In this document: positions 1 through 64,000 of the stretch, in pieces
Numbering within the stretch: the stretch's first letter is position 1
Layout of the letters: each line of letters begins with the position of its first letter
Virus record (IMG/VR): IMGVR_UViG_3300023296_001674
Direction: 5' to 3' (one strand)
DNA length: 64,000 nucleotides
Source of the DNA: a virus
Program-made: the position numbers and the translations under genes
The notes under the pieces: generated by a model
Told to the model about the DNA's origin: nothing
The model's database searches: none
Seen by the model: only the letters and a program-made list of their open reading frames with translations

Positions 1-197
1 ATCAGGTGGTTTCCCTTGGGCATGAGGTGGCGTTAATATCAACAGAATGGGGAACGGGTATAGTAGATTGTGCAGAGGCGACTAAAAGATTTGGTATTCT
101 TTATACATTGGAAACAATAATAAAAAATGCCACAAAAAATAAAATGAAATTGAAATTATTTAGGTCGGGAATGTTCCGTCTTAAATCGAATGGTTGA
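1..197 (+). CDS. C-terminal end of a gene entering the window, probably the phage DNA primase
   Basis: Open frame from the window edge; W..GIVDCAEATKRFGILYTLETI resembles primase C-termini; sits directly upstream of the helicase. Confidence 0.45.
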   Translation, partial: QVVSLGHEVALISTEWGTGIVDCAEATKRFGILYTLETIIKNATKNKMKLKLFRSGMFRLKSNG

Positions 198-208
198 GGA
201 AAATATAA

Positions 209-1714
209 ATGAGTGCAGATTTTGGATTACTAAAGCAAAAATTATTAATAGAGTACATGTTAGCAGATGAAACGGTATTTCATCGGTGTCGAAATATATT
301 AAAATCGTCGTATTTTGACCCAGAATTGGTTAATGTGGTCGAGTTATTGATTACACACACAGATGAATATAAAGCAGTTCCAACAGTTCAACAAATCAAA
401 GCAGAAACCGCAACTGAACTTGATTTAGTGCCAGAAATTCGTGAACAAGATCAAGCTTGGGCAATGGATAATATTGAAAAATTTTGTCAGCAGGGTGCTA
501 TTATTGAAGCGGTATCAAAGGCGTTTGAATATATTGAATCTGGCGAGCACGGTACCATTGAAACTATGATTCGCGAAGCGGTATTGGTTGGCTTACAGAA
601 AGACCTTGGTTTGGATTATTTCACTAATCCAAGAGAACGATTAGAACGCCTTAAACTTAAAAATCTTATTCCCACTGGTTGGCGCGATCTTGATAGAAAA
701 TTATTTGGCGGTTTGAACAGAGGTGAAATTACTATTTTTGCTGCTGGTTCTGGTGTTGGTAAAAGTTTGTTCTTACAGAATGCATGTTTAAATTGGGTCA
801 GCGGTGTTCAATATACTTGGGGTGAAGGTGATAACAATCCTAAAATTATCCCACCATTAAATGTATTGTATATTTCACTTGAATTAAGTCAAGATTTGAC
901 GTCTAAGCGCATAGATTCTATGGTTACTGGCATTAGTGCCCGAGAAATATTTGCAAAAATAGATGAAGTTGAATTAAAGGTTACTACACAAGGTAAAAAA
1001 AGTGGTAGATTTACTATCAAATATTTGTCACAAGGTTCAAACACCAATGACATTAGAGCGTTAATCAAAGAATATGAATTGGTGTATGGATGTGTGCCTG
1101 ATTGTATAGCGGTAGATTATTTGGATGAAATGGGTCCAATTGCTAGCAATGTTAAAGATGATAATTTATACATGAAAGATAAACATGTTACTGGTGATTT
1201 GCGCGACTTGGCAGTCGAGTTAGATGTTGTTTTAATCACCGCATCACAACTCAATCGATCTGCGGTTGATGAGTCTGAACAAAACCACGCGATGATTGGT
1301 GGTGGTATCAGTAAAATTCAACGCGCAGATAACGTTGTTTCTATATACCAAAGTGCGGCAATGAAAGAAGAGGGAACATTCATGTGTACTTTCTTAAAAA
1401 CCCGTTCAAGTTCTGGTGTAGGTAGTAAAATATATTTAAGTTTCAATAATGATAGTATGAAAATATCCGATCAAGATGAAAATTATAATGCAGGTGGTGA
1501 TACAACATCCATTGATGGTACAGGTCTTAGAAATAGCACTACAATGACAAACAATGATTTGATAAAATCAATAAAATCGGGCGCATCTAAGCCAGCGCCC
1601 ACACCTTCTGCTCCTGTTCATGATCCAGAAACTGGTGAAATAAGTGAAACCGGCGAGATTAAAGAAAGTATGATGGAGCGATTAACAAGAATGAAGAAGG
1701 ATGGCTTGTTGTAA
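209..1714 (+). CDS. Replicative DnaB-like helicase (T4 gp41-like)
   Basis: Walker A AAGSGVGKS, YISLE, Walker B IAVDYLD, TASQLNR, KTRSS arginine finger. Confidence 0.93.
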   Translation: MSADFGLLKQKLLIEYMLADETVFHRCRNILKSSYFDPELVNVVELLITHTDEYKAVPTVQQIKAETATELDLVPEIREQDQAWAMDNIEKFCQQGAIIEAVSKAFEYIESGEHGTIETMIREAVLVGLQKDLGLDYFTNPRERLERLKLKNLIPTGWRDLDRKLFGGLNRGEITIFAAGSGVGKSLFLQNACLNWVSGVQYTWGEGDNNPKIIPPLNVLYISLELSQDLTSKRIDSMVTGISAREIFAKIDEVELKVTTQGKKSGRFTIKYLSQGSNTNDIRALIKEYELVYGCVPDCIAVDYLDEMGPIASNVKDDNLYMKDKHVTGDLRDLAVELDVVLITASQLNRSAVDESEQNHAMIGGGISKIQRADNVVSIYQSAAMKEEGTFMCTFLKTRSSSGVGSKIYLSFNNDSMKISDQDENYNAGGDTTSIDGTGLRNSTTMTNNDLIKSIKSGASKPAPTPSAPVHDPETGEISETGEIKESMMERLTRMKKDGLL

Positions 1715-1716
1715 GT

Positions 1717-1730
1717 GTGATAAATAACCT
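1717..1730 (+). promoter_or_regulatory. T4-like late promoter (GATAAATA / TATAAATA family)
   Basis: TAAATA-type motifs recur just upstream of structural genes (near 1719, 6832, 9589, 14239, 18121, 20390, 35881). Confidence 0.55.
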
Positions 1731-1785
1731 AGAAGTATAATAAATACTTAATATTATATAAATTGCGCAGGTATGGATATTACAT

Positions 1786-2046
1786 ATGATTAAAAAAACT
1801 AAGAGCCTCCTTGATGAACTTGACGAAATCGTTCCAACCAAGGACAAGCATATTGTTGTAGAAGCACGTGCACAACATTTTATTGCCAGTGGAATCAATC
1901 TATTAGAAATGATTGAAGAGCATTTTACTCCTGAAGAGGCTGATGAATTATCTCGTCGCCTCTTTAATTCATTAAAAGGTAGAAGCCCCGCAAAATTCCA
2001 ACGCAAAATGCAACAAATTCAGGAAAACAATAGTAACAATGAATAA
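1786..2046 (+). CDS. Hypothetical late protein
   Basis: ORF behind a late promoter motif. Confidence 0.7.
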   Translation: MIKKTKSLLDELDEIVPTKDKHIVVEARAQHFIASGINLLEMIEEHFTPEEADELSRRLFNSLKGRSPAKFQRKMQQIQENNSNNE

Positions 2047-2593
2047 AGTTGACGATATGCGCAAATTGATGGAAACTATATCTCATGGTGAACAAGATGA
2101 CATCAATGAGGCCGGTGGAGTTATTGACAAAACTTTAGCGAAATTTGGAAACAAACGCGCTAAAGGTAAAGTTGATGTCAACAATGAAAAAAACAGCATA
2201 GAAGATGGTTGGAAAGAATTCGCAGGAGCGCAAGATTTCGATAATAAGAATGTTGAAGGATTTAAAGATTTCCTACAATTTTGGAATTTTAATGGCCCTG
2301 AAATAGATTCTATTGTTACAGAACCATTCAATATTAAACAATCATTGAAAAATGCTGCAAAAATTCAACACAAATCAGGCAAGGGTGTAACGGGTGAACG
2401 TGATGGTCGACCAGCGCCGACACCAAGTAACGATGATTATAAATCAATTATTAAATTTTATACAAATGATTTAAAAGGAAATGTTGCATCTTTAGAATTG
2501 GAAATGGCTGCAATTAAAAATCCGAAATTGATAAGTGGTGATCCACTTGCATCATTGGGTTATGCATTCATGAAAGCCAACGGCAAAGGATAA
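2039..2593 (+). CDS. Hypothetical head-associated protein
   Basis: DMRKLMET N-terminus and INE candidate processing site; C-terminal LASLGYAF resembles the LQKLGIAI end of the next gene. Confidence 0.55.
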   Translation: MNKVDDMRKLMETISHGEQDDINEAGGVIDKTLAKFGNKRAKGKVDVNNEKNSIEDGWKEFAGAQDFDNKNVEGFKDFLQFWNFNGPEIDSIVTEPFNIKQSLKNAAKIQHKSGKGVTGERDGRPAPTPSNDDYKSIIKFYTNDLKGNVASLELEMAAIKNPKLISGDPLASLGYAFMKANGKG

Positions 2594-2596
2594 CAT

Positions 2597-3790
2597 ATGC
2601 ATAGCAACATACGAGATTTTATATCAGTTATCGACGATAATATGAATACCCCCGATAATATAATATTATTGGAGAGTGATTTTGTTAATCCATCTACAGA
2701 ACTTACAGACGATCAAATAAAGCAAATATTTGTCATCATAAGCCAAGCGGCAGCTTATAAAAAACTCCGTGGCAACCTTAAAGGTTATAAACCTTCTTTA
2801 AAAACCAATAAAGTAACAAACGAAGAGTTAATAAACGAACTCGATCCATTTGGTGGAATGGCAAAAGCGACAGATGCACTCATGGCAAAATTTGGATCGA
2901 AAGGTGCAAAGATGGCTCAAGTGGCAAAAGAAACTGCACTAGGGTTATGGAAAAAATGGGAAAAAGATTCAATTAAAGGTGGAATGGTCCCATCTGTTGA
3001 ATCTGTTGCTAGATGGGTAAATGATGAAGAATTTGATGCAGATTTGATAGATGCTGCATTTAGAGGGGTTGGTGTTCCTAATGTAAAAAATTCATTGAGA
3101 AATATAAGCACGGTTGATAGATTGCCATTAACACAATGGATGGATGAAAATAATATAAAACCTGGTGCTTTAAATGGAATTGTATTAAAAGATTATTTGT
3201 CTGATATTGATGTACAAGATCGCGATGTTGATGCGATATTGGATGGCATTGGATTAAAAAATACTGGCACTGTGATATCGCGAGTTCAATTGAAAAAATT
3301 GGAAAAAGCATTAGATGCATACATACCATCTGAAGAACCCGAAGGCGAAGTTGCCACTGATGTTGACGTTGATGCTAATACTAGCACCAATACCAATTCT
3401 GGAACGCCATTAGATGGTGGATGGCTTGCTCGCGACGTATATTCTTATATTATTAAAAATTATAATGTAGACGATAAAGATGATTTGGCTAATGAATTCA
3501 AAGCAGCCAAGGTTAAGAATGTAGATGACGAAATGAGTGATGATCAAGTAAGAAAGGTGTTAAATTCTGTAAAAGATGATGAAAAAAATATGTTTTCCGT
3601 GGCTGATGATGCATCGAAATCTTCTGATGAAATAATGAAAACAACACAAGAAATAGTTAAAGATATGGGAAGCAGTATAAAAAAAGCAACATCTGTGGGT
3701 AAAGAATTTGTAAAATCTGGTGATATATCATCGACTAGTGAACTTCAGAAACTTGGTATTGCTATATTAACTGCACGAAAGAAAATATAA
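2597..3790 (+). CDS. Hypothetical head-associated protein
   Basis: Long ORF in the late block; LLES candidate processing site. Confidence 0.55.
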   Translation: MHSNIRDFISVIDDNMNTPDNIILLESDFVNPSTELTDDQIKQIFVIISQAAAYKKLRGNLKGYKPSLKTNKVTNEELINELDPFGGMAKATDALMAKFGSKGAKMAQVAKETALGLWKKWEKDSIKGGMVPSVESVARWVNDEEFDADLIDAAFRGVGVPNVKNSLRNISTVDRLPLTQWMDENNIKPGALNGIVLKDYLSDIDVQDRDVDAILDGIGLKNTGTVISRVQLKKLEKALDAYIPSEEPEGEVATDVDVDANTSTNTNSGTPLDGGWLARDVYSYIIKNYNVDDKDDLANEFKAAKVKNVDDEMSDDQVRKVLNSVKDDEKNMFSVADDASKSSDEIMKTTQEIVKDMGSSIKKATSVGKEFVKSGDISSTSELQKLGIAILTARKKI

Positions 3791-3799
3791 GGTATAAAA

Positions 3800-5134
3800 A
3801 TGAGCATTAAAAAATTCAATGAAGAAACTACATCTATAGCCGGTTCTGATATTGAACCAACATTGCGATATTTATCACCTATTGTTGGTATTGCGTATGA
3901 ATCTGTGTTAGATAAATCTGGAAAAATAGTAAAACGTGGATTAGAAGATTGCACATTGGGCACCTCTTCAAAATCTGGAACTGGCGCTTTCGGTAAGCAC
4001 GGAACTGTTGGTGATATTGATATAGTTATCGATGAATCGTCACATGATACTAATAGTTTTGTTTCACGATTAGTCAATAAGTTAGGACCAGATAAAATAG
4101 GAAAACCTGTTAATGGTGGTATAACTATACCAACGAAAGTTAATGTTGGCGGCGCTGAAGGAGCAAATTTGGTCGAGGTTGATTTTATAATCGGTGATCC
4201 TGAATTATTAACCTTTACGCATCACTCACCAGACCCAACGAGTTTAAGTGAATATAATGGTATCGCTCGCAATGAAATGATGCGTGCTGTATTACAAGAT
4301 TCACGCCGCCAAGTGCGCGATCCTGAAACAAAAGAGATTATGGCATTGGTTGGACCTGCATATTTTCTTGATAAAGGATTTGTTCAAGAATGGCGTCACT
4401 TTCCAATGAAAGGTGATGGTAGCGGACGTCAAAGTATTAATAAACCAATAAGTAAAAGTGAATTCACTGAAACATACCCTGATCACACTGGAAATGAAAA
4501 ACCATTGATGCTTTCGAAGCCTCGTGAAATGATGGATTATATGTTCCCTAATGCAAACACCAAAATTGAAGAATATGATTGTTTTGAAACTATAAGAGAT
4601 TTAGTTATAGAACATAAGCCAAAAAATGCTGAATCTATATTCAATTTATTTGCACAAAGTATGCATCGTAAAGGACAGCCAGTGCCGCAGGGTTTGGTCG
4701 TAGAATGTCGTCAAATGGTTGAAAAATCTAACGTTCTTACTGAAGTTCGTGATATAAGCCTTAATCGTGTGATGGAATCTGTTGTAAGACGTGGAAAATT
4801 TGAAGATTTTAGAAAATCTTGCTTGAATACATTAACAGATAATCGAAAACTTGATCATTTTACAAAACCTAAAGCAACTGCTGATAATATGCCACTAGAA
4901 GGATTGACATATCTTATTAATAAGTGCGGCATGATGAATGAGTGGAATGATTTGAACAAAAATGATTATGGAACCAATTATCATCACAAAGTTTCTGATT
5001 TTGGTGCATTTTATGAAGATTTATGCGAACTTATCGGCGAAGATAACTTTATGTTCGTTGCAGAACATTATGGATTAAAGATAAATTCTGATTCTTTTAT
5101 CAATAGTTTAATCGAAATGGAATATGATGGCTAA
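3800..5134 (+). CDS. Pol-beta-fold nucleotidyltransferase-like protein (paralog of 44866..45765)
   Basis: GK..TVGDIDIV, VEVDFIIG and FTHHSP..SEY.G motifs shared with the 44866 ORF. Confidence 0.6.
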   Translation: MSIKKFNEETTSIAGSDIEPTLRYLSPIVGIAYESVLDKSGKIVKRGLEDCTLGTSSKSGTGAFGKHGTVGDIDIVIDESSHDTNSFVSRLVNKLGPDKIGKPVNGGITIPTKVNVGGAEGANLVEVDFIIGDPELLTFTHHSPDPTSLSEYNGIARNEMMRAVLQDSRRQVRDPETKEIMALVGPAYFLDKGFVQEWRHFPMKGDGSGRQSINKPISKSEFTETYPDHTGNEKPLMLSKPREMMDYMFPNANTKIEEYDCFETIRDLVIEHKPKNAESIFNLFAQSMHRKGQPVPQGLVVECRQMVEKSNVLTEVRDISLNRVMESVVRRGKFEDFRKSCLNTLTDNRKLDHFTKPKATADNMPLEGLTYLINKCGMMNEWNDLNKNDYGTNYHHKVSDFGAFYEDLCELIGEDNFMFVAEHYGLKINSDSFINSLIEMEYDG

Positions 5135-6062
5135 ACAAAATATTTTAACTACTGAAAAATATATTAAAAATGTGATTTCTCGACATGGTATATTATTTGA
5201 CTATTCCAAAACTGAATATATTGGGTCTAAATATAAAATCGAAGTTGGTTGCGCACAACACGGAATGTATTGGGTTGAAGCCGGAAGTCATTATAGAAAA
5301 CCAGTGTGTCCATTATGTTCAAGAGACCAGAGTAATAAAAATCAACGAATAATGAATGCGGATGAATATATTATAAAAGCGAATAAAGTCCACAATAATT
5401 ACTACAAATATCCTGATTTGAAATATAAAAACAGTCGCACTAAAATTGATATATTATGTCCAAATCACGGTATATTTAAGCAACGTACAGGAGTTCATTT
5501 ACTCGGTGATGGATGTCCAAAATGCGCAAATGAATATAGAACAAACAAGCAACGTATGTCTATCGATGAATATTTAAATAGAGCAAGGCGAATGCATGAT
5601 GATATATATGATTATTCAAATGTTGTATATACAGCACTATCCAATAAAATAGAAATAATATGCATTAAACATGGCAGTTTTTCACAAAATGCCGGGAGCC
5701 ATATTAATGGTAGCGGTTGCCCTGTGTGTGATAAAGGAAAAACGTCGTCTAAATCTGAAAAAAAATGGTTAGATAGTAAAAACATTCCAGAAATATATAG
5801 AAATTATCCAATAAAAATAAAAAATAATAGAACGTTATATGTTGATGGATATGACCCAACCACTAATACAGTTTATGAATTTTGGGGTGATTTTTGGCAC
5901 GGAAATCCTCGAATATTCAATCAATCTGACATTAATACCAGAACTAATATATCATTTGGTGAATTATATAATAATACATTAAATAAAATTAATATTCTTG
6001 TAAAAAATGGATATAAAATTATAGATATATGGGAAGATGAATGGAAAGAGACTATAATATAA
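5124..6062 (+). CDS. Free-standing homing endonuclease: repeated Zn-binding DNA-binding modules plus C-terminal PD-(D/E)XK/Vsr-like nuclease
   Basis: Three C..HG...H...GCP.C repeats; VDGYD...YEFWGDFWHG; IWEDEW. Confidence 0.8.
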   Translation: MMAKQNILTTEKYIKNVISRHGILFDYSKTEYIGSKYKIEVGCAQHGMYWVEAGSHYRKPVCPLCSRDQSNKNQRIMNADEYIIKANKVHNNYYKYPDLKYKNSRTKIDILCPNHGIFKQRTGVHLLGDGCPKCANEYRTNKQRMSIDEYLNRARRMHDDIYDYSNVVYTALSNKIEIICIKHGSFSQNAGSHINGSGCPVCDKGKTSSKSEKKWLDSKNIPEIYRNYPIKIKNNRTLYVDGYDPTTNTVYEFWGDFWHGNPRIFNQSDINTRTNISFGELYNNTLNKINILVKNGYKIIDIWEDEWKETII

Positions 6063-6817
6063 TGGATTTCATACAAAATCTTTGCGAAGGGCGGCTATTC
6101 GGTAGCGGTAAATCCAACCTTGCGCATTATAGTGCAAAACAAATAACAGAAATGTTATATTTGCAATTTTTAGGTATTCAAATATTGAAATATGAATCAG
6201 GAAGTCTGCCTGTTGCACAACGATATGTTAGAAGCACAGGAAATCTGACCAATTTTGATTATTGGCGTTCAGGAAAAAATGAATTATATTTGATGTTGCA
6301 CCTTATTGTTGGTCAATATGCTGACGAACAACGTCATATGTTGAAATATGGCAAGCGTGATGCACGATACCTTGAATTAACTAGATTGAATAAGCAAAAT
6401 CTTGTTAGATTTTTGCGCTCTGTTGCATCTGGTCATTTTGATGAAGGTTCGGATCGTAGATTTCTTATGGAACTCGAACGAGGATTGAGGATAACAGATA
6501 GCAACTTAAAAAACATCAGAAGGGTGGCTGGTCAGTGGAAAATGCAATCATTTTCGACTAAAAAAACTACATTAACTCGACTTTTACAGTTATTTCGTTC
6601 TAAAGCACGTCGTTCTGAATTATTACCATATTTAGAGTCGCTAGCAATTGCCATGAACATGGAAAACCGAAAACTTACCGCAATAAGCAACGAGCCAAAT
6701 CCTGTTGCTCAAAAAACACCAGTAAAGCCAAATATGGCATTTTTAAAGAATATGTCGGCTGGTATTGCTTCCGGTAATACTGCTGCATCTATTTTAATGC
6801 GAAAAAAGAAAGATTAA
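6062..6817 (+). CDS. Hypothetical head-associated protein (likely start MDFIQNLCE)
   Basis: ORF overlaps the endonuclease stop; LCE candidate processing site near the N-terminus. Confidence 0.6.
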   Translation: MDFIQNLCEGRLFGSGKSNLAHYSAKQITEMLYLQFLGIQILKYESGSLPVAQRYVRSTGNLTNFDYWRSGKNELYLMLHLIVGQYADEQRHMLKYGKRDARYLELTRLNKQNLVRFLRSVASGHFDEGSDRRFLMELERGLRITDSNLKNIRRVAGQWKMQSFSTKKTTLTRLLQLFRSKARRSELLPYLESLAIAMNMENRKLTAISNEPNPVAQKTPVKPNMAFLKNMSAGIASGNTAASILMRKKKD

Positions 6818-6870
6818 CTCTATTTTTTTGCGATAAATAATAAATATTAATATAAATAGAGGTATCTTTT

Positions 6871-7080
6871 ATGCGTGCGTATGAATTTATTAAAGAAAAC
6901 GCAAGTTCTGGCGGAACCTCTGCAAGTAGTGTAGCTACGGTTGTAAAACCACAAGTTACTACAGCAGAAGGTGAAACATTATTTGGTGGTGATGCAAATG
7001 ACCACCCTGCATATGGTGATTCCACTAATGTAACAGTTATTCGTAGACCAAGTCCTACTGCGGAAGCTAATAAGAAATAA
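6871..7080 (+). CDS. Small protein with MRAYEFIKE leader (capsid-targeting-like)
   Basis: GAGG RBS, late promoter near 6832, leader similar to the MRAWELYE family. Confidence 0.7.
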   Translation: MRAYEFIKENASSGGTSASSVATVVKPQVTTAEGETLFGGDANDHPAYGDSTNVTVIRRPSPTAEANKK

Positions 7081-7133
7081 CCGGACTACAACAAAGCTGG
7101 CGAGTTAGATCGCTAAAAACGAGGAAATAACAA

Positions 7134-7565
7134 ATGTCTTTAAATGGATTAGATAGAAATAAAGTTGATGGAACTGCTAACCCAGCAGAGTCTTTCAATC
7201 GTAACTTAGACTTCTTTACAGTAACAGTGACTGGTGGATTAACATTCCGTTCCGACGGTGCCGCAGGTCTTGATGATGATGGTGTACCTGTTGACGCAGA
7301 ACAGTATCTTTTTGATAAAATGATTGAATTGGTTAGCCAAAAAGCACAACCAATCGTTTTAACTGGTGGAACAACTGGTGCCACAGTATTCAATATGATC
7401 ATTGAGCACTCTGGACTATGGACAGAAGCTGGTGCAACAGACCCGAAAGCTGAATCTCTTGATACAGTTCTTCAGGATGCAATCTTAGCGCTTTCTGATG
7501 ATGCTGACAATCAATTGTTTGCAACTTTTGCAACTACTGTAGCACACACTAATACTCTTACTTAA
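7134..7565 (+). CDS. Probable abundant virion protein (head decoration-like)
   Basis: Strong GAGGA RBS, highly-expressed codon bias, Thr/Ala/Gly rich. Confidence 0.5.
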   Translation: MSLNGLDRNKVDGTANPAESFNRNLDFFTVTVTGGLTFRSDGAAGLDDDGVPVDAEQYLFDKMIELVSQKAQPIVLTGGTTGATVFNMIIEHSGLWTEAGATDPKAESLDTVLQDAILALSDDADNQLFATFATTVAHTNTLT

Positions 7566-7778
7566 GTAATAGTAGAATAAAAAAATCCTAAAGGTATTAC
7601 CTTTAGGTGAGAATATGATTTTAATGCTTTTTGGCGAAATTTAACTATTATAACCCTTGGGGAGGAATACAGATAAGAAATACATTTTAGAATATGAAAA
7701 TATTTAAGTGTCCCATTGTCTGTGTAGTTAAGTAAATCGCCAAGAATGTAATAGTTGGATCATATGACCCCAGCTTTT

Positions 7779-7817
7779 AAAAAATCCTTCAGACTTCGGT
7801 CTTGGAGGATTTTTTTT
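7779..7817 (+). terminator. Rho-independent terminator
   Basis: AAAAAATCCTT-CAGAC TTCG GTCTT-GGAGGATTTTTTTT hairpin followed by a T run. Confidence 0.8.
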
Positions 7818-7861
7818 GACTAAATATAAATAATAACCGGTTATAACAATAGGATTAACAT

Positions 7862-8275
7862 ATGCTGAATTTAAATTTTTACAAAGTTAGAACAGGATTA
7901 GACATACGTCCTATTTCACAAGAAGGTGATGCTGAATCACAGGCACGATTTGATCAAATATTGCAAACCGTGGCACAAAAATCAGAAATAGATTATATTA
8001 ATCCAAATATTTTTACAATTATTGAAAAAAGTCCTGCTGATTTGGGAGCATATAAAGGAAAACAGAAAACATTGTATGTTATGGTGTTTGGATTAGATAA
8101 AGATCGTAGTGCATGGACCGGAAGTGATTTGAAAATGACATTAGGTAATATGAGTGCTACTGTTTCATTAAAGAAGGCTAATATAGATGCTGAATTGTGG
8201 GTTGGTGGTGCAGTAAATAATATTAGTGCAGAAAAGGCTTTATTTGATTTGCGATCAGTTAAGAAAAAAATATAA
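7862..8275 (+). CDS. Hypothetical protein, weakly similar to 7134..7565
   Basis: NLNFYKV..G / NLDFFTV..G, FD.I...V.QK and WT motifs in both. Confidence 0.55.
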   Translation: MLNLNFYKVRTGLDIRPISQEGDAESQARFDQILQTVAQKSEIDYINPNIFTIIEKSPADLGAYKGKQKTLYVMVFGLDKDRSAWTGSDLKMTLGNMSATVSLKKANIDAELWVGGAVNNISAEKALFDLRSVKKKI

Positions 8276-8333
8276 TATTCAACGTGTTACATATTTTATT
8301 AGATGATGTATAATATAATAGATGGTTTTATAA

Positions 8334-9254
8334 ATGACTGAATTTATTATAAATATTATAGATAAGCGTATATTAACTGATGGTGCTATTGTGAAAGACA
8401 TACTTGATACATTAGAAATATCTCCATTTTTATTTCATTCATTGGATGAAGATGGTTTAATATTAAAGGTTAGCCAAGGATGGCTAGATGCTACTGGCTA
8501 TTCATTAGATGATGTGATAGGCAAGAAAGGTGTTGAGTTGTTGACACCGGATTCGGCATCAAAAGCAACCACTGAAACACTTCCTGTGTTATTTGAAACA
8601 GGACGAAGTGAAAATGTTTATTATCAATTAATAAAAAAAGATGGGGAATTGATGGATGTATTGATTTCGGCCATTGTATATGAAACGGATTTAGGAAAAT
8701 GCACCCTAAGTATAACTACGGATATAACAGAGCAAAAATCTGGTGAAAAAATGCTTGATCGTTATAGGGAAAATTTAGAAGATTTAGTTAAAGAGCGTAC
8801 CGAAGAATTCAATGATACATTAGAAATGTATAAAACACTGGCAAGAATATCACCCGTTGGTATTATGCGCGTTAATGAGTTTGGAGCGTGCGATTTTGTT
8901 AATAAAAAATGGTGTGATATGACTGGATTGACAAAAAAAGAATCAAGCGGGTCTGGTTGGATGTCTGCTATACATCCAACCGATATTGAACAAGTGAATG
9001 ATATATGGGAAGAAGCTGTAAAGCACCAAAAGAGTTGGACACGCGAATTTAAGTTATGTGATATAAAAGGAAATTCCATATGGGTTCAATGCTCTGGAAA
9101 TATAGTAAATAATGGGAATAATGGTCACGTAGTAACATTTACTAATGTAACAAAAGAAAAAAAGATATTGCCTGAATTATTATCACTGAATGAAATGATT
9201 AAAACTGAAACTGGTAATAATAAAGTTAGGAGAAGAAAGAATAATGGCAACTGA
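8334..9254 (+). CDS. Tandem PAS-domain sensor protein lacking an output domain
   Basis: PAS1 (W..TGYS..DVIGK ... KKDGE..DV), coiled coil LEDLVKERTEE, PAS2 (SPVGI..VN..WCDMTG..GW..AIHP.D). Confidence 0.85.
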   Translation: MTEFIINIIDKRILTDGAIVKDILDTLEISPFLFHSLDEDGLILKVSQGWLDATGYSLDDVIGKKGVELLTPDSASKATTETLPVLFETGRSENVYYQLIKKDGELMDVLISAIVYETDLGKCTLSITTDITEQKSGEKMLDRYRENLEDLVKERTEEFNDTLEMYKTLARISPVGIMRVNEFGACDFVNKKWCDMTGLTKKESSGSGWMSAIHPTDIEQVNDIWEEAVKHQKSWTREFKLCDIKGNSIWVQCSGNIVNNGNNGHVVTFTNVTKEKKILPELLSLNEMIKTETGNNKVRRRKNNGN

Positions 9255-9591
9255 TCCTATCACATGGCCTGTGGCAGTTACGATTCTTGGTGGTATAGTT
9301 GTTGTGGTATCAGCAATAGTTGGATATATGAATCAATCGTTTAGGCGTGATATGCCATGGAAAGACCCTATAGCAAAAATGAATGCTGCTGTTATTAAAA
9401 TGGAAACTCGGGTTGAGCAAGCCATTTCTAAGACAGAGGATGTGAGTACACATTTACAAGAACATGAAATGCGCAATGAAAGAGATTTTGATCGCGTTCT
9501 TGAACGTCTTGAAAAGGTTACAGACTTGATGATTGACTTAATACGTAGCGATGGATCGAATGAAACTCCACCGAGCGACAAAAAAGAATAA
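9244..9591 (+). CDS. Single-pass membrane protein with coiled coil (holin/antiholin-like)
   Basis: N-terminal TM helix WPVAVTILGGIVVVVSAIVGY followed by heptad repeats. Confidence 0.5.
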   Translation: MATDPITWPVAVTILGGIVVVVSAIVGYMNQSFRRDMPWKDPIAKMNAAVIKMETRVEQAISKTEDVSTHLQEHEMRNERDFDRVLERLEKVTDLMIDLIRSDGSNETPPSDKKE

Positions 9592-9625
9592 ATACTCAAT
9601 ATAATAACGATTTAGAGGGTGTTCC

Positions 9626-9937
9626 ATGCTTTTATCTGAACTATTCGACGATGATAATGTCGAACCTAGCCAAAAATTAAACGAAGGTGCTAAAATAGCA
9701 TGGGCGCGGGTAGGTAATAAAGTTGTAAAAAAATACCGTTGTAGTAGTGGTCCAAGACTTGGTAGAATAGTCGCCAATCCAACACAATGTAATAAACCCG
9801 TCGATTTGAAAAAACGTATGAAATTCAAGCAAACTAAATTGGCTAAAGGTTCGAGAATGTCTCGAAAAGCAGGACGTACAAAACGTCGCAATCCTGCCAG
9901 TTTACGCATTCAGCGCATGAATAAAGGAATGAAATAA
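9626..9937 (+). CDS. Small basic late protein
   Basis: MLLSELF leader, LNE site, Lys/Arg-rich C-terminus, RC.SGPR.GRIV motif. Confidence 0.65.
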   Translation: MLLSELFDDDNVEPSQKLNEGAKIAWARVGNKVVKKYRCSSGPRLGRIVANPTQCNKPVDLKKRMKFKQTKLAKGSRMSRKAGRTKRRNPASLRIQRMNKGMK

Positions 9938-10386
9938 TGAAAATAACCGAACTCATAAAAGAACGCGTAGACGTTAATAAAATAGATTGGGTTGACGATC
10001 CATCAATTGGTTGGATTTTAGAATCAAGCCCATGTAGAATTTATTATGGCGCACAACATGATGACCTTGTGAGTATCATGGAGAATGGTATATATGCATC
10101 CGATGATGGATATGTAAAATGTTCAATGGAGCCACGCACGGCGCATTTCCAAGCTACACCGTTAACTGAATCAATAGATAACGACAATCGCGTGGTATTG
10201 GTTATAGATATACCAGAAAGTTTTAGTGCTGCAAATCCGTTATATACAGATTTTGATAGAGAAAAGGATTTGTATGAAAGTTGGGGAAAATCAGATTCGG
10301 AATTTTATGCATTATATGATATAAGTGTCCCCAAGCATATACCAGTAGAATATATAAAAGGATATATGATTAAAAATGACAGCTAA
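9937..10386 (+). CDS. ADP-ribosyltransferase-like fold protein with MKITELIKE leader
   Basis: YYG....L.SI..NGI, VLVIDIP and IP.EYI align with the ART-like domain of 36490..37539. Confidence 0.45.
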   Translation: MKITELIKERVDVNKIDWVDDPSIGWILESSPCRIYYGAQHDDLVSIMENGIYASDDGYVKCSMEPRTAHFQATPLTESIDNDNRVVLVIDIPESFSAANPLYTDFDREKDLYESWGKSDSEFYALYDISVPKHIPVEYIKGYMIKNDS

Positions 10387-12292
10387 AATAATAAAATTAG
10401 ATCAGTATATATCTGAATATGTTAACATGCAGCAGCCTAACATAACTGCCGGTATGATGTCTGCATATGATATAACTGAAGAACAAGCAAATATCATACA
10501 AGAGAAACTATCAGAAAAACAATGGTTTGAATTAAGTGGAACATTTGCCAATGATAAGCTTAGTGTTATGGAAAAAACCAACAGTATAAGACAGATGGTT
10601 GATCCTATTTTATCAGTAGAAAGAAATCTTCAAATGGAAGATTTGTTCAATGGTATTAGTATTGCCGAAGATTATAACTATCGCCGTTCTATGACAAGTG
10701 AAATGGCTCGCGGTAGCGCAATGGATTGGCTCGAAGAAAATGGTATTGATTATCTTATAGATAATTCTGGAAATTTTGCTGTTAAATGTAATGATAGAAA
10801 GACACATTATCGTGTTAATAGACAGTTTGAGCATATTTTAGGTAAATGGGACGCACCAAAGGCGGGAACAAATGTTGATCCTGCTATTCGTCAGAAAGCA
10901 CTTACTGTTGACATGAAAGGCAATGTACTTCGTGACGCAATCAATGAAACAGGGCTTAATGAAGCCGCACAAGATGGTTCTATGCCATTAGATATGTCTG
11001 GCACCCCACCGATGTTTCCTGCTGTTGGTGATGGCGACATGACTGATGGAGCATCACCCACGTTTGAGAACACCGAGGATGGTGCGATTCAAATATTGGG
11101 TGATTATATGAATTTCAGTTCCGAAATATATGTAGAACGATTGGAAGAAGAAGCAAATGAATGGTTGGTGTGCGACGATGCTGTTGAAAAGTCGTTTGTT
11201 GTTGATACTGATAAAGGTTGCTTTGAAGAGATTCAATATATATGTGAACAGAATTTTAGTAGAGGTAATACCGGCAATACGCAAGGATTTGGAACTGCGG
11301 GTGATTCAGTTCATACAAAACGTGGTTATATGTTTGATCCTAGTGGTAGACCGGTTGACCCAGATGGTAATCCTGTCGATCCAGTGAGTAATGTATCTAA
11401 AGAAAAATCGGGGAAATTTACAGATATATCAACCGATGAATTTAATGCTGTAAAATCAGAAGAAGACAAAATTAATCTTATGGTTAAGCATGGAATTATT
11501 GATACGGAAAAAGTGCCAGAAAGATATTGGAGTAATTTCATAGCAACACATTATAATGAAACCGTTCCAAAAATATTGGCAATTCGTGCCAAAGGTGGCA
11601 ATGATGGTGTTAAAGAAGCAAATAATAAAACAAAACCAAAAGTGGCAAAAACTAGAAATCCATATGCACCACATTTAAAAAGAAAAGGTCATATGGTTGA
11701 GCCAGATGCTACGAATTATAAACGAAATCCAAAGCATAAACCCAATTATAAAGATGTGCACGAAGGTGTGATGGGTGCTGCTACTGGTATGACGGGAATG
11801 CAAACATTGGGTATGCACAAATTGCGTAAAATGTCAGGATTTCCTGATGCATCTATGACAGTTATTGAAATAGACCCATTTGAGCAACCCGTAAAAAACG
11901 AACCACTTGTTACTCATGGCAGCGAAATACATGACATGAACGACGCATTAGATCATCTTAATGAAGTGTTTAATATATATAAAACATTGAATGGTGAAGC
12001 CAAAACAGAACTTCGATTGAACCTTATCAATACAATAATGGACGACGGTTCAAAACTAAGTGAATCAGTTATCGGATTATTGTTGAACAATAAATCATCC
12101 GTGTTGTTAGAATACAATGATGATGGTGAAATGTTATCAGTTGAAGATAAAGAATATTTGAATATGGTATTATCTGATATAAAAGGTTCTATAATGGAAG
12201 ATATTTCAATAAGTGATAATGATGTAAGTGTGCCATTATCGAGAATAGCGTATTTGCTAGAAGCTTTACAACATCAAATGGAAATAGAATAA
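10376..12292 (+). CDS. Large multi-segment head/core protein
   Basis: Many I/L/V-x-E sites (INE, LNE, ICE, VKE, VHE, LSE, LLE) between low-complexity segments. Confidence 0.55.
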   Translation: MTAKIIKLDQYISEYVNMQQPNITAGMMSAYDITEEQANIIQEKLSEKQWFELSGTFANDKLSVMEKTNSIRQMVDPILSVERNLQMEDLFNGISIAEDYNYRRSMTSEMARGSAMDWLEENGIDYLIDNSGNFAVKCNDRKTHYRVNRQFEHILGKWDAPKAGTNVDPAIRQKALTVDMKGNVLRDAINETGLNEAAQDGSMPLDMSGTPPMFPAVGDGDMTDGASPTFENTEDGAIQILGDYMNFSSEIYVERLEEEANEWLVCDDAVEKSFVVDTDKGCFEEIQYICEQNFSRGNTGNTQGFGTAGDSVHTKRGYMFDPSGRPVDPDGNPVDPVSNVSKEKSGKFTDISTDEFNAVKSEEDKINLMVKHGIIDTEKVPERYWSNFIATHYNETVPKILAIRAKGGNDGVKEANNKTKPKVAKTRNPYAPHLKRKGHMVEPDATNYKRNPKHKPNYKDVHEGVMGAATGMTGMQTLGMHKLRKMSGFPDASMTVIEIDPFEQPVKNEPLVTHGSEIHDMNDALDHLNEVFNIYKTLNGEAKTELRLNLINTIMDDGSKLSESVIGLLLNNKSSVLLEYNDDGEMLSVEDKEYLNMVLSDIKGSIMEDISISDNDVSVPLSRIAYLLEALQHQMEIE

Positions 12293-12510
12293 TGAAATTA
12301 TGGGAACTGGCGCATGGATTAATGATTTCTCTTACGAACGAAGAAGATGAATTATTGAATAAAATGATGGAAGATGATAAAGTAGTATTAAGTGAACGTG
12401 AAGAAGTTGTTGCGCAACACTTAACACAAAAAAGTGTATTCATACGTGAAGAAACTGATGAAAAATATATTTTCACAGTTAATTATCGTATAGACACGTG
12501 GCGCGATTAA
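12292..12510 (+). CDS. Small hypothetical late protein
   Basis: Translationally coupled ORF. Confidence 0.65.
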   Translation: MKLWELAHGLMISLTNEEDELLNKMMEDDKVVLSEREEVVAQHLTQKSVFIREETDEKYIFTVNYRIDTWRD

Positions 12511-12542
12511 ATAGATCGATATAATATTAAAGGTATAATAGA

Positions 12543-13247
12543 ATGGTAAGTCGCGAAGAAGTTAGTGAAATGGAACGATTGAATAGGATCATGAAAGGTG
12601 AGCGCCCAGCGCCCACTGCTACTACTATGACAACAAGCGCTGGTGGCCCAAATCCTGATGCTATAATACTTCAAAAAGGCCCATCATCGGCTGATGTTTC
12701 GGATATGGCTAAAATAATGGAGAATTTCTCTGGTGCTACCGGTGTAACAAGTTTTAAAAGTTTACATGATAATGCAACAACGGCAGTTAATGAATTAGTT
12801 AATACTGCACATGTTGCTCCAGTATTGAACGAAGCCTTACGCACCACTCAAACAGATACTGGTGTTAAGATTGGCGTTTGGGAAATAACAAAACATCAAC
12901 GTGAAGGTATGGCGATTAAACCGGATATTATATATAAAGTTAATAATACCAATACTGGACAAAAAATAAAAGCATCATTTATGGTTTTGGAATCTGCTAG
13001 GTCTGTTGTTAAGTTGCTTAATAATGGTGCGGATTTTTCACATCCTGTTATTAAACAAATTGCACAATTTGAAATAGATTATCGTACAACTCGAACACGA
13101 GCATTAGAAGAGAAAGCGTGTTGGCAGCGTGCTAAGAAGAAAAATAGTGAATTTAAGATGAATTTATATGAAGCCAAATTTGATGCGGCTAAAAATAAAA
13201 CACTATTAATACGAGAACGTATCATTAACGTTTTTAATAAAATATAA
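12543..13247 (+). CDS. Hypothetical late protein
   Basis: ORF with AAGG RBS. Confidence 0.65.
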   Translation: MVSREEVSEMERLNRIMKGERPAPTATTMTTSAGGPNPDAIILQKGPSSADVSDMAKIMENFSGATGVTSFKSLHDNATTAVNELVNTAHVAPVLNEALRTTQTDTGVKIGVWEITKHQREGMAIKPDIIYKVNNTNTGQKIKASFMVLESARSVVKLLNNGADFSHPVIKQIAQFEIDYRTTRTRALEEKACWQRAKKKNSEFKMNLYEAKFDAAKNKTLLIRERIINVFNKI

Positions 13248-13306
13248 ACATACTACATAATGAATATTACTGAATAATTACATAATAAAGCGTAAAGGAG
13301 TTTACT

Positions 13307-13801
13307 GTGCCGGATTCTATAACAAATAGCGACACCAAAAACGTAGAAATAATCGAAGACGACGTTGATGTTAGTCAACTTGAAACACTTGAGGAACAAA
13401 AATTATATTGCGGAAAAATGCTTGATGGTATATTATATGAAGAAAATAAATTAAATAATAGATTGATAACTGTTGGGTCAGTTAATAATACAGTTCAAGC
13501 GGATGATAGAATAGCATCTTCGTTTGGTGAATATTTGGGTTATAATTACGGAAGAATGGATGCTTCAAAAGGTGTTTTTTCAAGCGTGTTAATCAATCTT
13601 GGTAATTTCATCGAAGGTTCCTTGGATACAGTAGATCATGGTGCGAGAGGAATGTATATAAATTTATGGTATAATTTAGGATTATCCAGTTTGAATGATT
13701 TCGCTGAATGTTTAATAGAGTTAGAAAAAATAGAAACCGACGTGATTGAATTAGCGATGAAAGAAGGTAAAGATTTATTAACGTTAGAAGCAATACACTA
13801 A
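13307..13801 (+). CDS. Hypothetical protein
   Basis: AAGGAG RBS before a GTG start. Confidence 0.6.
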   Translation: MPDSITNSDTKNVEIIEDDVDVSQLETLEEQKLYCGKMLDGILYEENKLNNRLITVGSVNNTVQADDRIASSFGEYLGYNYGRMDASKGVFSSVLINLGNFIEGSLDTVDHGARGMYINLWYNLGLSSLNDFAECLIELEKIETDVIELAMKEGKDLLTLEAIH

Positions 13802-13818
13802 TACAATGGAGATATACA

Positions 13819-14208
13819 ATGAGTAAAATAATAGAATCAGATTGTGGTAATGTTACAACTTTGGCTGGCGACGAAACACCAGATGAAGTGTATGTATCTG
13901 ACACTGCAAAAATAAAAGTTGCAGAAATATTGGCATCTGAAGAAGATGATGATTTGTTTTTGCGCATAGGTGTGTATGGCGGCGGTTGTTCAGGATTTCA
14001 ATATAAATTTGGGTTGCATAATGAAATAGATGATGACGATTTTGTTATTGAATGGGATGATGGAAAAGTAGTTGTCGATTCCATGAGTATATCATATATG
14101 AAAGGCGCAACTGTTGACTTTATTAAAGATTTAATGAGTGAACATTTTTCTATTGTTAACCCTGGTGTTTCATCAAGTTGTGGCTGCGGTGAAAGTTTTT
14201 CGGTGTAA
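13819..14208 (+). CDS. erpA: A-type Fe-S cluster carrier (ErpA/IscA/HesB family)
   Basis: LRIGVYGGGCSGFQY and C-terminal SSCGCGESF. Confidence 0.92.
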   Translation: MSKIIESDCGNVTTLAGDETPDEVYVSDTAKIKVAEILASEEDDDLFLRIGVYGGGCSGFQYKFGLHNEIDDDDFVIEWDDGKVVVDSMSISYMKGATVDFIKDLMSEHFSIVNPGVSSSCGCGESFSV

Positions 14209-14280
14209 TGACGCTGTGCGTATAATTCATATAATTAATAAATAATAAGTAGTTATAGAAAATAAATGGATTGATATGTT

Positions 14281-15717
14281 ATGAATTTGGATGATTTAAA
14301 TAGCACCACTGATACAAATAGAAAACTCGCTAAATTAGCGGAAACGTTAAACAAAGATTTTAACGTTGATATTTCTATATATGAAACACTGGATGCTTCA
14401 GATTTGGTTAATTATTTAACTGATTTAAAACAGGCTAAATCTAAAATTATGCTTGAATCTTCATTCAATGATTATCATAGTAATCCAGCATATACACAAA
14501 ACATTATGCTATCAGAAGCATTACGAATGCTTTTAACTGAAATACACCCAAAACGTAAACAATCCTCTAATAAAATGGACGAAACTTTAGATTATAAAGT
14601 GTATCCAGCAACCGGTGTTATGGTTGATGTAGAAAATGCTGACACAATGGATGCTTGTGCGCAAAACACACAATCAGATGTCGGAACTAATGAACAACAA
14701 ACAGGGGTTTATGTCGCCGTAATGAATCCTGATCGATTTTTGGGCGACAAAGAAGTAAACATAATGTCGATTGAACCATTTGTTACATCACAGAACGAAG
14801 TAAGCCCGTTAAGCCGAAAAGTCTCTCGTATAATGGTGGATACCGACGAACAAATCAACGAGGATGCTGATGAAATGACAACAAAAACAGAAGATATAAT
14901 CAAAGGACTAGGTGGTCTTTTGGAAAGTTCACTGTTGAATGAAAATGAATTGCAGCGTGCTGAAATCGTTTTTGCAACAAATGACTTGGTTATGCGTTTA
15001 GGAAAAATGATTGAAGACCTTAGTAAAATGGGAACTGATGACATTATGCCATTGGTTGACGGTTTGCGTGAAAATTACGGCGGCGCGGTTGCTGTTAAAT
15101 TCAGCCAAGACGCTGAAGAAAAAATACACGATGCTACAAAAGGCGTCGACGCTATGAAAGACATGTTGGATAGATATAGAGAGAAATTCGAAGGGCGTAT
15201 ATCTGACGAAGATGCACAACAGCCTATCGATTTGGCTACTATGCAAGGTGGCGACGATGAGGCTATGATGGCACCAGAGTTGGGTGATTTAAGTGCTGAA
15301 CCAGATGACGATCTTAGTATGGATAATCCAGATGTCGGATTAGATATGGAAGACGGTGCAGATGAGCCATTGGGTCGAGCATTAAAAGAATCTAAAGTTG
15401 TTAACATTGCTGGTAAAAAAATTAAATTGACGTTAGAGCAAATTGAAGTGTTGCATAAAGCAAAGCAACTTACTGAAAAAATCAACGTATTAAACACTGC
15501 CGCAGTAATCGACATACCAAGCACCACTTATCTTAATTTGGGTGGTAAAAAAATACGTATTACTGAATCGCAATTGAAATCACTATTGTTCGCTAAATCA
15601 TTCAAGCAGCGTGTTGATGAGAAAAAAGCAAACAATGTTAAATTATCAGAAAAGCAAGCAAGGATGTTAGTTCAGGCTAAAATGTTAACACAAAAAATCG
15701 GCAAATTGGTAAAATAA
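14281..15717 (+). CDS. Probable prohead core/scaffold-like protein
   Basis: Acidic linker, many L/I-x-E sites, repeated GKKIK/RI.E.Q modules at the C-terminus. Confidence 0.5.
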   Translation: MNLDDLNSTTDTNRKLAKLAETLNKDFNVDISIYETLDASDLVNYLTDLKQAKSKIMLESSFNDYHSNPAYTQNIMLSEALRMLLTEIHPKRKQSSNKMDETLDYKVYPATGVMVDVENADTMDACAQNTQSDVGTNEQQTGVYVAVMNPDRFLGDKEVNIMSIEPFVTSQNEVSPLSRKVSRIMVDTDEQINEDADEMTTKTEDIIKGLGGLLESSLLNENELQRAEIVFATNDLVMRLGKMIEDLSKMGTDDIMPLVDGLRENYGGAVAVKFSQDAEEKIHDATKGVDAMKDMLDRYREKFEGRISDEDAQQPIDLATMQGGDDEAMMAPELGDLSAEPDDDLSMDNPDVGLDMEDGADEPLGRALKESKVVNIAGKKIKLTLEQIEVLHKAKQLTEKINVLNTAAVIDIPSTTYLNLGGKKIRITESQLKSLLFAKSFKQRVDEKKANNVKLSEKQARMLVQAKMLTQKIGKLVK

Positions 15718-15733
15718 CAAAGAGAACAATGGT

Positions 15734-16144
15734 ATGCTTATAAGTGAATTATTAGATAACAAAGTAACGAGTATTATAAGTGAATCTGATGATTTTGTTC
15801 TTAAAAGCGCATTGAATGCTATAATATTGGATGTAAGAGAACGATTACAGAATAACAGTGAGTATCCGGTTGATATATATGGCGTCATTAAAGCGCTTAA
15901 TGCAAGATCGGCATTTTTAGCTATCGATCCAAATGATAATGATCGCAGGGTTATTATTATGCAAGAATTTGAAGAACATGGTATGAGTGTAGAACAAGGG
16001 TCAGGAAAAATATCATTGGCGAGTGAAGAAGAACCTCAAACCGATGCACAAGAAACAGAACAAGAAAAGCAATCGCAAGAAGTTGGAAAAAAAGCGATGG
16101 ATAATATTAAAAAAGATAGCGAAAACGGCGCAGCCGAATTATAA
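15734..16144 (+). CDS. Hypothetical head protein (MLISELL leader)
   Basis: Leader motif and ISE site. Confidence 0.6.
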   Translation: MLISELLDNKVTSIISESDDFVLKSALNAIILDVRERLQNNSEYPVDIYGVIKALNARSAFLAIDPNDNDRRVIIMQEFEEHGMSVEQGSGKISLASEEEPQTDAQETEQEKQSQEVGKKAMDNIKKDSENGAAEL

Positions 16145-16159
16145 AGGAAAGGATTTAAC

Positions 16160-17341
16160 ATGAGTGAAGAACTTGATCGTATTAAAAAAATGGCTGGTCT
16201 TGAACCTGCTACTATAGCAGAAAAAGTTGAATTGAATGCGGCAGCGTCTGTTGAAGAAGTTCCGTTTAGCCATAAAGATCACGTGGAAAATGTGAAAAAA
16301 ACAAAACTTAAAGCATCTATAGAAGAACCCGGTGCGACTAATTTAAAAGGCGCAATTACCGCAGTTGCTACTGGTGATTTGACTCTTGATGATGGAAAAA
16401 TATCAGAAGCAAAATTTGGCATATTAAAAACATTGGACGAAAGTTCTGCTGAAAAGAAAGCTGGTCGTAAAGCGGCAGGTTCATATGGTAGACCTGGTTC
16501 TAAAGCGCAAAAACAGGCTGCTTCTAAATCCTCTAGAAAATCTGGAAAAAATGATATAAAAGATCAAAAAGTTGATGAAGATCGTGATTTTTCAAAACAT
16601 AGTGATAAGACATTGGCTAACATGATAAGCCAATTTAATAGAGATGGTACCGCAGTTCCACGTGACTTACAAAATGAATTCACAAAGCGCGAAAATAACG
16701 CAGTTCATGAAAGCATTATGTTTTCGAAAGGTTCGTTAGAGCGCGATATGGTTGAAATGATTTTTGATGAAATGAAACTTGGTAAAAATGCAACAGAAAT
16801 ATCTGAATCATTATCTTTTTCATTGAATGATGTAGAATCTGTATATAATCATATTAAAAAAAAAGTCAATGAAGGCTATACAGTTCTCCCACCAATAACC
16901 GATCAAGAAAAAGAACGTTATGTTAATAGAGAACATGAAGGTCTGGAGGGGCCATTTCGTTTGCGTTCTGGAAAGTTTGTTTATTATGATAAAAAAGCAG
17001 GCAAATATTATGATTCTGATACCGATTTGTATATTAGTGACGAAGATTATTTTGCACACGATAAGCCATCCGATTCTATAGCTGAATCCGAACCTAATGA
17101 TGATGCAGTTAAGTATGGCGTCGAATATGGACGTAAATATTTAGAATCAGAAGAAGCACTTGTGATTTTATCCGATTTAAGAAGTGGATTGCTTGATGCA
17201 AATGAAGCCGCAGGTGCAGAGCACGATTTGATGCAAAACCTTGAAGGAAATATCACAAACGGTCTCAGTGGTGCAGAAATGAATGCAACCGAAGGTGATG
17301 TAAAACAAGCAATGGATATAGTAATAGGCAAATATATATAA
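16160..17341 (+). CDS. Multi-segment head protein
   Basis: ELDRIKKMAGL N-terminus; ISE, LDE, VDE, VHE, VNE, IAE separators; GLEGPF...YYD.K.GKYYD module. Confidence 0.6.
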   Translation: MSEELDRIKKMAGLEPATIAEKVELNAAASVEEVPFSHKDHVENVKKTKLKASIEEPGATNLKGAITAVATGDLTLDDGKISEAKFGILKTLDESSAEKKAGRKAAGSYGRPGSKAQKQAASKSSRKSGKNDIKDQKVDEDRDFSKHSDKTLANMISQFNRDGTAVPRDLQNEFTKRENNAVHESIMFSKGSLERDMVEMIFDEMKLGKNATEISESLSFSLNDVESVYNHIKKKVNEGYTVLPPITDQEKERYVNREHEGLEGPFRLRSGKFVYYDKKAGKYYDSDTDLYISDEDYFAHDKPSDSIAESEPNDDAVKYGVEYGRKYLESEEALVILSDLRSGLLDANEAAGAEHDLMQNLEGNITNGLSGAEMNATEGDVKQAMDIVIGKYI

Positions 17342-17413
17342 TTTTTATATTTGACGTTTAAGTATAGAACCCTGTATAGTATGTTTAAATAACTATATAG
17401 GGTTTTTTCATTT

Positions 17414-18118
17414 ATGGAAGCAAACATGGTAAACAGAGTAAACAAATACGACTACGCAGAATTTAACAATATAGACAATAAAGAAACCGGAAAACGTGTA
17501 TATGCGTGTCCAGATGGATCATTTCTTCCTTCGGTTACAACAATTCTATCTGCAACAAAAGATATGACATTTTTAGATCAATGGAGAGCACGCATCGGCG
17601 ATGCAGAGGCAGACCGTCAAGTTCATGAGGCGGTTACTATTGGTACATTAATGCATGAAAGTGTAGAACAGCACATATTAGGCGAAGAACGCAAAATAAA
17701 AGGCAATTTGGTGCACCGTAAAGCCCGTCAGTTAGCGGATAGAATCATTACGCGTGGACTATCCAGCGTTGATGAGGTATGGGGTGTAGAGATACCTCTA
17801 TACTTTCCTGGTGCATATGCAGGTAGAACCGATTTGATCGGACAGTTCGACGGTGTTCCATCTATTATGGATCACAAAAACTCCAAAAAAATAAAAAAAG
17901 AAGAATGGGTTGAAGATTATTATATACAAGGTTGTGCATATTGTTTAGCGCACAATGAGATATATGGTTCTAATATACGCCAAGTTGTGTTGTTTATGGC
18001 TTCACGTGAAGATGATGATTATAAGACATATATGCTCAATGGTGATAAATTTGACGATTTTACCGACAAATGGATTAGAAAACTTGAAGATTTTATGCTT
18101 AATCAAGATGGTGAATAA
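17414..18118 (+). CDS. PD-(D/E)XK (Cas4/lambda-exonuclease-like) exonuclease
   Basis: LPSVTTIL, GT.MH, E..L...YAGRTD, IMDHK, Q..AY. Confidence 0.88.
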   Translation: MEANMVNRVNKYDYAEFNNIDNKETGKRVYACPDGSFLPSVTTILSATKDMTFLDQWRARIGDAEADRQVHEAVTIGTLMHESVEQHILGEERKIKGNLVHRKARQLADRIITRGLSSVDEVWGVEIPLYFPGAYAGRTDLIGQFDGVPSIMDHKNSKKIKKEEWVEDYYIQGCAYCLAHNEIYGSNIRQVVLFMASREDDDYKTYMLNGDKFDDFTDKWIRKLEDFMLNQDGE

Positions 18119-18156
18119 AATAAATACAATAGAATATATATTAGAGGTATAATACG

Positions 18157-19902
18157 GTGACGATACAGCAAATTTCAAGAATACAGCACCGACGTGGGTT
18201 GCGTATAGATTTACCGGCTTCATTAAATGATGCTGAATTTGGTTGGGCAGATGATACGCGAGAACTTTTTATTGGTAACGGAACCGAATCATCAGTTCCT
18301 GGTAATACACAGATATTAACCGAAGAGACATCAGCCTCAGTATTACAATATTCATATATCAGTAATATTGGCGCTAATGCTATTACGGGTTTTGAGCGAG
18401 AGCCGCTTGATCCATATGTACCAAGTGCAAACTATCCAACAATTCGATCATATCAAGAAAAATTCGATGATTTCGTTAGTGTATTAGATTATGGCGCGAT
18501 TGGCGATGGCTCAGTTGATGATGCCGCTGCAATCCGTCGTGCAATGTTCGATCTTTATGATGAAACAGGATCGCCCGTTGCAGCACAAAGAAAATTTAGA
18601 TCATTATATTTTCCTGCTGGAACATATGCATTAGAGAAAGAAATATTATTATATCCTAATGCAGTCATGATAGGAGATGGTCCCGGTAGAACGATTTTTA
18701 AATTGACAAATGCTGGCGTTTTAGATGTTGGTGGTGATGGTGATTGTGTAGCAAGAACCGTTGATAGTAAAGGTCAAATTGGCGCAGCGATTGACGCCAG
18801 TGCTGTTTATGATCCCGGTAATATAAACGTAACCGGTATTACTTTTGAAAGCGAAACATCGAATATCGGTGGTTATTTATTGGGTGAAATAGATATAGTT
18901 AAATTAGAAGATGCGTTAAATGTTAATTTCGTTGATTGTGATTTTATAGGAACTTGGGTATTGGGTGCAACTTCATTATCTAGGGCTATTCATATAGATA
19001 AACCGGGTTCAACTGTTCCTGATATTGGTTCATATACTTTTGATAATTGTTTATTTTCAAAAAATGGCGTTGGGTTTGAACCAGTATTTGCTTCATCGAA
19101 TGTATATGTTGTAAACTCAAGATTTGATACATTAGAAAGTGGTTTCATTTTGGGCGATTCTAATACATTGGATATTAGTTTATATAGAGTATCGCATAGC
19201 ATTTTTGAAACCATTGAAGATATTGGTTTTGACGTACAGACGATGGGTGTAGGAAATATTTCAACATACAATCATTATCGTGGAAATGGCGGCTCTGATT
19301 ATAGTATTGCAGCGGTAAGATTTGCAGGATTGACCGATTTTACGGTACCAACGGATACTACATCTGGTGGTGTTAGTTTGGGTGATATATTTGATATCGT
19401 TACTGTATTTGATTGCGATGATAAATTGACAAATACTCGTGTTCAGAATAGATCATTGAATAACATTGTAATGAATAATCAAGATGCGTTTCAAATACCT
19501 ATCGGATTTTGTGGTAATATTACAATAGAAGGTGATGTTACTATTACTGGAACATTATTATCTGGTGGAACAGCTATAACTGGTTCTGGTGGAACACCAG
19601 TTATAATCATTCCGTATATTGCATCAACGGGTGAAGCTATATTTTTTGATTACGTTATGAGAGTGCCAACCGAAGAAGTTTTTCGTGTTGGAACATTGCG
19701 CGTTGTTCATGATGGTTTGGGATTAGTGTCTGGTATATCATATGATGAAACATATGCAGAGTTAAATGGACCACCTACGCAACCTATTGCATTAGAAGCC
19801 AAGTTTGCAGCACTTGATACAATTGAAGTTACAGTGATCGATCCACTTGGACAGGCATTATTGCCATCATTTAACTTCCTACCAAGATCGATTAGATTAT
19901 AA
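18157..19902 (+). CDS. Tail fibre/spike with right-handed beta-helix (pectate lyase 3-like)
   Basis: N-terminal IQHRRG..LP..L..AEFGW..D.RELFIGNG anchor; VSVLDYGAIGDG..DD..AI..A and LYFPAGTY. Confidence 0.85.
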   Translation: MTIQQISRIQHRRGLRIDLPASLNDAEFGWADDTRELFIGNGTESSVPGNTQILTEETSASVLQYSYISNIGANAITGFEREPLDPYVPSANYPTIRSYQEKFDDFVSVLDYGAIGDGSVDDAAAIRRAMFDLYDETGSPVAAQRKFRSLYFPAGTYALEKEILLYPNAVMIGDGPGRTIFKLTNAGVLDVGGDGDCVARTVDSKGQIGAAIDASAVYDPGNINVTGITFESETSNIGGYLLGEIDIVKLEDALNVNFVDCDFIGTWVLGATSLSRAIHIDKPGSTVPDIGSYTFDNCLFSKNGVGFEPVFASSNVYVVNSRFDTLESGFILGDSNTLDISLYRVSHSIFETIEDIGFDVQTMGVGNISTYNHYRGNGGSDYSIAAVRFAGLTDFTVPTDTTSGGVSLGDIFDIVTVFDCDDKLTNTRVQNRSLNNIVMNNQDAFQIPIGFCGNITIEGDVTITGTLLSGGTAITGSGGTPVIIIPYIASTGEAIFFDYVMRVPTEEVFRVGTLRVVHDGLGLVSGISYDETYAELNGPPTQPIALEAKFAALDTIEVTVIDPLGQALLPSFNFLPRSIRL

Positions 19903-19921
19903 ACCACATATTGGAAAAACA

Positions 19922-20383
19922 ATGCAACCATACTTGCTTTCACCAGAAGACAGGATAAGACATTGGAAAGAATATAGACTTTCCTTAGACGACACCATGA
20001 ACGACATGGAACAATTATTAAATACGATGCATTATTGGAATCAATATCCAATAATAAATCGATATATCGATCCCTATAGTCCTGAGACGTGGCCTACTTC
20101 ATGGGAGATGATTTACGCCAACGAATATTGCAAGTCTTCGTTGGCATTTTTAATGGAGCAAACATTGTTATTGGGATTTGATAATAGATGGACTGTGGAT
20201 AGATTAAAAATGTTTTATATCGACGACACTGCGTTAAGTGACGCATTTATCGTGTTAGTCATTGATAATAAACATGTATTAAATTATGATCAAGACCAAA
20301 TAATTAATTTGGATTCTATAGTAAAAACATGTATAATACGTCATGAATACTTACTTGAAGATAGTAAACATATTATAATCTAA
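19922..20383 (+). CDS. Conserved hypothetical tail-associated protein
   Basis: Probable ATG at 19922; WPT.WEMI..N.YC motif. Confidence 0.6.
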   Translation: MQPYLLSPEDRIRHWKEYRLSLDDTMNDMEQLLNTMHYWNQYPIINRYIDPYSPETWPTSWEMIYANEYCKSSLAFLMEQTLLLGFDNRWTVDRLKMFYIDDTALSDAFIVLVIDNKHVLNYDQDQIINLDSIVKTCIIRHEYLLEDSKHIII

Positions 20384-20437
20384 GATCGTATAAATATAAA
20401 ACATAAACAATAAAATAGAAAAATAGGAAAATACAAT

Positions 20438-22735
20438 ATGACGGATTTGAGAGTATTCAAAAGCTATAGATCATTACATCCCGGTATGGGGCAAGCGGTA
20501 GCAGAAAGAACTATATTACGAAAAAAAGAAGATGACACATGGGAAGATTGGGGCGACGTAGCGGATAGAGTAGCATTAGGCAATTCTCTTTTATGTCCAG
20601 AAACAAAAGATCAAAATCCAGAATATAAATTACTTAAAAAACATATCGCTAAAGCATCATTATTGATGAGTGGTAGACATCTACAACACGGCGACGGTCA
20701 TCAACCTAAAAGAAATATGGAAGTATTCACTAACTGCGCCACTGCTGCATCTAGTTTTGTTTTATTCTATCTCCTATTGAATGGTTCCGGCGTTGGTCGC
20801 TGTTACGATGATGATATGATTTTGGTGAATTGGGACAATGCTCCCAATATCCGGTGTGTTTTGGACGAAGATCATCCAGATTTTGATTGGTCTGCGCACG
20901 AATCATCTAGAGATGCTATTCACAAATATGGCGAAGGTAAAGATACACTATGGTTTAAAGTTACAGACGATAGAGAAGGTTGGGCAAAAGCGCTTGAAAT
21001 ATGGGAAAATGCAGCTTTTGAAAAAATTCACCGTGATAAAACATTGGTATTGGATTTCTCATTGGTTCGCTGCAAAGGCTCTCCCATCGGCGGAATGCAA
21101 TCACGTCCAGCGTCCGGTCCTGTCGCACTTATGAATGCGTTTCAAAAGGCTGCTACATTAAAAGGCGCAGGTCTTTCACCTTGGAGACAAGCAATATACG
21201 TCGATCATTACTTTGCTGAGTGTGTTCTTGTTGGTGGTGCTCGTCGTGCGGCAAGAATGTCCACGAAATATTGGAAAGATGAAAACATTTTTGGTTTTAT
21301 AACAGTAAAGCGCCCCGTTGAATTTGCCGATAAAAAGTTTGATGATATTATGGAAATTCGTGCAGAAGCTGCATCACATGGTATATTGCCACCACAAGGA
21401 TTTTTGTGGAGTTCCAATAACTCAGTTGCAGTTGATGCTGAATTTTGGGAATTGGCTAATTTAAAGCGCGGTCATCCTAAATTTATGAATGCGATGGCAC
21501 AACAGGCCCGTAAAGTTCTTAAATTGGTTACAGAAGCATCTTATGCTGATGGAACCGGTGAGCCTGGACTTATTAATGTTGACAAATTGGTACAAAAAGA
21601 TGATGGTTGGGATGATTTAAATCGTGGCGATTTCATTGGTAGTGAAAAATACCAAATAGAAGATGATACACAAATATTAATTTCACGTCTTGCTAAAAAA
21701 GCAAAGCGTAAAAAATATCATACAATTACTAACCCATGTGGCGAAATCGCGCTTAATGTCCTTGGTGGATATTGTGTTATTGCCGACGTGGTTCCATATC
21801 ATGCTGATACTTTGGATGAAGCCGAAGAAGCATTCCGTGTTGCTACACGTGCATTGATTCGTGTGAACCTTATGGATAGCCTTTATAAAGAAGAAGTTAA
21901 ACGCACCAATCGTATTGGTGTAGGAATGACCGGCGTTCATGAATTTGCATGGAAATTCTTCAATTTGGGTTTCCGTGATTTAATTGACGAAGAAAAATCT
22001 AAAGAATTTTGGCTGACACTTAACCGTTTCAATGAAGCAGTGTACGAAGAAGCAAGAGATTATTCCGCACAGTTGGGCTTAAAAACGCCACACACGATGA
22101 CAACGATTAAACCTGCTGGAACTACCAGTAAACTGTTTGGGCTTACTGAGGGGTGGCATTTGCCAGCGCTGTCGTGGTATATGCGCTGGGTGCAGTTCCG
22201 TAATGACGATCCATTGGTGGTTAAATATTCATCTGCTGGATATCCAACACGCGAACTAAAGCAATATGAAGGAACCACCATTGTCGGTTTCCCAACCGAA
22301 CCAGCGATTGCTAGTTTAGGTTTGGGTGATAAATTAGTTACTGCTGGCGACGCAACACCAGAAGAACAGTATAAATGGTTGATGCTTGGTGAAAAATATT
22401 GGATTAACGGTGTTAATAAAGATGGATCAGAAAAGAAAGCCAATTATGGCAATCAAATTTCTTATACATTGAAATATAAACCAGATGAAGTTGATTTTAA
22501 GCAGTTTAAAGATATGCTGACTCATTATCAAAGCCAAATTCGTGCATGTTCAGTTATGCCACAAATTGATGCGGCAGCATTTGAATATCAGCCAGAAGAA
22601 TCAATTAATAAGGCTAAGTATGAAGAAATGATGCGTGCGATTGAACGCGTAATGGTTGAAGATATCGGCAAAGAGCATATTGATTGTGATACTGGTGCAT
22701 GTCCTGTAGATTTTTCTGCTGGTGAAAAAATATAA
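20438..22735 (+). CDS. nrdJ: Class II (B12-dependent) ribonucleotide reductase
   Basis: FTNC, LLLNGSGVG, VGGARRAA, TNPCGEI, TIKPAGT, C-terminal CDTGACP; no adjacent beta subunit. Confidence 0.85.
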   Translation: MTDLRVFKSYRSLHPGMGQAVAERTILRKKEDDTWEDWGDVADRVALGNSLLCPETKDQNPEYKLLKKHIAKASLLMSGRHLQHGDGHQPKRNMEVFTNCATAASSFVLFYLLLNGSGVGRCYDDDMILVNWDNAPNIRCVLDEDHPDFDWSAHESSRDAIHKYGEGKDTLWFKVTDDREGWAKALEIWENAAFEKIHRDKTLVLDFSLVRCKGSPIGGMQSRPASGPVALMNAFQKAATLKGAGLSPWRQAIYVDHYFAECVLVGGARRAARMSTKYWKDENIFGFITVKRPVEFADKKFDDIMEIRAEAASHGILPPQGFLWSSNNSVAVDAEFWELANLKRGHPKFMNAMAQQARKVLKLVTEASYADGTGEPGLINVDKLVQKDDGWDDLNRGDFIGSEKYQIEDDTQILISRLAKKAKRKKYHTITNPCGEIALNVLGGYCVIADVVPYHADTLDEAEEAFRVATRALIRVNLMDSLYKEEVKRTNRIGVGMTGVHEFAWKFFNLGFRDLIDEEKSKEFWLTLNRFNEAVYEEARDYSAQLGLKTPHTMTTIKPAGTTSKLFGLTEGWHLPALSWYMRWVQFRNDDPLVVKYSSAGYPTRELKQYEGTTIVGFPTEPAIASLGLGDKLVTAGDATPEEQYKWLMLGEKYWINGVNKDGSEKKANYGNQISYTLKYKPDEVDFKQFKDMLTHYQSQIRACSVMPQIDAAAFEYQPEESINKAKYEEMMRAIERVMVEDIGKEHIDCDTGACPVDFSAGEKI

Positions 22736-22752
22736 CCAAAGGATTATAGAAA

Positions 22753-23163
22753 ATGATAAAATATGTTGTTGGGTTTTTATTCAGTAAAGATATAAAAAAT
22801 GTGTTACTTATTGAAAAAACCAAACCCGATTGGCAAAAAGGATCGTTGAATGGCGTCGGTGGTAAAGTTGAAGAAGGTGAAACACCACTTGATGCCATGA
22901 TACGAGAATTTCAAGAAGAAGCTGCCCTCAAAATAACTGAATGGAACCACTGCGTAGTAATAACTGGTGACGGTTTCGTTGTTGATTTTTATAGGGCATT
23001 TAGTGATGACATATATCAAGCCACATCATTAACGGAAGAACAAATACAAGTGTGTGATACATTTTCATTGCCTAACAATGTGATATATAATTTAAAATGG
23101 ATTATTCCGTTTTGTCTTGATAATAATTCACAAAAACCAATGAATATTACCCATATAAAATAA
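22753..23163 (+). CDS. NUDIX hydrolase
   Basis: GGKVEEGETPLDAMIREFQEEA NUDIX box. Confidence 0.92.
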   Translation: MIKYVVGFLFSKDIKNVLLIEKTKPDWQKGSLNGVGGKVEEGETPLDAMIREFQEEAALKITEWNHCVVITGDGFVVDFYRAFSDDIYQATSLTEEQIQVCDTFSLPNNVIYNLKWIIPFCLDNNSQKPMNITHIK

Positions 23164-23170
23164 GGAGATT

Positions 23171-23428
23171 ATGATGAATGTAATCGTATATTCAACAAAT
23201 ACATGCCCATATTGCGTGAAAGCTAAAACATGGCTTTCCACCAATAATATAAAATTTGACGAAATAATACTTGATAATCAAGATGACATTGCCAAATTTA
23301 AAAAAGATTGCCCAGGAAAAAATACTGTTCCACAAATATTAATCAATGATGAATTGATTGGTGGATGTGATGATTTAATGGCTAGACAAGAATATGTTCT
23401 TGATTTAGTTTCTGGAGTTGCAGTATGA
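23171..23428 (+). CDS. Glutaredoxin
   Basis: CPYC, TVPQI, IGGCDDL. Confidence 0.93.
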   Translation: MMNVIVYSTNTCPYCVKAKTWLSTNNIKFDEIILDNQDDIAKFKKDCPGKNTVPQILINDELIGGCDDLMARQEYVLDLVSGVAV

Positions 23429-24201
23429 GTTTTTTAGGAATACAGGATACATCAAATAACCGATATTTCCACTATTTAACTATCGAGCAGAATGATGTAG
23501 GTTTGGCTATTCACAAAATGCATTTGGATGATGAGGTGGTATTAGAGGTAGATGGAGTTTTCGCCGCAGAAAATATTATAATTAAAAAAATATTAGACGC
23601 ACAAACCGAAGATTCATATATTCCAGTGAATATAATAGCAGGTGCATCTAATGTTGGGCAAAAATCTAGACGTGGACGCGGTAATATATTGATTGTAAAT
23701 CCACATGCTAAATTAAATTTACTATATTGGCCGGGTAAAATACAAACCAGTGAATTAATACCAATAGACAAAGGTATTTGTATATATAAATCCCAAAGTG
23801 AGATTGACGCTATTGGATATTACACTTCTAGTGCGATTGTCGGTAAAGGATATTGTTTTTTACGTGAAAATTGGGAAAAATTTGCTTGTGTTGCGCCATT
23901 GACAAATATTGATTGGTCAGAAATGCAAGAAAAACAATACAAGTGGTCGAGAGAAACGTTTGGTGAGTCCACATTGGAATCTAATTTAGATCATTTACGC
24001 GATGAATTGGATGAAATAGTTGAAAATCCAAATGATATTGAAGAATGGGCTGACGTTATGTTATTATATATGAATGCATCAAGTTTTGTTGGATTTACAA
24101 TGGATGATATATATAAAGCAGTGCAGAAAAAATATGAAAAAAATGTAAAACGCAAATGGGGTAAACCCGATGAACGTGGCGTAGTTAAGCATGTCGAATA
24201 A
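23425..24201 (+). CDS. Fusion: reduced major-capsid-like N-terminal region plus dATP/dGTP pyrophosphohydrolase (DUF550/MazG-like)
   Basis: C-terminal WSRETFG..L.HL..E..E...EWADV...K...N..RKW; N-terminal SRRGRGNILIVNP and YKSQSEIDAIGYY. Confidence 0.7.
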   Translation: MSFLGIQDTSNNRYFHYLTIEQNDVGLAIHKMHLDDEVVLEVDGVFAAENIIIKKILDAQTEDSYIPVNIIAGASNVGQKSRRGRGNILIVNPHAKLNLLYWPGKIQTSELIPIDKGICIYKSQSEIDAIGYYTSSAIVGKGYCFLRENWEKFACVAPLTNIDWSEMQEKQYKWSRETFGESTLESNLDHLRDELDEIVENPNDIEEWADVMLLYMNASSFVGFTMDDIYKAVQKKYEKNVKRKWGKPDERGVVKHVE

Positions 24202-24862
24202 CGTTGGTGTAAATCCTATTATTTGCGCGTTAGATATGAACGACTATACAATATCGTCGAAATTGACACGTAATTTATCTCCTTACGTTGGTATGGTTAA
24301 GGTAGGATTAGAGTCGTTTATCTATGATCATTATGGTGCTATAAATGTGGCAAGCATGCATGAGGTTGATGTATTTTTAGACCTTAAATTTTATGATATA
24401 CCAAATACAGTAGAAAAAGCAATAAAGCCATTTACTTATTATAAATATATTAAAATGATGACTATCCATGGAAGTGGTTCTGTTGATATGATAAAAGCGG
24501 CGGTAAATGCAGCAGAAAATATAGATATTATCGCAGTTACATTGCTAACAAGCACAGAAGAAAAGAACGCAACTGAAATTGTATTAAAAATTGCAGAAAA
24601 ATCATTAAAAAATGGTGCTGCTGGTATCGTATGTTCTGCAAGAGAAGTGTTGGATTTGCGCAAAGAATTTGGTAATGATTTTAAAATCGTCGTTCCTGGT
24701 GTTAGACCAAAATGGTATACAACAAGCGACGACCAGCGTAGAACTGGAACACCAAGTGAAATAATAAACAACGGCGCAACGAATTTAGTTATCGGTAGAC
24801 CAATAACTTCATCAGATAATCCAGTTGAAGCAACAAAAAAGATATTAGAAGAATTAAAATGA
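24191..24862 (+). CDS. pyrF: Orotidine-5'-phosphate decarboxylase
   Basis: ALD, KVG, FLDLKFYDIPNTV, VTLLTS, PGVRP, DDQRR, VIGRPIT. Confidence 0.95.
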   Translation: MSNNVGVNPIICALDMNDYTISSKLTRNLSPYVGMVKVGLESFIYDHYGAINVASMHEVDVFLDLKFYDIPNTVEKAIKPFTYYKYIKMMTIHGSGSVDMIKAAVNAAENIDIIAVTLLTSTEEKNATEIVLKIAEKSLKNGAAGIVCSAREVLDLRKEFGNDFKIVVPGVRPKWYTTSDDQRRTGTPSEIINNGATNLVIGRPITSSDNPVEATKKILEELK

Positions 24863-25503
24863 GAACAGGATTAAGCCCAAAAGAATTCTTTAATGCAATG
24901 AAGAAAAAGCCTGCACTACAGGCAATACTTAATGCATTTGAAGCATATTCCATAGAAGAATTAGAAAATATCCACGGACAACCTCGTTGGATACGCGTCG
25001 TGTTGGTTGAATTGAAACAAGATGAACTTGGTGGCGTTATTGACGAAGGTGCAATATTACGTGCTGAACAAATCGCCGATATGATGATGAATTCAACCGA
25101 AATAAATGAAACACCCGAACCCATACAATACGAAGTACGTCAATATTTAGGCAACGATTGGAATATGTCTTGTGGCATGTCGGGTTCTATGTTGGTGGAA
25201 GTGAAATGCGAAGATTTATTATATGTTATGGAAGTAGATAGCCAAATAGAGAAATTTATTGTTGGTATGGAAAGTTCCGTGGGTATATTAACTGATATAC
25301 AATGGAATAGATTCTTGCAAAATTCAACATCGTTGGGTTGTATGACTAAAATAGAATATACTAAAAAAGTTGCAGAAAACAGTAAAGGAAAAATGACAAA
25401 AACACCGGAAGAGCGTGACATGATAGCAAAAACCGCTGGCCCTAGATCGTATGTTGATCCAAATCGACCAAGATTTGAGATTATACGTCATGAAGTAACT
25501 TAA
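24859..25503 (+). CDS. Hypothetical protein
   Basis: ORF coupled to pyrF. Confidence 0.6.
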   Translation: MRTGLSPKEFFNAMKKKPALQAILNAFEAYSIEELENIHGQPRWIRVVLVELKQDELGGVIDEGAILRAEQIADMMMNSTEINETPEPIQYEVRQYLGNDWNMSCGMSGSMLVEVKCEDLLYVMEVDSQIEKFIVGMESSVGILTDIQWNRFLQNSTSLGCMTKIEYTKKVAENSKGKMTKTPEERDMIAKTAGPRSYVDPNRPRFEIIRHEVT

Positions 25504-25519
25504 TTAAAAGGAATATAAT

Positions 25520-25861
25520 ATGTTATTAGAAAAACAAGCAAAAGTCAACGATGTTGTTGCCGTCCGATTAGTGTCAGGTGAGGAAATTGTTGGTAGATTG
25601 ACATCAACAAGTGATACTGCCATAGTAATAGCAAAACCGTTAGTTTTAGGTATGCGTCAAATGCAAAATCCGAAATCTGGTGAAATAGAAACGGGTATGG
25701 CTTTCGCGCCATTTATGCTATCACTAGCAGAAGAAGATGGTATAACGTTGCAAGCAAGCAATATCGTTACAAAAATAAAAGCAAGACAGGCAATTAGTGA
25801 TTCTTATATACAACAAACTTCTAGCATAGAATTGCCATCATCGCCGCCATTGATTGTATGA
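25520..25861 (+). CDS. Sm-like small beta-barrel protein common in T4-like phages
   Basis: V.L.SGEEIVG.L ... P.. ... Y...TS.I pattern. Confidence 0.6.
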   Translation: MLLEKQAKVNDVVAVRLVSGEEIVGRLTSTSDTAIVIAKPLVLGMRQMQNPKSGEIETGMAFAPFMLSLAEEDGITLQASNIVTKIKARQAISDSYIQQTSSIELPSSPPLIV

Positions 25862-26070
25862 CCGAAAAAATAGTCAATGTAATAAAAGCGGCAACAAATA
25901 TATATCTTAAAACACATGATGCATATGAACGCGTAAAAGTGTGTGAAAGTTGTGATAAATACCTTAAGATGGCAAAAATTTGTGGTGAGTGCAAATGTTT
26001 TGTTCCAGCAAAATCAAGATTGCGATACGCAACTTGTCCGCTAGATAAATGGGAGATTTTAGATGCCTAA
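25858..26070 (+). CDS. Small Cys-rich zinc-binding protein
   Basis: R..VC.SC ... C..C.CF..AK.RL...CPL.KW. Confidence 0.7.
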   Translation: MTEKIVNVIKAATNIYLKTHDAYERVKVCESCDKYLKMAKICGECKCFVPAKSRLRYATCPLDKWEILDA

Positions 26071-26359
26071 ACCAGTACATAGACATACAGATTCAAGAGT
26101 GTGCGGCGCTACAACAGTTGTTGTAGGGCAATCGACAGTTATAGCCAACGGTTTGTTAGTATCCGTTCAGGGTGATCCAAATACACATGGTGGTGGTGCG
26201 TTAGGCGCTACTGTTAATCCTGGTTCAGTTATTATCGAAGGCAAAGAAATGGTTGTAGTGGGCAGTTCTGCTGCACCTGATGCGTTATGTCCTATTCCCG
26301 GTGGACCGCATTGTGATCCAAAATCATCATCGGGGAGCGACGACGTTCTAGCTTTTTGA
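26063..26359 (+). CDS. PAAR-like baseplate spike tip protein
   Basis: P.HR..D.R.CGA, V..NG, H.GG, GS..V; metal-binding His/Cys. Confidence 0.85.
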   Translation: MPKPVHRHTDSRVCGATTVVVGQSTVIANGLLVSVQGDPNTHGGGALGATVNPGSVIIEGKEMVVVGSSAAPDALCPIPGGPHCDPKSSSGSDDVLAF

Positions 26360-26369
26360 GGAATAATAA

Positions 26370-27233
26370 ATGAGTTGTTTACCAATTAATGACCCAAATC
26401 AATTTGATTTGTTTAATTCGAATATAAATTTTGCACCGGTACCATCTTCCGCGTTCCCACCAAACATGGCAGCAATTATGGACGAGTTAGCAAAACCCGA
26501 TGCCTTTGCGCCTTCTGTTAATTTAACAGTAGTCGACGATGCAATAACCGCGCTAGATGCGATGACCGGTCCAGAAATAGCAGCACTTCCGGCAAACAGT
26601 CAACAATTAATCGCTGGAACCTATGATTTTGCAGGCGATCCTCTTTTTAATGCATTTACGAGTAACTATAATATAGCAATTCCCCCATTGATAAGCAATG
26701 GTGATAGTTTACGTGATATATTGTCTTTATTTAGAACACATATAGTTGGAATACCAACTACTGTTCCTGGTGTTATTGGTAGTTTAGGTCACGCAAATAT
26801 TTTAAGATCGTTTGGGGCAATAAGTTCAGGTAATGGGTTGCAAAAACATCTTGGATTGGGAGCAATACCAGATTGCGGTCTTGCTGATGGTTTATTGGAT
26901 TCGCTATTGAAATTATTGCAGCCATTAATAGATTTGTTGGCTAACTTGCTTGACCCATTGTTTAATTTGATTCTAGCAATATTGGGTATACTTGCGGCAA
27001 TCCTTGCGGAATTATTAAATTTATTAAACATACTACAGAGATTGTTAGATTTCGCAACCGGATCACAACTTTTATCACTTGATCCATGTGCATTATTGTT
27101 TATGGGCCAAAGTGGTTCAACCACGTTGAATAACGAAGTAAATAGCGGCATTGAGTGGGTTAATCCAGATGCACCTCAAATACCCACCGCAGGACAAGAT
27201 TTACCAACACCGCCACCGCCAAGAAATCAATGA
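26370..27233 (+). CDS. Hypothetical baseplate/tip-associated protein with Leu-rich amphipathic helices
   Basis: Directly after PAAR; long LLxxLLxxL helical stretch. Confidence 0.5.
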   Translation: MSCLPINDPNQFDLFNSNINFAPVPSSAFPPNMAAIMDELAKPDAFAPSVNLTVVDDAITALDAMTGPEIAALPANSQQLIAGTYDFAGDPLFNAFTSNYNIAIPPLISNGDSLRDILSLFRTHIVGIPTTVPGVIGSLGHANILRSFGAISSGNGLQKHLGLGAIPDCGLADGLLDSLLKLLQPLIDLLANLLDPLFNLILAILGILAAILAELLNLLNILQRLLDFATGSQLLSLDPCALLFMGQSGSTTLNNEVNSGIEWVNPDAPQIPTAGQDLPTPPPPRNQ

Positions 27234-27826
27234 AACAAACTATCAAATATATATGTTATGTATGTTATATTTTGTTGGGAATATATGTTTTATCATTTCC
27301 ATCAGATACATTTAGTGAAAATGTTTTCAGTGTGGTTATGTCCGAGGAACAAAGAACATTTATAATTAATGGTTTGATTGATAGCGATGTTGCTGACGAT
27401 TTTTTAGAACGTCGCGAACATATAAATCGTATTGTGTTAAATTCACATGGTGGTTATAAATTATATATCGATGAACTCGCAGATTATACCCGCCAACACA
27501 ATATAACGACCATAATTGAAGAATATGGTGTGTGTTATGCTGGATGTTTGGGGGTATACACTGCGAGTAAAACCAGACTGGCACATTGGAACAGTTATTT
27601 TTATCTTGGGCATCCAGTATGGAAATATAATGGCATTACATACCCCGCATCTAAAGGAACTATTGAAATGATCGCAACATTGCGTGCAGATGGTGTTAGT
27701 GCCGAGTTGACTAATCAGTTGGATATCGTGGATTCAGTTATATTCAACGCAGAAGCAGCAAAACGCTATGGTGTAGTCACAAAACTATATAATCAATATG
27801 ACGTGGTTTCAAAACGTTTTTATTAA
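27230..27826 (+). CDS. Membrane-anchored ClpP/crotonase-like periplasmic protein
   Basis: N-terminal TM; I.G.I, LNSHGG, C..GC, GH pattern. Confidence 0.55.
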   Translation: MKQTIKYICYVCYILLGIYVLSFPSDTFSENVFSVVMSEEQRTFIINGLIDSDVADDFLERREHINRIVLNSHGGYKLYIDELADYTRQHNITTIIEEYGVCYAGCLGVYTASKTRLAHWNSYFYLGHPVWKYNGITYPASKGTIEMIATLRADGVSAELTNQLDIVDSVIFNAEAAKRYGVVTKLYNQYDVVSKRFY

Positions 27827-27839
27827 AAAAACATATTAC

Positions 27840-27870
27840 TTGACACTTATATCGTGTTGTGGTATAAATA
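27840..27870 (+). promoter_or_regulatory. sigma70-type promoter overlapping a TATAAATA late promoter, driving tmRNA
   Basis: TTGACA-17 nt-TATAAATA. Confidence 0.75.
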
Positions 27871-27879
27871 TACTTGAAA

Positions 27880-28151
27880 TCGTTGATAGCAACATAATAG
27901 AACTTTCTAGAAGAGACTTCGAAGTCTCCTGCTCCACCAATTTACTACTTTCGGGGCAGAATTGGGATCGATAGGAGTTAATAAAAGTTGAAGTAGATTT
28001 TCCCGATCTAAGCTGGGTTAACGCGACGAAACACTACAAACGCAAGCTTAACAGCAAGCAATGATAATTTCAAAATGGATACTCGCCTAGCGGCCTGATC
28101 CTAACTGAATTTATTCGGGGTTTGGGAGACACCTGTCAACAGAAGTCTCCC
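27880..28151 (+). ncRNA. ssrA: Circularly permuted (two-piece) tmRNA
   Basis: T-arm + CTGCTCCACCA (ends 27939) lies upstream of GGGGCAG (27953); acceptor stem pairs with G3:U70; tag frame 28054-28098 reads ASNDNFKMDTRLAA*; 3' hairpin GGGAGAC-ACCTGTCAACAGAA-GTCTCCC. The 5' start is approximate. Confidence 0.9.
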
Positions 28152-28157
28152 ATTACT

Positions 28158-28967
28158 TTATGACATTAAACTCCACGATCCATCTGATTGTGGATATTGC
28201 CAAGTCCAACTCCCATCATCCAAATATTTTCTTTTCCTACCCGCAACAGTTTTACTTTGTTTTTTTGCGCTACGTTTGCCATTTATTGCAGGTGAACCTT
28301 TTTTGGCATTCAAACTGTTTGAACATGACATTGAGCAGCATAGTTTTTTTCGTTTTATATATTCTACCACAAAATCAGAACCGCATTTTATGCATATTTT
28401 AATAACTGGGGGATTCTTTTTTGGTGGCGTCGTAATAGGTTTTGATGAAATCGCTACTTTTTTTCTACGTGGCATTTTTATACCTTTATTCCATGCGATG
28501 CATCCCTTTGGTCTACCCGTCCTGTTTGGGTTTTTGATGGGTTTATCTATTAATAGCATAAAATCGCCAGAACGTCTTGATTGAATCATTTCTGGTGTCA
28601 ATCCTTTATTCCATGCAGGTTTTATTCTGTTTTTTGTATGACCCTTGTGGCTCCCACCAACCGCAGTTTTTTTCATATTGTAATAACGATTACACCCTTC
28701 CATGACATTTTTGCTGATTGATAACTCACTATCAGTTATCATATTCAACCAGCGCTGTTCTTCGTTTTGTAAATCTTTGATATTTCCATCAATATATTTA
28801 AGTACTCGCATTTTAAAGTCGATTGGTCGTTTTTTGTGAGCATTTAGCATCCATTTACTGGAGCATATATAAGAATCGTCGATCTGTCCAAAGTGACTTC
28901 CAACATAAAACATATTATGTTTTTTATCGTGCCATATGTAGACGTATCCGGTATATTGATTTGACAT
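28158..28967 (-). CDS. GIY-YIG homing endonuclease
   Basis: GYVYIW...YVGSH...YICSS, E..WL, YYN; AWNKG repeats; Zn ribbon. Confidence 0.88.
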   Translation of the reverse strand: MSNQYTGYVYIWHDKKHNMFYVGSHFGQIDDSYICSSKWMLNAHKKRPIDFKMRVLKYIDGNIKDLQNEEQRWLNMITDSELSISKNVMEGCNRYYNMKKTAVGGSHKGHTKNRIKPAWNKGLTPEMIQSRRSGDFMLLIDKPIKNPNRTGRPKGCIAWNKGIKMPRRKKVAISSKPITTPPKKNPPVIKICIKCGSDFVVEYIKRKKLCCSMSCSNSLNAKKGSPAINGKRSAKKQSKTVAGRKRKYLDDGSWTWQYPQSDGSWSLMS

Positions 28968-29343
28968 TGTGATTTTTCCTGTTATAAATAGTGTGGGGGA
29001 CAGCAGATGCTTTCCTGTGTTTGTTGATAGAATGTTACTAGCGTTCTATCTTACCCTATTATTTATCATTTTTTATAACACTTAAAAAACTAAATAATAA
29101 TAGGAACCAACACTTGTCGGTAAATATACAAGTTCAAATATCCGAGTGACTATATATAAACCAACAAGAGTTTTTAATGGAAATTATGCCTTTTATCTAT
29201 AAACCGTAGCACTTGAATGCTGCGGTTTATTTTGTCACATAAAATGATTTTTATGTTATAGGTATTTATCTTCGTGTCGTTTTGGGGGGTCCGTCGACGC
29301 CTTTTTTATTGACTAATCCCCCACCATACTCTATGATACAATC

Positions 29344-29622
29344 ATGAAAAATATAGATTGGATGCACGACGGCCCCACTAGTCGGGGTTATTTAATAATA
29401 GTGGTCAATCGAATGATCGCACTTGGATTGTTTTCTATATTGGATTATTTGATATACACCATGCCATATGAGACAGCAGACGCTACGATGATAGTTTCAA
29501 TGATGCGTTCTACGTTGGCAGTTAAGAGATTGTTGCCATCATGGGATCAAATAGCAATAAGTGTATATAATGAACGCGATGAAGATAGTTTAAAACGATT
29601 AAGGGAATATGCATATGACTGA
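29344..29622 (+). CDS. Small early protein (paralog of the next gene)
   Basis: Own TTGACT-17-TATGAT promoter; shares I.W, S..R and PSW pattern with 29609. Confidence 0.6.
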   Translation: MKNIDWMHDGPTSRGYLIIVVNRMIALGLFSILDYLIYTMPYETADATMIVSMMRSTLAVKRLLPSWDQIAISVYNERDEDSLKRLREYAYD

Positions 29623-29902
29623 AATAAATTGGGAAGGCAAAGGCACCGATGATTTAATGCACATGATGTCGTCATTAAATGATTTAATAAAGAGTGATCA
29701 ATTCGATCAAGTGGATGAAATAATATCCACGATGGATTTAAAAACATCAACACTTACTATGTTGTCTGGTGTTTTACGATTTACTGGAAAATGTAGAGAT
29801 AGCATTCCATCATGGGAGCCAATGCGCGATAAATTATATGATGAAATTTTATTTCGTGATGAAAATCCTGATGATATGTTGATGGGTTTATTCGATAAAT
29901 AA
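29609..29902 (+). CDS. Small early protein
   Basis: Paralog of 29344..29622. Confidence 0.6.
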   Translation: MHMTEINWEGKGTDDLMHMMSSLNDLIKSDQFDQVDEIISTMDLKTSTLTMLSGVLRFTGKCRDSIPSWEPMRDKLYDEILFRDENPDDMLMGLFDK

Positions 29903-29963
29903 CTGTCACCCCCGTTTGTAATAATCCATATCATGATAATGAATATGATTTATTATTATTAAC

Positions 29964-30088
29964 GGCCTCTTCGAGGCTCCGGTCTCGAAGTAAAATGGCA
30001 AGTTGCATTTAGAAATTTAGGATGTCCATAATATGAGTCGCCTAGCAACAACCGGAGTCTGACGATTACTCGGCAACAGAAAATCGTT
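29964..30088 (+). ncRNA. Candidate structured ncRNA with tmRNA-like 3' hairpin
   Basis: 10-bp closing stem AGGCTCCGGT/ACCGGAGTCT; GACGATT-ACTCGGCAACAGAA-AATCGTT hairpin. Confidence 0.55.
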
Positions 30089-30164
30089 ATTTTTTATTGA
30101 CTTATCAAATATATTGATATATTATGCAGTTGATTAAGATTTTATAAACAATTAGGAGAATATA

Positions 30165-30698
30165 ATGAATATTAAAACAACTTTGATTGCAGCAGTTGCT
30201 GTTGCGATGATGTCGGCTGCGTCTATGGCGTCCGCTGAAGAAGCCACCACCAAAACTGGTGTATATGTAGGAACTGGTTTCAGTTTGGCTACATCTGATG
30301 AAGATGGTATTGAAAACCAAAAAGGTTTCAACTTTAATGTTGGATATGATTTCGGTTTGCTTCGCGTTGAAGGCGCGTATGATCGGCTAAGTGACGATGA
30401 CTTGCAATCTTCCATGTTTAGTGGAATGGGTTATTTCGATTTCGATAATAGTTCAAAATTTACACCGTTTATTGGTGCAGGTTTGGGTTGGTCTGATCTA
30501 TCAGACGTTAACGCAGGCGCAAATAACAGCGATGTTACATATATTGGTTCCGCAGGTGCCTCGTATGATCTTTCTAACAAATGGGACTTAGTAGGTCAGT
30601 ATCGATATTTGATGTCATCGACTGAAGTTTTATCTGATACCGGAAATACTGATACAGATTCTCAAATATTTACTGTTGGTTTGCGAACCACCTTTTAA
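30165..30698 (+). CDS. Outer-membrane beta-barrel protein (8-stranded OmpA-TM/opacity-like)
   Basis: Signal peptide, GVYVG, GYDFG.LRVE, TPFIGAGLG, YRY, terminal Phe. Confidence 0.85.
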   Translation: MNIKTTLIAAVAVAMMSAASMASAEEATTKTGVYVGTGFSLATSDEDGIENQKGFNFNVGYDFGLLRVEGAYDRLSDDDLQSSMFSGMGYFDFDNSSKFTPFIGAGLGWSDLSDVNAGANNSDVTYIGSAGASYDLSNKWDLVGQYRYLMSSTEVLSDTGNTDTDSQIFTVGLRTTF

Positions 30699-30733
30699 TT
30701 AACGAGAATATATGTTATAATAAAGGGAGCATT

Positions 30734-31003
30734 TTGCTCCCTTTTTTTATGAATAAATACGTTATGGAGTTATATTTGTTTTCCCCACCACAAATGATAG
30801 AAAATTCAATTTTAATGACTCGAGAGGATGTTGATTTTAATAGAATGACGCATTATCATCATCACAGTTCATTTGATATAGAAACCAGTCGTATTATTTT
30901 TGCTTGGGATAAATTTTTTAATGAATATTATCATCCAGTAAAAAATATGGAAGATATTCTTAATATAATTGGATATGATTATATTACGATAGAGGAATTA
31001 TAA
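30734..31003 (+). CDS. Small hypothetical protein (paralog of 31006)
   Basis: L.L..SP ... WD.F...YYH...NM.D shared. Confidence 0.6.
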   Translation: MLPFFMNKYVMELYLFSPPQMIENSILMTREDVDFNRMTHYHHHSSFDIETSRIIFAWDKFFNEYYHPVKNMEDILNIIGYDYITIEEL

Positions 31004-31005
31004 TT

Positions 31006-31242
31006 ATGGCATTGCAGTTATATTATTCACCATATACGAGAGAAACTTCTAGATTTATAGATGACGATACGTTGTCAATGTATAAAAGAAATTATATAAA
31101 AGATCGTAGCGATGCACCCAATGTTTACGATATGTGGGACGAGTTTATTGGGGATTATTATCATTCAATAGGCAACATGAAGGATATGATAGATATGTTG
31201 GATGTCATGGGCGATGAAGATATTTCAATAAAGGCAAAATAA
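31006..31242 (+). CDS. Small hypothetical protein
   Basis: Paralog of 30734..31003. Confidence 0.6.
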   Translation: MALQLYYSPYTRETSRFIDDDTLSMYKRNYIKDRSDAPNVYDMWDEFIGDYYHSIGNMKDMIDMLDVMGDEDISIKAK

Positions 31243-31243
31243 T

Positions 31244-31633
31244 ATGAAACTTAATATAGACGATATAACAATGATTAAAGAGCCGGAATTAAAAATAGAT
31301 GATGGTATAGTATTCACCTTGCCAACCAGTAGATTGCATACATATGAGGTGACGCTAGAATGGCAACCCGTTGTGTTCACAATACTAGAAACCGACGAAT
31401 ATTCACACATCGTTGGGTCACAAATGCAACAGCAATTTGATTTTTTCGATAAAGAGTATGATCCTAACGCAAAATCATATAAATTTGATTTTGAATTAGA
31501 AGATTGGATTCTTTATGGCGCTTGGATCATGGAACTTGGTTATGATTCATTAAATTTCTTACAGCCCGAAGAAATAATTATCACTTTAACGTTACGATAC
31601 GAAAAAGCAGAAGAAAAAACAAAAACTACATAG
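31244..31633 (+). CDS. Truncated tail-tube-like protein (T4 gp19 family)
   Basis: WQP...T, VG.Q.QQQFDFF, YKF, W.LYGAWI..L.Y..L, ITLTLRYE.A. Confidence 0.6.
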   Translation: MKLNIDDITMIKEPELKIDDGIVFTLPTSRLHTYEVTLEWQPVVFTILETDEYSHIVGSQMQQQFDFFDKEYDPNAKSYKFDFELEDWILYGAWIMELGYDSLNFLQPEEIIITLTLRYEKAEEKTKTT

Positions 31634-31641
31634 GCATCAAT

Positions 31642-32025
31642 ATGGATATTAATATAGACGATATAACAATACTTGAAGAACCAATCTATGCAAAAAAAGA
31701 TGATGTGGTGCTTGAATCAGAAAATAGTAAGGCATTTATTTCATTTGATGAGTTTGAATGGAAGCCTATGGTGATTAATGTTAATCATACACAGAACAAT
31801 AATCATAAAATATCATGGCAACTCAATGAACAAGTGGCGTTTTTCGAACAAAATAACGGCAATGATTATAAATTCGATTTAAATACACATGATTGGATTA
31901 TTTATGACGCATATATTACCAATATCGTGTATCCTTCATTTGATATGGAAGTATATGAAGATGATACATATATCACTTTAACGTTACGATACGAAAAAGC
32001 AGAAGAAAAACAAAAAAAGACTTGA
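31642..32025 (+). CDS. Truncated tail-tube-like protein, paralog of 31244
   Basis: WKP, QL.EQ..FFEQ, DYKF, W.IY.AYI, ITLTLRYEKA; 22-bp and 40-bp terminal DNA identity with 31244. Confidence 0.6.
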   Translation: MDINIDDITILEEPIYAKKDDVVLESENSKAFISFDEFEWKPMVINVNHTQNNNHKISWQLNEQVAFFEQNNGNDYKFDLNTHDWIIYDAYITNIVYPSFDMEVYEDDTYITLTLRYEKAEEKQKKT

Positions 32026-32073
32026 CAAATGTCGCAATGCAGCATAGAATGATAAATATATTGCAGTGCAGCA
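32022..32073 (+). promoter_or_regulatory. sigma70 promoter + late motif carrying two PhaR-like boxes
   Basis: TTGACA(32022)-17-TAGAAT; CGCAATGCAGCA in the spacer; GATAAATA; TGCAGTGCAGCA at 32062-32073. Confidence 0.6.
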
Positions 32074-32138
32074 TTATGCTGGCTGCGTAACACACATATC
32101 GCCTAATATTAGGGATATATTACAAGGAGATTATTATT

Positions 32139-32363
32139 ATGTTTAAATTTGAAGATTTCACTAAGGCATTCGATCCAAAAGCATTCGACGTTGCTACTGT
32201 TATGGCATCCGTTGAAACCGCACAAAAGCAGGCATTTGAAGCTGCTGAAAAGAACATGAAAATTGTTGCTGATTTGGCTGAACAGAACGTTGCTACATTT
32301 CGCACCGCTGTTGATACAATGAATTCACAGACTGCAAAGGCATTTACTGCTTCCAAGAAGTAA
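32139..32363 (+). CDS. Phasin-like (PHA granule-associated) protein
   Basis: Ala-rich amphipathic helix MF.FEDF..AFDPKAFD...A.KN...A; strong RBS; terminator follows. Confidence 0.55.
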   Translation: MFKFEDFTKAFDPKAFDVATVMASVETAQKQAFEAAEKNMKIVADLAEQNVATFRTAVDTMNSQTAKAFTASKK

Positions 32364-32445
32364 ATTGCGATGGAATATGTAAAAAAGGGGGCTATGCCCT
32401 CTTTTTTGTCTCATAAATAGAATTATAACTGTTAGAAGGTGTTTA

Positions 32446-33024
32446 ATGCCAAATATTTTATATTTACATGGTGCTAATATGTCAGATGTTGGATTTACGT
32501 ATATTAAATCGATAATTGGCAAGCATAAGTATTCCAGTCCTGAATATTCTGTTCATACACCGTTAAAAGACAATATTAATACGATTATAGATACAGTGAA
32601 TAAAGATTTTAAGAAACCTGTGACAATTATTGGTCATTCGTTGGGTGGAATCATCGCAGTTGAACTATATCGTGCTGGATTGCCTATAGAAAAGATAATA
32701 ACACTATCTACGCCGTTTGGTGGATGCACTACGGCTGATAAGTTGCGATGGTTCTTTCCCACCTATCAATTATTCGATGATATACGCACAAATAACGCTG
32801 TTATACAGGGTTTACAGGATTTCCATGTAGATATACCTATGTTATCATTTGTAACCACTGACGGGCATTCTCCGGTGATAGACGGTGATAATGATGGAGT
32901 TGTAACGACGGAATCGCAGCAATCACTATCTGGCCCAATATATGAAGAAGTTCACTTGAATCATTTTGAAATATTGTTAAGTGAACCAGTAGCGAAACGC
33001 ATAAAAACATTTATTAAGAAATAA
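32446..33024 (+). CDS. Alpha/beta hydrolase (lipase/esterase-like)
   Basis: LHG oxyanion motif, GHSLGG nucleophile elbow, TPFGG, NDGVV, NH. Confidence 0.9.
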   Translation: MPNILYLHGANMSDVGFTYIKSIIGKHKYSSPEYSVHTPLKDNINTIIDTVNKDFKKPVTIIGHSLGGIIAVELYRAGLPIEKIITLSTPFGGCTTADKLRWFFPTYQLFDDIRTNNAVIQGLQDFHVDIPMLSFVTTDGHSPVIDGDNDGVVTTESQQSLSGPIYEEVHLNHFEILLSEPVAKRIKTFIKK

Positions 33025-33149
33025 ATTGACATTATAGTCCGTTTTAATGTATAAATAAAAGTATGGTGTCAATAACGACACTTATAAGTTAGGCAGATAA
33101 GCCTTGACATGATGGTCAAGCAGTTAAGTCCTACAACGGAGAAGAAAAA

Positions 33150-33986
33150 ATGGCTTTACAAATAGAAGACGCTATACCTGCGTCGAAAAAATCTAAAAAA
33201 ACGAAAAAATCCACCAAATCATTATCAACTATTCGTCTGCATTTCATATTGGATGAATCTGGCAGTATGGATGAATGCCGCCAATCGACTATTGATGGAT
33301 TTAACGAATATATCAATGGTTTACGGAAAGATACGAACAAATATTATGTTTCCTTGACTAAGTTTGAGGGTGGCAATATCAAAACTGTATTTGGTGATGT
33401 CAATCTTAAAAATGTTCGCAATATAACCAATGACGATTTTATTCCTGATGGAATGACTAATCTTAACGATGCAATTGGTGAAACAATCACAAAAATGCAA
33501 AATTCAAATATAAAAACACCACATAGTACATTGATTGTTATTTTGACTGATGGTAAAGAAAATGATTCGCGCAAATGGACGCGTGATGGTGTGGCAGAGT
33601 TGATTAAAATCACTGAAAAAGATGGTTGGACTGTCACCTTTCTTGGTGCTAATATTGACACTCAGGCAGTGAGTCGTGGATATGCTATTAGTGCGGATAA
33701 TGCACGATCATATACAACGAAAGGTATGCGTAACACTATGAGAAATCTCAGTGAAGCAACTGTGATGTATGCAGCCAGTGCATCTAGAGGTATATCTACA
33801 ATGGATATGTTTAGTGCGGAAAATACTGGTATGTCTGAAGCGGATTGGATGGAAGAAGATGCAGCATCTATAGATAAATTGGCTGCGACTATTGATTCAA
33901 ATGGACATAATATTGATGGTTCATTGAAACCAGAATTGAAAGATATTATTATTGGTGCAAATCAAGGAGACACTAAAAATGTCTGA
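33150..33986 (+). CDS. von Willebrand factor A domain protein
   Basis: ILDESGSM MIDAS, GMT.L.DAIG, ILTDG.EN.S, FLGAN. Confidence 0.9.
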   Translation: MALQIEDAIPASKKSKKTKKSTKSLSTIRLHFILDESGSMDECRQSTIDGFNEYINGLRKDTNKYYVSLTKFEGGNIKTVFGDVNLKNVRNITNDDFIPDGMTNLNDAIGETITKMQNSNIKTPHSTLIVILTDGKENDSRKWTRDGVAELIKITEKDGWTVTFLGANIDTQAVSRGYAISADNARSYTTKGMRNTMRNLSEATVMYAASASRGISTMDMFSAENTGMSEADWMEEDAASIDKLAATIDSNGHNIDGSLKPELKDIIIGANQGDTKNV

Positions 33987-34896
33987 TTATCAAGTAGAAG
34001 TATTGGTTCGTGGTCGTCCTGTAAAAGTTTTTAAACATAAAGGCGATCAATTCATAGAAGGTAGAAACGGTTCATCGTTTGAACTTCGCTTAACTAACAA
34101 CACATGGCACCAAGTTGAAATGGTTGCCAGTGTTGATGGGTTAAGTGTTACAGATGGTGAAGAATGTGGTTCTGAATCGATTGGTTATATTGTCCCTCCA
34201 AAAGAATCTGTTACGATTCCGGGATGGAAGTTGCCAAATAATAAAGCTGCTGAATTTGTATTTGAAGACAAGAGAAATAGTTATTCAAACCAAGTTGGCA
34301 AAGGCACGCAAAATGTTGGTGTTATTGGATTTATGGTATTTGCTGAAAAACCGCCAGCACCACCGACGCCACCGCCTACTAGAAGCGTTAGAGGTGGCTT
34401 TCCAAATCCTTACCAGCCAACTACGCCGTGGAAACCATTCCAACCAATGTGGGCGAGTAATCAAACGAAGGGTATGTCTAATAGTGCGGAAACACTTGAA
34501 CTTAAAGGTGGAACCACGCGTGGCATGCAGGACACAACACCATTGGGTGCTACAAATAATGTTATGGATTCGATGCAACATAGCGCTGTTAATATAAGTG
34601 CATCATGCTCGCCGTGCGATATAATATTTGAATCTGATGAAGAAGGAACTGATAAGTTTGAAATCGGAACAGGTTGGGGTGATGAAATTGATCATAAGGT
34701 TGTTGTTATCGAGTTTGAACGAACTGATAAGTATAATCCTGACACTATCATTACATTGTTCTATGATTCGAAAAAGGGATTAATTTCGAGGGGGATTGAA
34801 ATCACAAAGACTAAAAAACGAAAAAATCCTAAACTACCTAATGCATTTCCAACATATAATAATACTGGTTGTACGCCTCCACCGGGTTGGAAATAG
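33979..34896 (+). CDS. Conserved hypothetical vWA-associated protein
   Basis: AGGAG RBS before MSDYQ; SVDGL, IPGW, NVGVIG, GTGWG motifs. Confidence 0.7.
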   Translation: MSDYQVEVLVRGRPVKVFKHKGDQFIEGRNGSSFELRLTNNTWHQVEMVASVDGLSVTDGEECGSESIGYIVPPKESVTIPGWKLPNNKAAEFVFEDKRNSYSNQVGKGTQNVGVIGFMVFAEKPPAPPTPPPTRSVRGGFPNPYQPTTPWKPFQPMWASNQTKGMSNSAETLELKGGTTRGMQDTTPLGATNNVMDSMQHSAVNISASCSPCDIIFESDEEGTDKFEIGTGWGDEIDHKVVVIEFERTDKYNPDTIITLFYDSKKGLISRGIEITKTKKRKNPKLPNAFPTYNNTGCTPPPGWK

Positions 34897-34912
34897 TATA
34901 AAAAAAGAGCAC

Positions 34913-35917
34913 CTAATCGGTGCTCTTTTTCTTTTTAACATGATTTTTTCTTTGCTCGGGCGTTAATGAAGCCCAATATTTTTTAACACCATCGCCTGAT
35001 TTTTTTCGTCGTTCTTTTTTTTCTTGATTTGATAGATTTTTATAATGATCGGAATATTTTTTTGCTGATTTCTTTTTTCTATTTGTTATTTCTTCTTTTG
35101 TTAGCAAATCTAAAGATTTTTGCTGACCTTTTTGTATATTTTTACCAACTTGAATTTTTTCTTTTTTTGTATAAGATGCCCATCTTTTTATATTTTCTTC
35201 TGTTCTTTGTGTAGAGTCTATATTATCGCTAATTTTTTTACCTTGTTCTTTTTTTCCTTCATCGGATAGAGAAACCCACCATTTGATATAACCATTTTTA
35301 AATTTTTCGATATGTTGATTGTGTTTTTCTTCGGTTAGACCATCCCAATATTTTTTATTACCTTTTTGTAGCCTATCGATTATGATTTTTTGTTCTTTAT
35401 TTGATAATTTACCCCAATATTCATTACATTTTTGTCTTATTTTTTCATTTCTACTTTCTTTTTGTTCATCCGATAAAAATTTATAAGTATGACCACCTTT
35501 GCCACCGGGATTCATGTTATATCCATTTATACCAAATGATTCGTGATGATGAATCCAAAATATTTCAAGATCGTTAAGTATATTTACATCGTCGCATTCA
35601 TCTATGATTTCATATGTAAATTCGACGAACCCGTATTTTATTAGAGCATGATGAAATGCAAGTTCAGGGAGGTATTCACCAGTTCCGCGACGTTTATGGT
35701 ATTTATATCTACGATTTTCTGATATAGGATGTATATCTTTCCCTATATATGATTTATTATTATTGTTATTAGTAAATTTATAAATGAACATTTTAATATA
35801 CCTCTTATTTCTATTCCTGCTGTATTTATCAAAAGGGGTGAAATATGGTGGTATTAGAAACAGTGCATTAATCATATTGTGATAAATATTAATATATGTT
35901 ATAAGAAGGAATGTCAT
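34913..35917 (-). CDS. GIY-YIG homing endonuclease with helical repeats (real start probably near 35791)
   Basis: FIYKFTN..N.KSYIG, H..L.KYG..F, E.FWI, GYNM.PGG; W..L..E repeats. Confidence 0.85.
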   Translation of the reverse strand: MTFLLITYINIYHNMINALFLIPPYFTPFDKYSRNRNKRYIKMFIYKFTNNNNNKSYIGKDIHPISENRRYKYHKRRGTGEYLPELAFHHALIKYGFVEFTYEIIDECDDVNILNDLEIFWIHHHESFGINGYNMNPGGKGGHTYKFLSDEQKESRNEKIRQKCNEYWGKLSNKEQKIIIDRLQKGNKKYWDGLTEEKHNQHIEKFKNGYIKWWVSLSDEGKKEQGKKISDNIDSTQRTEENIKRWASYTKKEKIQVGKNIQKGQQKSLDLLTKEEITNRKKKSAKKYSDHYKNLSNQEKKERRKKSGDGVKKYWASLTPEQRKNHVKKKKSTD

Positions 35918-36488
35918 GAAAATATATGAGTTATTTGAGACTAGTCAAAATACCGGATTTAAACTTTTCGTTGACCTTGATGGAGTCTTGGTCGACTTCG
36001 AAAAAGGTGTTTCTGCGTTTATGGCGGATGACATGTCGGATAAGGGTTATAAAAATTTACCGGTTATCCAAGGATATGCTATGGGCAATAATAAACAGAG
36101 TCGCGCATTCTGGAAGAAAGTTGAGATGATCGAAGAATCGGATGCTATTGCATTATGGACAAATTTAGGATGGATGTCAGATGGTAAAAAACTTTGGGGT
36201 TATATCAATGGTTACAATCCAGTAATATTGAGTTCACCGGGAACATCATCGAGACATATTATTGAAGCTGGTAAAAAAATATGGATTGATAGACATTTAT
36301 CACCCAAGCCATCATATATATTTGAACCTGATAAGTTTAAGCACGCAAAAGGTAAACCCGGTATACAGCATATACTTATTGATGACAGTAAGAAGAAATT
36401 AGACCCATGGGAAGCTGCGGGTGGCATTGGTATATTTCATACATCTGCCTCTGATACTATAAAACAACTAAAAAATTGGGGTTTTTAA
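35916..36488 (+). CDS. HAD-family 5'(3')-deoxyribonucleotidase-like protein with MKIYELFE leader
   Basis: FVDLDGVLVDF, ILSSP, K..W, LIDD...W..AGG.GI.H. Confidence 0.85.
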   Translation: MKIYELFETSQNTGFKLFVDLDGVLVDFEKGVSAFMADDMSDKGYKNLPVIQGYAMGNNKQSRAFWKKVEMIEESDAIALWTNLGWMSDGKKLWGYINGYNPVILSSPGTSSRHIIEAGKKIWIDRHLSPKPSYIFEPDKFKHAKGKPGIQHILIDDSKKKLDPWEAAGGIGIFHTSASDTIKQLKNWGF

Positions 36489-36489
36489 T

Positions 36490-37539
36490 ATGAGAGCATG
36501 GGAATTATATGAAAATCAAATAATAAATGAATTAAATGTTGAATATCGCGGTGATACAGTCAATGATGAATCTTTTGATATTATTGTTCATCGTGGTAAA
36601 ATATGGATGTATGATTCAAGTGATGATAATAATAATGAAGCACTTAAAAAGAGTATTATTGATAATTTAAAAATAAACATTGAAAGGCCAGAAGATTTAG
36701 ACATTGAAGATTTGATGGCGCATGTTATGGAAGATCGACCTGATATTATACATGGTCAAATTGTTGATGGTGATGATTTGTATTTAAGTAATCATGCCAC
36801 TATCTCAAAAAGCCCACGTTCATCAAAAGCAATAAAAGATATAGTAAAACATTTCGATTTAAGCCGTGTTATGAAATCTGATACCACTGGAGAAAAAGAG
36901 GATGTTATACATCGCAGTGAAATGCAAGGAAAAGTGCCTGATATAGCATTTCACGGAACAAGTTCTGATAATATACGAAATATACTCAATAAAGGAATTA
37001 TGCCTGTTGAACATGGTAATTTTGAAGATATAAAATTTCCCGATTTGGTTTTTGTTGCAACTGATCGAAATTTTGTTGATTATCATGCAACCAGTCAAGC
37101 GAAAGCAAAAGAGGCCACGCCAATTGTATTGAAATTAAAAATACCAGATAAAAATAAACTTGTATTAGATTTTGATGTAGCAGTGAGAATGTACGGAAGT
37201 GAGCATCCTGAATTAATTGATGCGGGTTATGATAATATAGATAGTTCAGTATTTAATAACGAAGAAATGGCGAAGCATATACAGGCGGTTAATAAGGGAA
37301 CAGATTTAAATACCGAGGTTGGTGTTTTTGGATATAAAGGACGTATTCCAGCAAATCATATATTAGAAATATATATAGCAGCCGATGCTGATTGGACAGT
37401 TGCACCAGATAGCGTAGAATGGATGGAAATGGATGACAAATCGGAGTTGTGGAAAGCTCTTGATATGATAGATGCAATCGGATATTATGATCAACATGAA
37501 CAAATCGAATGGGAAGATGATGAGGATGAAAACTTATGA
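36490..37539 (+). CDS. MRAWELYE-leader protein with C-terminal ADP-ribosyltransferase-like domain
   Basis: AFHGTSS.NI.NIL.KGI, VFVAT, VLKLKIP, YKGRIP..HI. Confidence 0.65.
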   Translation: MRAWELYENQIINELNVEYRGDTVNDESFDIIVHRGKIWMYDSSDDNNNEALKKSIIDNLKINIERPEDLDIEDLMAHVMEDRPDIIHGQIVDGDDLYLSNHATISKSPRSSKAIKDIVKHFDLSRVMKSDTTGEKEDVIHRSEMQGKVPDIAFHGTSSDNIRNILNKGIMPVEHGNFEDIKFPDLVFVATDRNFVDYHATSQAKAKEATPIVLKLKIPDKNKLVLDFDVAVRMYGSEHPELIDAGYDNIDSSVFNNEEMAKHIQAVNKGTDLNTEVGVFGYKGRIPANHILEIYIAADADWTVAPDSVEWMEMDDKSELWKALDMIDAIGYYDQHEQIEWEDDEDENL

Positions 37540-37868
37540 GAGCATGGGAATTATATGAAGGTAAAAAACATGTTGGATATAAAGTTATGCGATATGAAAA
37601 CGGCAATTTAATTGCTGGTGCGGACTCGCGTCAAATATTTCCATCAAAAATAGGGTCTTCTATTCAAATGAAGGGTAATGGTATATATCTTGGAACCAAT
37701 AAACAATATGTATTGGATTATTATTCTGGATTGGCGGACGATGAACGATTGTTGACATTTGAATTTGATGAAGATGATATAACTACTGGAAACCTAACCG
37801 ACCAACAGGTTGAAGTTAGTGTTTCTAATGCTATATTAAAGAATATAGAAGAGTTTGACCAACAGTAA
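37536..37868 (+). CDS. MRAWELYE-leader protein, ART-like fold possible
   Basis: GYK..R, GIYL, EV.V pattern; identical 24-nt leader. Confidence 0.55.
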   Translation: MRAWELYEGKKHVGYKVMRYENGNLIAGADSRQIFPSKIGSSIQMKGNGIYLGTNKQYVLDYYSGLADDERLLTFEFDEDDITTGNLTDQQVEVSVSNAILKNIEEFDQQ

Positions 37869-38309
37869 TTGAGTGAATATAAAATGCACGACACTGACCA
37901 AGGCAAGGTGTTTCAAAATCCAACTTCATCGGGCATTGCTGGATTGTTGAATACGCATGGTATACTTAGGGGTATATTTTCAAATAACACATCTTGGGTC
38001 TGGAATGCATACAACTCGACGCATGATTATATGGGTGATGAGCTAACTAATAGTGGATTTGATATAGCGCGGTTTGAAAATGATAGATTTGATTTTGTGA
38101 TATCAAATAAGCCACAAGTTGACAATTTGGAAGAATGGGATAATATGCGTGAAGTGTCGGATGGTGTATGGTCACAAGTATATGGGGAAGATTTAAACGA
38201 CGCGATGAAGAAAAAGCGTTTTTCTAAAATGTTTCCAAAACCAGTCGACGAAAATGAAAAAGTCGACCTTCCTGATATTGAAGTCGGTGATGAATTAAAA
38301 GATAAATAG
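37869..38309 (+). CDS. In-frame continuation of 37536 after a single TAA; hypothetical
   Basis: CAG TAA TTG AGT GAA in the same frame; ends in LPDIEVGDEL. Confidence 0.5.
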   Translation: MSEYKMHDTDQGKVFQNPTSSGIAGLLNTHGILRGIFSNNTSWVWNAYNSTHDYMGDELTNSGFDIARFENDRFDFVISNKPQVDNLEEWDNMREVSDGVWSQVYGEDLNDAMKKKRFSKMFPKPVDENEKVDLPDIEVGDELKDK

Positions 38310-38327
38310 TATTGGAGGTATGATGCT

Positions 38328-39149
38328 ATGAGATATTTAATATATGCACTTTTGAACCCAACAACTGACATGCCATTTTATATTGGATGGACTGACACTA
38401 AACAAAAAGGTATTAAACGACCATTTGAGCACTTTAATGAAGAACGACGTCAGGGTGAAAAAATAACATCGGGAAATAGATTGAAGCTGAATACTATACG
38501 CAAAATGCGTAAAAATGACATAGAGCCGAGTGTTGAAGAGATATATTACACCGATGATTTTGATCATTCTTTAGATATAGAAAAAATGTTTATATCACAT
38601 TGGGGCAGACGGGATAAAAACGAAGGAATATTAACCAATCTAACCGATGGTGGGCAAGGAACGGTGGGTGTAAAAGATTCGTTGGAAACACGGCGAAAAA
38701 AATCTATCGGTAGAATAGGAAAAAAGCATACTGAATACTCCAAGCAGTTAATCAAAGAAAAAAGAAAACTTCAATCGCCGACAATATATTCGGATGAAAC
38801 TAGAAAACAAATGAGCAAGAATGCTTGGATGCGCAATAATAAAGGAAAAACATATGAAGAGATGTATGGCATAAATAAAGCAAACGAAAAGAAAAAAAAT
38901 CAATCTGATTATCTTCGTTTATATAGAGCGAATGAAGAAAATGAAGAAAAGCGTAAACTTGCTCATAGGTTGACATGGATTAAAAAAATGAAAAATGTTT
39001 ATATTGATATATTTAGGTTATTAGACGATGGTATTAAACAGTATATTATTGTTGATATGTTAAATGTAAGCGTTGATACTGTTCGTAAGGCGAGATTGAA
39101 TCGCGCTGATATTGAGCATGATATTAATATTATAACAATCGAGGGTTAA
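38328..39149 (+). CDS. GIY-YIG homing endonuclease with NUMOD3 repeats and C-terminal HTH
   Basis: YLIYAL..P...PFYIG, E...I..WGR, LTNLTDGG.G, ETR.K.S repeats. Confidence 0.85.
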   Translation: MRYLIYALLNPTTDMPFYIGWTDTKQKGIKRPFEHFNEERRQGEKITSGNRLKLNTIRKMRKNDIEPSVEEIYYTDDFDHSLDIEKMFISHWGRRDKNEGILTNLTDGGQGTVGVKDSLETRRKKSIGRIGKKHTEYSKQLIKEKRKLQSPTIYSDETRKQMSKNAWMRNNKGKTYEEMYGINKANEKKKNQSDYLRLYRANEENEEKRKLAHRLTWIKKMKNVYIDIFRLLDDGIKQYIIVDMLNVSVDTVRKARLNRADIEHDINIITIEG

Positions 39150-39155
39150 ATAACT

Positions 39156-39866
39156 ATGCGTGCATGGGAAATATTAGAGAATGATGATGTATTAAATTTA
39201 AATCCGATAAAAACTGGTGATACCGTTTATGTTGGAAAATTTAAAAATCGCAAAGCTGAAGTAAAGGGGTTTGAAACGGATGATCATGGTCAGCCCGTAC
39301 TCAATACAACCAAAGGAAAGCATAAATTATTTAAACCAAGAATTGATAAACTTAAACCTAAAAACTTGGACGAAGGTAGCCACGAAGACGACGCTGAAGC
39401 CTATGCCGCACAACATGGATTAGAGATCGCTGGATGGGAAGGAAGTGGTGATATGGGTGAGGCTTATGTCACTAATAAGAATACCATTATTAAAGTAACT
39501 ACTGACAAAACTGAAATGGCAATGGCAGCAAAGTTGGTTGGTCAAACATTGTCCAATGTTGCTGATGTATACGATGTTCAAGACCATATTATACATATGG
39601 AATACTTGGACACCACGGGCGTAGATGATGTATATGGTGAAGTATCACAATATGATAACGGTGATGGCGTAGAATACATCGATGCCGATGAACATGAAGG
39701 TATAAGCGAAGAAGCCATAAAAATGATACAAGACCTTAGTTATGGAATACATGAACTTGGTAGGAATGGCATTCAAAATCTTGATATCAAGGATGATAAT
39801 ATCGGCAAGAAACCAAATGGTGATTATGCGATGTTTGATATGTCGGATGCTAAAAGAGGTGCATGA
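39156..39866 (+). CDS. MRAWEILE-leader protein: small beta module plus protein-kinase-like domain
   Basis: GSGDMGEAY (Gly loop), IIKVT, E, MEYL, DIKDDNIG catalytic loop, MFD. Confidence 0.7.
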   Translation: MRAWEILENDDVLNLNPIKTGDTVYVGKFKNRKAEVKGFETDDHGQPVLNTTKGKHKLFKPRIDKLKPKNLDEGSHEDDAEAYAAQHGLEIAGWEGSGDMGEAYVTNKNTIIKVTTDKTEMAMAAKLVGQTLSNVADVYDVQDHIIHMEYLDTTGVDDVYGEVSQYDNGDGVEYIDADEHEGISEEAIKMIQDLSYGIHELGRNGIQNLDIKDDNIGKKPNGDYAMFDMSDAKRGA

Positions 39867-39868
39867 TA

Positions 39869-40789
39869 ATGAGAGCATGGGAACTTTTTGAAAATGAAAT
39901 AAACGTGAAAGTTAAAGATGCGTCAGATACATTTGGTAGAGATGGTGCAGAGCAAGTGTTTTATACTGATACTGCGACAAAATCGCGTATAATAATCGCA
40001 CGTAATCATAGACCTGATGGTTATGCATCAGTTGTGGAATTATTAGTTCCAGAAGAATTTAGAGGGACGGGCATTGGTAAAAAATTATTAGATAGAGCGA
40101 TGCAAGATAATCCAAAGATTATGGGTCAAGTGTCATCAAAAGCGGCGGCAGTTAATGCTTATAAGGCTGGACGTCGACCATATGAGCAACCAGACGCATC
40201 ATTAGATGATGTATTTAAATCGATAGATCAAGATTCGTCGGTTAATCTAATGACTAATGAATCCGCCGCACATTATAATGATTATTTTGATGCTAACGCA
40301 TTAAAAGACCCATCAAAGACAAAATATGGCTCGAATGAAAAACTTATTACGATGACGCCTGATGAATTTTTAAGTATGGCTGAACATATACCGGCTGGTG
40401 CTTCTACTGATAAAGCAGAAAAAGTTAAGGGGTTGATAGATTCTGGTACGAAATTTGATTCTGTGCCACATATAGGCTTTACACATGATGGTAACGGTGT
40501 AGCCACCGCAGTAGGACACGAAGGTCGTCATAGAGTGATGGCACTTAAATCTTTAGGAATAAATGAAATACCAGTATTGTTAACATCTATAGGTGGCGGA
40601 GGTGGCAAAATACGATGGGATCAACAATCAGAAAAGACTCGCGATACAATAGAAGGTGTTTGGCCTACGGTACTTAAAGGCGAAAGTGGTGGTTCTATAA
40701 ACTTTCCAATACCAGATATGAGACAGGCGAATGAATCATTGACAGTTTTGTCGCCACATGATAAATTAACGAACAATAGATACAGTTAA
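39869..40789 (+). CDS. MRAWELFE-leader protein: GNAT acetyltransferase plus ParB/sulfiredoxin-like domain
   Basis: L.VPEEFRGTGIGKKLL..A (GNAT motif A); MTPDEFL ... GHEGRHRVMAL..LG...IPV. Confidence 0.75.
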   Translation: MRAWELFENEINVKVKDASDTFGRDGAEQVFYTDTATKSRIIIARNHRPDGYASVVELLVPEEFRGTGIGKKLLDRAMQDNPKIMGQVSSKAAAVNAYKAGRRPYEQPDASLDDVFKSIDQDSSVNLMTNESAAHYNDYFDANALKDPSKTKYGSNEKLITMTPDEFLSMAEHIPAGASTDKAEKVKGLIDSGTKFDSVPHIGFTHDGNGVATAVGHEGRHRVMALKSLGINEIPVLLTSIGGGGGKIRWDQQSEKTRDTIEGVWPTVLKGESGGSINFPIPDMRQANESLTVLSPHDKLTNNRYS

Positions 40790-40800
40790 AGGATAGTGAT

Positions 40801-42063
40801 ATGAGAGCATGGGAATTATATGAAAATGCAGGCGGCGATGCATTGCCATCAGAACAGATGGATTTGTTTCAGTCGTTGCTGACTAAACCCGTAACGGATA
40901 TTGGCGCGTTGTATAAGAATGCAGGGCATGATTTCCGTTTTGTTGGTGGTAGCGTTCGTGATTTATTTTTAGGTAAAACACCAAAAGATAAAGATTTTTC
41001 CACGACTGCTACACCACAAGAAAGTAGCAAGTTGCTGCGCGATGCAGGATACACCACTATCGAAAACGAAAATCAATTGGCGCATGGAACTATCATTGTT
41101 AAAATCAAAGGCGAAGATGATTTTGAAATCACCACTTTGCGTGCTGATGAAGAAACTGATGGTCGTCATGCGACTGTAAAGTTTGTAACTGATTGGAAAA
41201 CCGATGCAGCAAGACGTGATTTGTCTTATAATGCAATGAGTCTGGATTTGGAAGGCAATCTTTATGATTATTTTCATGGTGTAGATGATTTGAAAAAAGG
41301 AACATCTAATTTTGTTGGCGATTCTGATCAAGATTCTGAGCAACGCGCTACGCGCCGTATTGAAGAAGACTATCTTCGTACACTGCGCTATTTTAGATTC
41401 CAAGGTAGATTGCCAAAACCGCAGTTTGATGAAGGTATTTTAAAAGCAATTAAGAACACTGCGTATGGTTTGAACCAATTGTCTGGTGAGCGCGTTTGGG
41501 ATGAAATGCAAAAAATCTTAAGTGGTGATCATACTCGTAAAATCTTGGATATGATGCATAAAACAACGGTTGATGAGAATATCGGTTTGCCTCTTAGATA
41601 TATTGATAATATTGATGTTGTAAAAAAGCATACCAATAACTCTGCCACAATTTTGGCATCATTGATTAAGGATGAAGATCAGTTGAGAGAAATCGCTTCT
41701 ACTGATGGATGGGCACTGTCTAATACTGCTGAAAACATCATCTTGTTTATTATCAATCATCGTAAAAATGATATGTCTTATACAGATGTGAAAAATATGT
41801 GGTTCAATCCAAAAGTTGATAATATGTATATCAGCGAGTTGATGAAATATATGGGAAAAGATGGAATACTTAATAAATTACATCAAGAGAAGGTTGAAAA
41901 GTTTCCAGTTGCGGGTAAAGATTTAATTGCAGCAGGATTGACACCAGGTCCACAAATGGGCGCATTGTTAAATGATCTTAATAAAGAATGGGTAAAATCT
42001 GGACACACTAAAACTTGGACTGATGATGAAATATTGGATATTGTGAGGAAGGCACAAAAATGA
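40801..42063 (+). CDS. cca: CCA-adding tRNA nucleotidyltransferase with MRAWELYE leader
   Basis: FVGGSVRD..LG..PKD.DF.T, EITTLR, DAARRDL..NAM, RI.EDYLR.LRYFRF, SGERV..E. Confidence 0.92.
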   Translation: MRAWELYENAGGDALPSEQMDLFQSLLTKPVTDIGALYKNAGHDFRFVGGSVRDLFLGKTPKDKDFSTTATPQESSKLLRDAGYTTIENENQLAHGTIIVKIKGEDDFEITTLRADEETDGRHATVKFVTDWKTDAARRDLSYNAMSLDLEGNLYDYFHGVDDLKKGTSNFVGDSDQDSEQRATRRIEEDYLRTLRYFRFQGRLPKPQFDEGILKAIKNTAYGLNQLSGERVWDEMQKILSGDHTRKILDMMHKTTVDENIGLPLRYIDNIDVVKKHTNNSATILASLIKDEDQLREIASTDGWALSNTAENIILFIINHRKNDMSYTDVKNMWFNPKVDNMYISELMKYMGKDGILNKLHQEKVEKFPVAGKDLIAAGLTPGPQMGALLNDLNKEWVKSGHTKTWTDDEILDIVRKAQK

Positions 42064-43142
42064 GAGCATGGGAATTATATGAAAATAGTGATTACGATGG
42101 TGGTGGATGGTTAAATGTGAAATCTAAAACATTTATCCCCACCAAAGGGTGTTATCACGTTCTTGCTATATTTCATAACATGGAAAAATTTGGGTTAACT
42201 CCAGAAAAAATGAAATCTATTCCAGCCTTTTCCAAATGGTTTGAATTGGACTGGGCAAATATAACTGGTAACAACGATCCAGAAGATTTGAAGTCGTGGT
42301 GGATGGATTTAGACCCACATGGCAAGATTCCAACTTTAAGTGGAAATGGGGTAGAACATAATGCGGATGGTAATGAATATTTACTCGACGGTGATATGGA
42401 AATTATTGAATGGATGAATAATCAAGGATGGGTTAGAACAATACGCCATAAAGATATGGGTAAAATGGAAACATCTATTCAAGGTAAAGATTTGAAACAA
42501 ATTCAACGTGCGGCAAATTTTTTTGATAAAGAATATGGAATTGAAACATTATATTATGATACTAATAATTTAAGAGACGGAAAAGAATTAAATGGATATG
42601 AATTAAACCATTTTTTGAAATATGGAAATATTAATTTTAGAAAAATGGATGAAGGTGATATAGTATTATCAAATGCTGAAAAGCAATGGATTAATCCATC
42701 TTCCAAAAATTTGGTGGTTGTTTCATCGACTATGCATCACACACAAATGGCACATGCATCACCTGAAAAGTTCGGACTTTCTGGAAATCTATTTAAAGAT
42801 TATGAATATCCAATAGACGACAATGGAAAACCGGCGCAATTCGATGTTAATGTAGCAACAAAAATGTTTGATGCTGGTTGGGTAAGAACAAGAACATCTG
42901 CCGCTGGGTTTGGTATGGGGGCAGATGTTCATTGCATTGAATTAAACGTCGCCGCTATGGCATTGCGCATGCTTAAAGAAAAATTCAATCATTTATCTGT
43001 AGCCACCATAGAGTTAGGATATGACACCACTCCTACAAATACAACACATGAACTTAGAAACGATGAAAATGGTCGTGGGCCACTTAAGACATTTATGAAA
43101 ACTGGTAAAATCGTAAAGCCGTCTAGGATGAATAATTTTTAA
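42060..43142 (+). CDS. MRAWELYE-leader protein with two internally repeated domains
   Basis: W.N..SK...H...EKFGL...GWVR occurs twice, separated by KMDE. Confidence 0.7.
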   Translation: MRAWELYENSDYDGGGWLNVKSKTFIPTKGCYHVLAIFHNMEKFGLTPEKMKSIPAFSKWFELDWANITGNNDPEDLKSWWMDLDPHGKIPTLSGNGVEHNADGNEYLLDGDMEIIEWMNNQGWVRTIRHKDMGKMETSIQGKDLKQIQRAANFFDKEYGIETLYYDTNNLRDGKELNGYELNHFLKYGNINFRKMDEGDIVLSNAEKQWINPSSKNLVVVSSTMHHTQMAHASPEKFGLSGNLFKDYEYPIDDNGKPAQFDVNVATKMFDAGWVRTRTSAAGFGMGADVHCIELNVAAMALRMLKEKFNHLSVATIELGYDTTPTNTTHELRNDENGRGPLKTFMKTGKIVKPSRMNNF

Positions 43143-43159
43143 AATAAAAGGATAATAAT

Positions 43160-43876
43160 ATGTTATTAATGGCTAATGGGTGTAGCAATACACACGGTAT
43201 GGATTCATATAACGGCGAGGTGTGCGACGAGAATAGGAATCTTGCATTTCCTAAGCATATTGCCGATCATTTTGATATGGATTATCTTAATATAGCACAT
43301 CCATGTGTTAGTAATGAATATATTGCACATACCACTATTGATTGGATCGAAAATTGGATTGAAGACGGTGGCACATGTGAAGAATTGTTTATAGTAATTG
43401 GTTTGACCGCTAGCGTTAGAAAGACGTTAGTTAGTGATGAATATGGAATATATACATGGAATACTGGTGTAAAAAATGGCGGAATTAGTGCATTTACTGC
43501 TGAACAATTTGATATTGTAGAAGATTATTTTAAATTGTGGTTAGAGTGTGATACAAGTTCTGATTATCACAACTCAACAAGTTACCATCACGTTAATTAT
43601 TTGCATTTATATTTGAAAGAAAAAAATATAAAACATTTCATGATCAACACTTGTAATATGTTCACTGATTATTTACCAGAAAATAGACAATATATGAAAA
43701 AATTAGCTACGTATGTAGAATGTGCATCTTATAACGATAGAGGATGTAATATGTATCCATATTACAAAAATTATAAACCCGCCCCTAGAGGACATATAAC
43801 GGGTGAGACACATGGTTTATTAGGTCAAAAATGCATTGAATATATTACAAATCATGAATTATTGATTGACAAATAA
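43160..43876 (+). CDS. SGNH/GDSL-like hydrolase
   Basis: ANGCS.T.G, N.A....SN..I, H.....H. Confidence 0.7.
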   Translation: MLLMANGCSNTHGMDSYNGEVCDENRNLAFPKHIADHFDMDYLNIAHPCVSNEYIAHTTIDWIENWIEDGGTCEELFIVIGLTASVRKTLVSDEYGIYTWNTGVKNGGISAFTAEQFDIVEDYFKLWLECDTSSDYHNSTSYHHVNYLHLYLKEKNIKHFMINTCNMFTDYLPENRQYMKKLATYVECASYNDRGCNMYPYYKNYKPAPRGHITGETHGLLGQKCIEYITNHELLIDK

Positions 43877-43916
43877 CACCAGCATGATATAATCTATTTT
43901 TGATGAAGGATTAATA

Positions 43917-44726
43917 TCATGGGCGATTTTTACAGTTCTCATTGTGCCATCGATTTAGATTCCCCAAATTCGCCTCTTTATCACAATATTTACATTTTAT
44001 CTTGATATGTTTTTTGCCATAAAAGCCATTTTTTTCGCCTTTGGTTGCTTCGCTTAACTTTTTTCTTGTTTCTTCAGAAGCATGTTTGCCTTTTTTTGCT
44101 TCACTCATTTTTTTAAGAATTTCATCAGAATAAACATCGGTTCTTCCTTTATTCCATGGTATACAATTCTTATGTGCGTCGCTTTGTTTTTTACGAGTTT
44201 CTGTTGATGTCGATTTGCCATAATTGGGATTTTTCACACCTTTGGTTGCTTTACTTATTTTTTGTTTAGTTTTCTCAGAATGATAGTTGCCTTTCGATGC
44301 TTCACGCATTCTTTTAATAGATTTTTTTGTGTGCTTTCTACCCTTGAGTGCTTTGCTTATTTTTTTACAAGTTTCGTTTGAATGTGATTTTCCTTTTTGT
44401 GATTCGTTTAGATTTTTTCTATTTACTTCATATAATTTTGCATTAATATATCTTTTATGTTTATTTTTATTTGACACGCCCATCATATTAAACGCAAATA
44501 TCATTTTACGCTTATTATTCCCTTCGGTGAATTTTGTTAATAGACAATGACAAATGAAATGCTCACGGGCAGTCAGGATGGCGATGTTGATTTTATCATT
44601 ATTTCCACCTAAAGATTTTGGTATAATGTGATGTTTTTCGGTATAGATATTTTCTGATAATGTTCTTGACTTAGCACTATTGATTATATTATAATACCAC
44701 TTGGTATATTTATTTTGTAAATACAT
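43917..44726 (-). CDS. HNH homing endonuclease with NUMOD3 repeats
   Basis: EKHHIIPKSLGG.N...N...LT.REHF.CH; H..ET..KIS repeats. Confidence 0.9.
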   Translation of the reverse strand: MYLQNKYTKWYYNIINSAKSRTLSENIYTEKHHIIPKSLGGNNDKINIAILTAREHFICHCLLTKFTEGNNKRKMIFAFNMMGVSNKNKHKRYINAKLYEVNRKNLNESQKGKSHSNETCKKISKALKGRKHTKKSIKRMREASKGNYHSEKTKQKISKATKGVKNPNYGKSTSTETRKKQSDAHKNCIPWNKGRTDVYSDEILKKMSEAKKGKHASEETRKKLSEATKGEKNGFYGKKHIKIKCKYCDKEANLGNLNRWHNENCKNRP

Positions 44727-44865
44727 ATGCTGTAACTCCGTTTAGTTATAGTGTAGTTGGATGTTGGAAGCATCGTGAACTACATTAGTATTTATCATAA
44801 TTCCTTGACAAATTTGCTTCACTGGGGTATTATTAGTCAGTATTTTTTATTGAAGGATATTTGTT

Positions 44866-45765
44866 ATGGGTGGAAATGCATTTAAATCATTAGAGTTATC
44901 AAGAATCAATCGCGATGATGTTGCGGCTACGGTGGAGTATATTGTCAAAATTTTGGATATTGATGGTTTCACTAAAGAATATGCAATGTCATCATTAATG
45001 GGAAGTACCGGAAAATCTAAAAATAGCGGCGATATAGATTTTTGTATGAATACGCATGAAGCACAGTTCATCGATGATGATGTGCGTCCGATATTTGACA
45101 AGCACGCAATGTTAAAGCGGTTGCGCGAAGTATTACCAGTGGAACGAGTTAATACGCAGACTTTAAAAATGGGAAATATTATGACTGTTTTTCCGATTGC
45201 AAGCAACGAAGCTAATGGGCTTATTCAGGTCGATTTTGTATTTGGTCATTTTGACCTATTGCAGTTTACCCATTATAGCCCAGGTGAGGAATCAGAGTTC
45301 CGGGGTGTGTTTATTAGTCAATCTTTCGGAATTTTAGCAAAGATGCTTCATAAATATTACGATGCAACTGACCCTGAAACTGGCGAACGAACAGGTCGTG
45401 TAGGATTGCATCTAAATCTTGAACAAGGATTGTATTGTCGTTGGGAATCGCGCCGTAAACCAGGAATGGGCTGTAGTGTAACTACGGCAGACGAATTTGA
45501 AACAAGATTTGATTGTCCTAGATATCCACGACTTGGATATATTACAAATCCTGATGTAATTGTTTCAATTATTCTCGGCGATGATGTGACACACAGCCAA
45601 GTGAATACATTTGAGAAAATTGTCGAATATGTTCGGGTGAATTTACCTGATCGGTATGAAGAATATTATGAACGGTTCATGATGTCTGCTGGTGGTTCAA
45701 GTATCGCCAAGCAAAACGGTTATGATCCAGATGATATCGCAAATCATCCAATTTGGAAAAGATAA
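44866..45765 (+). CDS. Pol-beta-fold nucleotidyltransferase-like protein
   Basis: MGGNAF, GSTGK...SGDID, IQVDF; TTGACA-17-TATTAT promoter near 44805. Confidence 0.65.
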   Translation: MGGNAFKSLELSRINRDDVAATVEYIVKILDIDGFTKEYAMSSLMGSTGKSKNSGDIDFCMNTHEAQFIDDDVRPIFDKHAMLKRLREVLPVERVNTQTLKMGNIMTVFPIASNEANGLIQVDFVFGHFDLLQFTHYSPGEESEFRGVFISQSFGILAKMLHKYYDATDPETGERTGRVGLHLNLEQGLYCRWESRRKPGMGCSVTTADEFETRFDCPRYPRLGYITNPDVIVSIILGDDVTHSQVNTFEKIVEYVRVNLPDRYEEYYERFMMSAGGSSIAKQNGYDPDDIANHPIWKR

Positions 45766-45800
45766 AGGGTGGCAAACGTGCCACCCTTTGTTAATTAAAT

Positions 45801-46025
45801 TTACTTACAACTGGTGCAAGTGCATGGATTGCATGTGCAATCTGGACATTCGCATAATCCTTCAGATACAAACAAATTAAGTTTGTTGGCTTCTGACATT
45901 ATTTCTTCCATTGATGGTTCATAATTTGCAGGTTGTATGCCGATGCCGATAACTATTCTATTACTTAATGTAGTAGCGACAAGTTGTAATAATTCTAGAC
46001 GGATTTCGTAGGGAGTTTTACTCAT
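45801..46025 (-). CDS. Small protein with metallothionein-like Cys tail
   Basis: MSKTPYEIRLELL... ends CECPDCTCNPCTCTSCK; GAGGA RBS. Confidence 0.7.
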   Translation of the reverse strand: MSKTPYEIRLELLQLVATTLSNRIVIGIGIQPANYEPSMEEIMSEANKLNLFVSEGLCECPDCTCNPCTCTSCK

Positions 46026-46082
46026 AATATATTTCCTCATTGTGTGTTTGTGTGTATGAATGTCTAATGCATTCATTACTAT

Positions 46083-46952
46083 TTAGTCGGGAAATATACT
46101 ATCGGCTATTGATTTTGCTTCCATTTTCTCAGATACATGCTTCAACCTTTCTTCGGCTAATAAAACATATTCTGGATTGAGTTCAAAACCAATGAAATTT
46201 CTACCCATTTCTTTGGCTACTGCTGCGGTTGTGCCGCTACCCATAAACGGATCAAGAACTATGCCATCTTTTGGACAGCCAGCATCTATTGGATCATGTA
46301 AAAGTTCAGGTGGAAAAACTGCGGTATGTGATCCTGCATATTGACCTGTGTTGATACTCCATACAGTGCGTTTGTTTCTTGTATTACCATCAGCACCAAT
46401 TTCTAATTGCTGCTTGAATGCATATTTTTTATTTTTTACAAAAAAGAAGATGGGTTCGTAATCACGTGTAAATCTATCTTTAACTGTTTCAGGTTTTACA
46501 TTTGGCTTATGCCATATTATTTGATTTCGCAAAGTCCAATTTTGACTTTTTATCATTTCAATAGCGAATCGTTCTGGAATCATCATTAATGATTTTGCAT
46601 TAACATCTTCATCTATGTCAGGTTTCTTATCAAAGGTAAAACTTTCTTTAGACTTATCTGTCTCTTCCGTTCTGCCACCCCAAGCCCCTTTTCCACTACC
46701 TGCGTATGTGTCACCAATGTTAACCCAACACGTTCCAGTAGGCTTTAAAACGCGATGTATTTTATCAAATAAAACCATGAGTTTTTCAACAAATAGATCG
46801 GCAGTTTTTTCTAATCCGATTTGTGTATCAGTTCCATAGTCGCGCAAAGCCCAATATGGAGGAGACGTGATAACGCAATCAATGGATTCATCATCTAATA
46901 AATCTAACCCATCAAAGCAATCTATATTATGTATTTTGTTTATTTCAATCAT
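46083..46952 (-). CDS. Orphan DNA amino-methyltransferase (beta class, likely N4-C)
   Basis: TSPPY motif IV precedes LDPFMGSGTT motif I. Confidence 0.92.
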   Translation of the reverse strand: MIEINKIHNIDCFDGLDLLDDESIDCVITSPPYWALRDYGTDTQIGLEKTADLFVEKLMVLFDKIHRVLKPTGTCWVNIGDTYAGSGKGAWGGRTEETDKSKESFTFDKKPDIDEDVNAKSLMMIPERFAIEMIKSQNWTLRNQIIWHKPNVKPETVKDRFTRDYEPIFFFVKNKKYAFKQQLEIGADGNTRNKRTVWSINTGQYAGSHTAVFPPELLHDPIDAGCPKDGIVLDPFMGSGTTAAVAKEMGRNFIGFELNPEYVLLAEERLKHVSEKMEAKSIADSIFPD

Positions 46953-46988
46953 GGCGCAATTATACTATGGCGCAGACGGTAAGTCAAA

Positions 46989-47438
46989 TTACTTTAGATT
47001 TACATAAAGTGCGCCACTGCCACCATGATGTGGTGCAGCGATAGACCAAGAACGTGCTATATTTGATACTTCCAACCATAGAGGTACTTTTCGTTTCAAT
47101 ATTCCTGCCCCATCGCCACCTTTTCCATGACCCTTGCCAGTTATAACAAGAACACGATTAGAACCACGCATTTTTTCCGTGCATAAGAACGTTTCTAATG
47201 CTTTGTGTGCCTCGTTTCTTGTCATACCATGGAGATCAAGTTTAGCATCGTAACTATTACGGGACTTTTTGATCTTTTTGCGTTCAGAGATTTTAACAGT
47301 GTTATCGATATAATCATTTATATCAATTATTGGTGGACTTTTATATCCAGGAGACGCAGGACTGCCTACTGGAGATATGTTCTTTACATACTCTTTCCAC
47401 AGTTTCAAGTCGGCTCTTGTTATTTTTTTATCCATCAT
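46989..47438 (-). CDS. Smr/MutS2 domain endonuclease
   Basis: LDLHGMT..EA..AL, VITGKG, G.LK..VP.WL, HGGSGALYV. Confidence 0.92.
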   Translation of the reverse strand: MMDKKITRADLKLWKEYVKNISPVGSPASPGYKSPPIIDINDYIDNTVKISERKKIKKSRNSYDAKLDLHGMTRNEAHKALETFLCTEKMRGSNRVLVITGKGHGKGGDGAGILKRKVPLWLEVSNIARSWSIAAPHHGGSGALYVNLK

Positions 47439-47536
47439 GGTTATATTTATTACATTATATTATCATTTTGTCAAGAAAAACCTTGACGATTGTGCTATTT
47501 TGATATAATATATGCATAATTATAAAGGAGTGTAAT

Positions 47537-49258
47537 ATGTATATGTTTAAAGAAGTCCACGATTCTATCATTACTGCGCTATATGCAACGTTCGCTATTG
47601 ATGAGAGTAAAACGAATGTTCATAAAATCACAGTAGATATGTCGCGCAAAGCCAATAGTGGCGATCTTGCGACCAATGTTGCTATGGTGATAGCCAAAAC
47701 ATATGATATGGAACCAATGGCGTTTGCTGAACGATTACTTCCGAGAATAAAAACAATTCATGGTGTTGAATCATGTGTAATTGCACAACCAGGTTTTATT
47801 AACCTTACAATGGAACCAATGTGGTGGCTTAAAAATTTGATGAATATTATGAAAAACGAATCAAATTGTGGAACACGTTCTAAATATAATTCCGCGCATT
47901 TTGAATATGTTTCAGCCAATCCAACAGGGCCACTTCATGTTGGTCATGCTCGTGGTGCAATCATTGGTGACGTTCTTGCATCTATTTATGATAAATGTGG
48001 ATATCACGTAACGCGTGAATATTACGTTAATGATGCTGGAGGTCAGATCGATGTATTGGTTAATTCTGTATATCATGAATATTTAAAATTGAATAACGTA
48101 ACTGATATCATCATACCACAAGTATACAAAGGTGAAGTTATTGAATTCCTAGCAAAAGCGTGGAATATGTTTATTAAAGATGAATATATCAACCAAATGC
48201 GTGACAACTGGCAAGAGCCATTGCGCGAGTTTGTGTTGCCGTTAGTTATGGATCGAATCAAAAGTGATCTGAATATGATGGGCGTTAAACATGATGTATT
48301 TACACATGAAAGCGAAATTGTGGATAATGGAGGTGTCGTCGAAGCACTTCATATATTACGTGCACAAGATTTGACATATAAAGGAGTTCTTCCACCACCA
48401 AAAGGTAAAGAAGATGCAGCCTATGACAGCCGTAAACAACTTTTGTTTAAGTCTACCGAATTCGGCGACGACGTTGATCGTCCATTAAAGAAAGCAGACG
48501 GATCGTGGACTTACTTTGCAACAGATATTGCATATCATGCTGATAAATTTAAGCGTGGACATAAAAATATGATTAACATCATGGGTGCCGATCATGCCGG
48601 TTATACATCACGTATATCCGCCGCAGTTCGTGCAGTTAGCCATAAGCAAGCCAGAGTTGATACAGTTCTTTGCCAAATGGTCAATCTTGTTGATAATGGC
48701 GAAAAAGTAAAACAATCCAAACGTGATGGCACATATGTCACCGTCGAAGATGTTGTTAATAAAGTGGGTAAAGATGCATTGCGTTTCACAATGATGACTC
48801 GTAAAGCAGATGCACATCTGGATTTTGACTATCAAAAAGTGGTCGAAGAAACTAAAGATAATATGGTATATTATGTTCAGTATGCACACGCACGTGCTCA
48901 TTCTGTTTTAAATAAAGCAGTCGAACGACCCGAATTTGAAGATATTTGCGTGGAAACACTATCTCGTTTAAATAATGAAAACGAAATGTCCATTGTGAAA
49001 CACTTATCAACATGGGGTGATATCTTGCAAAAAGCAGCAGATAAAAAAGAACCACATCATATTACATATTATCTATATGAACTTGCTGGATTGTTTCATT
49101 CATTACACAGTAAAGGCAATAACGATAAACAATTACGTTTCTTGATTGAAAATGACGATGAACTACAAATGGCGCGATTAATACTTGTGCAAAGTGTAGC
49201 ACATGTGTTAAAATCAGGACTTGACGTATTGGGTGTATCAGCACCAACAAAAATGTAA
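47537..49258 (+). CDS. argS: Arginyl-tRNA synthetase
   Basis: GD.ATN.A, PGFIN, EYVSANPTGPLHVGHARG, YVNDAG.Q, Y...DIAYH, GADH.GY, YVQYAHAR, GVSAP.KM. Confidence 0.96.
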   Translation: MYMFKEVHDSIITALYATFAIDESKTNVHKITVDMSRKANSGDLATNVAMVIAKTYDMEPMAFAERLLPRIKTIHGVESCVIAQPGFINLTMEPMWWLKNLMNIMKNESNCGTRSKYNSAHFEYVSANPTGPLHVGHARGAIIGDVLASIYDKCGYHVTREYYVNDAGGQIDVLVNSVYHEYLKLNNVTDIIIPQVYKGEVIEFLAKAWNMFIKDEYINQMRDNWQEPLREFVLPLVMDRIKSDLNMMGVKHDVFTHESEIVDNGGVVEALHILRAQDLTYKGVLPPPKGKEDAAYDSRKQLLFKSTEFGDDVDRPLKKADGSWTYFATDIAYHADKFKRGHKNMINIMGADHAGYTSRISAAVRAVSHKQARVDTVLCQMVNLVDNGEKVKQSKRDGTYVTVEDVVNKVGKDALRFTMMTRKADAHLDFDYQKVVEETKDNMVYYVQYAHARAHSVLNKAVERPEFEDICVETLSRLNNENEMSIVKHLSTWGDILQKAADKKEPHHITYYLYELAGLFHSLHSKGNNDKQLRFLIENDDELQMARLILVQSVAHVLKSGLDVLGVSAPTKM

Positions 49259-49270
49259 GAGGAGAAATAA

Positions 49271-49777
49271 GTGTCTTATACCGCGATTTATAAATTAGGC
49301 GACGACGAACAAGAACTGGCGAATTTAAAAAATTCACACCGTGGTGCTATGTATATATGGAACGATTTTGCCATTCGATACTTTGGGTTAGACCGATTTC
49401 CAATGTTCGATATGGATGAAGCTAATGAAATATGGAATGCACAGTCTATTAAAGATATTCCAGAACATGAAGCAATCGTTATGCGAACAACTATGGATAA
49501 AGCAACCGTCGACAGTCAAGGCGTGGGCGCAGTTATCGCCGCACTAAAACAATATGGCGAAGAACATCCAACCAGTAATTTTTCAGAACAAGCACAGATC
49601 ATCGAAGATGCTGCCATTAGTGGAGACAGTTATATTGCATGGCATCAAACATCAACATCAGAGTTTTGGGGCGAAGGGTCTGTATACGACGACGATGAAG
49701 ACGATTATGTATACACATTATATAATCCAAATACCGATGAAGGCAATCATTTCGACGTTATAAAGAATGAAGATTAA
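49271..49777 (+). CDS. Hypothetical protein
   Basis: GAGGAG RBS, GTG start. Confidence 0.65.
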   Translation: MSYTAIYKLGDDEQELANLKNSHRGAMYIWNDFAIRYFGLDRFPMFDMDEANEIWNAQSIKDIPEHEAIVMRTTMDKATVDSQGVGAVIAALKQYGEEHPTSNFSEQAQIIEDAAISGDSYIAWHQTSTSEFWGEGSVYDDDEDDYVYTLYNPNTDEGNHFDVIKNED

Positions 49778-49795
49778 AATTTAAAAGGATTTACA

Positions 49796-50212
49796 ATGGG
49801 ATTATTTGAGAAACAACGAAACAGTACGTTTAACTCGCTAACAGAAGATTTATCAAAAAAAGACGCTGATTATTATTATGATATTTTCGAATATTTTAGT
49901 AATGTTAATAGTAGCGGATTGACGCTTGTAGAGTCGTTGCCTGCGTTACATGTTATTTCACGTTCTGGTGTTTCTATTCACGCTAATAAACTTATAAAAT
50001 ATACAATTGAAGCATTTAAGAATATGGATGCTAATATGAAATATACAATAAAGTCCGACGATCAACAAGCTAATGCAATGTCATTGATGACTCGTGATAT
50101 ACTAATTATGTGCGGCGACAATGTTGCTGCACAATTAATACAAGTCGAAGTGGATAAAGAACTCCAGAAAATTGAAGATTTTAAGTCGACATTTGACGAT
50201 ATAAGCATTTAA
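49796..50212 (+). CDS. Hypothetical protein
   Basis: ORF; C-terminal KSTFDDISI. Confidence 0.6.
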   Translation: MGLFEKQRNSTFNSLTEDLSKKDADYYYDIFEYFSNVNSSGLTLVESLPALHVISRSGVSIHANKLIKYTIEAFKNMDANMKYTIKSDDQQANAMSLMTRDILIMCGDNVAAQLIQVEVDKELQKIEDFKSTFDDISI

Positions 50213-50616
50213 TGTCACAATTATCATTATCAAATGAACCAGGATTCATAATGTCATATGCTGATTTATTAGACGATGAACAATATACAGATAAATTCAT
50301 TGATATCGCCAACGAAGTCGATGATATAAATTTAATAGGAATAGCCGTTGATATTATAAATGATATCGGTGATGATAAATCTAATGAAGATATAGTGCAT
50401 GCTATTTTTACTGTATGCCATTCCGAAGAAGTATATAGCGAATTCGCTAACGATGGACTCATCGATGATAAAATAATGCAACTGTGTGATATATTAATTA
50501 ATATATATACAATGCTAGATTTACCATTGTTATGCAATGATTATCGCGAATTAAAAAAAGATTTAATAGAAGAAATTAACAACACAAAATCGTTTTTTGA
50601 CGATATAAGCACTTAG
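50212..50616 (+). CDS. Hypothetical protein
   Basis: ORF; C-terminal KSFFDDIST. Confidence 0.6.
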   Translation: MSQLSLSNEPGFIMSYADLLDDEQYTDKFIDIANEVDDINLIGIAVDIINDIGDDKSNEDIVHAIFTVCHSEEVYSEFANDGLIDDKIMQLCDILINIYTMLDLPLLCNDYRELKKDLIEEINNTKSFFDDIST

Positions 50617-50626
50617 GAGAAATATT

Positions 50627-51238
50627 ATGACAACAGTGGCACAATTATTAAGACATGTATTTAAAGAAAAAAATTATGATATAGAAGTCATTGAATGTAC
50701 CGGCGATGACGTTGATCCTATGAATTTCGAGCCTCTATATGGAAAATTGAAATTTAAATGCGGTGAAAAAATGTTAAACGGTATAGGAACTAATGCTGAT
50801 GATAAAAATCCTCATGATCATGATCGTAATGACGTAGCGGAGATTGCTGCGGCGTTATTACAAGAAATAGAATATACATTGGTGGATGAATTTTTGAAAG
50901 AAAATAAACCAGTAAAGACGCCGCGATTAGCAAAACCAAACAACGTGATGCAATTGATAGAAGATAGGTTTTATGATCGCGGTTATAGTGATATCAATGT
51001 GAATATAGAACGCACCGACGACGATGTTAATATATTGAAGTTTAGTATAGGCACTTATGTGTTTGATGTGACCGCTAAGAATTTCGCTCTTGATATTATC
51101 ACACCATATTATAAAGGTCGTGACATCTCCAATAAAAAAATTTGGAACACAATGGTAGTAGAAGTTGCAGCAGCAGCCGTGGAAGAATTGGAATATGAAA
51201 TGAGACATAACTTTTTAAACAAAAATAAAAAAGTTTAA
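50627..51238 (+). CDS. Internally duplicated protein with capsid-spine-helix-like motif
   Basis: DVAEIAAALLQEIEY.L..EFL and VVEVAAAAVEELEY.M..NFL. Confidence 0.55.
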   Translation: MTTVAQLLRHVFKEKNYDIEVIECTGDDVDPMNFEPLYGKLKFKCGEKMLNGIGTNADDKNPHDHDRNDVAEIAAALLQEIEYTLVDEFLKENKPVKTPRLAKPNNVMQLIEDRFYDRGYSDINVNIERTDDDVNILKFSIGTYVFDVTAKNFALDIITPYYKGRDISNKKIWNTMVVEVAAAAVEELEYEMRHNFLNKNKKV

Positions 51239-51246
51239 GTTTTTAT

Positions 51247-51408
51247 TTGACAATCGAATATCATTATGTTATAAATGATAAATACAATTGATGAAGTGAT
51301 GAACACACTTCGCTAAAACGTTGAAAATCAGCGGTTTTTTAAAAAAGTTCGATAAAATCGAAAAAAAGAGTTGACAAAAAACCAATTTTAGAGTAGATTT
51401 TATAAATA
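51247..51408 (+). promoter_or_regulatory. Tandem sigma70-type/late promoters heading the tRNA array
   Basis: TTGACA-17-TATAAA at 51247; TTGACA-17-TAGATT followed by TATAAATA at 51371. Confidence 0.7.
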
Positions 51409-51476
51409 GATATTACAAAACAAAGTCATCACATGGTGTGATCGGCGGCAATTTATAGGAAGAAGTGAGTTCAAAA

Positions 51477-51678
51477 ATGTATACTTATTTACTATCATTA
51501 TTACCACAGCCTAGTAGCGCATTGGAGCAATCCAGTGAACGTCTCTATGCGGCGGAATATGCCCCGAGACAAGCCGGTGATGGAGGTTTAGCAATCTGAA
51601 TATATTGCAAACCACATAAAAATCTAAAAGGATTTTTTTACCCACCGGCTACCTAAATATAGGTTAGCCGGTTTTTTT
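51477..51678 (+). promoter_or_regulatory. Candidate attenuator: 40-aa leader ORF plus terminator/antiterminator
   Basis: ORF 51477-51599; AGCCGGTG (51572) can pair with CACCGGCT (51643), the 5' arm of terminator ACCGGCTA...TAGCCGGT-T6. Confidence 0.45.
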
Positions 51679-51802
51679 GTATCTTTTTTTAGATACGCAA
51701 CGTTAAAAGGAGTGAAAACGAACTAAAATGTTAAACGACGACATGCAATAGGCGGTTGAAGTTTGATGAAGCATCAATCGCCGTAATAAAGAGGATGATG
51801 CT

Positions 51803-52066
51803 ATGGTTAGTTATAGAGTGGAAGAATTTTCGGCATATCACGGTTTAAGAAAAATTGTTTTTAATAGTGATAAACCAGACGAAGTAAAAAAAGTAGCAGA
51901 ACGAGTTTTAAATGATAAAATCTTATTTAAACAATTCGTTCAAAACAAAGTTGATAAAAAAATCGCCATCCAAGAAAAAAAAGTTTTGGAAAATGCAAAA
52001 AAAGACTTGACAGGATGGAAAAAGTGGTTTAAAATGATTTTGCCCCGTAGTTTAATTATAGGGTAA
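51803..52066 (+). CDS. Hypothetical protein
   Basis: GAGGA RBS. Confidence 0.5.
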   Translation: MVSYRVEEFSAYHGLRKIVFNSDKPDEVKKVAERVLNDKILFKQFVQNKVDKKIAIQEKKVLENAKKDLTGWKKWFKMILPRSLIIG

Positions 52067-52298
52067 GATCGAAACAGGAGACCAATCTGTTTAGTGCAAA
52101 ACGCGGAACGAGGCTGCGGGTAAAGCACTTAAAAAAACACCCAAACGGGCGCGTCGTGGATGGATTTCCTTTTGTGGAATGAAAAAAACGAAGGTAGGAA
52201 GCAATGCGACCTACTAGGGAAAGCGACATATGCTTTCCTGATTGTCAATAGTTTTGTAGTGGGGTGATTTCGGTTGCCCCACTATAAAACAACTTTAT

Positions 52299-52369
52299 GG
52301 GGCAGCTTGTGGGCTGGACGAAACATTTGCAATGTTTTAGGCGGGGTTCGATTCCCCGTTGCTCCACCA
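52299..52369 (+). tRNA. tRNA-Ala(UGC), atypical D-arm
   Basis: GGGGCAG/TTGCTCC-ACCA with G3:U70; AAACA-TT TGC AA-TGTTT; T-arm GGTTCGATTCC. Confidence 0.75.
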
Positions 52370-52378
52370 ATACTAATT

Positions 52379-52545
52379 AAGTGTCCCTACATGCCGGAAT
52401 TGGTATACGGGGGTGTGGCTAAGTCAATATGGATAGGAAAGCAAATACTAATAACTTTCTTTGTGCCCACGGCGTTAACCACCTTACTATGACGAGCACA
52501 ACCGAACATAGTTATGCAGGATCATACCCTGCTGTGGAGACACTT
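52379..52545 (+). ncRNA. tRNA-like RNA with greatly expanded anticodon region
   Basis: D-arm GCCGGAATTGGTATACGG, T-like arm GCAGG-ATCATAC-CCTGC, closing stem AAGTGTC/GACACTT, insert of about 90 nt. Confidence 0.5.
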
Positions 52546-52553
52546 AATAATAT

Positions 52554-52633
52554 GGGGGATTAGCTCAGTCTGGGAGAGCGCCTGCCTTGCACGTAGGGTC
52601 ATTGCATCAGTTCAAATCTGATATTCTCCACCA
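52554..52633 (+). tRNA. tRNA-Ala(UGC)
   Basis: TAGCTCAGTCTGGGAGAGC; CCTGC-CT TGC AC-GTAGG; ends CCA. Confidence 0.85.
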
Positions 52634-52651
52634 ATTTATAATAACAACGAT

Positions 52652-52729
52652 GTCCGTCTAGTCCAACTGGCAGGAGACACGAGACTTAAAATCTCGACAG
52701 TGTGGGTTCGAATCCCACGGCGGATACGA
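52652..52729 (+). tRNA. tRNA-Leu(UAA), short variable loop, no encoded CCA
   Basis: CGAGA-CT TAA AA-TCTCG; GGTTCGAATCC; 3' end ACGA. Confidence 0.85.
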
Positions 52730-52731
52730 AT

Positions 52732-52809
52732 GCCTGTGTAGTCCAACTGGAAGGAGACACTAGATTTAGATTCTAGACAGTATCGGTTCGAATCCGATTA
52801 CAGGTACCA
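52732..52809 (+). tRNA. tRNA-Leu(UAG), short variable loop
   Basis: CTAGA-TT TAG AT-TCTAG; ends ACCA. Confidence 0.88.
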
Positions 52810-52820
52810 ATTAACTATAT

Positions 52821-52899
52821 GCCCGTTTACGCCAATCAAGGTAGAGCGATGATATTTAAAATTTCATGGATGTCGGTTCGAATCCGATGACGGGTACCA
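52821..52899 (+). tRNA. tRNA-Leu(UAA), short variable loop
   Basis: TGATA-TT TAA AA-TTTCA (one mismatch); ends ACCA. Confidence 0.75.
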
Positions 52900-52955
52900 A
52901 TTAGTGTCCGCAAGGGAATTAAATTACGGGTAGCGTAAGCTAATTTTACATCAAT

Positions 52956-53033
52956 GTCAGCGTAGTCCAACCGGAAGGAGACACTTGTTTCAAAAGCAAG
53001 ACAGTGTGGGTTCGAATCCCACCGCTGACACCA
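52956..53033 (+). tRNA. tRNA-Leu(CAA), short variable loop
   Basis: CTTGT-TT CAA AA-GCAAG; ends ACCA. Confidence 0.88.
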
Positions 53034-53045
53034 ATAATATTTCAT

Positions 53046-53133
53046 GTGGATATGGTGGAATGGTAGACACGCAAGGTTTTGTAATGTTGTGGGAGATATC
53101 CCGACGCAGGTTCGATTCCTGTTATCCACACCA
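53046..53133 (+). ncRNA. Leu-type tRNA body with malformed anticodon arm
   Basis: GTGGATA/TATCCAC-ACCA, GGTGGAATGGTAGACAC D-arm, variable arm GGGA/TCCC, canonical T-arm. Confidence 0.6.
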
Positions 53134-53300
53134 ATAAGAATTGAAGTTCCATCAATAGACTGCCAAGCTGAAAATGCTACGGGTGAGGTGAGTTCTTTAT
53201 GCGGTTTTCCAGTATCCGCGTCAAACTGGAAAGAAGTACGGTGCAGAGCGTGAGAAATCACGCAAGGACGGGTCTCTTCTTTAATAAAAGGTCCGGTTTT

Positions 53301-53388
53301 GGAAGGTAAAGCAGCCAGGGCGCTGCGGGGGGTTGCTAACCCTTTCGTACTCTAGTAGTGTTCGGTTCGAGTCCGATGCCTTCCTCCA
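53301..53388 (+). tRNA. tRNA-Ser(GCU)
   Basis: GGGGG-TT GCT AA-CCCTT; long variable arm; CCA. Confidence 0.85.
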
Positions 53389-53390
53389 AT

Positions 53391-53484
53391 GGAAGATTAA
53401 CCTCGCAGGGTCGGGGGACCGTTTTGAAAGCGGATCGCACGTGTTAGTAGCATGTGTAGATTTCGAGTATCTAATCTTCCGCCA
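53391..53484 (+). tRNA. tRNA-Ser(UGA)
   Basis: CCGT-TT TGA AA-GCGG; long variable arm; GCCA. Confidence 0.85.
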
Positions 53485-53659
53485 ATTTTAAGAATTAACT
53501 GAAGTGCAAAAGCGGACACCAATATTAACGTTTGCGGTGAATGTGACAGCATAGACTCCGTGGAGGAGTTCCGAAGGGTAAGATAGTGCTAGTTAGATTA
53601 ATTACCTAACTTACACATTCAAGTGTTGGTGGTAATGTCCAGCCGGTTATACCAAATAT

Positions 53660-53733
53660 TGCGGGTTGCTACAGGTGTGGCACCATGGCGTTGAACCATG
53701 GGATGGTGGGATCGTTACCTACACCCGCAGCCA
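53660..53733 (+). tRNA. tRNA-Gln(UUG), divergent
   Basis: CATGG-CG TTG AA-CCATG; TGCGGGT/ACCCGCA-GCCA. Confidence 0.65.
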
Positions 53734-53740
53734 ATTTTAA

Positions 53741-53814
53741 CGGAGTATAGTAGAGTGGCACTACCCCTGACTCGGACTCAGGTAACGGGGATTCGATTTC
53801 TCCTACTCCGACCA
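53741..53814 (+). tRNA. tRNA-Pro(CGG)
   Basis: CCTGA-CT CGG AC-TCAGG; C1-G72, A73. Confidence 0.85.
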
Positions 53815-53821
53815 ATAATAT

Positions 53822-53896
53822 AGCGGGTTCGTCTAATGGCTAAGACGGGTGTTTTTGGTACACCAAATCAGGGTTCGACTCCTTGACCTGCTGCCA
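53822..53896 (+). tRNA. tRNA-Gln(UUG)
   Basis: GGTGT-TT TTG GT-ACACC; GCCA. Confidence 0.88.
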
Positions 53897-53934
53897 ACAA
53901 TATAATGATAAATACTTTCAACCGTTAATAGGAG

Positions 53935-54366
53935 TTGAAAGCCATGAAAATATGCAGTATGTGTGAAAAAAACAAAAAACTAACAGATTTTAATATCAAT
54001 AAAACAAAATCCAGTGGATATCAATCAATGTGTAGTGATTGTAATAAAGAATATCAAAAAAAACATTATTTAGAAAATAGAGATGCGTATATAAAACGAA
54101 AAATAGATAGAAGACTAGCAATACGTGAATGGTTTTCAGAATTTAAATCTGTATTGAAATGTGAAATTTGTGGTGAAGATCATCCATCGACATTTGATTT
54201 TCATCATATCGATCCTTCGATTAAAGAAATGACTGTATCAAAAGCAGTGTATGAAGGATATAGTATATCAAAAATAAAAAAAGAAATCGAAAAATGTCAA
54301 GTTTTTTGCGCTAATTGCCATCGAAAACATCATTGGGAAGAGCGGAATATATTAAAAGACATATAG
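53935..54366 (+). CDS. HNH endonuclease embedded in the tRNA array
   Basis: C..C Zn ribbons, FDFHH.DP..K, EI.KC..CANCHR..H; late promoter GATAAATA near 53908. Confidence 0.88.
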   Translation: MKAMKICSMCEKNKKLTDFNINKTKSSGYQSMCSDCNKEYQKKHYLENRDAYIKRKIDRRLAIREWFSEFKSVLKCEICGEDHPSTFDFHHIDPSIKEMTVSKAVYEGYSISKIKKEIEKCQVFCANCHRKHHWEERNILKDI

Positions 54367-54382
54367 TATATTATTTAATTAT

Positions 54383-54457
54383 AGTGGATTCGTATAGTGG
54401 TTATTACCCAACACTCTGAATGTTGCGACGAAAGTTCGATTCTTTCATCCGCTGCCA
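54383..54457 (+). tRNA. tRNA-Gln(CUG)
   Basis: CAACA-CT CTG AA-TGTTG; GCCA. Confidence 0.88.
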
Positions 54458-54468
54458 ATTGATCATAA

Positions 54469-54546
54469 CAGAGTGTGGGAAAGTCTAGTAAATCCGCCGG
54501 TTTTGGAAACCGGAGAACGTTGGAGCGAAGCCAACCATTCTGACCA
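54469..54546 (+). tRNA. tRNA-Pro(UGG)
   Basis: CCGGT-TT TGG AA-ACCGG; ACCA; atypical T-loop. Confidence 0.8.
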
Positions 54547-54593
54547 ATTAATAATATTGACACCATACATTGATTAATGTATATTACAGTTAA

Positions 54594-54689
54594 CGAGCGA
54601 TGGCGAAAATAGTAGACGCGGCATCCATATGGGATGTCGGTGGATAAATCAACACCACCGTGCAGGCGCAAATCCTGCTCACTCGACCA
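54594..54689 (+). ncRNA. tRNA-like RNA with non-canonical anticodon loop
   Basis: Leu-type D-arm, GCATCC-ATATG-GGATGT, long variable arm, T-loop CGCAAAT, ACCA; own sigma70 promoter at 54557. Confidence 0.65.
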
Positions 54690-54709
54690 ATTTTTAAGTG
54701 GAATACAAA

Positions 54710-55060
54710 ATGAAAGATATAATATTACATCAATATCCAACTAATATAAAATTGCCTGAATTTGGATTTTGGGATACATTAAAAGGTAAAAAACATCCAA
54801 TAGATTATTTCGCACCAGACGATACTATGTGTCTTTATATACAAAAACAGTTTGTAGTAGAACTTGAGATGGAAATATTGGATATAAAAGAACGTTTTGG
54901 TGATTGTATTGTTGATAAAATAGTTTCAACATCTGAAGACGAATTGATTGATTTTGTAACTACGTATTATTTACGCTTTGATGATGAAGGGGTATATGAT
55001 GCATATGTAAGATATTATGGTGAATGTATTTTTGATCGATATAGCGATGAGAAAGAATAA
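54710..55060 (+). CDS. Hypothetical protein
   Basis: ORF between tRNA genes. Confidence 0.55.
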   Translation: MKDIILHQYPTNIKLPEFGFWDTLKGKKHPIDYFAPDDTMCLYIQKQFVVELEMEILDIKERFGDCIVDKIVSTSEDELIDFVTTYYLRFDDEGVYDAYVRYYGECIFDRYSDEKE

Positions 55061-55243
55061 TGACATTTAATAGAGAAGCTAAAAGACGTGAAGAGGTTTC
55101 TAAACCAAAAGATATTGTAAAACGTTTGCGATTTACTGATTGTAAAGTGCGCAACGATGCTGCATTAGAAATTGAACGGTTAAGAGATATATTATTACAG
55201 CATGATATTGTTGTGGATGGTATAATAAAATAAATAAAGTTAA

Positions 55244-55321
55244 CGGGGTGTAGCTCAGTCTGGTCAGAGCGCCGCGTTTGGGACGCGGAAGTCGTATGTT
55301 CGAATCCTATCACCCCGACCA
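55244..55321 (+). tRNA. tRNA-Pro(UGG)
   Basis: CGGGGTGTAGCTCAGTCTGGTCAGAGC; CCGCG-TT TGG GA-CGCGG; ACCA. Confidence 0.92.
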
Positions 55322-55326
55322 ATTAA

Positions 55327-55419
55327 CAAGCGATGGCGGAAACAGTAGACGCAGGTCCATTACGGGACTGGGTGGGTTAATTGCCCATCGTGGAGGTGCA
55401 AATCCTTCTTGCTTGACCA
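55327..55419 (+). ncRNA. tRNA-like RNA, paralog of 54594..54689
   Basis: GCGATGGCG.AAA.AGTAGACGC shared; GGTCC-ATTACG-GGACT; T-loop TGCAAAT; ACCA. Confidence 0.65.
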
Positions 55420-55537
55420 AATTAAATCATTAATAATGATTGACACTAGTGTGCAGATGATGTATACTTGAAAAATAAGAAGACCTAAGTGTTTCTACAG
55501 TTGTTGTTGATATTTACAACAAAGAAGGAGAAATATT

Positions 55538-55852
55538 ATGGATCATTTACACGGTAAACGGTTTGGTTTTTATGGCGTTGACGGCAATTGTTTCAAGTTA
55601 GGCAGAGATGTTTACGAGGCAATTGAAGATGAGGACGACGGCTACCGTTCTTATTTGAATAGCATTGAGAAGGTTGATTTCGACGGGATTTTTTTCAAGC
55701 AACCCTTGGGAACTATTGAGGTGAAAATGACTGACGATTGGTATTATTTAGAAGACGTTAAGGATGGACACATCTGGTTGAGAGTAGGCACAGATGATAC
55801 GGATGATTATTATCCATATTTCGTATTTGATTATCAACCGAAAAAAATGTAA
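55538..55852 (+). CDS. Conserved hypothetical phage protein (DUF7448-like)
   Basis: GVD.N.FKL...EA.ED..DGYRS ... GTD..DDYYP.F; own promoter and terminator. Confidence 0.7.
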   Translation: MDHLHGKRFGFYGVDGNCFKLGRDVYEAIEDEDDGYRSYLNSIEKVDFDGIFFKQPLGTIEVKMTDDWYYLEDVKDGHIWLRVGTDDTDDYYPYFVFDYQPKKM

Positions 55853-55888
55853 TTTAAAGTGTCCCGGATAATGGGGCACTTTTTTAAT

Positions 55889-55971
55889 GGGGAAGGAAAG
55901 CCAGTGGCTCTGGCACCGAGTCTGTAAAACTCGTCTTCACGGGAGTGGATCGAAACCACACTTCCCCACCA
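55889..55971 (+). tRNA. tRNA-Tyr(GUA)
   Basis: CGAGT-CT GTA AA-ACTCG; ACCA. Confidence 0.8.
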
Positions 55972-55987
55972 ATTTTCATACAATAAT

Positions 55988-56070
55988 GGGAGAGGAAAGT
56001 CAGTGGCTCTGACATCGCGTCTGTAAAACGCGTCCTAACGGGAGTGGATCGAAACCACACTCTCCCACCA
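55988..56070 (+). tRNA. tRNA-Tyr(GUA), tandem duplicate
   Basis: CGCGT-CT GTA AA-ACGCG; near-identical to the previous tRNA with compensatory changes. Confidence 0.8.
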
Positions 56071-56071
56071 A

Positions 56072-56120
56072 TTTATACGGATTAGCGCATAAAATCATTT
56101 TATACGGATTAGCGCATAAA
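56072..56120 (+). repeat. 22-bp direct repeat x2
   Basis: TTTATACGGATTAGCGCATAAA at 56072 and 56099. Confidence 0.85.
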
Positions 56121-56147
56121 CCAACGTTATCTTTGGAGGATAATCAA

Positions 56148-56485
56148 ATGACGATGCAGGTAGCAAGAAGCGGCTAAAGAAAACGCCGCTACATATAACT
56201 GCGACCACACCTGATAACAAGTGTGTAGTTGCTGGATTTTTTAAATTAGTAGATGGTGAAGGTATACCATTAACGATTGTATTGGGTTATTTAAATGATA
56301 AAAATTTATTACCTGATTGGATTGATTTTTTAGAAAGTTCAGTTCATCGAAAATGGAATTTAAAATCCACGATAGTAAAGATTGATCAGGCTTGTTTTGA
56401 AGTTTACGGTCCTGAACATCGTGATAATGTAATAATAAGAATTAAGCAATGGGTCATTAAGCAGTGGCCTACTTATGGGATATAA
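56148..56485 (+). pseudogene. Small protein whose RBS/ATG is out of frame with the coding body
   Basis: GGAGG + ATG at 56148/56154 in a different frame from the open frame GSKKRLKK...FFKLVDGEGIPL... Confidence 0.4.
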
Positions 56486-56551
56486 TGTAAGGATTAGCAT
56501 CAGAGTCTTGGATACTCTTCGACATGGGTTTGAGTCCCAGTTTCCCGACCA
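56476..56551 (+). tRNA. tRNA-Pro(UGG), divergent
   Basis: AGAGT-CT TGG AT-ACTCT; GACCA. Confidence 0.6.
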
Positions 56552-56661
56552 ACATAGAGCTTCAGAGTTGTCGATCAGTGCGAACGTGGCATTGAATGTG
56601 GACAATAGCCCAATAGGGTTGGATTATCTTTAAGATGAATCGTATGCTGTGGACGAATTTA

Positions 56662-56776
56662 TATGAAAGTGGACTTAATGGTAGGTCGCTGTACGGAAGA
56701 ATCGGCTATGATATGGGAAACCTATTAGTCGTAAGCATACGCAGAAGTGTTGGTTCGAGTCCAGCCTTTCATACTA
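56662..56776 (+). ncRNA. tRNA-like RNA with expanded anticodon arm
   Basis: ATGAAAG/CTTTCAT, GACTTAATGGTAGGTC D-arm, T-arm GTTGG-TTCGAGT-CCAGC, internal hairpin insert. Confidence 0.55.
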
Positions 56777-56780
56777 ATAA

Positions 56781-56864
56781 CGGGCATGACCGACTACTGG
56801 GATGGTCGCTAGGCTTTCAACCTAGTCCTTTAGGTGAAGGGTTCGATTCCCTCATGCCCGACCA
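56781..56864 (+). tRNA. tRNA-Glu(UUC) with enlarged variable arm
   Basis: CTAGG-CT TTC AA-CCTAG; ACCA. Confidence 0.75.
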
Positions 56865-56870
56865 ATTTAT

Positions 56871-56971
56871 CTTGTAGAGTTGGGAAATTCGATGACTTCA
56901 TAATGGTGTGGGGGTGCCCGGTCAACATTATGAAATAGAATTAGCGAGTTCGACTCTCGTCTGCAAGCCTA
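56871..56971 (+). ncRNA. tRNA-like RNA with 9-bp stem replacing the anticodon arm
   Basis: CTTGTAG/CTGCAAG, TTCATAATG/CATTATGAA, T-arm GCGAG-TTCGACT-CTCGT. Confidence 0.5.
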
Positions 56972-57027
56972 TTTTATTGACAAACGGTAGTGTTTTGTAT
57001 ATTATGGTTCTTTGAGGAGAGAAGAAA

Positions 57028-57291
57028 ATGTATATAGACAATTTTACAAAAAACAAAGATTTAATAAATGTGTATCAATACACAATGCATTTAAAAGATG
57101 GTATGAAAGTATATTCTATCCATCATGATAAACGGACCATTGTGATTCAATTAGATACGCAATTGCCATCAACGCACACATTTTCTAAAAAAGTTTTTAC
57201 TGATGTATTAAGTACGCATCATTATGAAGGCGATTTAGAAGTTGCTGCTACAATGGTTTTTGAAAAATTAATAGATGGAGATATGATATAA
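57028..57291 (+). CDS. Small early protein (tandem paralog)
   Basis: MY.D.FTK, IHHD, THxY.G.LE.AAT.VFE.L shared with 57291. Confidence 0.7.
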   Translation: MYIDNFTKNKDLINVYQYTMHLKDGMKVYSIHHDKRTIVIQLDTQLPSTHTFSKKVFTDVLSTHHYEGDLEVAATMVFEKLIDGDMI

Positions 57292-57545
57292 TGTATATGG
57301 ATTATTTTACTAAAGTTTCAGAAACTGAAGAAATATATGGATTTAAAGCGCATCAAATAGCGGGAATTCGTTCATATATAATACATCATGATAATCACAG
57401 GATTGTGGTTCAATCAGAAGATGAAGTTTTGGAAACACATACATATGACGGAAATTTAGAAGATGCTGCGACATTTGTATTTGAAGAATTATTAGATGAG
57501 ACACCAGCAGGGACTGTTTTGCTTCCGATAAAAAGTAATGAATAA
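57291..57545 (+). CDS. Small early protein (tandem paralog)
   Basis: See the previous gene. Confidence 0.7.
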   Translation: MYMDYFTKVSETEEIYGFKAHQIAGIRSYIIHHDNHRIVVQSEDEVLETHTYDGNLEDAATFVFEELLDETPAGTVLLPIKSNE

Positions 57546-57814
57546 TGTTTTTAAATGATGAAGTAATAGATTGGTTGTATATGGCATCATGTGTAGCATT
57601 GCCATTATTATATATGCCATCAATGTATTTCTCATCAATGTTTTTGATAGGAATGGGCATTGCAACACTTATAAAAATGTTTTTTCCATCGCATCGATTA
57701 GTGATATTGAGATGGATAAGATGTTTAATAGATTATGGCGGAGTGATGGTAAGTTTATCATTGCTATATAAAAGGATAAAAATATGGACTACGATTTATC
57801 AGCGCAGCAAGTAG
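57545..57814 (+). CDS. Small membrane protein
   Basis: Hydrophobic segments; translationally coupled. Confidence 0.45.
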   Translation: MFLNDEVIDWLYMASCVALPLLYMPSMYFSSMFLIGMGIATLIKMFFPSHRLVILRWIRCLIDYGGVMVSLSLLYKRIKIWTTIYQRSK

Positions 57815-58944
57815 AAGCAAAGGATGAGATACTTAAATGGTGGAATGACGAATATTCTGACCAAGTGTTTTACCTTGCAGGATATGCTGGTTCTGGAAAG
57901 ACGACATTAATTAAGTATCTATTGCCATATATGGATTTAGATATTTCAAATGAATATGATGTCACATTTGGTGCATATACGAATAAAGCATCTATTGTTA
58001 TGCGTAGAACTGGTATATTAACAGCCAATACGATACATAGTATGATTTATCATCCAGAAGAACAGGATGATGGAACAGTTTTATTCAAAAAGAATCGTGA
58101 TAGCATCGCAAAAGACACAAGTTTGATTGTATTAGATGAGTGTTCTATGATTGACGATGACATGGCGAATGACTTGGACAGTTACGGCACAAAAATTTTA
58201 GTTTTAGGTGATCCGGGTCAACTTCCACCAATTAAAGGTGAAGGGCATTATACAAAACGCAAGCCTGATTACTTTTTGACTGAAATTCATAGACAGGCGG
58301 AAGGAAATCCGATTATTCAGTTATCCATGTTAGCACGCCAAGGTCAATTTTTGAAATTGGGTGAATATGGTGATGGTGTTCGGGTTGTTGATTCTGACGA
58401 TATGGAATTTGAAGATTTTTTAAAGGCAGATCAAGTTTTGTCTGGTAAAAATGTCACAAGACAGTTTTTGAATAAAAACATGAAAGAAGAATATGGTTTC
58501 AATGATGTTTTACCAATGGATAAGGGCATCAAGTTGATTTGTTTAAAAAACCAAAAGAAAATTGGTTTATACAATGGAATGATGTTTGAATCTATGTTTG
58601 ATAGAAGCCATGTTCATCTTGGTCGTGGTAATAAGTTTTTCACACAATCAGTAATGAATGACGAAGGATTTGTTTACGACACGCTTGACATATCGGCTGG
58701 ACCATTTAACGATTATAAATCTCAGCGCGATGCTGCAACGATTCAATTGGATCGTAAGAACAATAGAAACCATAGCGAATTTGATTATGGTTATGCTATT
58801 ACAGTTCACAAATCGCAGGGTAGTCAATGGGAAAATATTATTATTTATGATGATGATTTTGGAATGTGGGACAAACTTCTTCGTGCAAGATGGCTTTATA
58901 CAGGCATCACACGCGCCCAAACGGGTATGATAATAATACGATAA
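57784..58944 (+). CDS. SF1B RecD/Dda-like ATP-dependent helicase
   Basis: GYAGSGKTT, TIHS, LDECSM, GDPGQLPP, LTEIHRQ, YAITVHKSQGS, YTGITRA. Confidence 0.93.
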   Translation: MDYDLSAQQVEAKDEILKWWNDEYSDQVFYLAGYAGSGKTTLIKYLLPYMDLDISNEYDVTFGAYTNKASIVMRRTGILTANTIHSMIYHPEEQDDGTVLFKKNRDSIAKDTSLIVLDECSMIDDDMANDLDSYGTKILVLGDPGQLPPIKGEGHYTKRKPDYFLTEIHRQAEGNPIIQLSMLARQGQFLKLGEYGDGVRVVDSDDMEFEDFLKADQVLSGKNVTRQFLNKNMKEEYGFNDVLPMDKGIKLICLKNQKKIGLYNGMMFESMFDRSHVHLGRGNKFFTQSVMNDEGFVYDTLDISAGPFNDYKSQRDAATIQLDRKNNRNHSEFDYGYAITVHKSQGSQWENIIIYDDDFGMWDKLLRARWLYTGITRAQTGMIIIR

Positions 58945-59039
58945 GAATAGTGAAGGCTGCACTTCTCGAGAAGATGCAGGAAGTAGCAGTATGATATTAT
59001 TACTGTGAAGTAGGTGAAATCCCTACCCAAATTCTTTAT

Positions 59040-59115
59040 GCCCCGGTCTTCTAATGGTTCAGGAAACTGGTTTTTCATTCCAGCAATCGGTGTTCGATTC
59101 ACCGTCGGGGTACCA
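59040..59115 (+). tRNA. tRNA-Glu(UUC)
   Basis: CTGG.-TT TTC AT-.CCAG; GCCCCGG/TCGGGGT-ACCA. Confidence 0.88.
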
Positions 59116-59191
59116 AATTAGAACTTAAGAGTTGTTATTGACAATTTTTCATAATGTGTTAATATAATATTTTATCATAAAGGAGTATGTT

Positions 59192-59434
59192 ATGACTAAA
59201 GTAAATGACACGACGATGTTTGCACATAAAATACGATCCGCATTGATTGTTCAAGCAGAAATTGATTTATTGACCGAAGGGTTGGAGCAGTTATTTGACG
59301 ACCTAGCAAAAAACGGTGATCGAAGCCGCGATGTTTATGTGGATGCATTTAAATCAATATACGAAAAATCGAAAAAGGATAAAATCGCAGACGTTTCAGT
59401 GTTATCAGTTGAGGGTATTCTCAACATGATGTAA
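59192..59434 (+). CDS. Hypothetical protein
   Basis: Promoter at 59138, AAGGAG RBS. Confidence 0.65.
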   Translation: MTKVNDTTMFAHKIRSALIVQAEIDLLTEGLEQLFDDLAKNGDRSRDVYVDAFKSIYEKSKKDKIADVSVLSVEGILNMM

Positions 59435-59459
59435 ATTTAGAATAGAAAGGATTAGTAAC

Positions 59460-60014
59460 ATGATAAACGATATATACGGAGTACCAGTAGTGTACGTTCC
59501 TGATTATTGTGACTATGATGTTGACAAATTATGGGATGAATTGCCTTTTGATAGAAGGGAATCAACCCCAAGAACGGAATGTTGGATGAATGACTATGGA
59601 GACCCATATACGTATGGTGTTGGCAGAGGTGAAAGAACTTATATTCCCGATGCTTGGAATGTCGTAGTTGATGGAATTAGAAATTGTTTAAATGAAGATT
59701 ATAATGCATCATTTGATTGTTGCTTTTGCAATGGTTATTTGGATGCAAATGATCAGTTAGGTTGGCACGCGGATGACAGTCCAGAAATGGATATGGATCA
59801 CCCAATCGTGTCAATTTCGTTTGGTGCTGAAAGAGATATATGGTTTAGAAAGACCGGCGTTAAGGGTATGGCTACAAAAGGTGTTACCATGGGCGATGGA
59901 TCAATGACCATGATGAATGCTGCTATGCAGGCAACGTGGGAACACAGGATACCTAAACACAGCGCACCATGCGGTAAAAGAGTTAGTTTGACTTATAGGA
60001 AATTAGTCAAATGA
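59460..60014 (+). CDS. AlkB-family 2OG-Fe(II) dioxygenase
   Basis: N.Y....D.LGWHADD, SISFGAER, WEHRIPK, RVSLTYR. Confidence 0.92.
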   Translation: MINDIYGVPVVYVPDYCDYDVDKLWDELPFDRRESTPRTECWMNDYGDPYTYGVGRGERTYIPDAWNVVVDGIRNCLNEDYNASFDCCFCNGYLDANDQLGWHADDSPEMDMDHPIVSISFGAERDIWFRKTGVKGMATKGVTMGDGSMTMMNAAMQATWEHRIPKHSAPCGKRVSLTYRKLVK

Positions 60015-60331
60015 ATAATAATAGTACACCATGGTATAATATAGAATCAAGAGAAGACCGTCTTTTGAGGCAACAAGCTAAACAAATTAGAAATTTAGAA
60101 TATGCTAGTCGCCATAATTGTACTTCGGATATAGCTGATTTGATTCTCAATCATGGACGAATTGATTTGGAGCGGAAACTTGATATTGCGCGTTGGAATG
60201 AAAGGTTTGCCGAAGGTGAAAAAATCGCCCTTGAAAATCGCCAAAAATCTGAAAAAATCGCAAAAAATGCACCAAAATCAATGACTGTAAATGAAAAAAT
60301 GCAACAATTATTATCTATGGTCAGAAAGTAA
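60011..60331 (+). CDS. Hypothetical protein
   Basis: Coupled ORF. Confidence 0.55.
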   Translation: MNNNSTPWYNIESREDRLLRQQAKQIRNLEYASRHNCTSDIADLILNHGRIDLERKLDIARWNERFAEGEKIALENRQKSEKIAKNAPKSMTVNEKMQQLLSMVRK

Positions 60332-60338
60332 ATAAAAT

Positions 60339-60410
60339 GGGCTTATAGTGTTAATGTCGCACGCCCCTATTGGGGGGTAGTCGAGGGTTCGTTACCCCGT
60401 GAGTCCACCT
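60339..60410 (+). ncRNA. Degenerate tRNA-like RNA
   Basis: GGGCTTA/TGAGTCC acceptor, GCCCC-TATTGG-GGGGT 6-nt loop, GGGTTCGTTACCC T-arm. Confidence 0.5.
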
Positions 60411-60549
60411 ATTTTTATGTTGCATTGCGAAGGTATGCGTTTTATGCAACCCTCTAATGCGTTAAAAACATTGGATTTTATGGTCTAAGTATGATAAATA
60501 TATATGATGTTGCATTGCAGCATTTTATAACATACAAGGAGACTTAAAA

Positions 60550-60813
60550 ATGAACAACGAAATAGACTTTGACTTAGCAGTACGAAACGCACACCGTGAA
60601 CAAGCAGTAGTAATGGGTGCAGCAATTCTTTCATTGCTTAAAATGATTGGTAATGCTTTGGGTGCTGTATTTGGTTCTATTGCATCTGCAATTGAATTTA
60701 AACGTGCATTCAACGAACTTGATGCTTTGACAGATACGCAGTTGCGTGATATCGGTGTAAACCGTGGTGAAATCGCACACTTGATTATGAACCGCCATAC
60801 ACTTGCTGAATAA
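60550..60813 (+). CDS. DUF1127 (YjiS-like) small protein
   Basis: C-terminal EL..LTD.QLRDIGVNRGEI signature; AAGGAG RBS. Confidence 0.88.
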   Translation: MNNEIDFDLAVRNAHREQAVVMGAAILSLLKMIGNALGAVFGSIASAIEFKRAFNELDALTDTQLRDIGVNRGEIAHLIMNRHTLAE

Positions 60814-60927
60814 AATGCTCCCGAACGGGATCATTTAAACGAAAATTACAGAATAAAGATAATATGCTCCCGAACGGGAGCATTTTTATTGACATGGTGT
60901 GAAAATCATGTATAATACAAATATTAT

Positions 60928-61005
60928 TGCGGGGTGGAGAAGTCCGGTCATCTCATCGGCCTCATAAGTCGAAATTCGCAGGTTCAAATCCTTGCTCCCG
61001 CAACT
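60928..61005 (+). tRNA. tRNA-Met(CAU), initiator-like body
   Basis: TCGGC-CT CAT AA-GTCGA; promoter TTGACA-N-TATAAT at 60889. Confidence 0.75.
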
Positions 61006-61107
61006 TATACTACGAAATTAGTTTTTGGAGTGTGAAGGCAACCAAGAACATTTGGCGGCGATGGCTGTTCAGAGGGATGAAAGTTCCCACCAAACTATAA
61101 ATATTAA

Positions 61108-61183
61108 TGCGGGATAGAGAAGTGGTCATCTCACAAGTCTCATAATCTTGTAATCGGAGGTTCGAATCCTTCTCCCGCATCCA
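61108..61183 (+). tRNA. tRNA-Met(CAU)
   Basis: CAAG.-CT CAT AA-.CTTG; CCA. Confidence 0.85.
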
Positions 61184-61219
61184 ATATTGGAAGAAAAAGA
61201 AAAACATTGAATAATTTAT

Positions 61220-61304
61220 CGCGGGGACAAGCACCGGGCGCTGATGAGGCTCATAACCTTATGTCTTACGACAAAGTTGGTTCGATTCCAACCCACCGCA
61301 ACCA
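61220..61304 (+). tRNA. tRNA-Met(CAU), C1:A72 mismatch, extra variable arm
   Basis: TGAGG-CT CAT AA-CCTTA; ACCA. Confidence 0.7.
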
Positions 61305-61351
61305 ATTCATTTATTGACAATTCCATCTAAAATCTATATTATATGATATAT

Positions 61352-61427
61352 GCCCCGGTCTTCTAACGGTTCAGGAAACTGGTTTTTCACATCAGCAATC
61401 GGAGTTCGATTCTCCGTCGGGGTACCA
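61352..61427 (+). tRNA. tRNA-Glu(UUC), duplicate of 59040
   Basis: Near-identical sequence; CTGGT-TT TTC AC-ATCAG. Confidence 0.9.
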
Positions 61428-61446
61428 ATTATTATGCGAGGATATT

Positions 61447-61770
61447 ATGTCTACAGAGAATGAAGATACGCTGCTAAGAATACAAATTGGTGAATTTTTC
61501 GATTATTATTCTGGTGGTGGCGAAGAAATTATAGAAAAACTCGCAAAAGATACTGGTGTTACAGTAGAGGCTTATCGTTATAATATGTTTATGGATCATA
61601 TACATGGCGGGTTGGTTGAAACATCAAGAAATCTTTATGAAGAAATGATGATAGACCTTGAAAATGATTTTGATGATTTATGTGACGATGATATGGATTT
61701 GGTATTTACATCAGATGAAGATGAAGATGAATATGTTCCATGGTACAAGAAATTTTTAGGATTAAAATAA
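61447..61770 (+). CDS. Acidic hypothetical protein
   Basis: GAGG RBS. Confidence 0.6.
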   Translation: MSTENEDTLLRIQIGEFFDYYSGGGEEIIEKLAKDTGVTVEAYRYNMFMDHIHGGLVETSRNLYEEMMIDLENDFDDLCDDDMDLVFTSDEDEDEYVPWYKKFLGLK

Positions 61771-62378
61771 TGAACAACATACCATTTCACATGATTAAGA
61801 ATGTAAAAACCGCCTATCAAGTGGCAGAGCCAGTAATGTTAGACACTGATATTAATGCGACATTATTATCAGAAACAGTGTTAAAATTATTAAAACTTCA
61901 ACCGTTAGAAACCAACAGTAATCAGTTATGCTTAACGCACAAAAAGGGATCAGCCGATGTATGGCATGAAGGTTCTGGATCGTTGGCTTACGTAGGTGAT
62001 GCTGGCGAAGATGAAAAGAACGGACATAAATCACAAGTTGGATTTTTTAATGCTGAAAGTGCATATACCGAATTGAATGATGAAGTCAAAGGCACTGAAA
62101 TAGAACATGTTTATAATGAAATGACTAAACATTATTCTATTGGAAGATTTAGAGTGATGGGTTTACTACCGAATACATGTTTGGCATGGCATAGAGACAC
62201 CAGCCCAAGAATACATGTGGCAGTTAAAACATCAGAAGCATGCAAGTTTGCAATACAAAACAGTTTATTTCACATTCCCGCTGATGGGCATGCGTATTAT
62301 GTTGACACCACAAAAGATCATTCGGTTTTTAACGGCAGCAATGAATTACGATTGCATATAGTTGGAACAATAATATAA
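61770..62378 (+). CDS. Aspartyl/asparaginyl beta-hydroxylase-like 2OG-Fe(II) oxygenase
   Basis: R.R.M.L.P..CL.WHRD...RIH, H.PADG..Y..DTT..H...N.....RLHIV. Confidence 0.82.
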   Translation: MNNIPFHMIKNVKTAYQVAEPVMLDTDINATLLSETVLKLLKLQPLETNSNQLCLTHKKGSADVWHEGSGSLAYVGDAGEDEKNGHKSQVGFFNAESAYTELNDEVKGTEIEHVYNEMTKHYSIGRFRVMGLLPNTCLAWHRDTSPRIHVAVKTSEACKFAIQNSLFHIPADGHAYYVDTTKDHSVFNGSNELRLHIVGTII

Positions 62379-62387
62379 AGGATAACA

Positions 62388-62741
62388 ATGTCAGAAGATA
62401 CTTTTTCAAATTGTGTAGCGATAAAACTACAAGAAGGCACGAAAGTTAATATAATATGTGAGCGATTATATGATTATTTAGATGCATCAAATAACACAAA
62501 AGATTATAGCGTGCAATCCGGCAATGACTTTATTGCATTTTATAGCAAAAACGAAGATCATTACGGTATTACACGTGTTGGCGATCCAAATTACGAATTC
62601 ATAAATATTTGGAGAAGTTTGATGGATATATGCTATGAATTAAAAATTCCTGTTAATACATATGTTCCTAAATATTATACTGATTTTTGGTATAATGGCA
62701 GCGATTGTAATTCAGAGGGAATGGATTGGAAGGATTTATAA
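62388..62741 (+). CDS. Hypothetical protein
   Basis: AAGG RBS. Confidence 0.6.
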   Translation: MSEDTFSNCVAIKLQEGTKVNIICERLYDYLDASNNTKDYSVQSGNDFIAFYSKNEDHYGITRVGDPNYEFINIWRSLMDICYELKIPVNTYVPKYYTDFWYNGSDCNSEGMDWKDL

Positions 62742-63184
62742 TGGAAAAACTTACAGACACGTGCTATTATTATGAAGACAAAGGTGTGGCGATAGTAATG
62801 CCAGAGCATTCTAATATATGGATTGTTATTTCAAAAGCGGGTAAATATTTATTTTCAGCAAAAGATTACGACATGTGTGAAAATTTTGTAAAGGATATAA
62901 AAATGAAAAAGCACGCAACTTCAATAACTGGATTTGATACGTTGAATGATGCAGCCCAAGAGATTGGAAAGTTGCGCTATGATGCACTATCTAAGTTTTT
63001 AGAATGTCTAGCAGAAGAAATGTCAAGACAACAAGTTAAAGACCGCAATGCCGGAAAGAGAAAATTAGCCGGTCATGCAGGGATGATGATTTCTGAATTA
63101 TATCGCGCACGCACCGCTACTAAAATGTTGTTCGACAAATATAAGTGTTTCATGAAGGAAGAATTGGATGCCGAAAAAAGTTAA
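62741..63184 (+). CDS. Hypothetical protein
   Basis: Coupled ORF; LRYDAL..FL..L...D...G..KLA module. Confidence 0.55.
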   Translation: MEKLTDTCYYYEDKGVAIVMPEHSNIWIVISKAGKYLFSAKDYDMCENFVKDIKMKKHATSITGFDTLNDAAQEIGKLRYDALSKFLECLAEEMSRQQVKDRNAGKRKLAGHAGMMISELYRARTATKMLFDKYKCFMKEELDAEKS

Positions 63185-63815
63185 AAAAGTTTTAGCAGTT
63201 GGTGCACATCCTGATGATATAGAATTAGGTTGCGCTGGAACTTTGTCTAAATTGCATAATGAAGGATGGGAGATAACATGTTTAATCATGATTCCACCAT
63301 CTACATTAGATATTGCACGACCTAAAGACGTTGTATATTCAGAATTTTTTGATTCATTTGAAGTGTTGGATATTGAAAATTATAATATAGTGAATTATAC
63401 ACCACTCCATACGAGATATAATTTAAATAATGATTGCACTACTATTACAGAGTTTGAAAAAATCGCAAATTGGTATAGCACAGAGTGGGATTTAGTTATT
63501 ACACATAGCGACGGAGATAGCCATCAAGACCATGTCAATACATTTAATATTGTTTATAGTTTTTGTAGAAAAAACGTAAAAGAGTTGTGGTGCATGGAGT
63601 CTGGATTGTATTTTAATCGAAACCGAAACTTTAAGCCAAACGTATTTGTTGGTATCGATGATCATTTTCAAAAAAAGATGGAATCATTGGGGTGTTATAG
63701 TTCATATATGAATGACGAAAGATTGAGTTTGGTTAAATCGTTGGCTATTATGCGTGGTGGAATGACTACACATAAATACGCAGAGGCATTTCAACAAATG
63801 CATAGAATAATATGA
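63168..63815 (+). CDS. PIG-L/LmbE family deacetylase
   Basis: VGAHPDDIELGC.GT, TH..GD.HQDH, K...L..Y.S, YAEAF. Confidence 0.92.
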   Translation: MPKKVKKVLAVGAHPDDIELGCAGTLSKLHNEGWEITCLIMIPPSTLDIARPKDVVYSEFFDSFEVLDIENYNIVNYTPLHTRYNLNNDCTTITEFEKIANWYSTEWDLVITHSDGDSHQDHVNTFNIVYSFCRKNVKELWCMESGLYFNRNRNFKPNVFVGIDDHFQKKMESLGCYSSYMNDERLSLVKSLAIMRGGMTTHKYAEAFQQMHRII

Positions 63816-64000
63816 AAATAGTGTTGGCGGGATGTGGACTTATTGGTCATAACGTAGTTAGTAAATTACTTGAAATATATGACGACGTTTATATCATAAA
63901 TCAATCAAAAATATTTCCAGAACGTTATGCAATGTTCTCTAAATCGCCCACACAAGTGTTTATAAGAAGGACTGAAGTGTTTGATTATGTAATTGATGAT
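63812..64000 (+). CDS. NAD-dependent epimerase/dehydrogenase, N-terminal part (runs off the window)
   Basis: MKIVLAGCGLIGHNVV Rossmann glycine motif. Confidence 0.6.
   Translation, partial: MKIVLAGCGLIGHNVVSKLLEIYDDVYIINQSKIFPERYAMFSKSPTQVFIRRTEVFDYVIDD

Follow-up and report, generated by a model that had tools for sequence, protein, structure and literature searches.

A two-domain gene among nucleotide-metabolism genes

The gene considered here, P0001, lies in a 64-kb window (the whole stretch of DNA that was analysed), which belongs to a virus record of 194 kb with an estimated completeness of 51%. It is preceded by a ribosome-binding site read from the sequence, encodes two domains, and is set among the following features:

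20438..22735, + strand: class II (B12-dependent) ribonucleotide reductase (RNR), operon context
22753..23163, + strand: NUDIX hydrolase, operon context
23171..23428, + strand: glutaredoxin (Grx), operon context
23414..23417, + strand: ribosome-binding site GGAG, 7 nt 5' of the ATG of P0001
23425..24201, + strand: two-domain gene P0001, an ORF of 258 aa
23425..23904, + strand: miniature HK97/gp23-type domain, aa 1-160, predicted from AlphaFold2, fold searches, hhalign, and a genome scan
23929..24195, + strand: PF04447/DUF550 MazG-like dATP/dGTP pyrophosphohydrolase domain, aa 169-257, matched by Pfam
24191..24862, + strand: orotidine 5'-phosphate decarboxylase (OMP decarboxylase, pyrF), operon context

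The ORFs from the RNR through the NUDIX hydrolase, glutaredoxin, and P0001 to PyrF are tightly packed, either overlapping or nearly abutting. The ATG of P0001 shares bases with the glutaredoxin stop codon (ATGA), and the final 11 nt of the gene overlap the start of pyrF. An initial reading made from the sequence alone (hereafter the sequence-only reading) had placed the gene in a nucleotide-metabolism operon and not a head operon. Given the class II RNR, NUDIX hydrolase, and glutaredoxin upstream and the OMP decarboxylase downstream, the operon is indeed one of nucleotide metabolism, and the true major capsid protein (MCP) gene is ~67 kb from P0001; the miniature domain is encoded in the RNR-NUDIX-Grx-PyrF operon and not in the head module. 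Scans for promoters and terminators returned motifs at chance level only, as did counts of TATAAATA; one T4-late-like TATAAATA is found 42 nt 5' of the RNR gene that heads the operon.

For the C-terminal domain, the dNTP pyrophosphohydrolase assignment of the sequence-only reading holds, as aa 169-257 match PF04447 well above its cut-off (65.4 bits against 23, E 5.7e-18, profile positions 3-91 of 97), and several PHROGs of pyrophosphohydrolase type match the same domain. In MazG enzymes, the acidic helices carrying ExxE and ExxD bind metal. The acidic motifs of P0001, DELDE at 193-197 and EEWAD at 206-210, pair with the EEIGE and EVAD acidic helices of MazZ 7ody (alignment E 0.031), and with these motifs intact the domain is predicted to be an enzyme that converts dATP and dGTP to dNMP and PPi. 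DUF550 proteins are known to cleave dGTP and dATP, yielding the monophosphates, and commonly occur joined to other domains (PMC12884076). P0001 resembles MazZ and other DUF550 proteins in scoring above the Pfam cut-off, in its ExxE/ExxD helices, and in having an N-terminal fusion partner. In the DUF5664-DUF550 fusion of Acinetobacter phage SH-Ab 15497, however, the partner is DUF5664, whereas in P0001 it is a capsid-derived domain. A role for the enzyme in a Z-genome (Z-DNA) is not indicated, since no PurZ (PF00709) was found in the 194-kb, 51%-complete record.

The N-terminal domain and its relatives

The phage encodes its own gp23-type MCP of 396 aa (L001:1069-2259; PF07068, 260 bits), which shares 79.5% identity with its counterpart in Sinorhizobium phage Phosso (469 kb) and 66-69% with those in Atu_ph07, PA5oct, and Vibrio 2.275.O. 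As judged from these identities, the source is a jumbo phage whose head is of T4 type, belonging to a clade with genomes of 290-570 kb; the P0001 protein is recorded on two contigs, one of which is 570,750 bp. The motifs of the phage's own MCP run in the order IIGVQPM, then RTRRGAGNWCVISP, then GYKGQGEIDAAAYY, with IIGVQPM at residues 78-84, RRGAGN at 257-262, and GYKGQGEIDAAAYY at 323-336. The sequence-only reading had singled out three strings in the N-terminal part of P0001 as following the motif order of gp23-type capsid proteins. These are present in the order given, starting at aa 3, 76, and 119, and IIGVQPM, RRGAGN, and GYKGQGEIDAAAYY of the MCP are colinear with them:

23431..23454, + strand: motif 1, FLGIQDTS, aa 3-10, counterpart of MCP IIGVQPMT by position and structure only
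23650..23703, + strand: motif 2, NVGQKSRRGRGNILIVNP, aa 76-93, counterpart of MCP LIASRTRRGAGNWCVISP
23779..23823, + strand: motif 3, CIYKSQSEIDAIGYY, aa 119-133, counterpart of MCP LIGYKGQGEIDAAAYY

The proposed correspondence of individual motifs stands for the second and third, which are significant, but for the first it does not stand on sequence alone. An alignment of the N-terminal domain with the phage's own MCP had been suggested along with the motifs as a check. Smith-Waterman alignment of aa 1-165 scores 57, against 30.8 +/- 4.7 for shuffled sequences (2 of 2000 reach 57), and its path (aa 61-139 on MCP 236-348) unites motifs 2 and 3 colinearly; BLASTP against the same protein recovers motif 3 only (E 0.002). 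Motif 1 taken alone scores 14.5, against 10.5 +/- 1.9 for shuffles with a maximum of 16.4, and is non-significant. The best match of the first 24 residues of P0001 within the whole MCP is exactly 77-108.

Comparison of profiles extends the resemblance across the domain. When an alignment of P0001 and its five relatives (described below) was compared by hhalign with an 81-sequence MCP alignment, the match had a probability of 96.2, an E-value of 2.6e-9, and a score of 66 (scores spanned 62.6-66.2), while 150 column shuffles scored 14.0 +/- 2.5 with a maximum of 22.4 and the reversed alignment scored 11.6. When the threshold is relaxed, the alignment runs colinearly over aa 5-161 against MCP 128-374 and pairs the E-loop strand, the spine helix (EAE...IL), RRGxGN, and YKGxxEID. 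In a six-frame scan of the 194-kb genome, the family profile matches only the P0001 gene and the MCP gene, the latter at two colinear sites corresponding to motif 2 (E 8.2e-4) and motif 3 (E 0.099). The Pfam Gp23 profile (PF07068) reaches three of five members, the best being P0004 (20.8 bits, E 2.8e-4), and none attains its gathering cut-off of 24.4 bits, the N-terminal domain of P0001 scoring 10.9 bits (E 0.3). PHROGs and NCBIfam returned nothing for this domain of P0001, nor did PADLOC, a result expected whether or not the domain is a decoy.

The predicted fold is consistent with this ancestry. AlphaFold2 models were built for the P0001 domain (pLDDT 72.9, pTM 0.72) and for P0004 as target (pLDDT 76.0, pTM 0.73); both are predicted structures based on a 6-sequence alignment, and they have the same alpha/beta topology. 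The domain is modelled with strands at 2-8, 14-21, 26-33, 40-42, and within 88-158, a shortened spine helix of 15 residues at 45-59, and A-domain helices at 68-80. Foldseek searches of the PDB gave E-values that are weak (1.6e-3 and worse) and probabilities of up to 0.97-0.99, and the best 50 matches for both models are all HK97-fold capsid or encapsulin chains. In a VIA search of 48,161 chains, which is independent of Foldseek, the best 50 matches for the P0001 model are likewise all of HK97 fold (capsid, encapsulin, and phage-related), including T4 gp24, whose structure 1yue is among the matches listed. These matches align 127-153 residues and span nearly the entire model; since Z values of 6.5-4.2 are only moderate, what counts is that the best 50 agree without exception. 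Nearly all matches in BFVD, a viral library, are MCPs (best E 5.5e-4), while the ESM Atlas gave no usable match, its own model of the domain being poor (pLDDT 0.49).

The top match of the P0004 model is T4 gp23 (7vrt; Z 8.8, rmsd 3.2 A, 123 residues aligned, 18% identity), with P0004 2-168 covering gp23 115-521, and 6uzc and 5vf3 give similar results. Residue 2-3 of the P0004 model superposes on gp23 residue 114-115. Since the alignment starts at gp23 residue ~115, it sets the first strand of the model on the GVQPM strand, so that structure agrees here with what had been proposed for motif 1. The sequence-only reading had staked its capsid claim on resemblance to gp23 in profile or fold comparisons, and resemblance was found by both routes; together with the PF04447 match, hhalign and the fold searches uphold its description of a miniaturised MCP-type domain fused to a dNTP pyrophosphohydrolase. 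We consider it very probable that P0001 consists of an extremely reduced, gp23-derived HK97-fold domain of ~160 aa followed by a PF04447/DUF550 pyrophosphohydrolase.

The HK97 fold is a universal building block, found in the shells of tailed phages, herpesviruses, and encapsulins, and normally comprises at least 230 aa. The N-arm, E-loop, and insertion domain are the elements that lock HK97-type subunits into a lattice. Both predicted models contain the elements of the fold itself, namely the A-domain sheet and helices, the spine helix of the P-domain, and an E-loop, but the N-arm/delta domain, the full E-loop, and the insertion domain are missing. The miniature domain starts at the position of MCP residue ~77 (T4 ~114), directly after the N-arm, has no counterpart of MCP 97-143 (the insertion domain), and retains only a short hairpin (aa 26-42) of the E-loop, while the A-domain helices, the remaining sheet, RRGxGN, and YKGxxEID are all kept. 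With these lattice-locking elements lost or, in the case of the E-loop, mostly lost, assembly of the modelled domain into a capsid lattice appears unlikely.

Among known proteins, the domain is most like T4 gp23 and gp24, with which it has in common the HK97 fold, the colinear RRGxGN and YKGxxEIDxxxYY motifs, and a GVQPM-like first strand; T4 gp23 is both its best structural match and the one with the highest identity (17-18%). It differs from gp23-type MCPs in size (~160 aa against 396-521 aa), in having neither the N-arm/delta domain nor the insertion domain, in its shortened E-loop and spine helix, in falling below the Pfam cut-off, and in being fused to an enzyme within a metabolic operon. 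Encapsulins and the capsid proteins of GTAs and PICIs are also HK97-fold proteins found outside a conventional head gene, and they are prominent among the structural matches, but they are full-size shell formers (about 230-300 aa), whereas the domain described here is about half that size and has no lattice elements. What is new here is the combination of a half-size HK97/gp23 derivative, a non-capsid setting, and fusion to DUF550, and its capsid ancestry is supported. The HK97 fold, on this evidence, can shrink to approximately half its size and be reused for a non-shell role, and the domain could serve folding and structural studies as a tractable, minimal HK97 unit.

P0001 is not alone in carrying this domain. 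An exhaustive phmmer search of 1.84 billion representatives returned four relatives (E about 1e-5), and a profile search added a fifth, P0006. All five are metagenomic, standalone proteins of 174-189 aa that have in common N-terminal MTFLCxQP, KTRRGRGN, and LYKGxGEID, and the fusion to an enzyme is unique to P0001, the other five of the six family members having none. The six are 24-50% identical to one another, and their ORFs are intact. Of the 14 positions that never vary within the family, about half coincide with positions invariant across 23 MCPs. R83, G86, and N87 of motif 2, which are invariant across the family, pair with MCP R258, G261, and N262, and the equally invariant Y121, K122, and D128 of motif 3 pair with Y324, K325, and D331, while Q7 pairs with MCP Q82 only via the non-significant alignment of motif 1. 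Divergence of this extent with the motifs kept implies long-term purifying selection on the domain.

The family is very rare. No further member was found among 50,697 phage records (tblastn, E <= 1) or among IMG/VR viral contigs, GTDB genomes, and JGI metagenome contigs. The gene is also absent from the genomes of five jumbo phages whose MCPs are closely related (about 78-85% identity), implying that it is dispensable for such phages. Of the relatives, P0002, found on AT-rich contigs in two samples, adjoins purF and an endolysin-like gene, and P0005 adjoins an ArsC-family (ArsC/Grx-like) gene.

The sequence-only reading had called the domain a relic, and here our view departs from it: five intact standalone homologues keep the gp23-invariant residues, and a family that is otherwise standalone and retains these residues points to an exapted module with its own function and not to debris. 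That the standalone family is conserved speaks against a dead relic, and equally against any enzyme-dependent role.

Possible roles of the reduced capsid-type domain

The Gol region of T4 gp23 acts through EF-Tu to activate the Lit protease, and CapRel, too, is triggered by the MCP. MCP, tail tube, and terminase are all known immune triggers (10.64898/2026.01.04.697583; PMC3014915), the Gol determinant is situated within the most conserved region of gp23, in the first quarter of the protein (PMC3014915), and Avs7, Avs8, and Avs10 wrap the conserved A-domain of the MCP (10.64898/2026.01.04.697583). Since these virion proteins trigger sensors, and since the parts targeted in the case of Gol and Avs are conserved ones, the most economical reading of the miniature domain is a soluble surrogate of gp23. 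According to this reading, the domain would act in trans and would occupy a partner whose normal target is the conserved core of the capsid protein; candidates for such a partner would be a host capsid-sensing immune protein or a gp23-binding host factor (EF-Tu, chaperonin), and in this one phage the surrogate would bring along a dNTP-cleaving enzyme. The lattice-locking elements are lost, yet exactly the residues invariant in gp23 are kept; from this we infer that the domain does not assemble, that it has a partner, and any protection it may give.

The domain can be compared directly with the known triggers. It starts at the most conserved region of gp23 and keeps the A-domain that sensors read, although the Gol-like segment is more degenerate than either of its other two motifs, and the triggers of Lit (Gol), CapRel, and Avs7/8/10 are parts of a real MCP, whereas this domain is a separate protein. 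Because immunity often reads the conserved capsid core, as for Lit/Gol, CapRel, and Avs7/8/10, the domain, as a soluble gp23 surrogate, is a concrete candidate for a new class of counter-defence; titration of CapRel- or Lit-type capsid sensors, as suggested in the sequence-only reading, would be one form of it. A trigger-like fragment could equally activate an abortive-infection sensor, however, and a decoy role leaves the fusion to a pyrophosphohydrolase unexplained. Literature searches for decoys made from truncated MCPs, or for HK97 domains of minimal size, turned up no precedent, and a recent review of counter-defence describes no phage-encoded MCP decoy (PMC13728456). Prediction of a complex between the phage's own MCP and the domain gave a score of 0.10, with a mark of 0.32, and is counted neither for nor against binding. 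That the domain is an exapted gp23 module, with the fusion and the surrogate role taken together, is the best overall explanation that we can offer, although a tentative one, and the narrower proposal that it serves as a soluble mimic or decoy of gp23 acting through a gp23-recognising partner is a possibility that we regard as somewhat doubtful.

Several other roles can be weighed against the surrogate role. It may be that the HK97-type domain oligomerises, for example into rings, via A-domain contacts and so multimerises the enzyme or tethers it in a nucleotide-metabolism complex. This would fit the location of P0001 within the RNR-NUDIX-Grx-PyrF operon, the proximity of relatives to purF and an ArsC/Grx-like gene, the penton and hexon contacts made by HK97 A-domains (10.64898/2026.01.04.697583), and the frequent fusion of PF04447 domains to other domains (PMC12884076). 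However, with five of the six family members having no attached enzyme, enzyme scaffolding cannot be the ancestral role, and the short neighbourhoods of the relatives say little; we regard this as rather unlikely.

A capsid-associated role, in which the domain docks on gp23 capsomers or the prohead and either carries the enzyme to the head or modulates a very large capsid, seems improbable. The homology to MCP with retention of MCP-invariant residues, the membership of a jumbo-phage clade with genomes of 290-570 kb, and the example of T4 gp24, an MCP paralogue with a specialised vertex role, would all be in keeping with such a role. Against this, the lattice-forming N-arm, insertion domain, and most of the E-loop are missing, the domain is encoded amid metabolic genes ~67 kb from the head genes, and the closest complete jumbo-phage genomes lack it.

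It is still less probable that the domain has no function and is what remains of a partial MCP duplication that became fused in frame by chance to an active enzyme, in which case the enzyme domain alone would matter. Although the fusion is found in this phage alone, and the genome has several other partial paralogues of structural genes, the six family members have intact ORFs and the same invariant residues at 24-50% identity, the fold is still predicted (pTM 0.72-0.73), and the GC and GC3 of the N-terminal domain are like those of the remainder of the gene.

Finally, the N-terminal part might be viewed as a degenerate trimeric dUTPase or dCTP-deaminase-like barrel, with YKGxGEIDxGFY as dUTPase motif 3, given that in a sequence search of the PDB with the family profile the S. 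mutans dUTPase 3h6x comes top (E 1.5e-4, 24.7 bits, 85 columns, covering the stretch of motifs 2 and 3), ahead of T4 gp23 chains (E 2-3), and that the context is nucleotide metabolism in a 194-kb record in which no canonical dUTPase was found. We give this hardly any credence: dUTPases are all-beta, whereas both AlphaFold2 models are alpha/beta with a spine-like 15-residue helix and A-domain helices, and the family profile, when scanned across the genome, matches the MCP gene. We reject trimeric dUTPase identity on the secondary structure, on five fold searches with no dUTPase among the matches listed, and on Pfam PF00692, which matches no family member at E <= 10.

Other structural-protein fragments in the genome

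P0001 is accompanied in this genome by other fragments of structural proteins. An ORF of 87 aa with a gp23 fragment (L003:1339-1602) lies 962 nt past the window and passes the Pfam Gp23 cut-off (25.6 bits). Residues 56-80 of this ORF are identical to MCP 74-98, the Gol-like GVQPM block, at 17 of 25 positions, while the third codon position is the same at only 9 of 25. A 233-aa, Terminase_6N-only frame (an ATPase-only TerL) is found directly upstream of the full TerL, and a further feature lies within the window:

31244-31633: truncated tail-tube homologue, 129 aa

As support for the decoy reading of the miniature domain, these fragments are circumstantial. That the set as a whole (the miniature gp23, the 87-aa ORF, the tail-tube homologue, and the TerL copy) comprises soluble fragments, expressed apart from the structural modules, that serve as decoys or competitive antagonists of host sensors for conserved phage structural proteins is conceivable, but we would not expect it; if true, the miniature gp23 would be the first anti-defence protein derived from an MCP as well as the smallest HK97-fold domain described. 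The pattern needs explaining even if the decoy idea fails.

An MCP-like segment and the neighbour of the capsid gene

Two ORFs lie outside the window, in separate stretches of the 194-kb virus record (L003 and L001; G000:C1 denotes coordinates on the whole record).

L003:1339-1602 (G000:C1:161998-162261), + strand: P0007, 87-aa ORF, 962 nt past the window end
L001:2364-3152, + strand: 262-aa ORF immediately 3' of the gene for the phage's own gp23-type major capsid protein (MCP)

Residues 56-80 of P0007, AMSIIGVQPMAGPVGQIFTLKTKY, reproduce the most conserved MCP segment, which in T4 overlaps the Gol peptide. P0007 scores 25.6 bits against Pfam Gp23 (cut-off 24.4), matches phrog_138 at 1.1e-6, and is a singleton in a collection of 5.8 billion proteins. 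Compared with MCP, 17 of 25 amino acids are identical but only 9 of 25 third codon positions are, which marks P0007 as an old copy, selected at the protein level. The 262-aa ORF begins with a GIY-...-YVG-type motif, read from the sequence as FYVYIYY...FYVGKG, and looks like a putative GIY-YIG homing endonuclease adjoining the capsid gene.

Small proteins resembling the mini-HK97 model

When the AlphaFold2 model of the mini-HK97 domain (m07e11ae4e1f1) was searched against BFVD, a viral structure library, the matches included several small uncharacterised phage proteins resembling it, and the true spread of mini-HK97 proteins may be wider than sequence searches reveal. Matches included:

A0A9E7DVV6: 155 aa, probability 0.95
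A0A0F6YPW4: 149 aa, Sinorhizobium phage phiN3
H9YS96: 129 aa
A0A8S5T8S6: 192 aa, annotated 'capsid protein'

The nucleotide-metabolism operon

20389-20396, + strand: T4-late-promoter-like TATAAATA, with the RNR gene 42 nt downstream
24859-25503, + strand: 214-aa ORF directly 3' of pyrF, with a 4-nt overlap

RNR is the first gene of the operon. The promoter-like motif occurs 11 times in the whole window against a chance expectation of 12.0 +/- 3.4, and thus supports no inference on expression timing. No Pfam family matches the 214-aa ORF at E < 0.1, and it is an uncharacterised member of this pyrF-containing operon.

Tail tube and terminase fragments

31244-31633 in the window, + strand: 129-aa tail-tube-homologous ORF (phrog_4542)
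G000:C1:67250-67834: full tail tube gene
G000:C1:76187-76627 (stretch L092, before the window start), + strand: 233-aa open frame, Terminase_6N

The 129-aa ORF matches positions 77-180 of 214 in phrog_4542 (E 6.6e-13), so its homology covers the central and C-terminal regions of a tail tube protein; the adjoining 127-aa ORF (31642-32025) has no family match. The sole match of the 233-aa frame is the Terminase_6N ATPase domain (53.4 bits), and directly downstream lies TerL at full length, a 533-aa frame scoring 76.8 bits; the shorter frame could have arisen by partial duplication, or the terminase could be split.

Follow-up and report, generated by a model that had tools for sequence, protein, structure and literature searches.

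Results

The Locus and Its Genomic Setting

The stretch of DNA analyzed here, called the window, is 64,000 nucleotides long and corresponds to bases 97037–161036 of a 194,073-bp virus record of IMG/VR with a G+C content of 35%. In the window, a gene for a protein of 74 amino acids (aa) lies under a promoter that carries two boxes resembling the operators of the PhaR repressor, and a gene for a 192-aa serine hydrolase follows (Table 1). An earlier reading of these letters without database searches (the sequence-only reading) had listed the promoter, the boxes, the small open reading frame (ORF) and the hydrolase with its GHSLGG motif, and we found each of these elements where it had been placed.

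The completeness of the 194,073-bp record was estimated at 51% by CheckV. Proteins of the record are also found on a contig of 570,750 bp. Therefore, the record is part of a giant phage genome, and it covers about one third of the presumed ~570-kb genome. Almost all genes of the record are coded on the plus strand. Twenty-nine promoters in the record are close to the sigma-70 consensus, and motifs of the T4 late type are also used. Intergenic DNA makes up 8% of the record; 19 of the 36 occurrences of the late motif TATAAATA and 11 of the 27 occurrences of GATAAATA fall into it. A blastn search of phage records gave no match.

The phage encodes its own tmRNA. Using Rfam, we detected a permuted tmRNA of the alpha type at window positions 27836–28154 (RF01849 with 56.1 bits, above the gathering score; RF04321 with 61 bits), for which ARAGORN made no call. 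Because the tmRNA of the phage is of the alpha-type permuted form, it suggests that the host is an alphaproteobacterium. Two other genes of the window were identified. The product of the gene at 30165–30698, 177 aa long, has a signal peptide and is a beta-barrel protein of the outer membrane (OMP_b-brl, E 3.5e-18); its comparison with 401 alphaproteobacterial genomes gave three weak matches only. After the hydrolase gene, a VWA-domain protein (phrog_7371, E 1e-47) is encoded at 33150–33986, and the late motif TATAAATA precedes it at 33050.

Table 1. Features of the locus and of the second promoter with a PhaR-type operator (window coordinates).
Feature	Position	Strand	Description
Sigma-70-type promoter	32022–32050	+	-35 TTGACA at 32022–32027, 17-nt spacer, -10 TAGAAT at 32045–32050
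PhaR-type operator 1 (predicted)	32027–32047		12-nt box at 32033–32044, at the 3' end of the spacer, abutting the -10
T4-late-type motif GATAAATA	32051–32058	+	Directly after the -10
PhaR-type operator 2 (predicted)	32056–32076		12-nt box at 32062–32073, over the expected early and late start points
Ribosome-binding site AAGGAG	32124–32129	+	Ahead of the 74-aa ORF
Gene of the 74-aa protein	32139–32363	+	Ala-rich protein with a single long amphipathic helix; family of nine metagenomic members; resembles Phasin_2 weakly
Intrinsic terminator	32380–32408	+	13-bp stem, then a T run; ends the 74-aa unit
Gene of the alpha/beta serine hydrolase	32446–33024	+	192 aa, lid-less; GHSLGG; Ser65, Asp150, His173; behind the terminator
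Second promoter, putatively gated	60493–60525	+	GATAAATA late-type motif at 60493–60500, then the operator 21-mer at 60505–60525
Gene of the DUF1127 protein	60550–60813	+	87 aa; PF06568 with 35.9 bits, above the cut-off; 3' of the second operator

The Promoter of the 74-aa Gene and Its Two Predicted Operators

The promoter of the 74-aa gene agrees with the sigma-70 consensus at 11 of 12 positions and is the best one in the region. Judging by the GATAAATA motif directly after the -10, it is predicted to be a dual early/late promoter. The core of the operators is the palindrome YGCRNYGCR with AT-rich arms. Operator 1 matches the published 21-nt degenerate motif at 20 of its 21 positions, and its 12-mer is identical to that of the SMb20609 site, which has been validated by EMSA; operator 2 matches the motif at all 21 positions. 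Both overlap the core promoter, the first box lying within the spacer and the second across the start region, at a centre-to-centre distance of 29 bp. When transcribed, both boxes could form leader hairpins (z about -2), which is expected of any transcribed palindrome. The terminator 3' of the gene is strong: its centroid structure has -15.9 kcal/mol and z -3.2, and none of 200 shuffled sequences folds as well. The unit is therefore monocistronic.

We assessed how unusual such operators are in the record. The loose core YGCRNYGCR occurs 56 times, as against 49 +/- 9 times in shuffled sequences, so that it is not enriched genome-wide; the count of the 21-nt IUPAC motif in the record likewise has no significance by itself. 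As the degenerate core gave no enrichment, weight matrices were built from published PhaR sites. These palindromic 21-nt matrices derive from 14 PhaR sites of Sinorhizobium meliloti located on pSymA and pSymB (PMC12542648, Table 3). Three training sets were used, namely all 14 sites, the seven sites that are efficient in EMSA, and five sites, with the two most phage-like ones left out. The scores refer to the PhaR sites of S. meliloti.

With each of the three training sets, the three top-scoring positions of the entire 194-kb record were the same. The first is window position 60505 with about 23.5–23.6 bits, followed by 32056 with about 20.2–20.5 bits and 32027 with 18.6–19.9 bits, depending on the training set. 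In Markov-1 shuffles, about 0.05 sites of at least 19.9 bits are expected per genome, compared to the three observed. All three sites are intergenic. The box is carried by one of the 29 near-consensus sigma-70 promoters, that of the 74-aa gene, and by two of about 30 intergenic late-type motifs. It is so rare among both that it is not a generic part of promoters. The proposal of PhaR-type operators made in the sequence-only reading gained here, since the three phage sites score like sites bound in experiments (the training sites range from 17.6 to 26.6 bits) and stand at the top of the record. Thus, the sequence comparisons give good support to the view that genuine operators of the PhaR type are present, in positions suited to repression, at two and probably three promoters of the phage.

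Further PhaR-Type Sites in the Phage and in Other Viral Contigs

The best site of the record lies ahead of the gene of a DUF1127 protein. This operator matches the published degenerate motif at all 21 positions and is located 3' of the late-type motif ATGATAAATATAT, which is also present at the promoter of the 74-aa gene. Just 3' of the DUF1127 gene, at 60928–61427, there are two tRNA-Met (CAT) and one tRNA-Glu (TTC), and the tRNA regions each have a near-consensus sigma-70 promoter ahead of them.

The phage also carries a full-length lpxC gene (PF03331, E 1e-78) at record positions 164378–165242, that is, at a window coordinate of about 67342, beyond the end of the window. The exact 12-mer TGCAATGCAGCA is present in the promoter region of lpxC (record position 164384). 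Its arms are weak, and the site scores 14–15 bits, which by itself is not above chance. For these reasons we regard the lpxC site only as a candidate.

Many viral contigs of IMG/VR that are unrelated and have a G+C content of 38–60% also contain the PhaR-type 12-mer in clusters or tandem arrays (L016–L019, L023, L026–L028, L031, L032, L034–L036, L038, L040, L043, L050, L051 and L053). Some of the arrays have 4–5 copies within 50–150 bp, and some are at contig ends. Some lie 5' of an ORF of 132–159 aa which, by eye, resembles a terminase small subunit. These arrays may be decoys for PhaR or sites for a phage protein. In a scan of IMG/VR for double boxes, most matches were arrays of boxes or repeats within coding sequence, and none belonged to a phasin-like gene.

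The Same Operator Sequence at Bacterial Phasin and phaR Promoters

We searched for the exact 18-mer of site 60505, the sister site of boxes 1 and 2, in a set with one genome per prokaryotic species (GTDB). The 18-mer occurred at least 120 times, compared to about 17 times expected for a random 18-mer. Among the matches listed, the records are overwhelmingly those of Alphaproteobacteria, Betaproteobacteria and PHB-forming Gammaproteobacteria. From the at least 120 loci, 80 were taken, and the ORFs closest to the 18-mer on either side (119 in total) were scanned with Pfam. A Phasin_2 gene lies directly 3' of the 18-mer in 14 of the 80 loci (E down to 6e-28). In two of the 80, the gene 3' of it is phaR, recognized by PHB_acc_N, the DNA-binding domain of PhaR. 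No other Pfam family exceeds two matches among the flanking ORFs.

In the bacterial phasin promoters with the 18-mer, the box resembles the phage arrangement also in its placement: it is located 8–10 nt 3' of the -10, and there is often a second box, either close to the -35 or within the spacer. The phasin promoter of a Rhizomicrobium locus (L128) has one box in the spacer and one after the -10, as in the phage. PhaR is encoded in four of the five tested genomes with such promoters. Thus, the sequence of the sister site occurs at bacterial phasin and phaR promoters in the same place relative to the -10, which again speaks for the operators being of the PhaR type. Two MAGs, one of the Desulfobacteraceae (L124) and one of the Betaproteobacteria (L113), have the 18-mer 5' of phaR itself, a position consistent with autoregulation.

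The 74-aa Protein

Using an exhaustive phmmer and profile search, we found that the 74-aa protein belongs to a family of nine members, all of them metagenomic and unnamed. The AlphaFold2 model of the protein (pLDDT 72) has a short N-terminal helix and a long helix at residues 18–72. The protein contains 20% Ala. The mean hydrophobic moment is 0.31, compared to 0.20 in shuffled sequences, and the long helix is amphipathic throughout, which is true of most family members.

The sequence-only reading had called the gene phasin-like. A Pfam scan of the protein encoded in the window gave no match to Phasin_2 (PF09361). Four of the nine family members match Phasin_2 weakly, with E of about 0.01–0.1, and in P0002 and P0006, the two members whose match ranges were read, the register of the match agrees. 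No other family is matched by more than two members. The gathering cut-off of Phasin_2, 24.9 bits, is reached by none of the nine, the best match having 16.2 bits. When a profile of 13 genuine phasins was run against 241 phage ORFs, the 74-aa ORF ranked first (E 0.017). In the reverse direction, with the family profile run against the 119 bacterial flanking ORFs, phasins made up five of the top seven, a ranking with high composition bias. Comparison of the family with the 13 phasins by hhalign gave a probability of 0.4%, a negative result at the level of profiles. The ESM Atlas leads for the protein, Phasin_2 with 0.87 and PHB_acc with 0.84, are below threshold.

Other searches were negative. 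BLASTP gave no match, and a search of the PDB sequences with the family profile returned noise only. There was no match in a tblastn search of plasmids with one family member, and a search for related loci in viral, metagenome and genome collections found no close relative of the protein. Thus, the weak Phasin_2 matches and the rankings in small databases favor the earlier claim, while the Pfam cut-off and hhalign go against it. The likeness to phasins is weak and stays under all thresholds. Together these results are suggestive of a protein that is phasin-like in character, its membership in the family being putative. That the 74-aa product acts at the granule surface is a putative function, suggestive only.

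The 192-aa Hydrolase

Of the 41 homologues of the hydrolase, 36 were aligned, and the residues Ser65, Asp150 and His173 do not vary among them. Its predicted model has a pLDDT of 93.6. The closest fold neighbours are BlEst2 of B. licheniformis (6wpy, Z 22.3), a Streptomyces lipase (Z 20.1) and the N-terminal domain of Legionella PlaB (6zti, Z 20.1); LipA of B. subtilis (1i6w) follows with Z 18.7 and an rmsd of 1.8. With the minimal bacterial lipases and esterases BlEst2, LipA and PlaB, the phage enzyme shares the lid-less alpha/beta fold, the G-x-S-x-G elbow and the Ser-Asp-His triad. It differs from them in its low identity (12–22%), in having no signal peptide and in being encoded by a phage. 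The best 50 fold matches are lipases, esterases and thioesterases with no PHB depolymerase among them, which does not exclude that family. Pfam likewise assigned the hydrolase to generic alpha/beta families only. Judging by its sequence and model, this is an active-looking enzyme of the lipase/esterase type that forms a separately transcribed unit.

The hydrolase had earlier been considered as a possible PHB depolymerase and as part of one module with the small gene. The first part of this proposal is not borne out by the generic lipase/esterase families and folds, nor by the searches for domains of PHB metabolism. No domain of the PHB-depolymerase families, the lipase-like PhaZ7 type included, was found in the Pfam scan of the hydrolase or in the whole-record searches, and Esterase_PHB, PHB_depo_C, PhaC_N, Phasin_2 and PHB_acc_N are all absent from the 194-kb record. 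The single module is likewise unsupported: a strong intrinsic terminator separates the two genes, and the weight-matrix scan found no PhaR-type operator near the hydrolase. A co-regulated PHB depolymerase is thus not supported.

A search for related loci with the hydrolase found no close relative, only hydrolases of 31% identity in unrelated contexts. Distant homologues are encoded in jumbo phages of Ralstonia and, on T4-like contigs of marine origin, beside genes of the baseplate; the small-protein neighbour is absent there. Three pairs of homologues of the small protein and the hydrolase come from contigs of equal size and source (1798, 2084 and 4270 bp). By this equality, the two genes seem to be adjacent in close relatives.

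Discussion

In the published model, PhaR represses the genes of phasins and depolymerases, and PHB granules sequester PhaR (PMC12542648). In S. meliloti, phaP1 and phaP2 have two palindromes each, those of phaP2 being 28 bp apart, and SMa1961 has a single PhaR site between the -10 and the transcription start site (TSS) (PMC12542648). The phage locus has much in common with this PhaR/AniA–phaP circuit as it is known from phaP1, phaP2 and SMa1961. The two share the operator sequence down to its AT-rich arms, and in both, the boxes lie over the core promoter with a small helical protein encoded 3' of them. The promoter has two boxes, as that of phaP2 does, at 29 bp instead of 28 bp, and operator 2 is placed between the -10 and the TSS like the SMa1961 site. 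In contrast to the bacterial circuit, the phage version is found on a giant phage of the lytic type and is joined to a late-promoter motif. The phage protein is half the size of the phasins and is not a demonstrable member of their family, and the regulator of the phage operators is presumably supplied by the host.

We propose that the 74-aa gene forms a transcription unit by itself and that two operators of the PhaR (AniA/PhbF) type lie over its dual early/late promoter. One operator would fill the -35/-10 spacer and the other would cover the start point, which is the layout of bacterial phasin promoters. In a host with little PHB, free host PhaR would sit on both boxes and block RNA polymerase. 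In a host loaded with PHB, the granules would sequester PhaR, and transcription of the phage gene would go ahead. The same operator would gate the DUF1127 gene of the phage and, in a weaker copy, may stand ahead of lpxC, making up a small carbon-storage regulon. Like phasins, the short amphipathic helix may attach to the surface of the granules, which is the least certain step. The hydrolase would be expressed from a transcript of its own, and an action of this enzyme on PHB is not supported. We infer that host PhaR binds the phage boxes and that PHB relieves the repression. Taken as a whole, the gating of the 74-aa gene by host PhaR, with a small phage regulon and a separate hydrolase, is in our opinion the likely explanation, held with moderate confidence.

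Other explanations have to be considered. It is possible that the boxes are bound by a protein of the phage, such as a PhaR homologue encoded elsewhere in its genome, or serve a phage-specific circuit in which host PhaR is not involved. Roughly two thirds of the presumed 570-kb genome lie beyond the record, and clusters of 4–5 copies of the 12-mer or tandem arrays of it occur on many unrelated viral contigs, both of which could favor this possibility. We nevertheless find it unlikely, because the PHB_acc_N domain is absent from the 194-kb record and because the sequence of the boxes, their AT-rich arms and their placement match the bacterial phasin and phaR promoters. Moreover, a PhaR encoded by the phage would sense PHB all the same. 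Alternatively, the small gene with its promoter could be a captured bacterial cassette (a moron), the operators being inherited baggage with no adaptive role. The layout of the promoter is indeed indistinguishable from that of bacterial phasin promoters, and further host-like genes (those of the outer-membrane beta-barrel and DUF1127 proteins) are present in this accessory block. Capture is hard to reconcile with an operator that is joined to the late-promoter motif of the phage itself at two loci that lie far apart and carry unrelated genes. The 74-aa family also has no close bacterial homologue and consists of nine metagenomic sequences, at least three of which apparently lie beside the phage hydrolase. 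Capture without a role thus appears quite improbable to us.

Some PHB depolymerases are lipase-like, and the adjacency of the two genes is seemingly kept in close relatives, as the three pairs from equal-sized contigs indicate. One could therefore assume that the small protein and the hydrolase make up a single PHB-tapping module in which the hydrolase, under PhaR control, degrades PHB or its oligomers. We give little credence to this assumption: a strong terminator stands between the genes, there is no box near the hydrolase, and the families of PHB depolymerases are unmatched. The best 50 fold matches are lipases, esterases and thioesterases. Distant homologues of the hydrolase are found in other surroundings, as in jumbo phages of Ralstonia or close to baseplate genes. 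Finally, the boxes could be chance matches or leader hairpins acting as RNA, with no DNA-binding protein. In line with this, the degenerate core shows no enrichment across the genome, and both sites fold as hairpins with z of about -2. Against it are the three intergenic, promoter-overlapping sites of at least 19.9 bits where 0.05 are expected per genome, and the identity of the sequences with those at bacterial phasin promoters. The chance or RNA reading is strongly disfavoured, and its probability is very small.

With gating by host PhaR as the preferred explanation, the locus can be compared with what is known from cyanophages, in which PhoB boxes lie 5' of pstS and phoA and NtcA sites are present in promoters. 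There, too, accessory genes are wired to a nutritional sensor of the host through a host operator. Unlike those systems, the sensor here would report a stored polymer, PHB, and not an external nutrient, and the phage genes are not recognizable metabolic genes. The sites that switch phasin genes lie over a phage promoter, so the phage probably reads the carbon reserve of its host through these PhaR-type sites.

A further-reaching picture can be drawn, which we put forward only tentatively and think rather doubtful in its entirety. An alphaproteobacterial giant phage might run a PhaR regulon consisting of a mini-phasin, a DUF1127 modulator of RNA or metabolism and possibly lpxC. The mini-phasin might displace granule proteins or PhaR and thereby redirect the store. 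As the regulon would work through host PhaR, phage expression would be tuned to the stored carbon of the infected cell.

A literature search returned no report of phage phasins or of phage genes controlled by PhaR. Phages borrow host regulators that report external nutrients. If the proposed gating is true, an internal carbon store read through the sensor of PHB granules would be a new input for phages. One promoter, two boxes and one known repressor would then offer a simple handle on how giant phages match themselves to the physiology of the host.

Follow-up and report, generated by a model that had tools for sequence, protein, structure and literature searches.

A shared N-terminal leader on seven phage proteins of otherwise unrelated sequence as a candidate capsid-targeting sequence of the T4 type

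Seven genes in an uncultured jumbo phage encode proteins that share an eight-residue N-terminal leader, with the consensus M-R-A-W-E-L-Y-E, and no likeness beyond it. All seven lie on the plus strand between positions 35916 and 43142 of the window, the 64,000-nucleotide stretch of IMG/VR record IMGVR_UViG_3300023296_001674 that was analyzed. From the sequence, we consider it likely that the leader functions as a T4-type capsid-targeting sequence, through which the seven enzymes would be packaged in the head and injected together with the DNA. Directly observed are the tag and its confinement to these gene starts, the prohead protease and head module, and the conservation of the peptide across shuffled cargo. 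Most likely, this is the T4 capsid-targeting system in a variant form, one that has a new tag and far larger cargo.

Occurrence and sequence of the leader

The leader reads MRAWELYE in four of the seven ORFs (starts 36490, 37536, 40801, and 42060), MRAWEILE at 39156, MRAWELFE at 39869, and MKIYELFE at 35916. These starts and strings had been reported in the initial annotation, and ORF and six-frame checks reproduced every one of them exactly. When the window and the whole 194,073-bp contig were scanned in six frames with the pattern M[RK].[WYF]E[LIFVM].[ED], the same seven sites and no others were found, each of them an ORF start. A looser DNA pattern gave eight forward matches in the genome versus none with a reversed-pattern control. 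The tagged starts lie 2 to 10 codons past an in-frame stop, and translation of the 39869 ORF could instead begin at 39863, two codons upstream (MIM-RAWELFE). Position 4 is W or Y in all seven leaders, and all seven end in [L/I]-x-E (as L-Y-E, I-L-E, or L-F-E), which is the gp21 cleavage consensus and a low-information motif.

All tagged starts fall within 6.2 kb, as might be expected if the shared start were left over, without function, from a recent tandem duplication or were an annotation artifact. That explanation is hardly credible, however, since the similarity is confined to residues 1 to 8 and breaks off sharply past codon 8, beyond which the proteins have neither sequence nor fold in common, and the same tag is found on homologous and nonhomologous cargo in independent metagenomes; the comparative data already contradict it.

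The 24 nt of the leader are identical in four of the seven copies, the other three carrying synonymous and conservative codon changes (AGA/CGT for Arg and GAA/GAG for Glu). This identity would also suit a role for the 24 nt as nucleic acid, either as a translation-initiation or repressor-binding element or as a patch of homology at which recombination exchanges cassettes, with the peptide incidental. Coupling between the genes is tight, those at 37536 and 42060 starting in ATGA overlaps, and three homing endonuclease genes that lie beside or within the block mark it as a recombination hot spot. We nevertheless regard such a role as very unlikely, because differing codons encode the same peptide both among the seven copies and among other contigs, the substitutions are conservative as protein (W/Y/F at position 4 and L/I/F at position 6), and the identical copies simply use the codons preferred in this AT-rich genome; a recombination role could, moreover, coexist with peptide function. 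Taken over the array and the other contigs, the leader codons are AGA/CGT/CGC for Arg, GCA/GCT/GCC for Ala, and TTA/CTT/TTG for Leu. Since different codons specify the same leader, selection appears to act on the peptide.

Layout and putative transcription of the block

A strong bidirectional intrinsic terminator at 34902..34930, with a stem of 12 to 14 pairs and T runs on both strands, is predicted to isolate the block from the late transcript starting at TATAAATA at 33050. A GIY-YIG-type homing endonuclease gene (34913..35791, minus strand) diverges from the first tagged gene; it matched phrog_314 (E 3e-20) and phrog_5123, "homing endonuclease with GIY-YIG motif" (E 5.7e-12), and had no match in a Pfam search. 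The late motif originally noted ahead of 35916 is present as GATAAATA, a T4-late-promoter-like element at 35881..35888 on the plus strand, 35 nt before the ATG. Elsewhere in this genome, NATAAATA is found 29 to 48 nt upstream of portal, sheath, tube, and head-core genes. Because GATAAATA also precedes homing endonuclease genes and its first base is not that of the T4 consensus, late timing of the block is only putative. No internal terminator was found within the tagged block, and the region from 35916 to 43876 is probably one operon, transcribed late from GATAAATA.

The array is interrupted by an inserted homing endonuclease gene (38328..39149, plus strand; phrog_314, E 1.4e-11) with its own GATAAATA at 38301. 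Two co-oriented ORFs are untagged. One, of 141 aa (37884..38309, plus strand), continues in the frame of the third tagged gene just past its TAA stop, had no match in family searches, and could encode a partner or immunity protein. The other, of 238 aa (43160..43876, plus strand, from the ORF list), closes the block and had no significant family match. A perfect sigma-70-like promoter at 43866-43893 overlaps the end of this last ORF.

Cargo proteins

The initial annotation assigned the tagged proteins to unrelated folds. The labels were borne out for the HAD nucleotidase, the CCA-adding enzyme, and the ADP-ribosyltransferase fold of the 36490 product, whereas weak matches suggest the kinase-like and GNAT assignments, and no search supported the label "ART-like" for the 37536 product or "ParB" for the C-terminal half of the 39869 product, for which profile and family searches were run. 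The cargoes, numbered 1 to 7 in genomic order and all on the plus strand, range from 110 to 420 aa (12 to 48 kDa), and each consists of one catalytic domain or of one such domain plus a small module.

Cargo 1 (35916..36488, 190 aa) joins MKIYELFE to an HAD-type 5'(3')-deoxyribonucleotidase (phrog_2643, E 2.6e-21) and likely hydrolyzes dNMPs. A homologue that is 42% identical, with the leader MRLRELME, heads the array of a metagenome contig, L106. Cargo 3 (37536..37868), as translated from the ORF, carries MRAWELYE on a 110-aa domain without an assigned fold, ends at a TAA stop, and had no match in family or PDB searches. In cargo 4 (39156..39866, 236 aa), MRAWEILE is followed by a KOW/SH3-like module (KOW match, E 0.09) and a protein-kinase-like domain, whose Atlas structure neighbors are Pkinase clusters at the weakly supportive TM values of 0.45 to 0.61; the module recurs behind many leader variants among homologues. 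Cargo 5 (39869..40789, 306 aa) consists of MRAWELFE, a GNAT-like acetyltransferase domain, and an unassigned C-terminal half. Four GNAT families matched weakly (E 4e-4 to 5e-3), every one under its cutoff, and homologues are labeled GNAT by JGI, one of them also bearing ART-PolyVal.

Cargo 6 (40801..42063, 420 aa) carries MRAWELYE and a linker ahead of a class II CCA-adding-type nucleotidyltransferase. Both domains that define class II CCA-adding enzymes and poly(A) polymerases are present, the Pol-beta head (PF01743, E 4e-29, 102 bits) and the RNA-binding neck (PF12627, E 5e-10, 39.5 bits). The best NCBIfam model was NF009814, CCA tRNA nucleotidyltransferase (E 4e-47), at 161 bits against a cutoff of 290, and the specificity (CCA, A, or poly(A)) is therefore ambiguous. 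Judged by its enzyme family, a role in tRNA 3'-end repair or RNA tailing is likely. Tagged homologues, 48% identical, are found in L106 (MRAFELYE) and a second contig, L094 (MRAWELFE), and the homologue in phage Atu_ph07 has no tag. Cargo 7 (42060..43142, 360 aa) places MRAWELYE before two diverged copies of one domain, similar to each other at E 0.003, to which fold searches gave no assignment; single halves occur behind leaders in P0003 (MRAYEFLLE) and P0004 (MRAWELNE). The ADP-ribosyltransferase-fold, kinase-like, and GNAT cargoes likely modify host protein or nucleic acid.

The ADP-ribosyltransferase-fold cargo and virion evidence

Cargo 2 (36490..37539, 349 aa) joins MRAWELYE to an ADP-ribosyltransferase-fold protein with a YHGT-type motif, in which H155-G156-T157 is invariant. 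It matched phrog_11974 (E 2.6e-40), and its profile, run against PDB sequences, matched Tpt1, DarT, and PARP only. The AF2 model (pLDDT 90) had ADP-ribosyltransferases without exception as its top Foldseek matches and showed the leader standing apart from the fold as a short helix modeled at low confidence. Membership in the Alt/VIP2 R-S-E clade was excluded by the YHGT (H-Y-type) motif and these profile matches. The family comprises 398 clusters at 50% identity, nearly all with a tag-like N terminus, and [LIVMF]-x-E occurred within the first 16 residues of 133 of 143 family N termini, compared to 23% of interior windows.

A homologue is encoded by the cultured T4-like Vibrio phage 6E35.1a, whose particle proteome has been determined by mass spectrometry. 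There it reached an abundance score of 11, and the replication genes beside it scored nothing. Because the particles were PEG precipitated and a few nonstructural proteins scored 1 to 4, the value of 11 is supportive rather than proof. The leader of the homologue, MKKLNTFMEE, has 10 residues and is unlike the leader found here.

Head module and prohead protease

The genome encodes a T4-type head module in which the portal, scaffold-position genes, an S77 prohead protease (PF03420, 78 bits), and a gp23-type capsid protein (PF07068, 260 bits) are adjacent; PHROGs likewise assigned portal, protease, and major head protein. In the phage's own capsid protein, L-M-E precedes the gp23-like mature N terminus. 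The source is a distant, uncultured, T4-type jumbo phage of the RaK2/Atu_ph07 type, and no tagged array was found in RaK2 and Atu_ph07, its nearest cultured relatives by capsid protein.

With these components, the leaders would attach the tagged proteins to the scaffolding core during prohead assembly, the gp21-type S77 protease would cut after the final Glu of [L/I]-x-E and free each enzyme inside the head, and at infection the freed enzymes would exit together with the DNA, acting ahead of any phage gene expression. Entry into the prohead might instead serve functions inside the head, as core or scaffold components or in DNA handling, after which the proteins would remain in the head or be degraded. 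In Sinorhizobium phage Phosso, the sole MRASELFE gene comes directly after that of the protease, within the head module, a head-module ORF in the present genome also begins in a tag-like way (MKLSEFVPKE), and in T4 the core proteins, too, are gp21 substrates (PMC9026906). Still, use inside the head is unlikely: the folds of the cargo (ADP-ribosyltransferase, kinase-like, GNAT, nucleotidase, and CCA-adding) are without obvious capsid use and match the set of domains put forward for effectors that phages inject (PMC5512222), and T4 proteins tagged in the same manner, plus T4 Alt, are ejected (PMC9026906).

Leader-like starts outside the block

Two further genes on the plus strand, each directly behind NATAAATA-type motifs, have leader-like starts. 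The first (6871..7080), behind three stacked NATAAATA motifs, encodes MRAYEFIKE plus 60 aa and appears from its sequence to be the counterpart of T4 gp61.1 (MKTFKEFIKE), so that the two tag families would be linked. MRAYEFIKE is followed by GGTSASSVATVV and the gp61.1 leader by GTTSGAVV, and both proteins have a G-T-(T/S)-S-x-x-V stretch resembling the mature gp23 N terminus. The second (9626..9937), behind AATAAATA, is a candidate with MLLSELFDDD at the start of a very basic 103-aa protein; it resembles a classical T4 internal protein, and its N terminus resembles that of T4 Alt, MELITELFDE.

The leader in other phages

Distant metagenomic relatives retain the leader on cargo whose domains have been split, fused, or swapped, and beyond the leader the proteins are only 42 to 65% identical between contigs. 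L106 (5.8 kb) has eight tagged genes consecutively, HAD and CCA enzymes included. A 343-kb phage, G002, has nine MRAxE[FL] starts versus none in the control, encodes an S77 protease, and also has intermediate forms of the leader with 9 and 10 residues (MRAREFVTE and MKTFAEYLTE). Across phages, the leader co-occurs with S77 proteases. One relative of cargo 2, P0133, places MRLFDLFE before three ART-PolyVal domains.

Comparison with known systems

T4 internal proteins carry a capsid-targeting sequence of about 10 aa that is cut after Glu by the prohead protease. In the T4 record, ipII and ipIII start with MKTYQEFIAE. The parallel that had been drawn with this system was upheld by the protease and head module, the [L/I]-x-E ending, the aromatic position 4, the retention of the tag across cargo, and the detection of a cargo 2 homologue in vibriophage particles. 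As in T4, a leader at Met1 is common to otherwise unrelated proteins, the cargo set varies among relatives, position 2 is basic, and the ending matches the phage's own gp21-type protease. In T4, targeting needs residues 4 and 7 of the tag and processing needs residues 8 and 10 (PMC9026906). The leader described here differs in having 8 rather than 10 residues, in heading seven genes of one predicted operon, in its mostly enzymatic folds as opposed to small basic proteins, and in coming from a distant jumbo phage. The cargoes exceed the classical T4 internal proteins in size, yet T4 Alt (682 aa by gene coordinates) is still packaged, as are engineered fusions (PMC9026906). The peptide is too short for statistics on common descent with the T4 tag.

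The leader could also be a shared N-terminal peptide unrelated to the capsid, serving as a docking site for a chaperone or regulator, in timed degradation, or in another delivery route such as the tail. The sequence bears no sign of scaffold contact, and the untagged ORFs at 37884 and 43160 could be partners in such a system. We consider this improbable, however, because it leaves unexplained the Met1 position, the protease-consensus ending, the residue-by-residue resemblance to the T4 tag, the co-occurrence with S77 proteases, and the family member found in virions.

As a capsid-targeted enzyme, cargo 2 would be similar in logic to T4 Alt, an ADP-ribosyltransferase-fold enzyme with a gp21-removed propeptide that is carried in the head and injected, and the -ELF- core of the Alt leader recurs in cargo 1 and the 9626 protein. 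The two differ in that cargo 2 is of the H-Y type, matching Tpt1, DarT, PARP, and toxin ADP-ribosyltransferases, whereas the Alt/VIP2 clade has the R-S-E active-site configuration (PMC5512222). Polyvalent proteins (Iyer et al. 2017, PMC5512222) are likewise predicted to be effectors delivered with DNA, and their repertoire of ADP-ribosyltransferase, GNAT, kinase, nucleotidyltransferase, and nucleotide-degrading enzymes is shared. Those, however, are single giant polypeptides with 2 to 15 disparate effector domains, anchored by MuF, portal, or metallopeptidase domains, whereas the cargoes here are separate genes, each with its own tag and one catalytic domain; an N-terminal leader is not described in that study. 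The relatives P0133, P0107, and P0019 do have the multidomain polyvalent organization. Phages phiKZ, 201phi2-1, and SPN3US also load many proteins into the head and trim propeptides after Glu with a gp21-related protease, but they belong to another lineage, with another cleavage motif and longer, nonuniform propeptides, and no short common Met1 tag has been reported for them.

Significance

Proteins injected with the DNA decide the first minutes of infection; to our knowledge, such proteins are known for a few model phages only. An address tag would let injected effectors be cataloged from genomes and metagenomes, the cargo 2 family alone accounting for some 400 clusters at 50% identity. Such a tag would extend the T4 packaging trick to giant phages and full-size enzymes, and it points to candidate early-infection activities, those of a nucleotidase, a kinase, an acetyltransferase, and a tRNA nucleotidyltransferase carried in the capsid. 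Like the T4 tag, which is already used in this way, the short tag could also serve to bring foreign proteins into the capsids of other phages. More tentatively, M-R-A-x-E-[L/F]-x-E may be a portable packaging code across a large, almost wholly uncultured clade of T4-core phages, in which a packaged CCA-adding enzyme, delivered in advance, would counter host tRNA-directed defenses by mending or tailing the 3' ends of RNA and the recurrent KOW-like module might act as a second adaptor. If this bolder proposal is true, the CCA-adding enzyme would be a cargo never yet seen in a virion, and the full complement of effectors that a phage injects would be readable from sequence alone.

Seven unrelated genes share an N-terminal leader

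The initial annotation had described seven genes with a common leader of eight residues, and both an ORF listing and a six-frame regular-expression scan agree with it. All seven starts lie on the forward strand, the leader reading MKIYELFE at 35916, MRAWELYE at 36490, 37536, 40801, and 42060, MRAWEILE at 39156, and MRAWELFE at 39869. The genome-wide scan proposed at that stage was run on the single 194,073-bp viral contig of which the window forms bases 97037-161036; the pattern M[RK].[WYF]E[LIFVM].[ED] was restricted to seven sites, all of them the tagged starts, each with an in-frame stop 2 to 10 codons before it. A looser DNA pattern gave 8 forward matches in this genome versus 0 for the reversed control. 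Sharing of the leader is not a product of chance. Position 2 of the leader is Arg or Lys, position 4 is Trp or Tyr, position 6 is Leu or Ile, and position 8 is Glu, which gives the endings L-Y-E, I-L-E, or L-F-E.

Judged from sequence, the tag is probably a T4-type capsid-targeting signal that loads an enzyme set into the phage head, to be delivered along with the DNA. Four rival explanations were weighed, all of them weaker. The lightest, that the leader is a relic of duplication, is contradicted because the proteins downstream of the leader are unrelated; likeness among the tagged genes ends after codon 8, and the upstream sequences are unlike. Next to it, third in weight, stands an element acting at the level of RNA or DNA. 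The three non-identical copies of the leader use other codons for the same residues, and since other contigs also encode the same peptide with different codons, selection acts on the peptide.

The first cargo gene (35916) encodes a HAD 5'(3')-deoxyribonucleotidase (phrog_2643), and the second (36490) encodes a phrog_11974 protein with an ADP-ribosyltransferase fold. The family profile of the latter (56 members) matched Tpt1, DarT, and PARP sequences; its AF2 model (pLDDT 90) places the leader, with low confidence, as a detached helix, and in Foldseek the best matches and nearly all among the matches listed were ADP-ribosyltransferases. Cargo 4 (39156) combines a KOW/SH3-like module with a kinase-like domain, cargo 5 (39869) joins a GNAT-like domain to a C-terminal half without a match, and cargo 6 (40801) is a class II CCA-adding-type enzyme. 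Cargo 7 (42060) consists of two diverged copies of one domain; no match was found among phages or IMG/VR, and no fold was obtained (single-sequence AF2 model with a pLDDT of 35; Atlas TM <=0.31). No search that was run gave a family or fold match for cargo 3 (37536). Searches of Pfam, NCBIfam, PHROGs, and PDB sequences did not support two labels from the initial annotation, "ART-like" (cargo 3) and "ParB" (C-terminal half of cargo 5).

The tag is kept while the cargo is shuffled

The strongest evidence for the putative targeting signal is comparison with relatives. A metagenomic homologue of cargo 7 (P0002), which is 65% identical and begins with MRAWELYE, is encoded together with a second protein (P0006) by a 247,918-bp relative. 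Another homologue (P0003) carries MRAYEFLLE, a DUF5661 domain, and the first half of cargo 7 only, and a further one (P0004) carries MRAWELNE and the second half only. In homologues of cargo 4, the KOW-like module follows MRAWELNE, MRASEFIYE, MRAREFIRE, MRAREFIIE, or MKIHDITE, and it is also C-terminal in proteins starting with MLINEIINE or MKIKDILVE; the kinase-like domain also occurs alone behind MRAYEF. No match to the KOW-like module was found in cultured phages, and the module may serve as a second adaptor or as a handle for binding nucleic acids. Its sequence pattern, at window positions 39198-39390 and in proteins P0008-P0017, is GDxVxVGKFKNRKAEVKGF..QPVL.T.KG..KLFKPRI.KL, and it recurs directly after the leader or C-terminally in many otherwise unrelated metagenomic phage proteins. 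The ORF at 44866 was considered as a relative of the C-terminal domain of one tagged protein, P0016, and was rejected.

At 50% identity, the cargo 2 family comprises 398 clusters (E up to 0.001). [LIVMF]-x-E lies within 16 residues of the start in 133 of 143 Met-starting N-termini, versus 23% of interior windows, and the typical leader is M-R-x-x-E-[IL]-L-N-E; the family also contains true polyvalent proteins, which begin with MRLFDLFE or MKLLDLFE. A 343-kb IMG/VR phage with an S77 protease (G002) has nine MRAxE[FL] gene starts versus 0 in the control and, beside its terminase gene, MKTFAEYLTE and MKTLREYITE, which provide a link to the T4 tag. On a 5.8-kb metagenome contig (L106; SDBT01057047.1), eight consecutive tagged genes occupy 310-4843, within 4.5 kb, among them a cargo 1 homologue (MRLRELME, 42% identical) and a cargo 6 homologue (MRAFELYE, 48%); contig L094 encodes a third tagged CCA-type enzyme (MRAWELFE). 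The order HAD to CCA enzyme on L106 is that of the window, and its array also holds a 76-aa DnaJ-type zinc-finger protein and three further proteins of 192, 219, and 149 aa, the last with a YYHGS motif. Sinorhizobium phage Phosso, the nearest cultured capsid relative, has a single MRASELFE gene (gene 328) directly after the protease gene. The Phosso CDS annotated as "scaffolding protein" (PV764938.1, 240503-241135) has a match to PF03420, the family of S77 prohead proteases (E 1.3e-27), and that annotation is therefore probably wrong.

The cultured-phage collection contained no near DNA match to the cargo block, and IMG/VR contained no match to the exact leader pattern. A looser pattern gave 43 single matches in IMG/VR, mostly attributable to chance, with those at gene starts limited to L013, L021/23/39, L029, and L033. 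Two other records, G001 and G005, had no further leader-type starts, and since G005 also has no S77 protease, its single match is probably due to chance. None of the pattern matches in RaK2 coincided with an annotated gene start, and in the one stretch covered, 116-125 kb of the RaK2 record, virion proteins had no such leader.

Likeness to the T4 targeting sequence and head module

The packaging principle is already established for T-even phages. Their internal proteins are described as diverse, with the tag as the sole shared feature (PMC3012670). The first 10 residues of IPIII are enough for encapsidation, residues 4 and 7 serving targeting and residues 8 and 10 processing; gp21 cleaves after L/I-x-E, and such tags are possibly a general means for T4-like phages to load various proteins (PMC9026906). 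In the T4 record, ipII and ipIII start with MKTYQEFIAE, gp61.1 with MKTFKEFIKE, and Alt with MELITELFDE.

Two further genes on the forward strand of the window resemble these. The first, at 6871-7080 and preceded by three stacked NATAAATA motifs, encodes a 69-aa protein (MRAYEFIKE plus 60 aa) that looks like a classical internal protein; leader and body (MRAYEFIKE...GGTSASSVATVV) both parallel T4 gp61.1 (MKTFKEFIKE...GTTSGAVV; NC_000866, 18966-19130). Both proteins join a targeting-type leader to a stretch that mimics the N-terminal arm of the mature major capsid protein, and a third mini-ORF of this kind lies at 162160-162252 of the contig. The second gene (9626-9937), with AATAAATA in front, encodes a very basic 103-aa protein that starts with MLLSELFDDD and resembles a classical T4 internal protein. 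In T4, Asp at the cleavage position stops processing and leaves targeting intact.

The head module of the contig includes the portal and has the gene order of T4; its S77 prohead protease is of the T4 type (PF03420, 78 bits; 50596-51252 of the contig), and its major capsid protein is of the gp23 type (PF07068, 260 bits). Genes in scaffold position lie at 49435 and 51265 of the contig. The capsid gene is closest to those of RaK2/121Q/Atu_ph07/Phosso-type jumbo phages (68-75% DNA identity). Since completeness is 51% by CheckV and proteins of this phage are also recorded on a 570,750-bp contig, the contig represents part of the genome of a very large T4-core phage. The phage's own capsid protein has L-M-E43 directly before SATAGATSAGNVAT, a stretch that can be aligned to the N-terminal region of mature T4 gp23; T4 gp23 is cut after L-T-E65. 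A peptide with a role outside the capsid, the second rival in weight, is a weaker explanation than capsid targeting.

Layout of the cargo block

The genes for portal, head core, sheath, and tube each have the motif NATAAATA 29-48 nt upstream, and because of this placement the motif is likely the late promoter here. Ahead of 35916, GATAAATA is found at a distance of 35 nt. The block is separated from upstream transcription by a strong bidirectional terminator (34902-34930); no further strong terminator was found before 45761, and no good sigma-70-like site was found ahead of the block. The genes adjoin or overlap (ATGA at 37536 and 42060), and the arrangement fits, and does not prove, a late operon. 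Just upstream is a separate putative late unit (33150-34896, forward strand), with a perfect TATAAATA in front at 33050 and that same strong terminator at its end; it encodes two proteins, one with a VWA domain (PF00092, E 1.5e-7) and a proline-rich one of 314 aa.

Three homing endonuclease genes (two GIY-YIG-like, one HNH plus NUMOD3) lie in or beside the block, which looks like a hot spot for cassette exchange, and the GATAAATA variant is found ahead of two of them as well. One is inside it (38328-39149, forward strand; motif 27 nt before the start), and the other two flank it on the reverse strand at 43917-44726 (motif 70 nt before the start) and 34913-35791, ahead of which no motif of this type was found. 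The block also contains two untagged ORFs, at 37884 and 43160. In 37536-38309 (forward strand), the tagged 110-aa ORF is followed in the same frame by an ORF of 141-146 aa, with one TAA between them (37866-37868); these may represent separate genes, one split gene, or a readthrough pair.

Virion detection in a cultured relative and implications

A cargo 2 homologue (QZI87545.1, phrog_11974) of the cultured T4-like Vibrio phage 6E35.1a has the leader MKKLNTFMEE behind CATAAATA. Its "proteomic abundance in viral particle" is 11, tail fibers of the same phage range from 52 to 312, and no abundance value is given for the neighboring genes for ribonucleotide reductase, topoisomerase, PhoH, and AsiA (PMC12028318, supplementary table). 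This detection is supportive and not conclusive, because the particles were PEG-precipitated. The heaviest of the rivals, that the tagged products are head-internal proteins that are not injected, includes packaging and departs from the capsid-targeting reading at delivery; it too is the weaker explanation.

A full-text literature search for the leader strings returned nothing relevant. By term search, the polyvalent-protein paper (PMC5512222) describes no N-terminal tag, and a jumbo-phage survey gave no passage on an N-terminal tag of this kind; the survey regards CCA-adding enzymes of phages as serving RNA repair rather than as virion cargo. New features are the eight-residue form of the tag, its presence on seven genes of one putative operon in a jumbo phage, and the enzyme cargo, above all the CCA-adding enzyme, which is tagged in three independent contigs, together with evidence that, in uncultured phages, the tag marks a large family of modular proteins.
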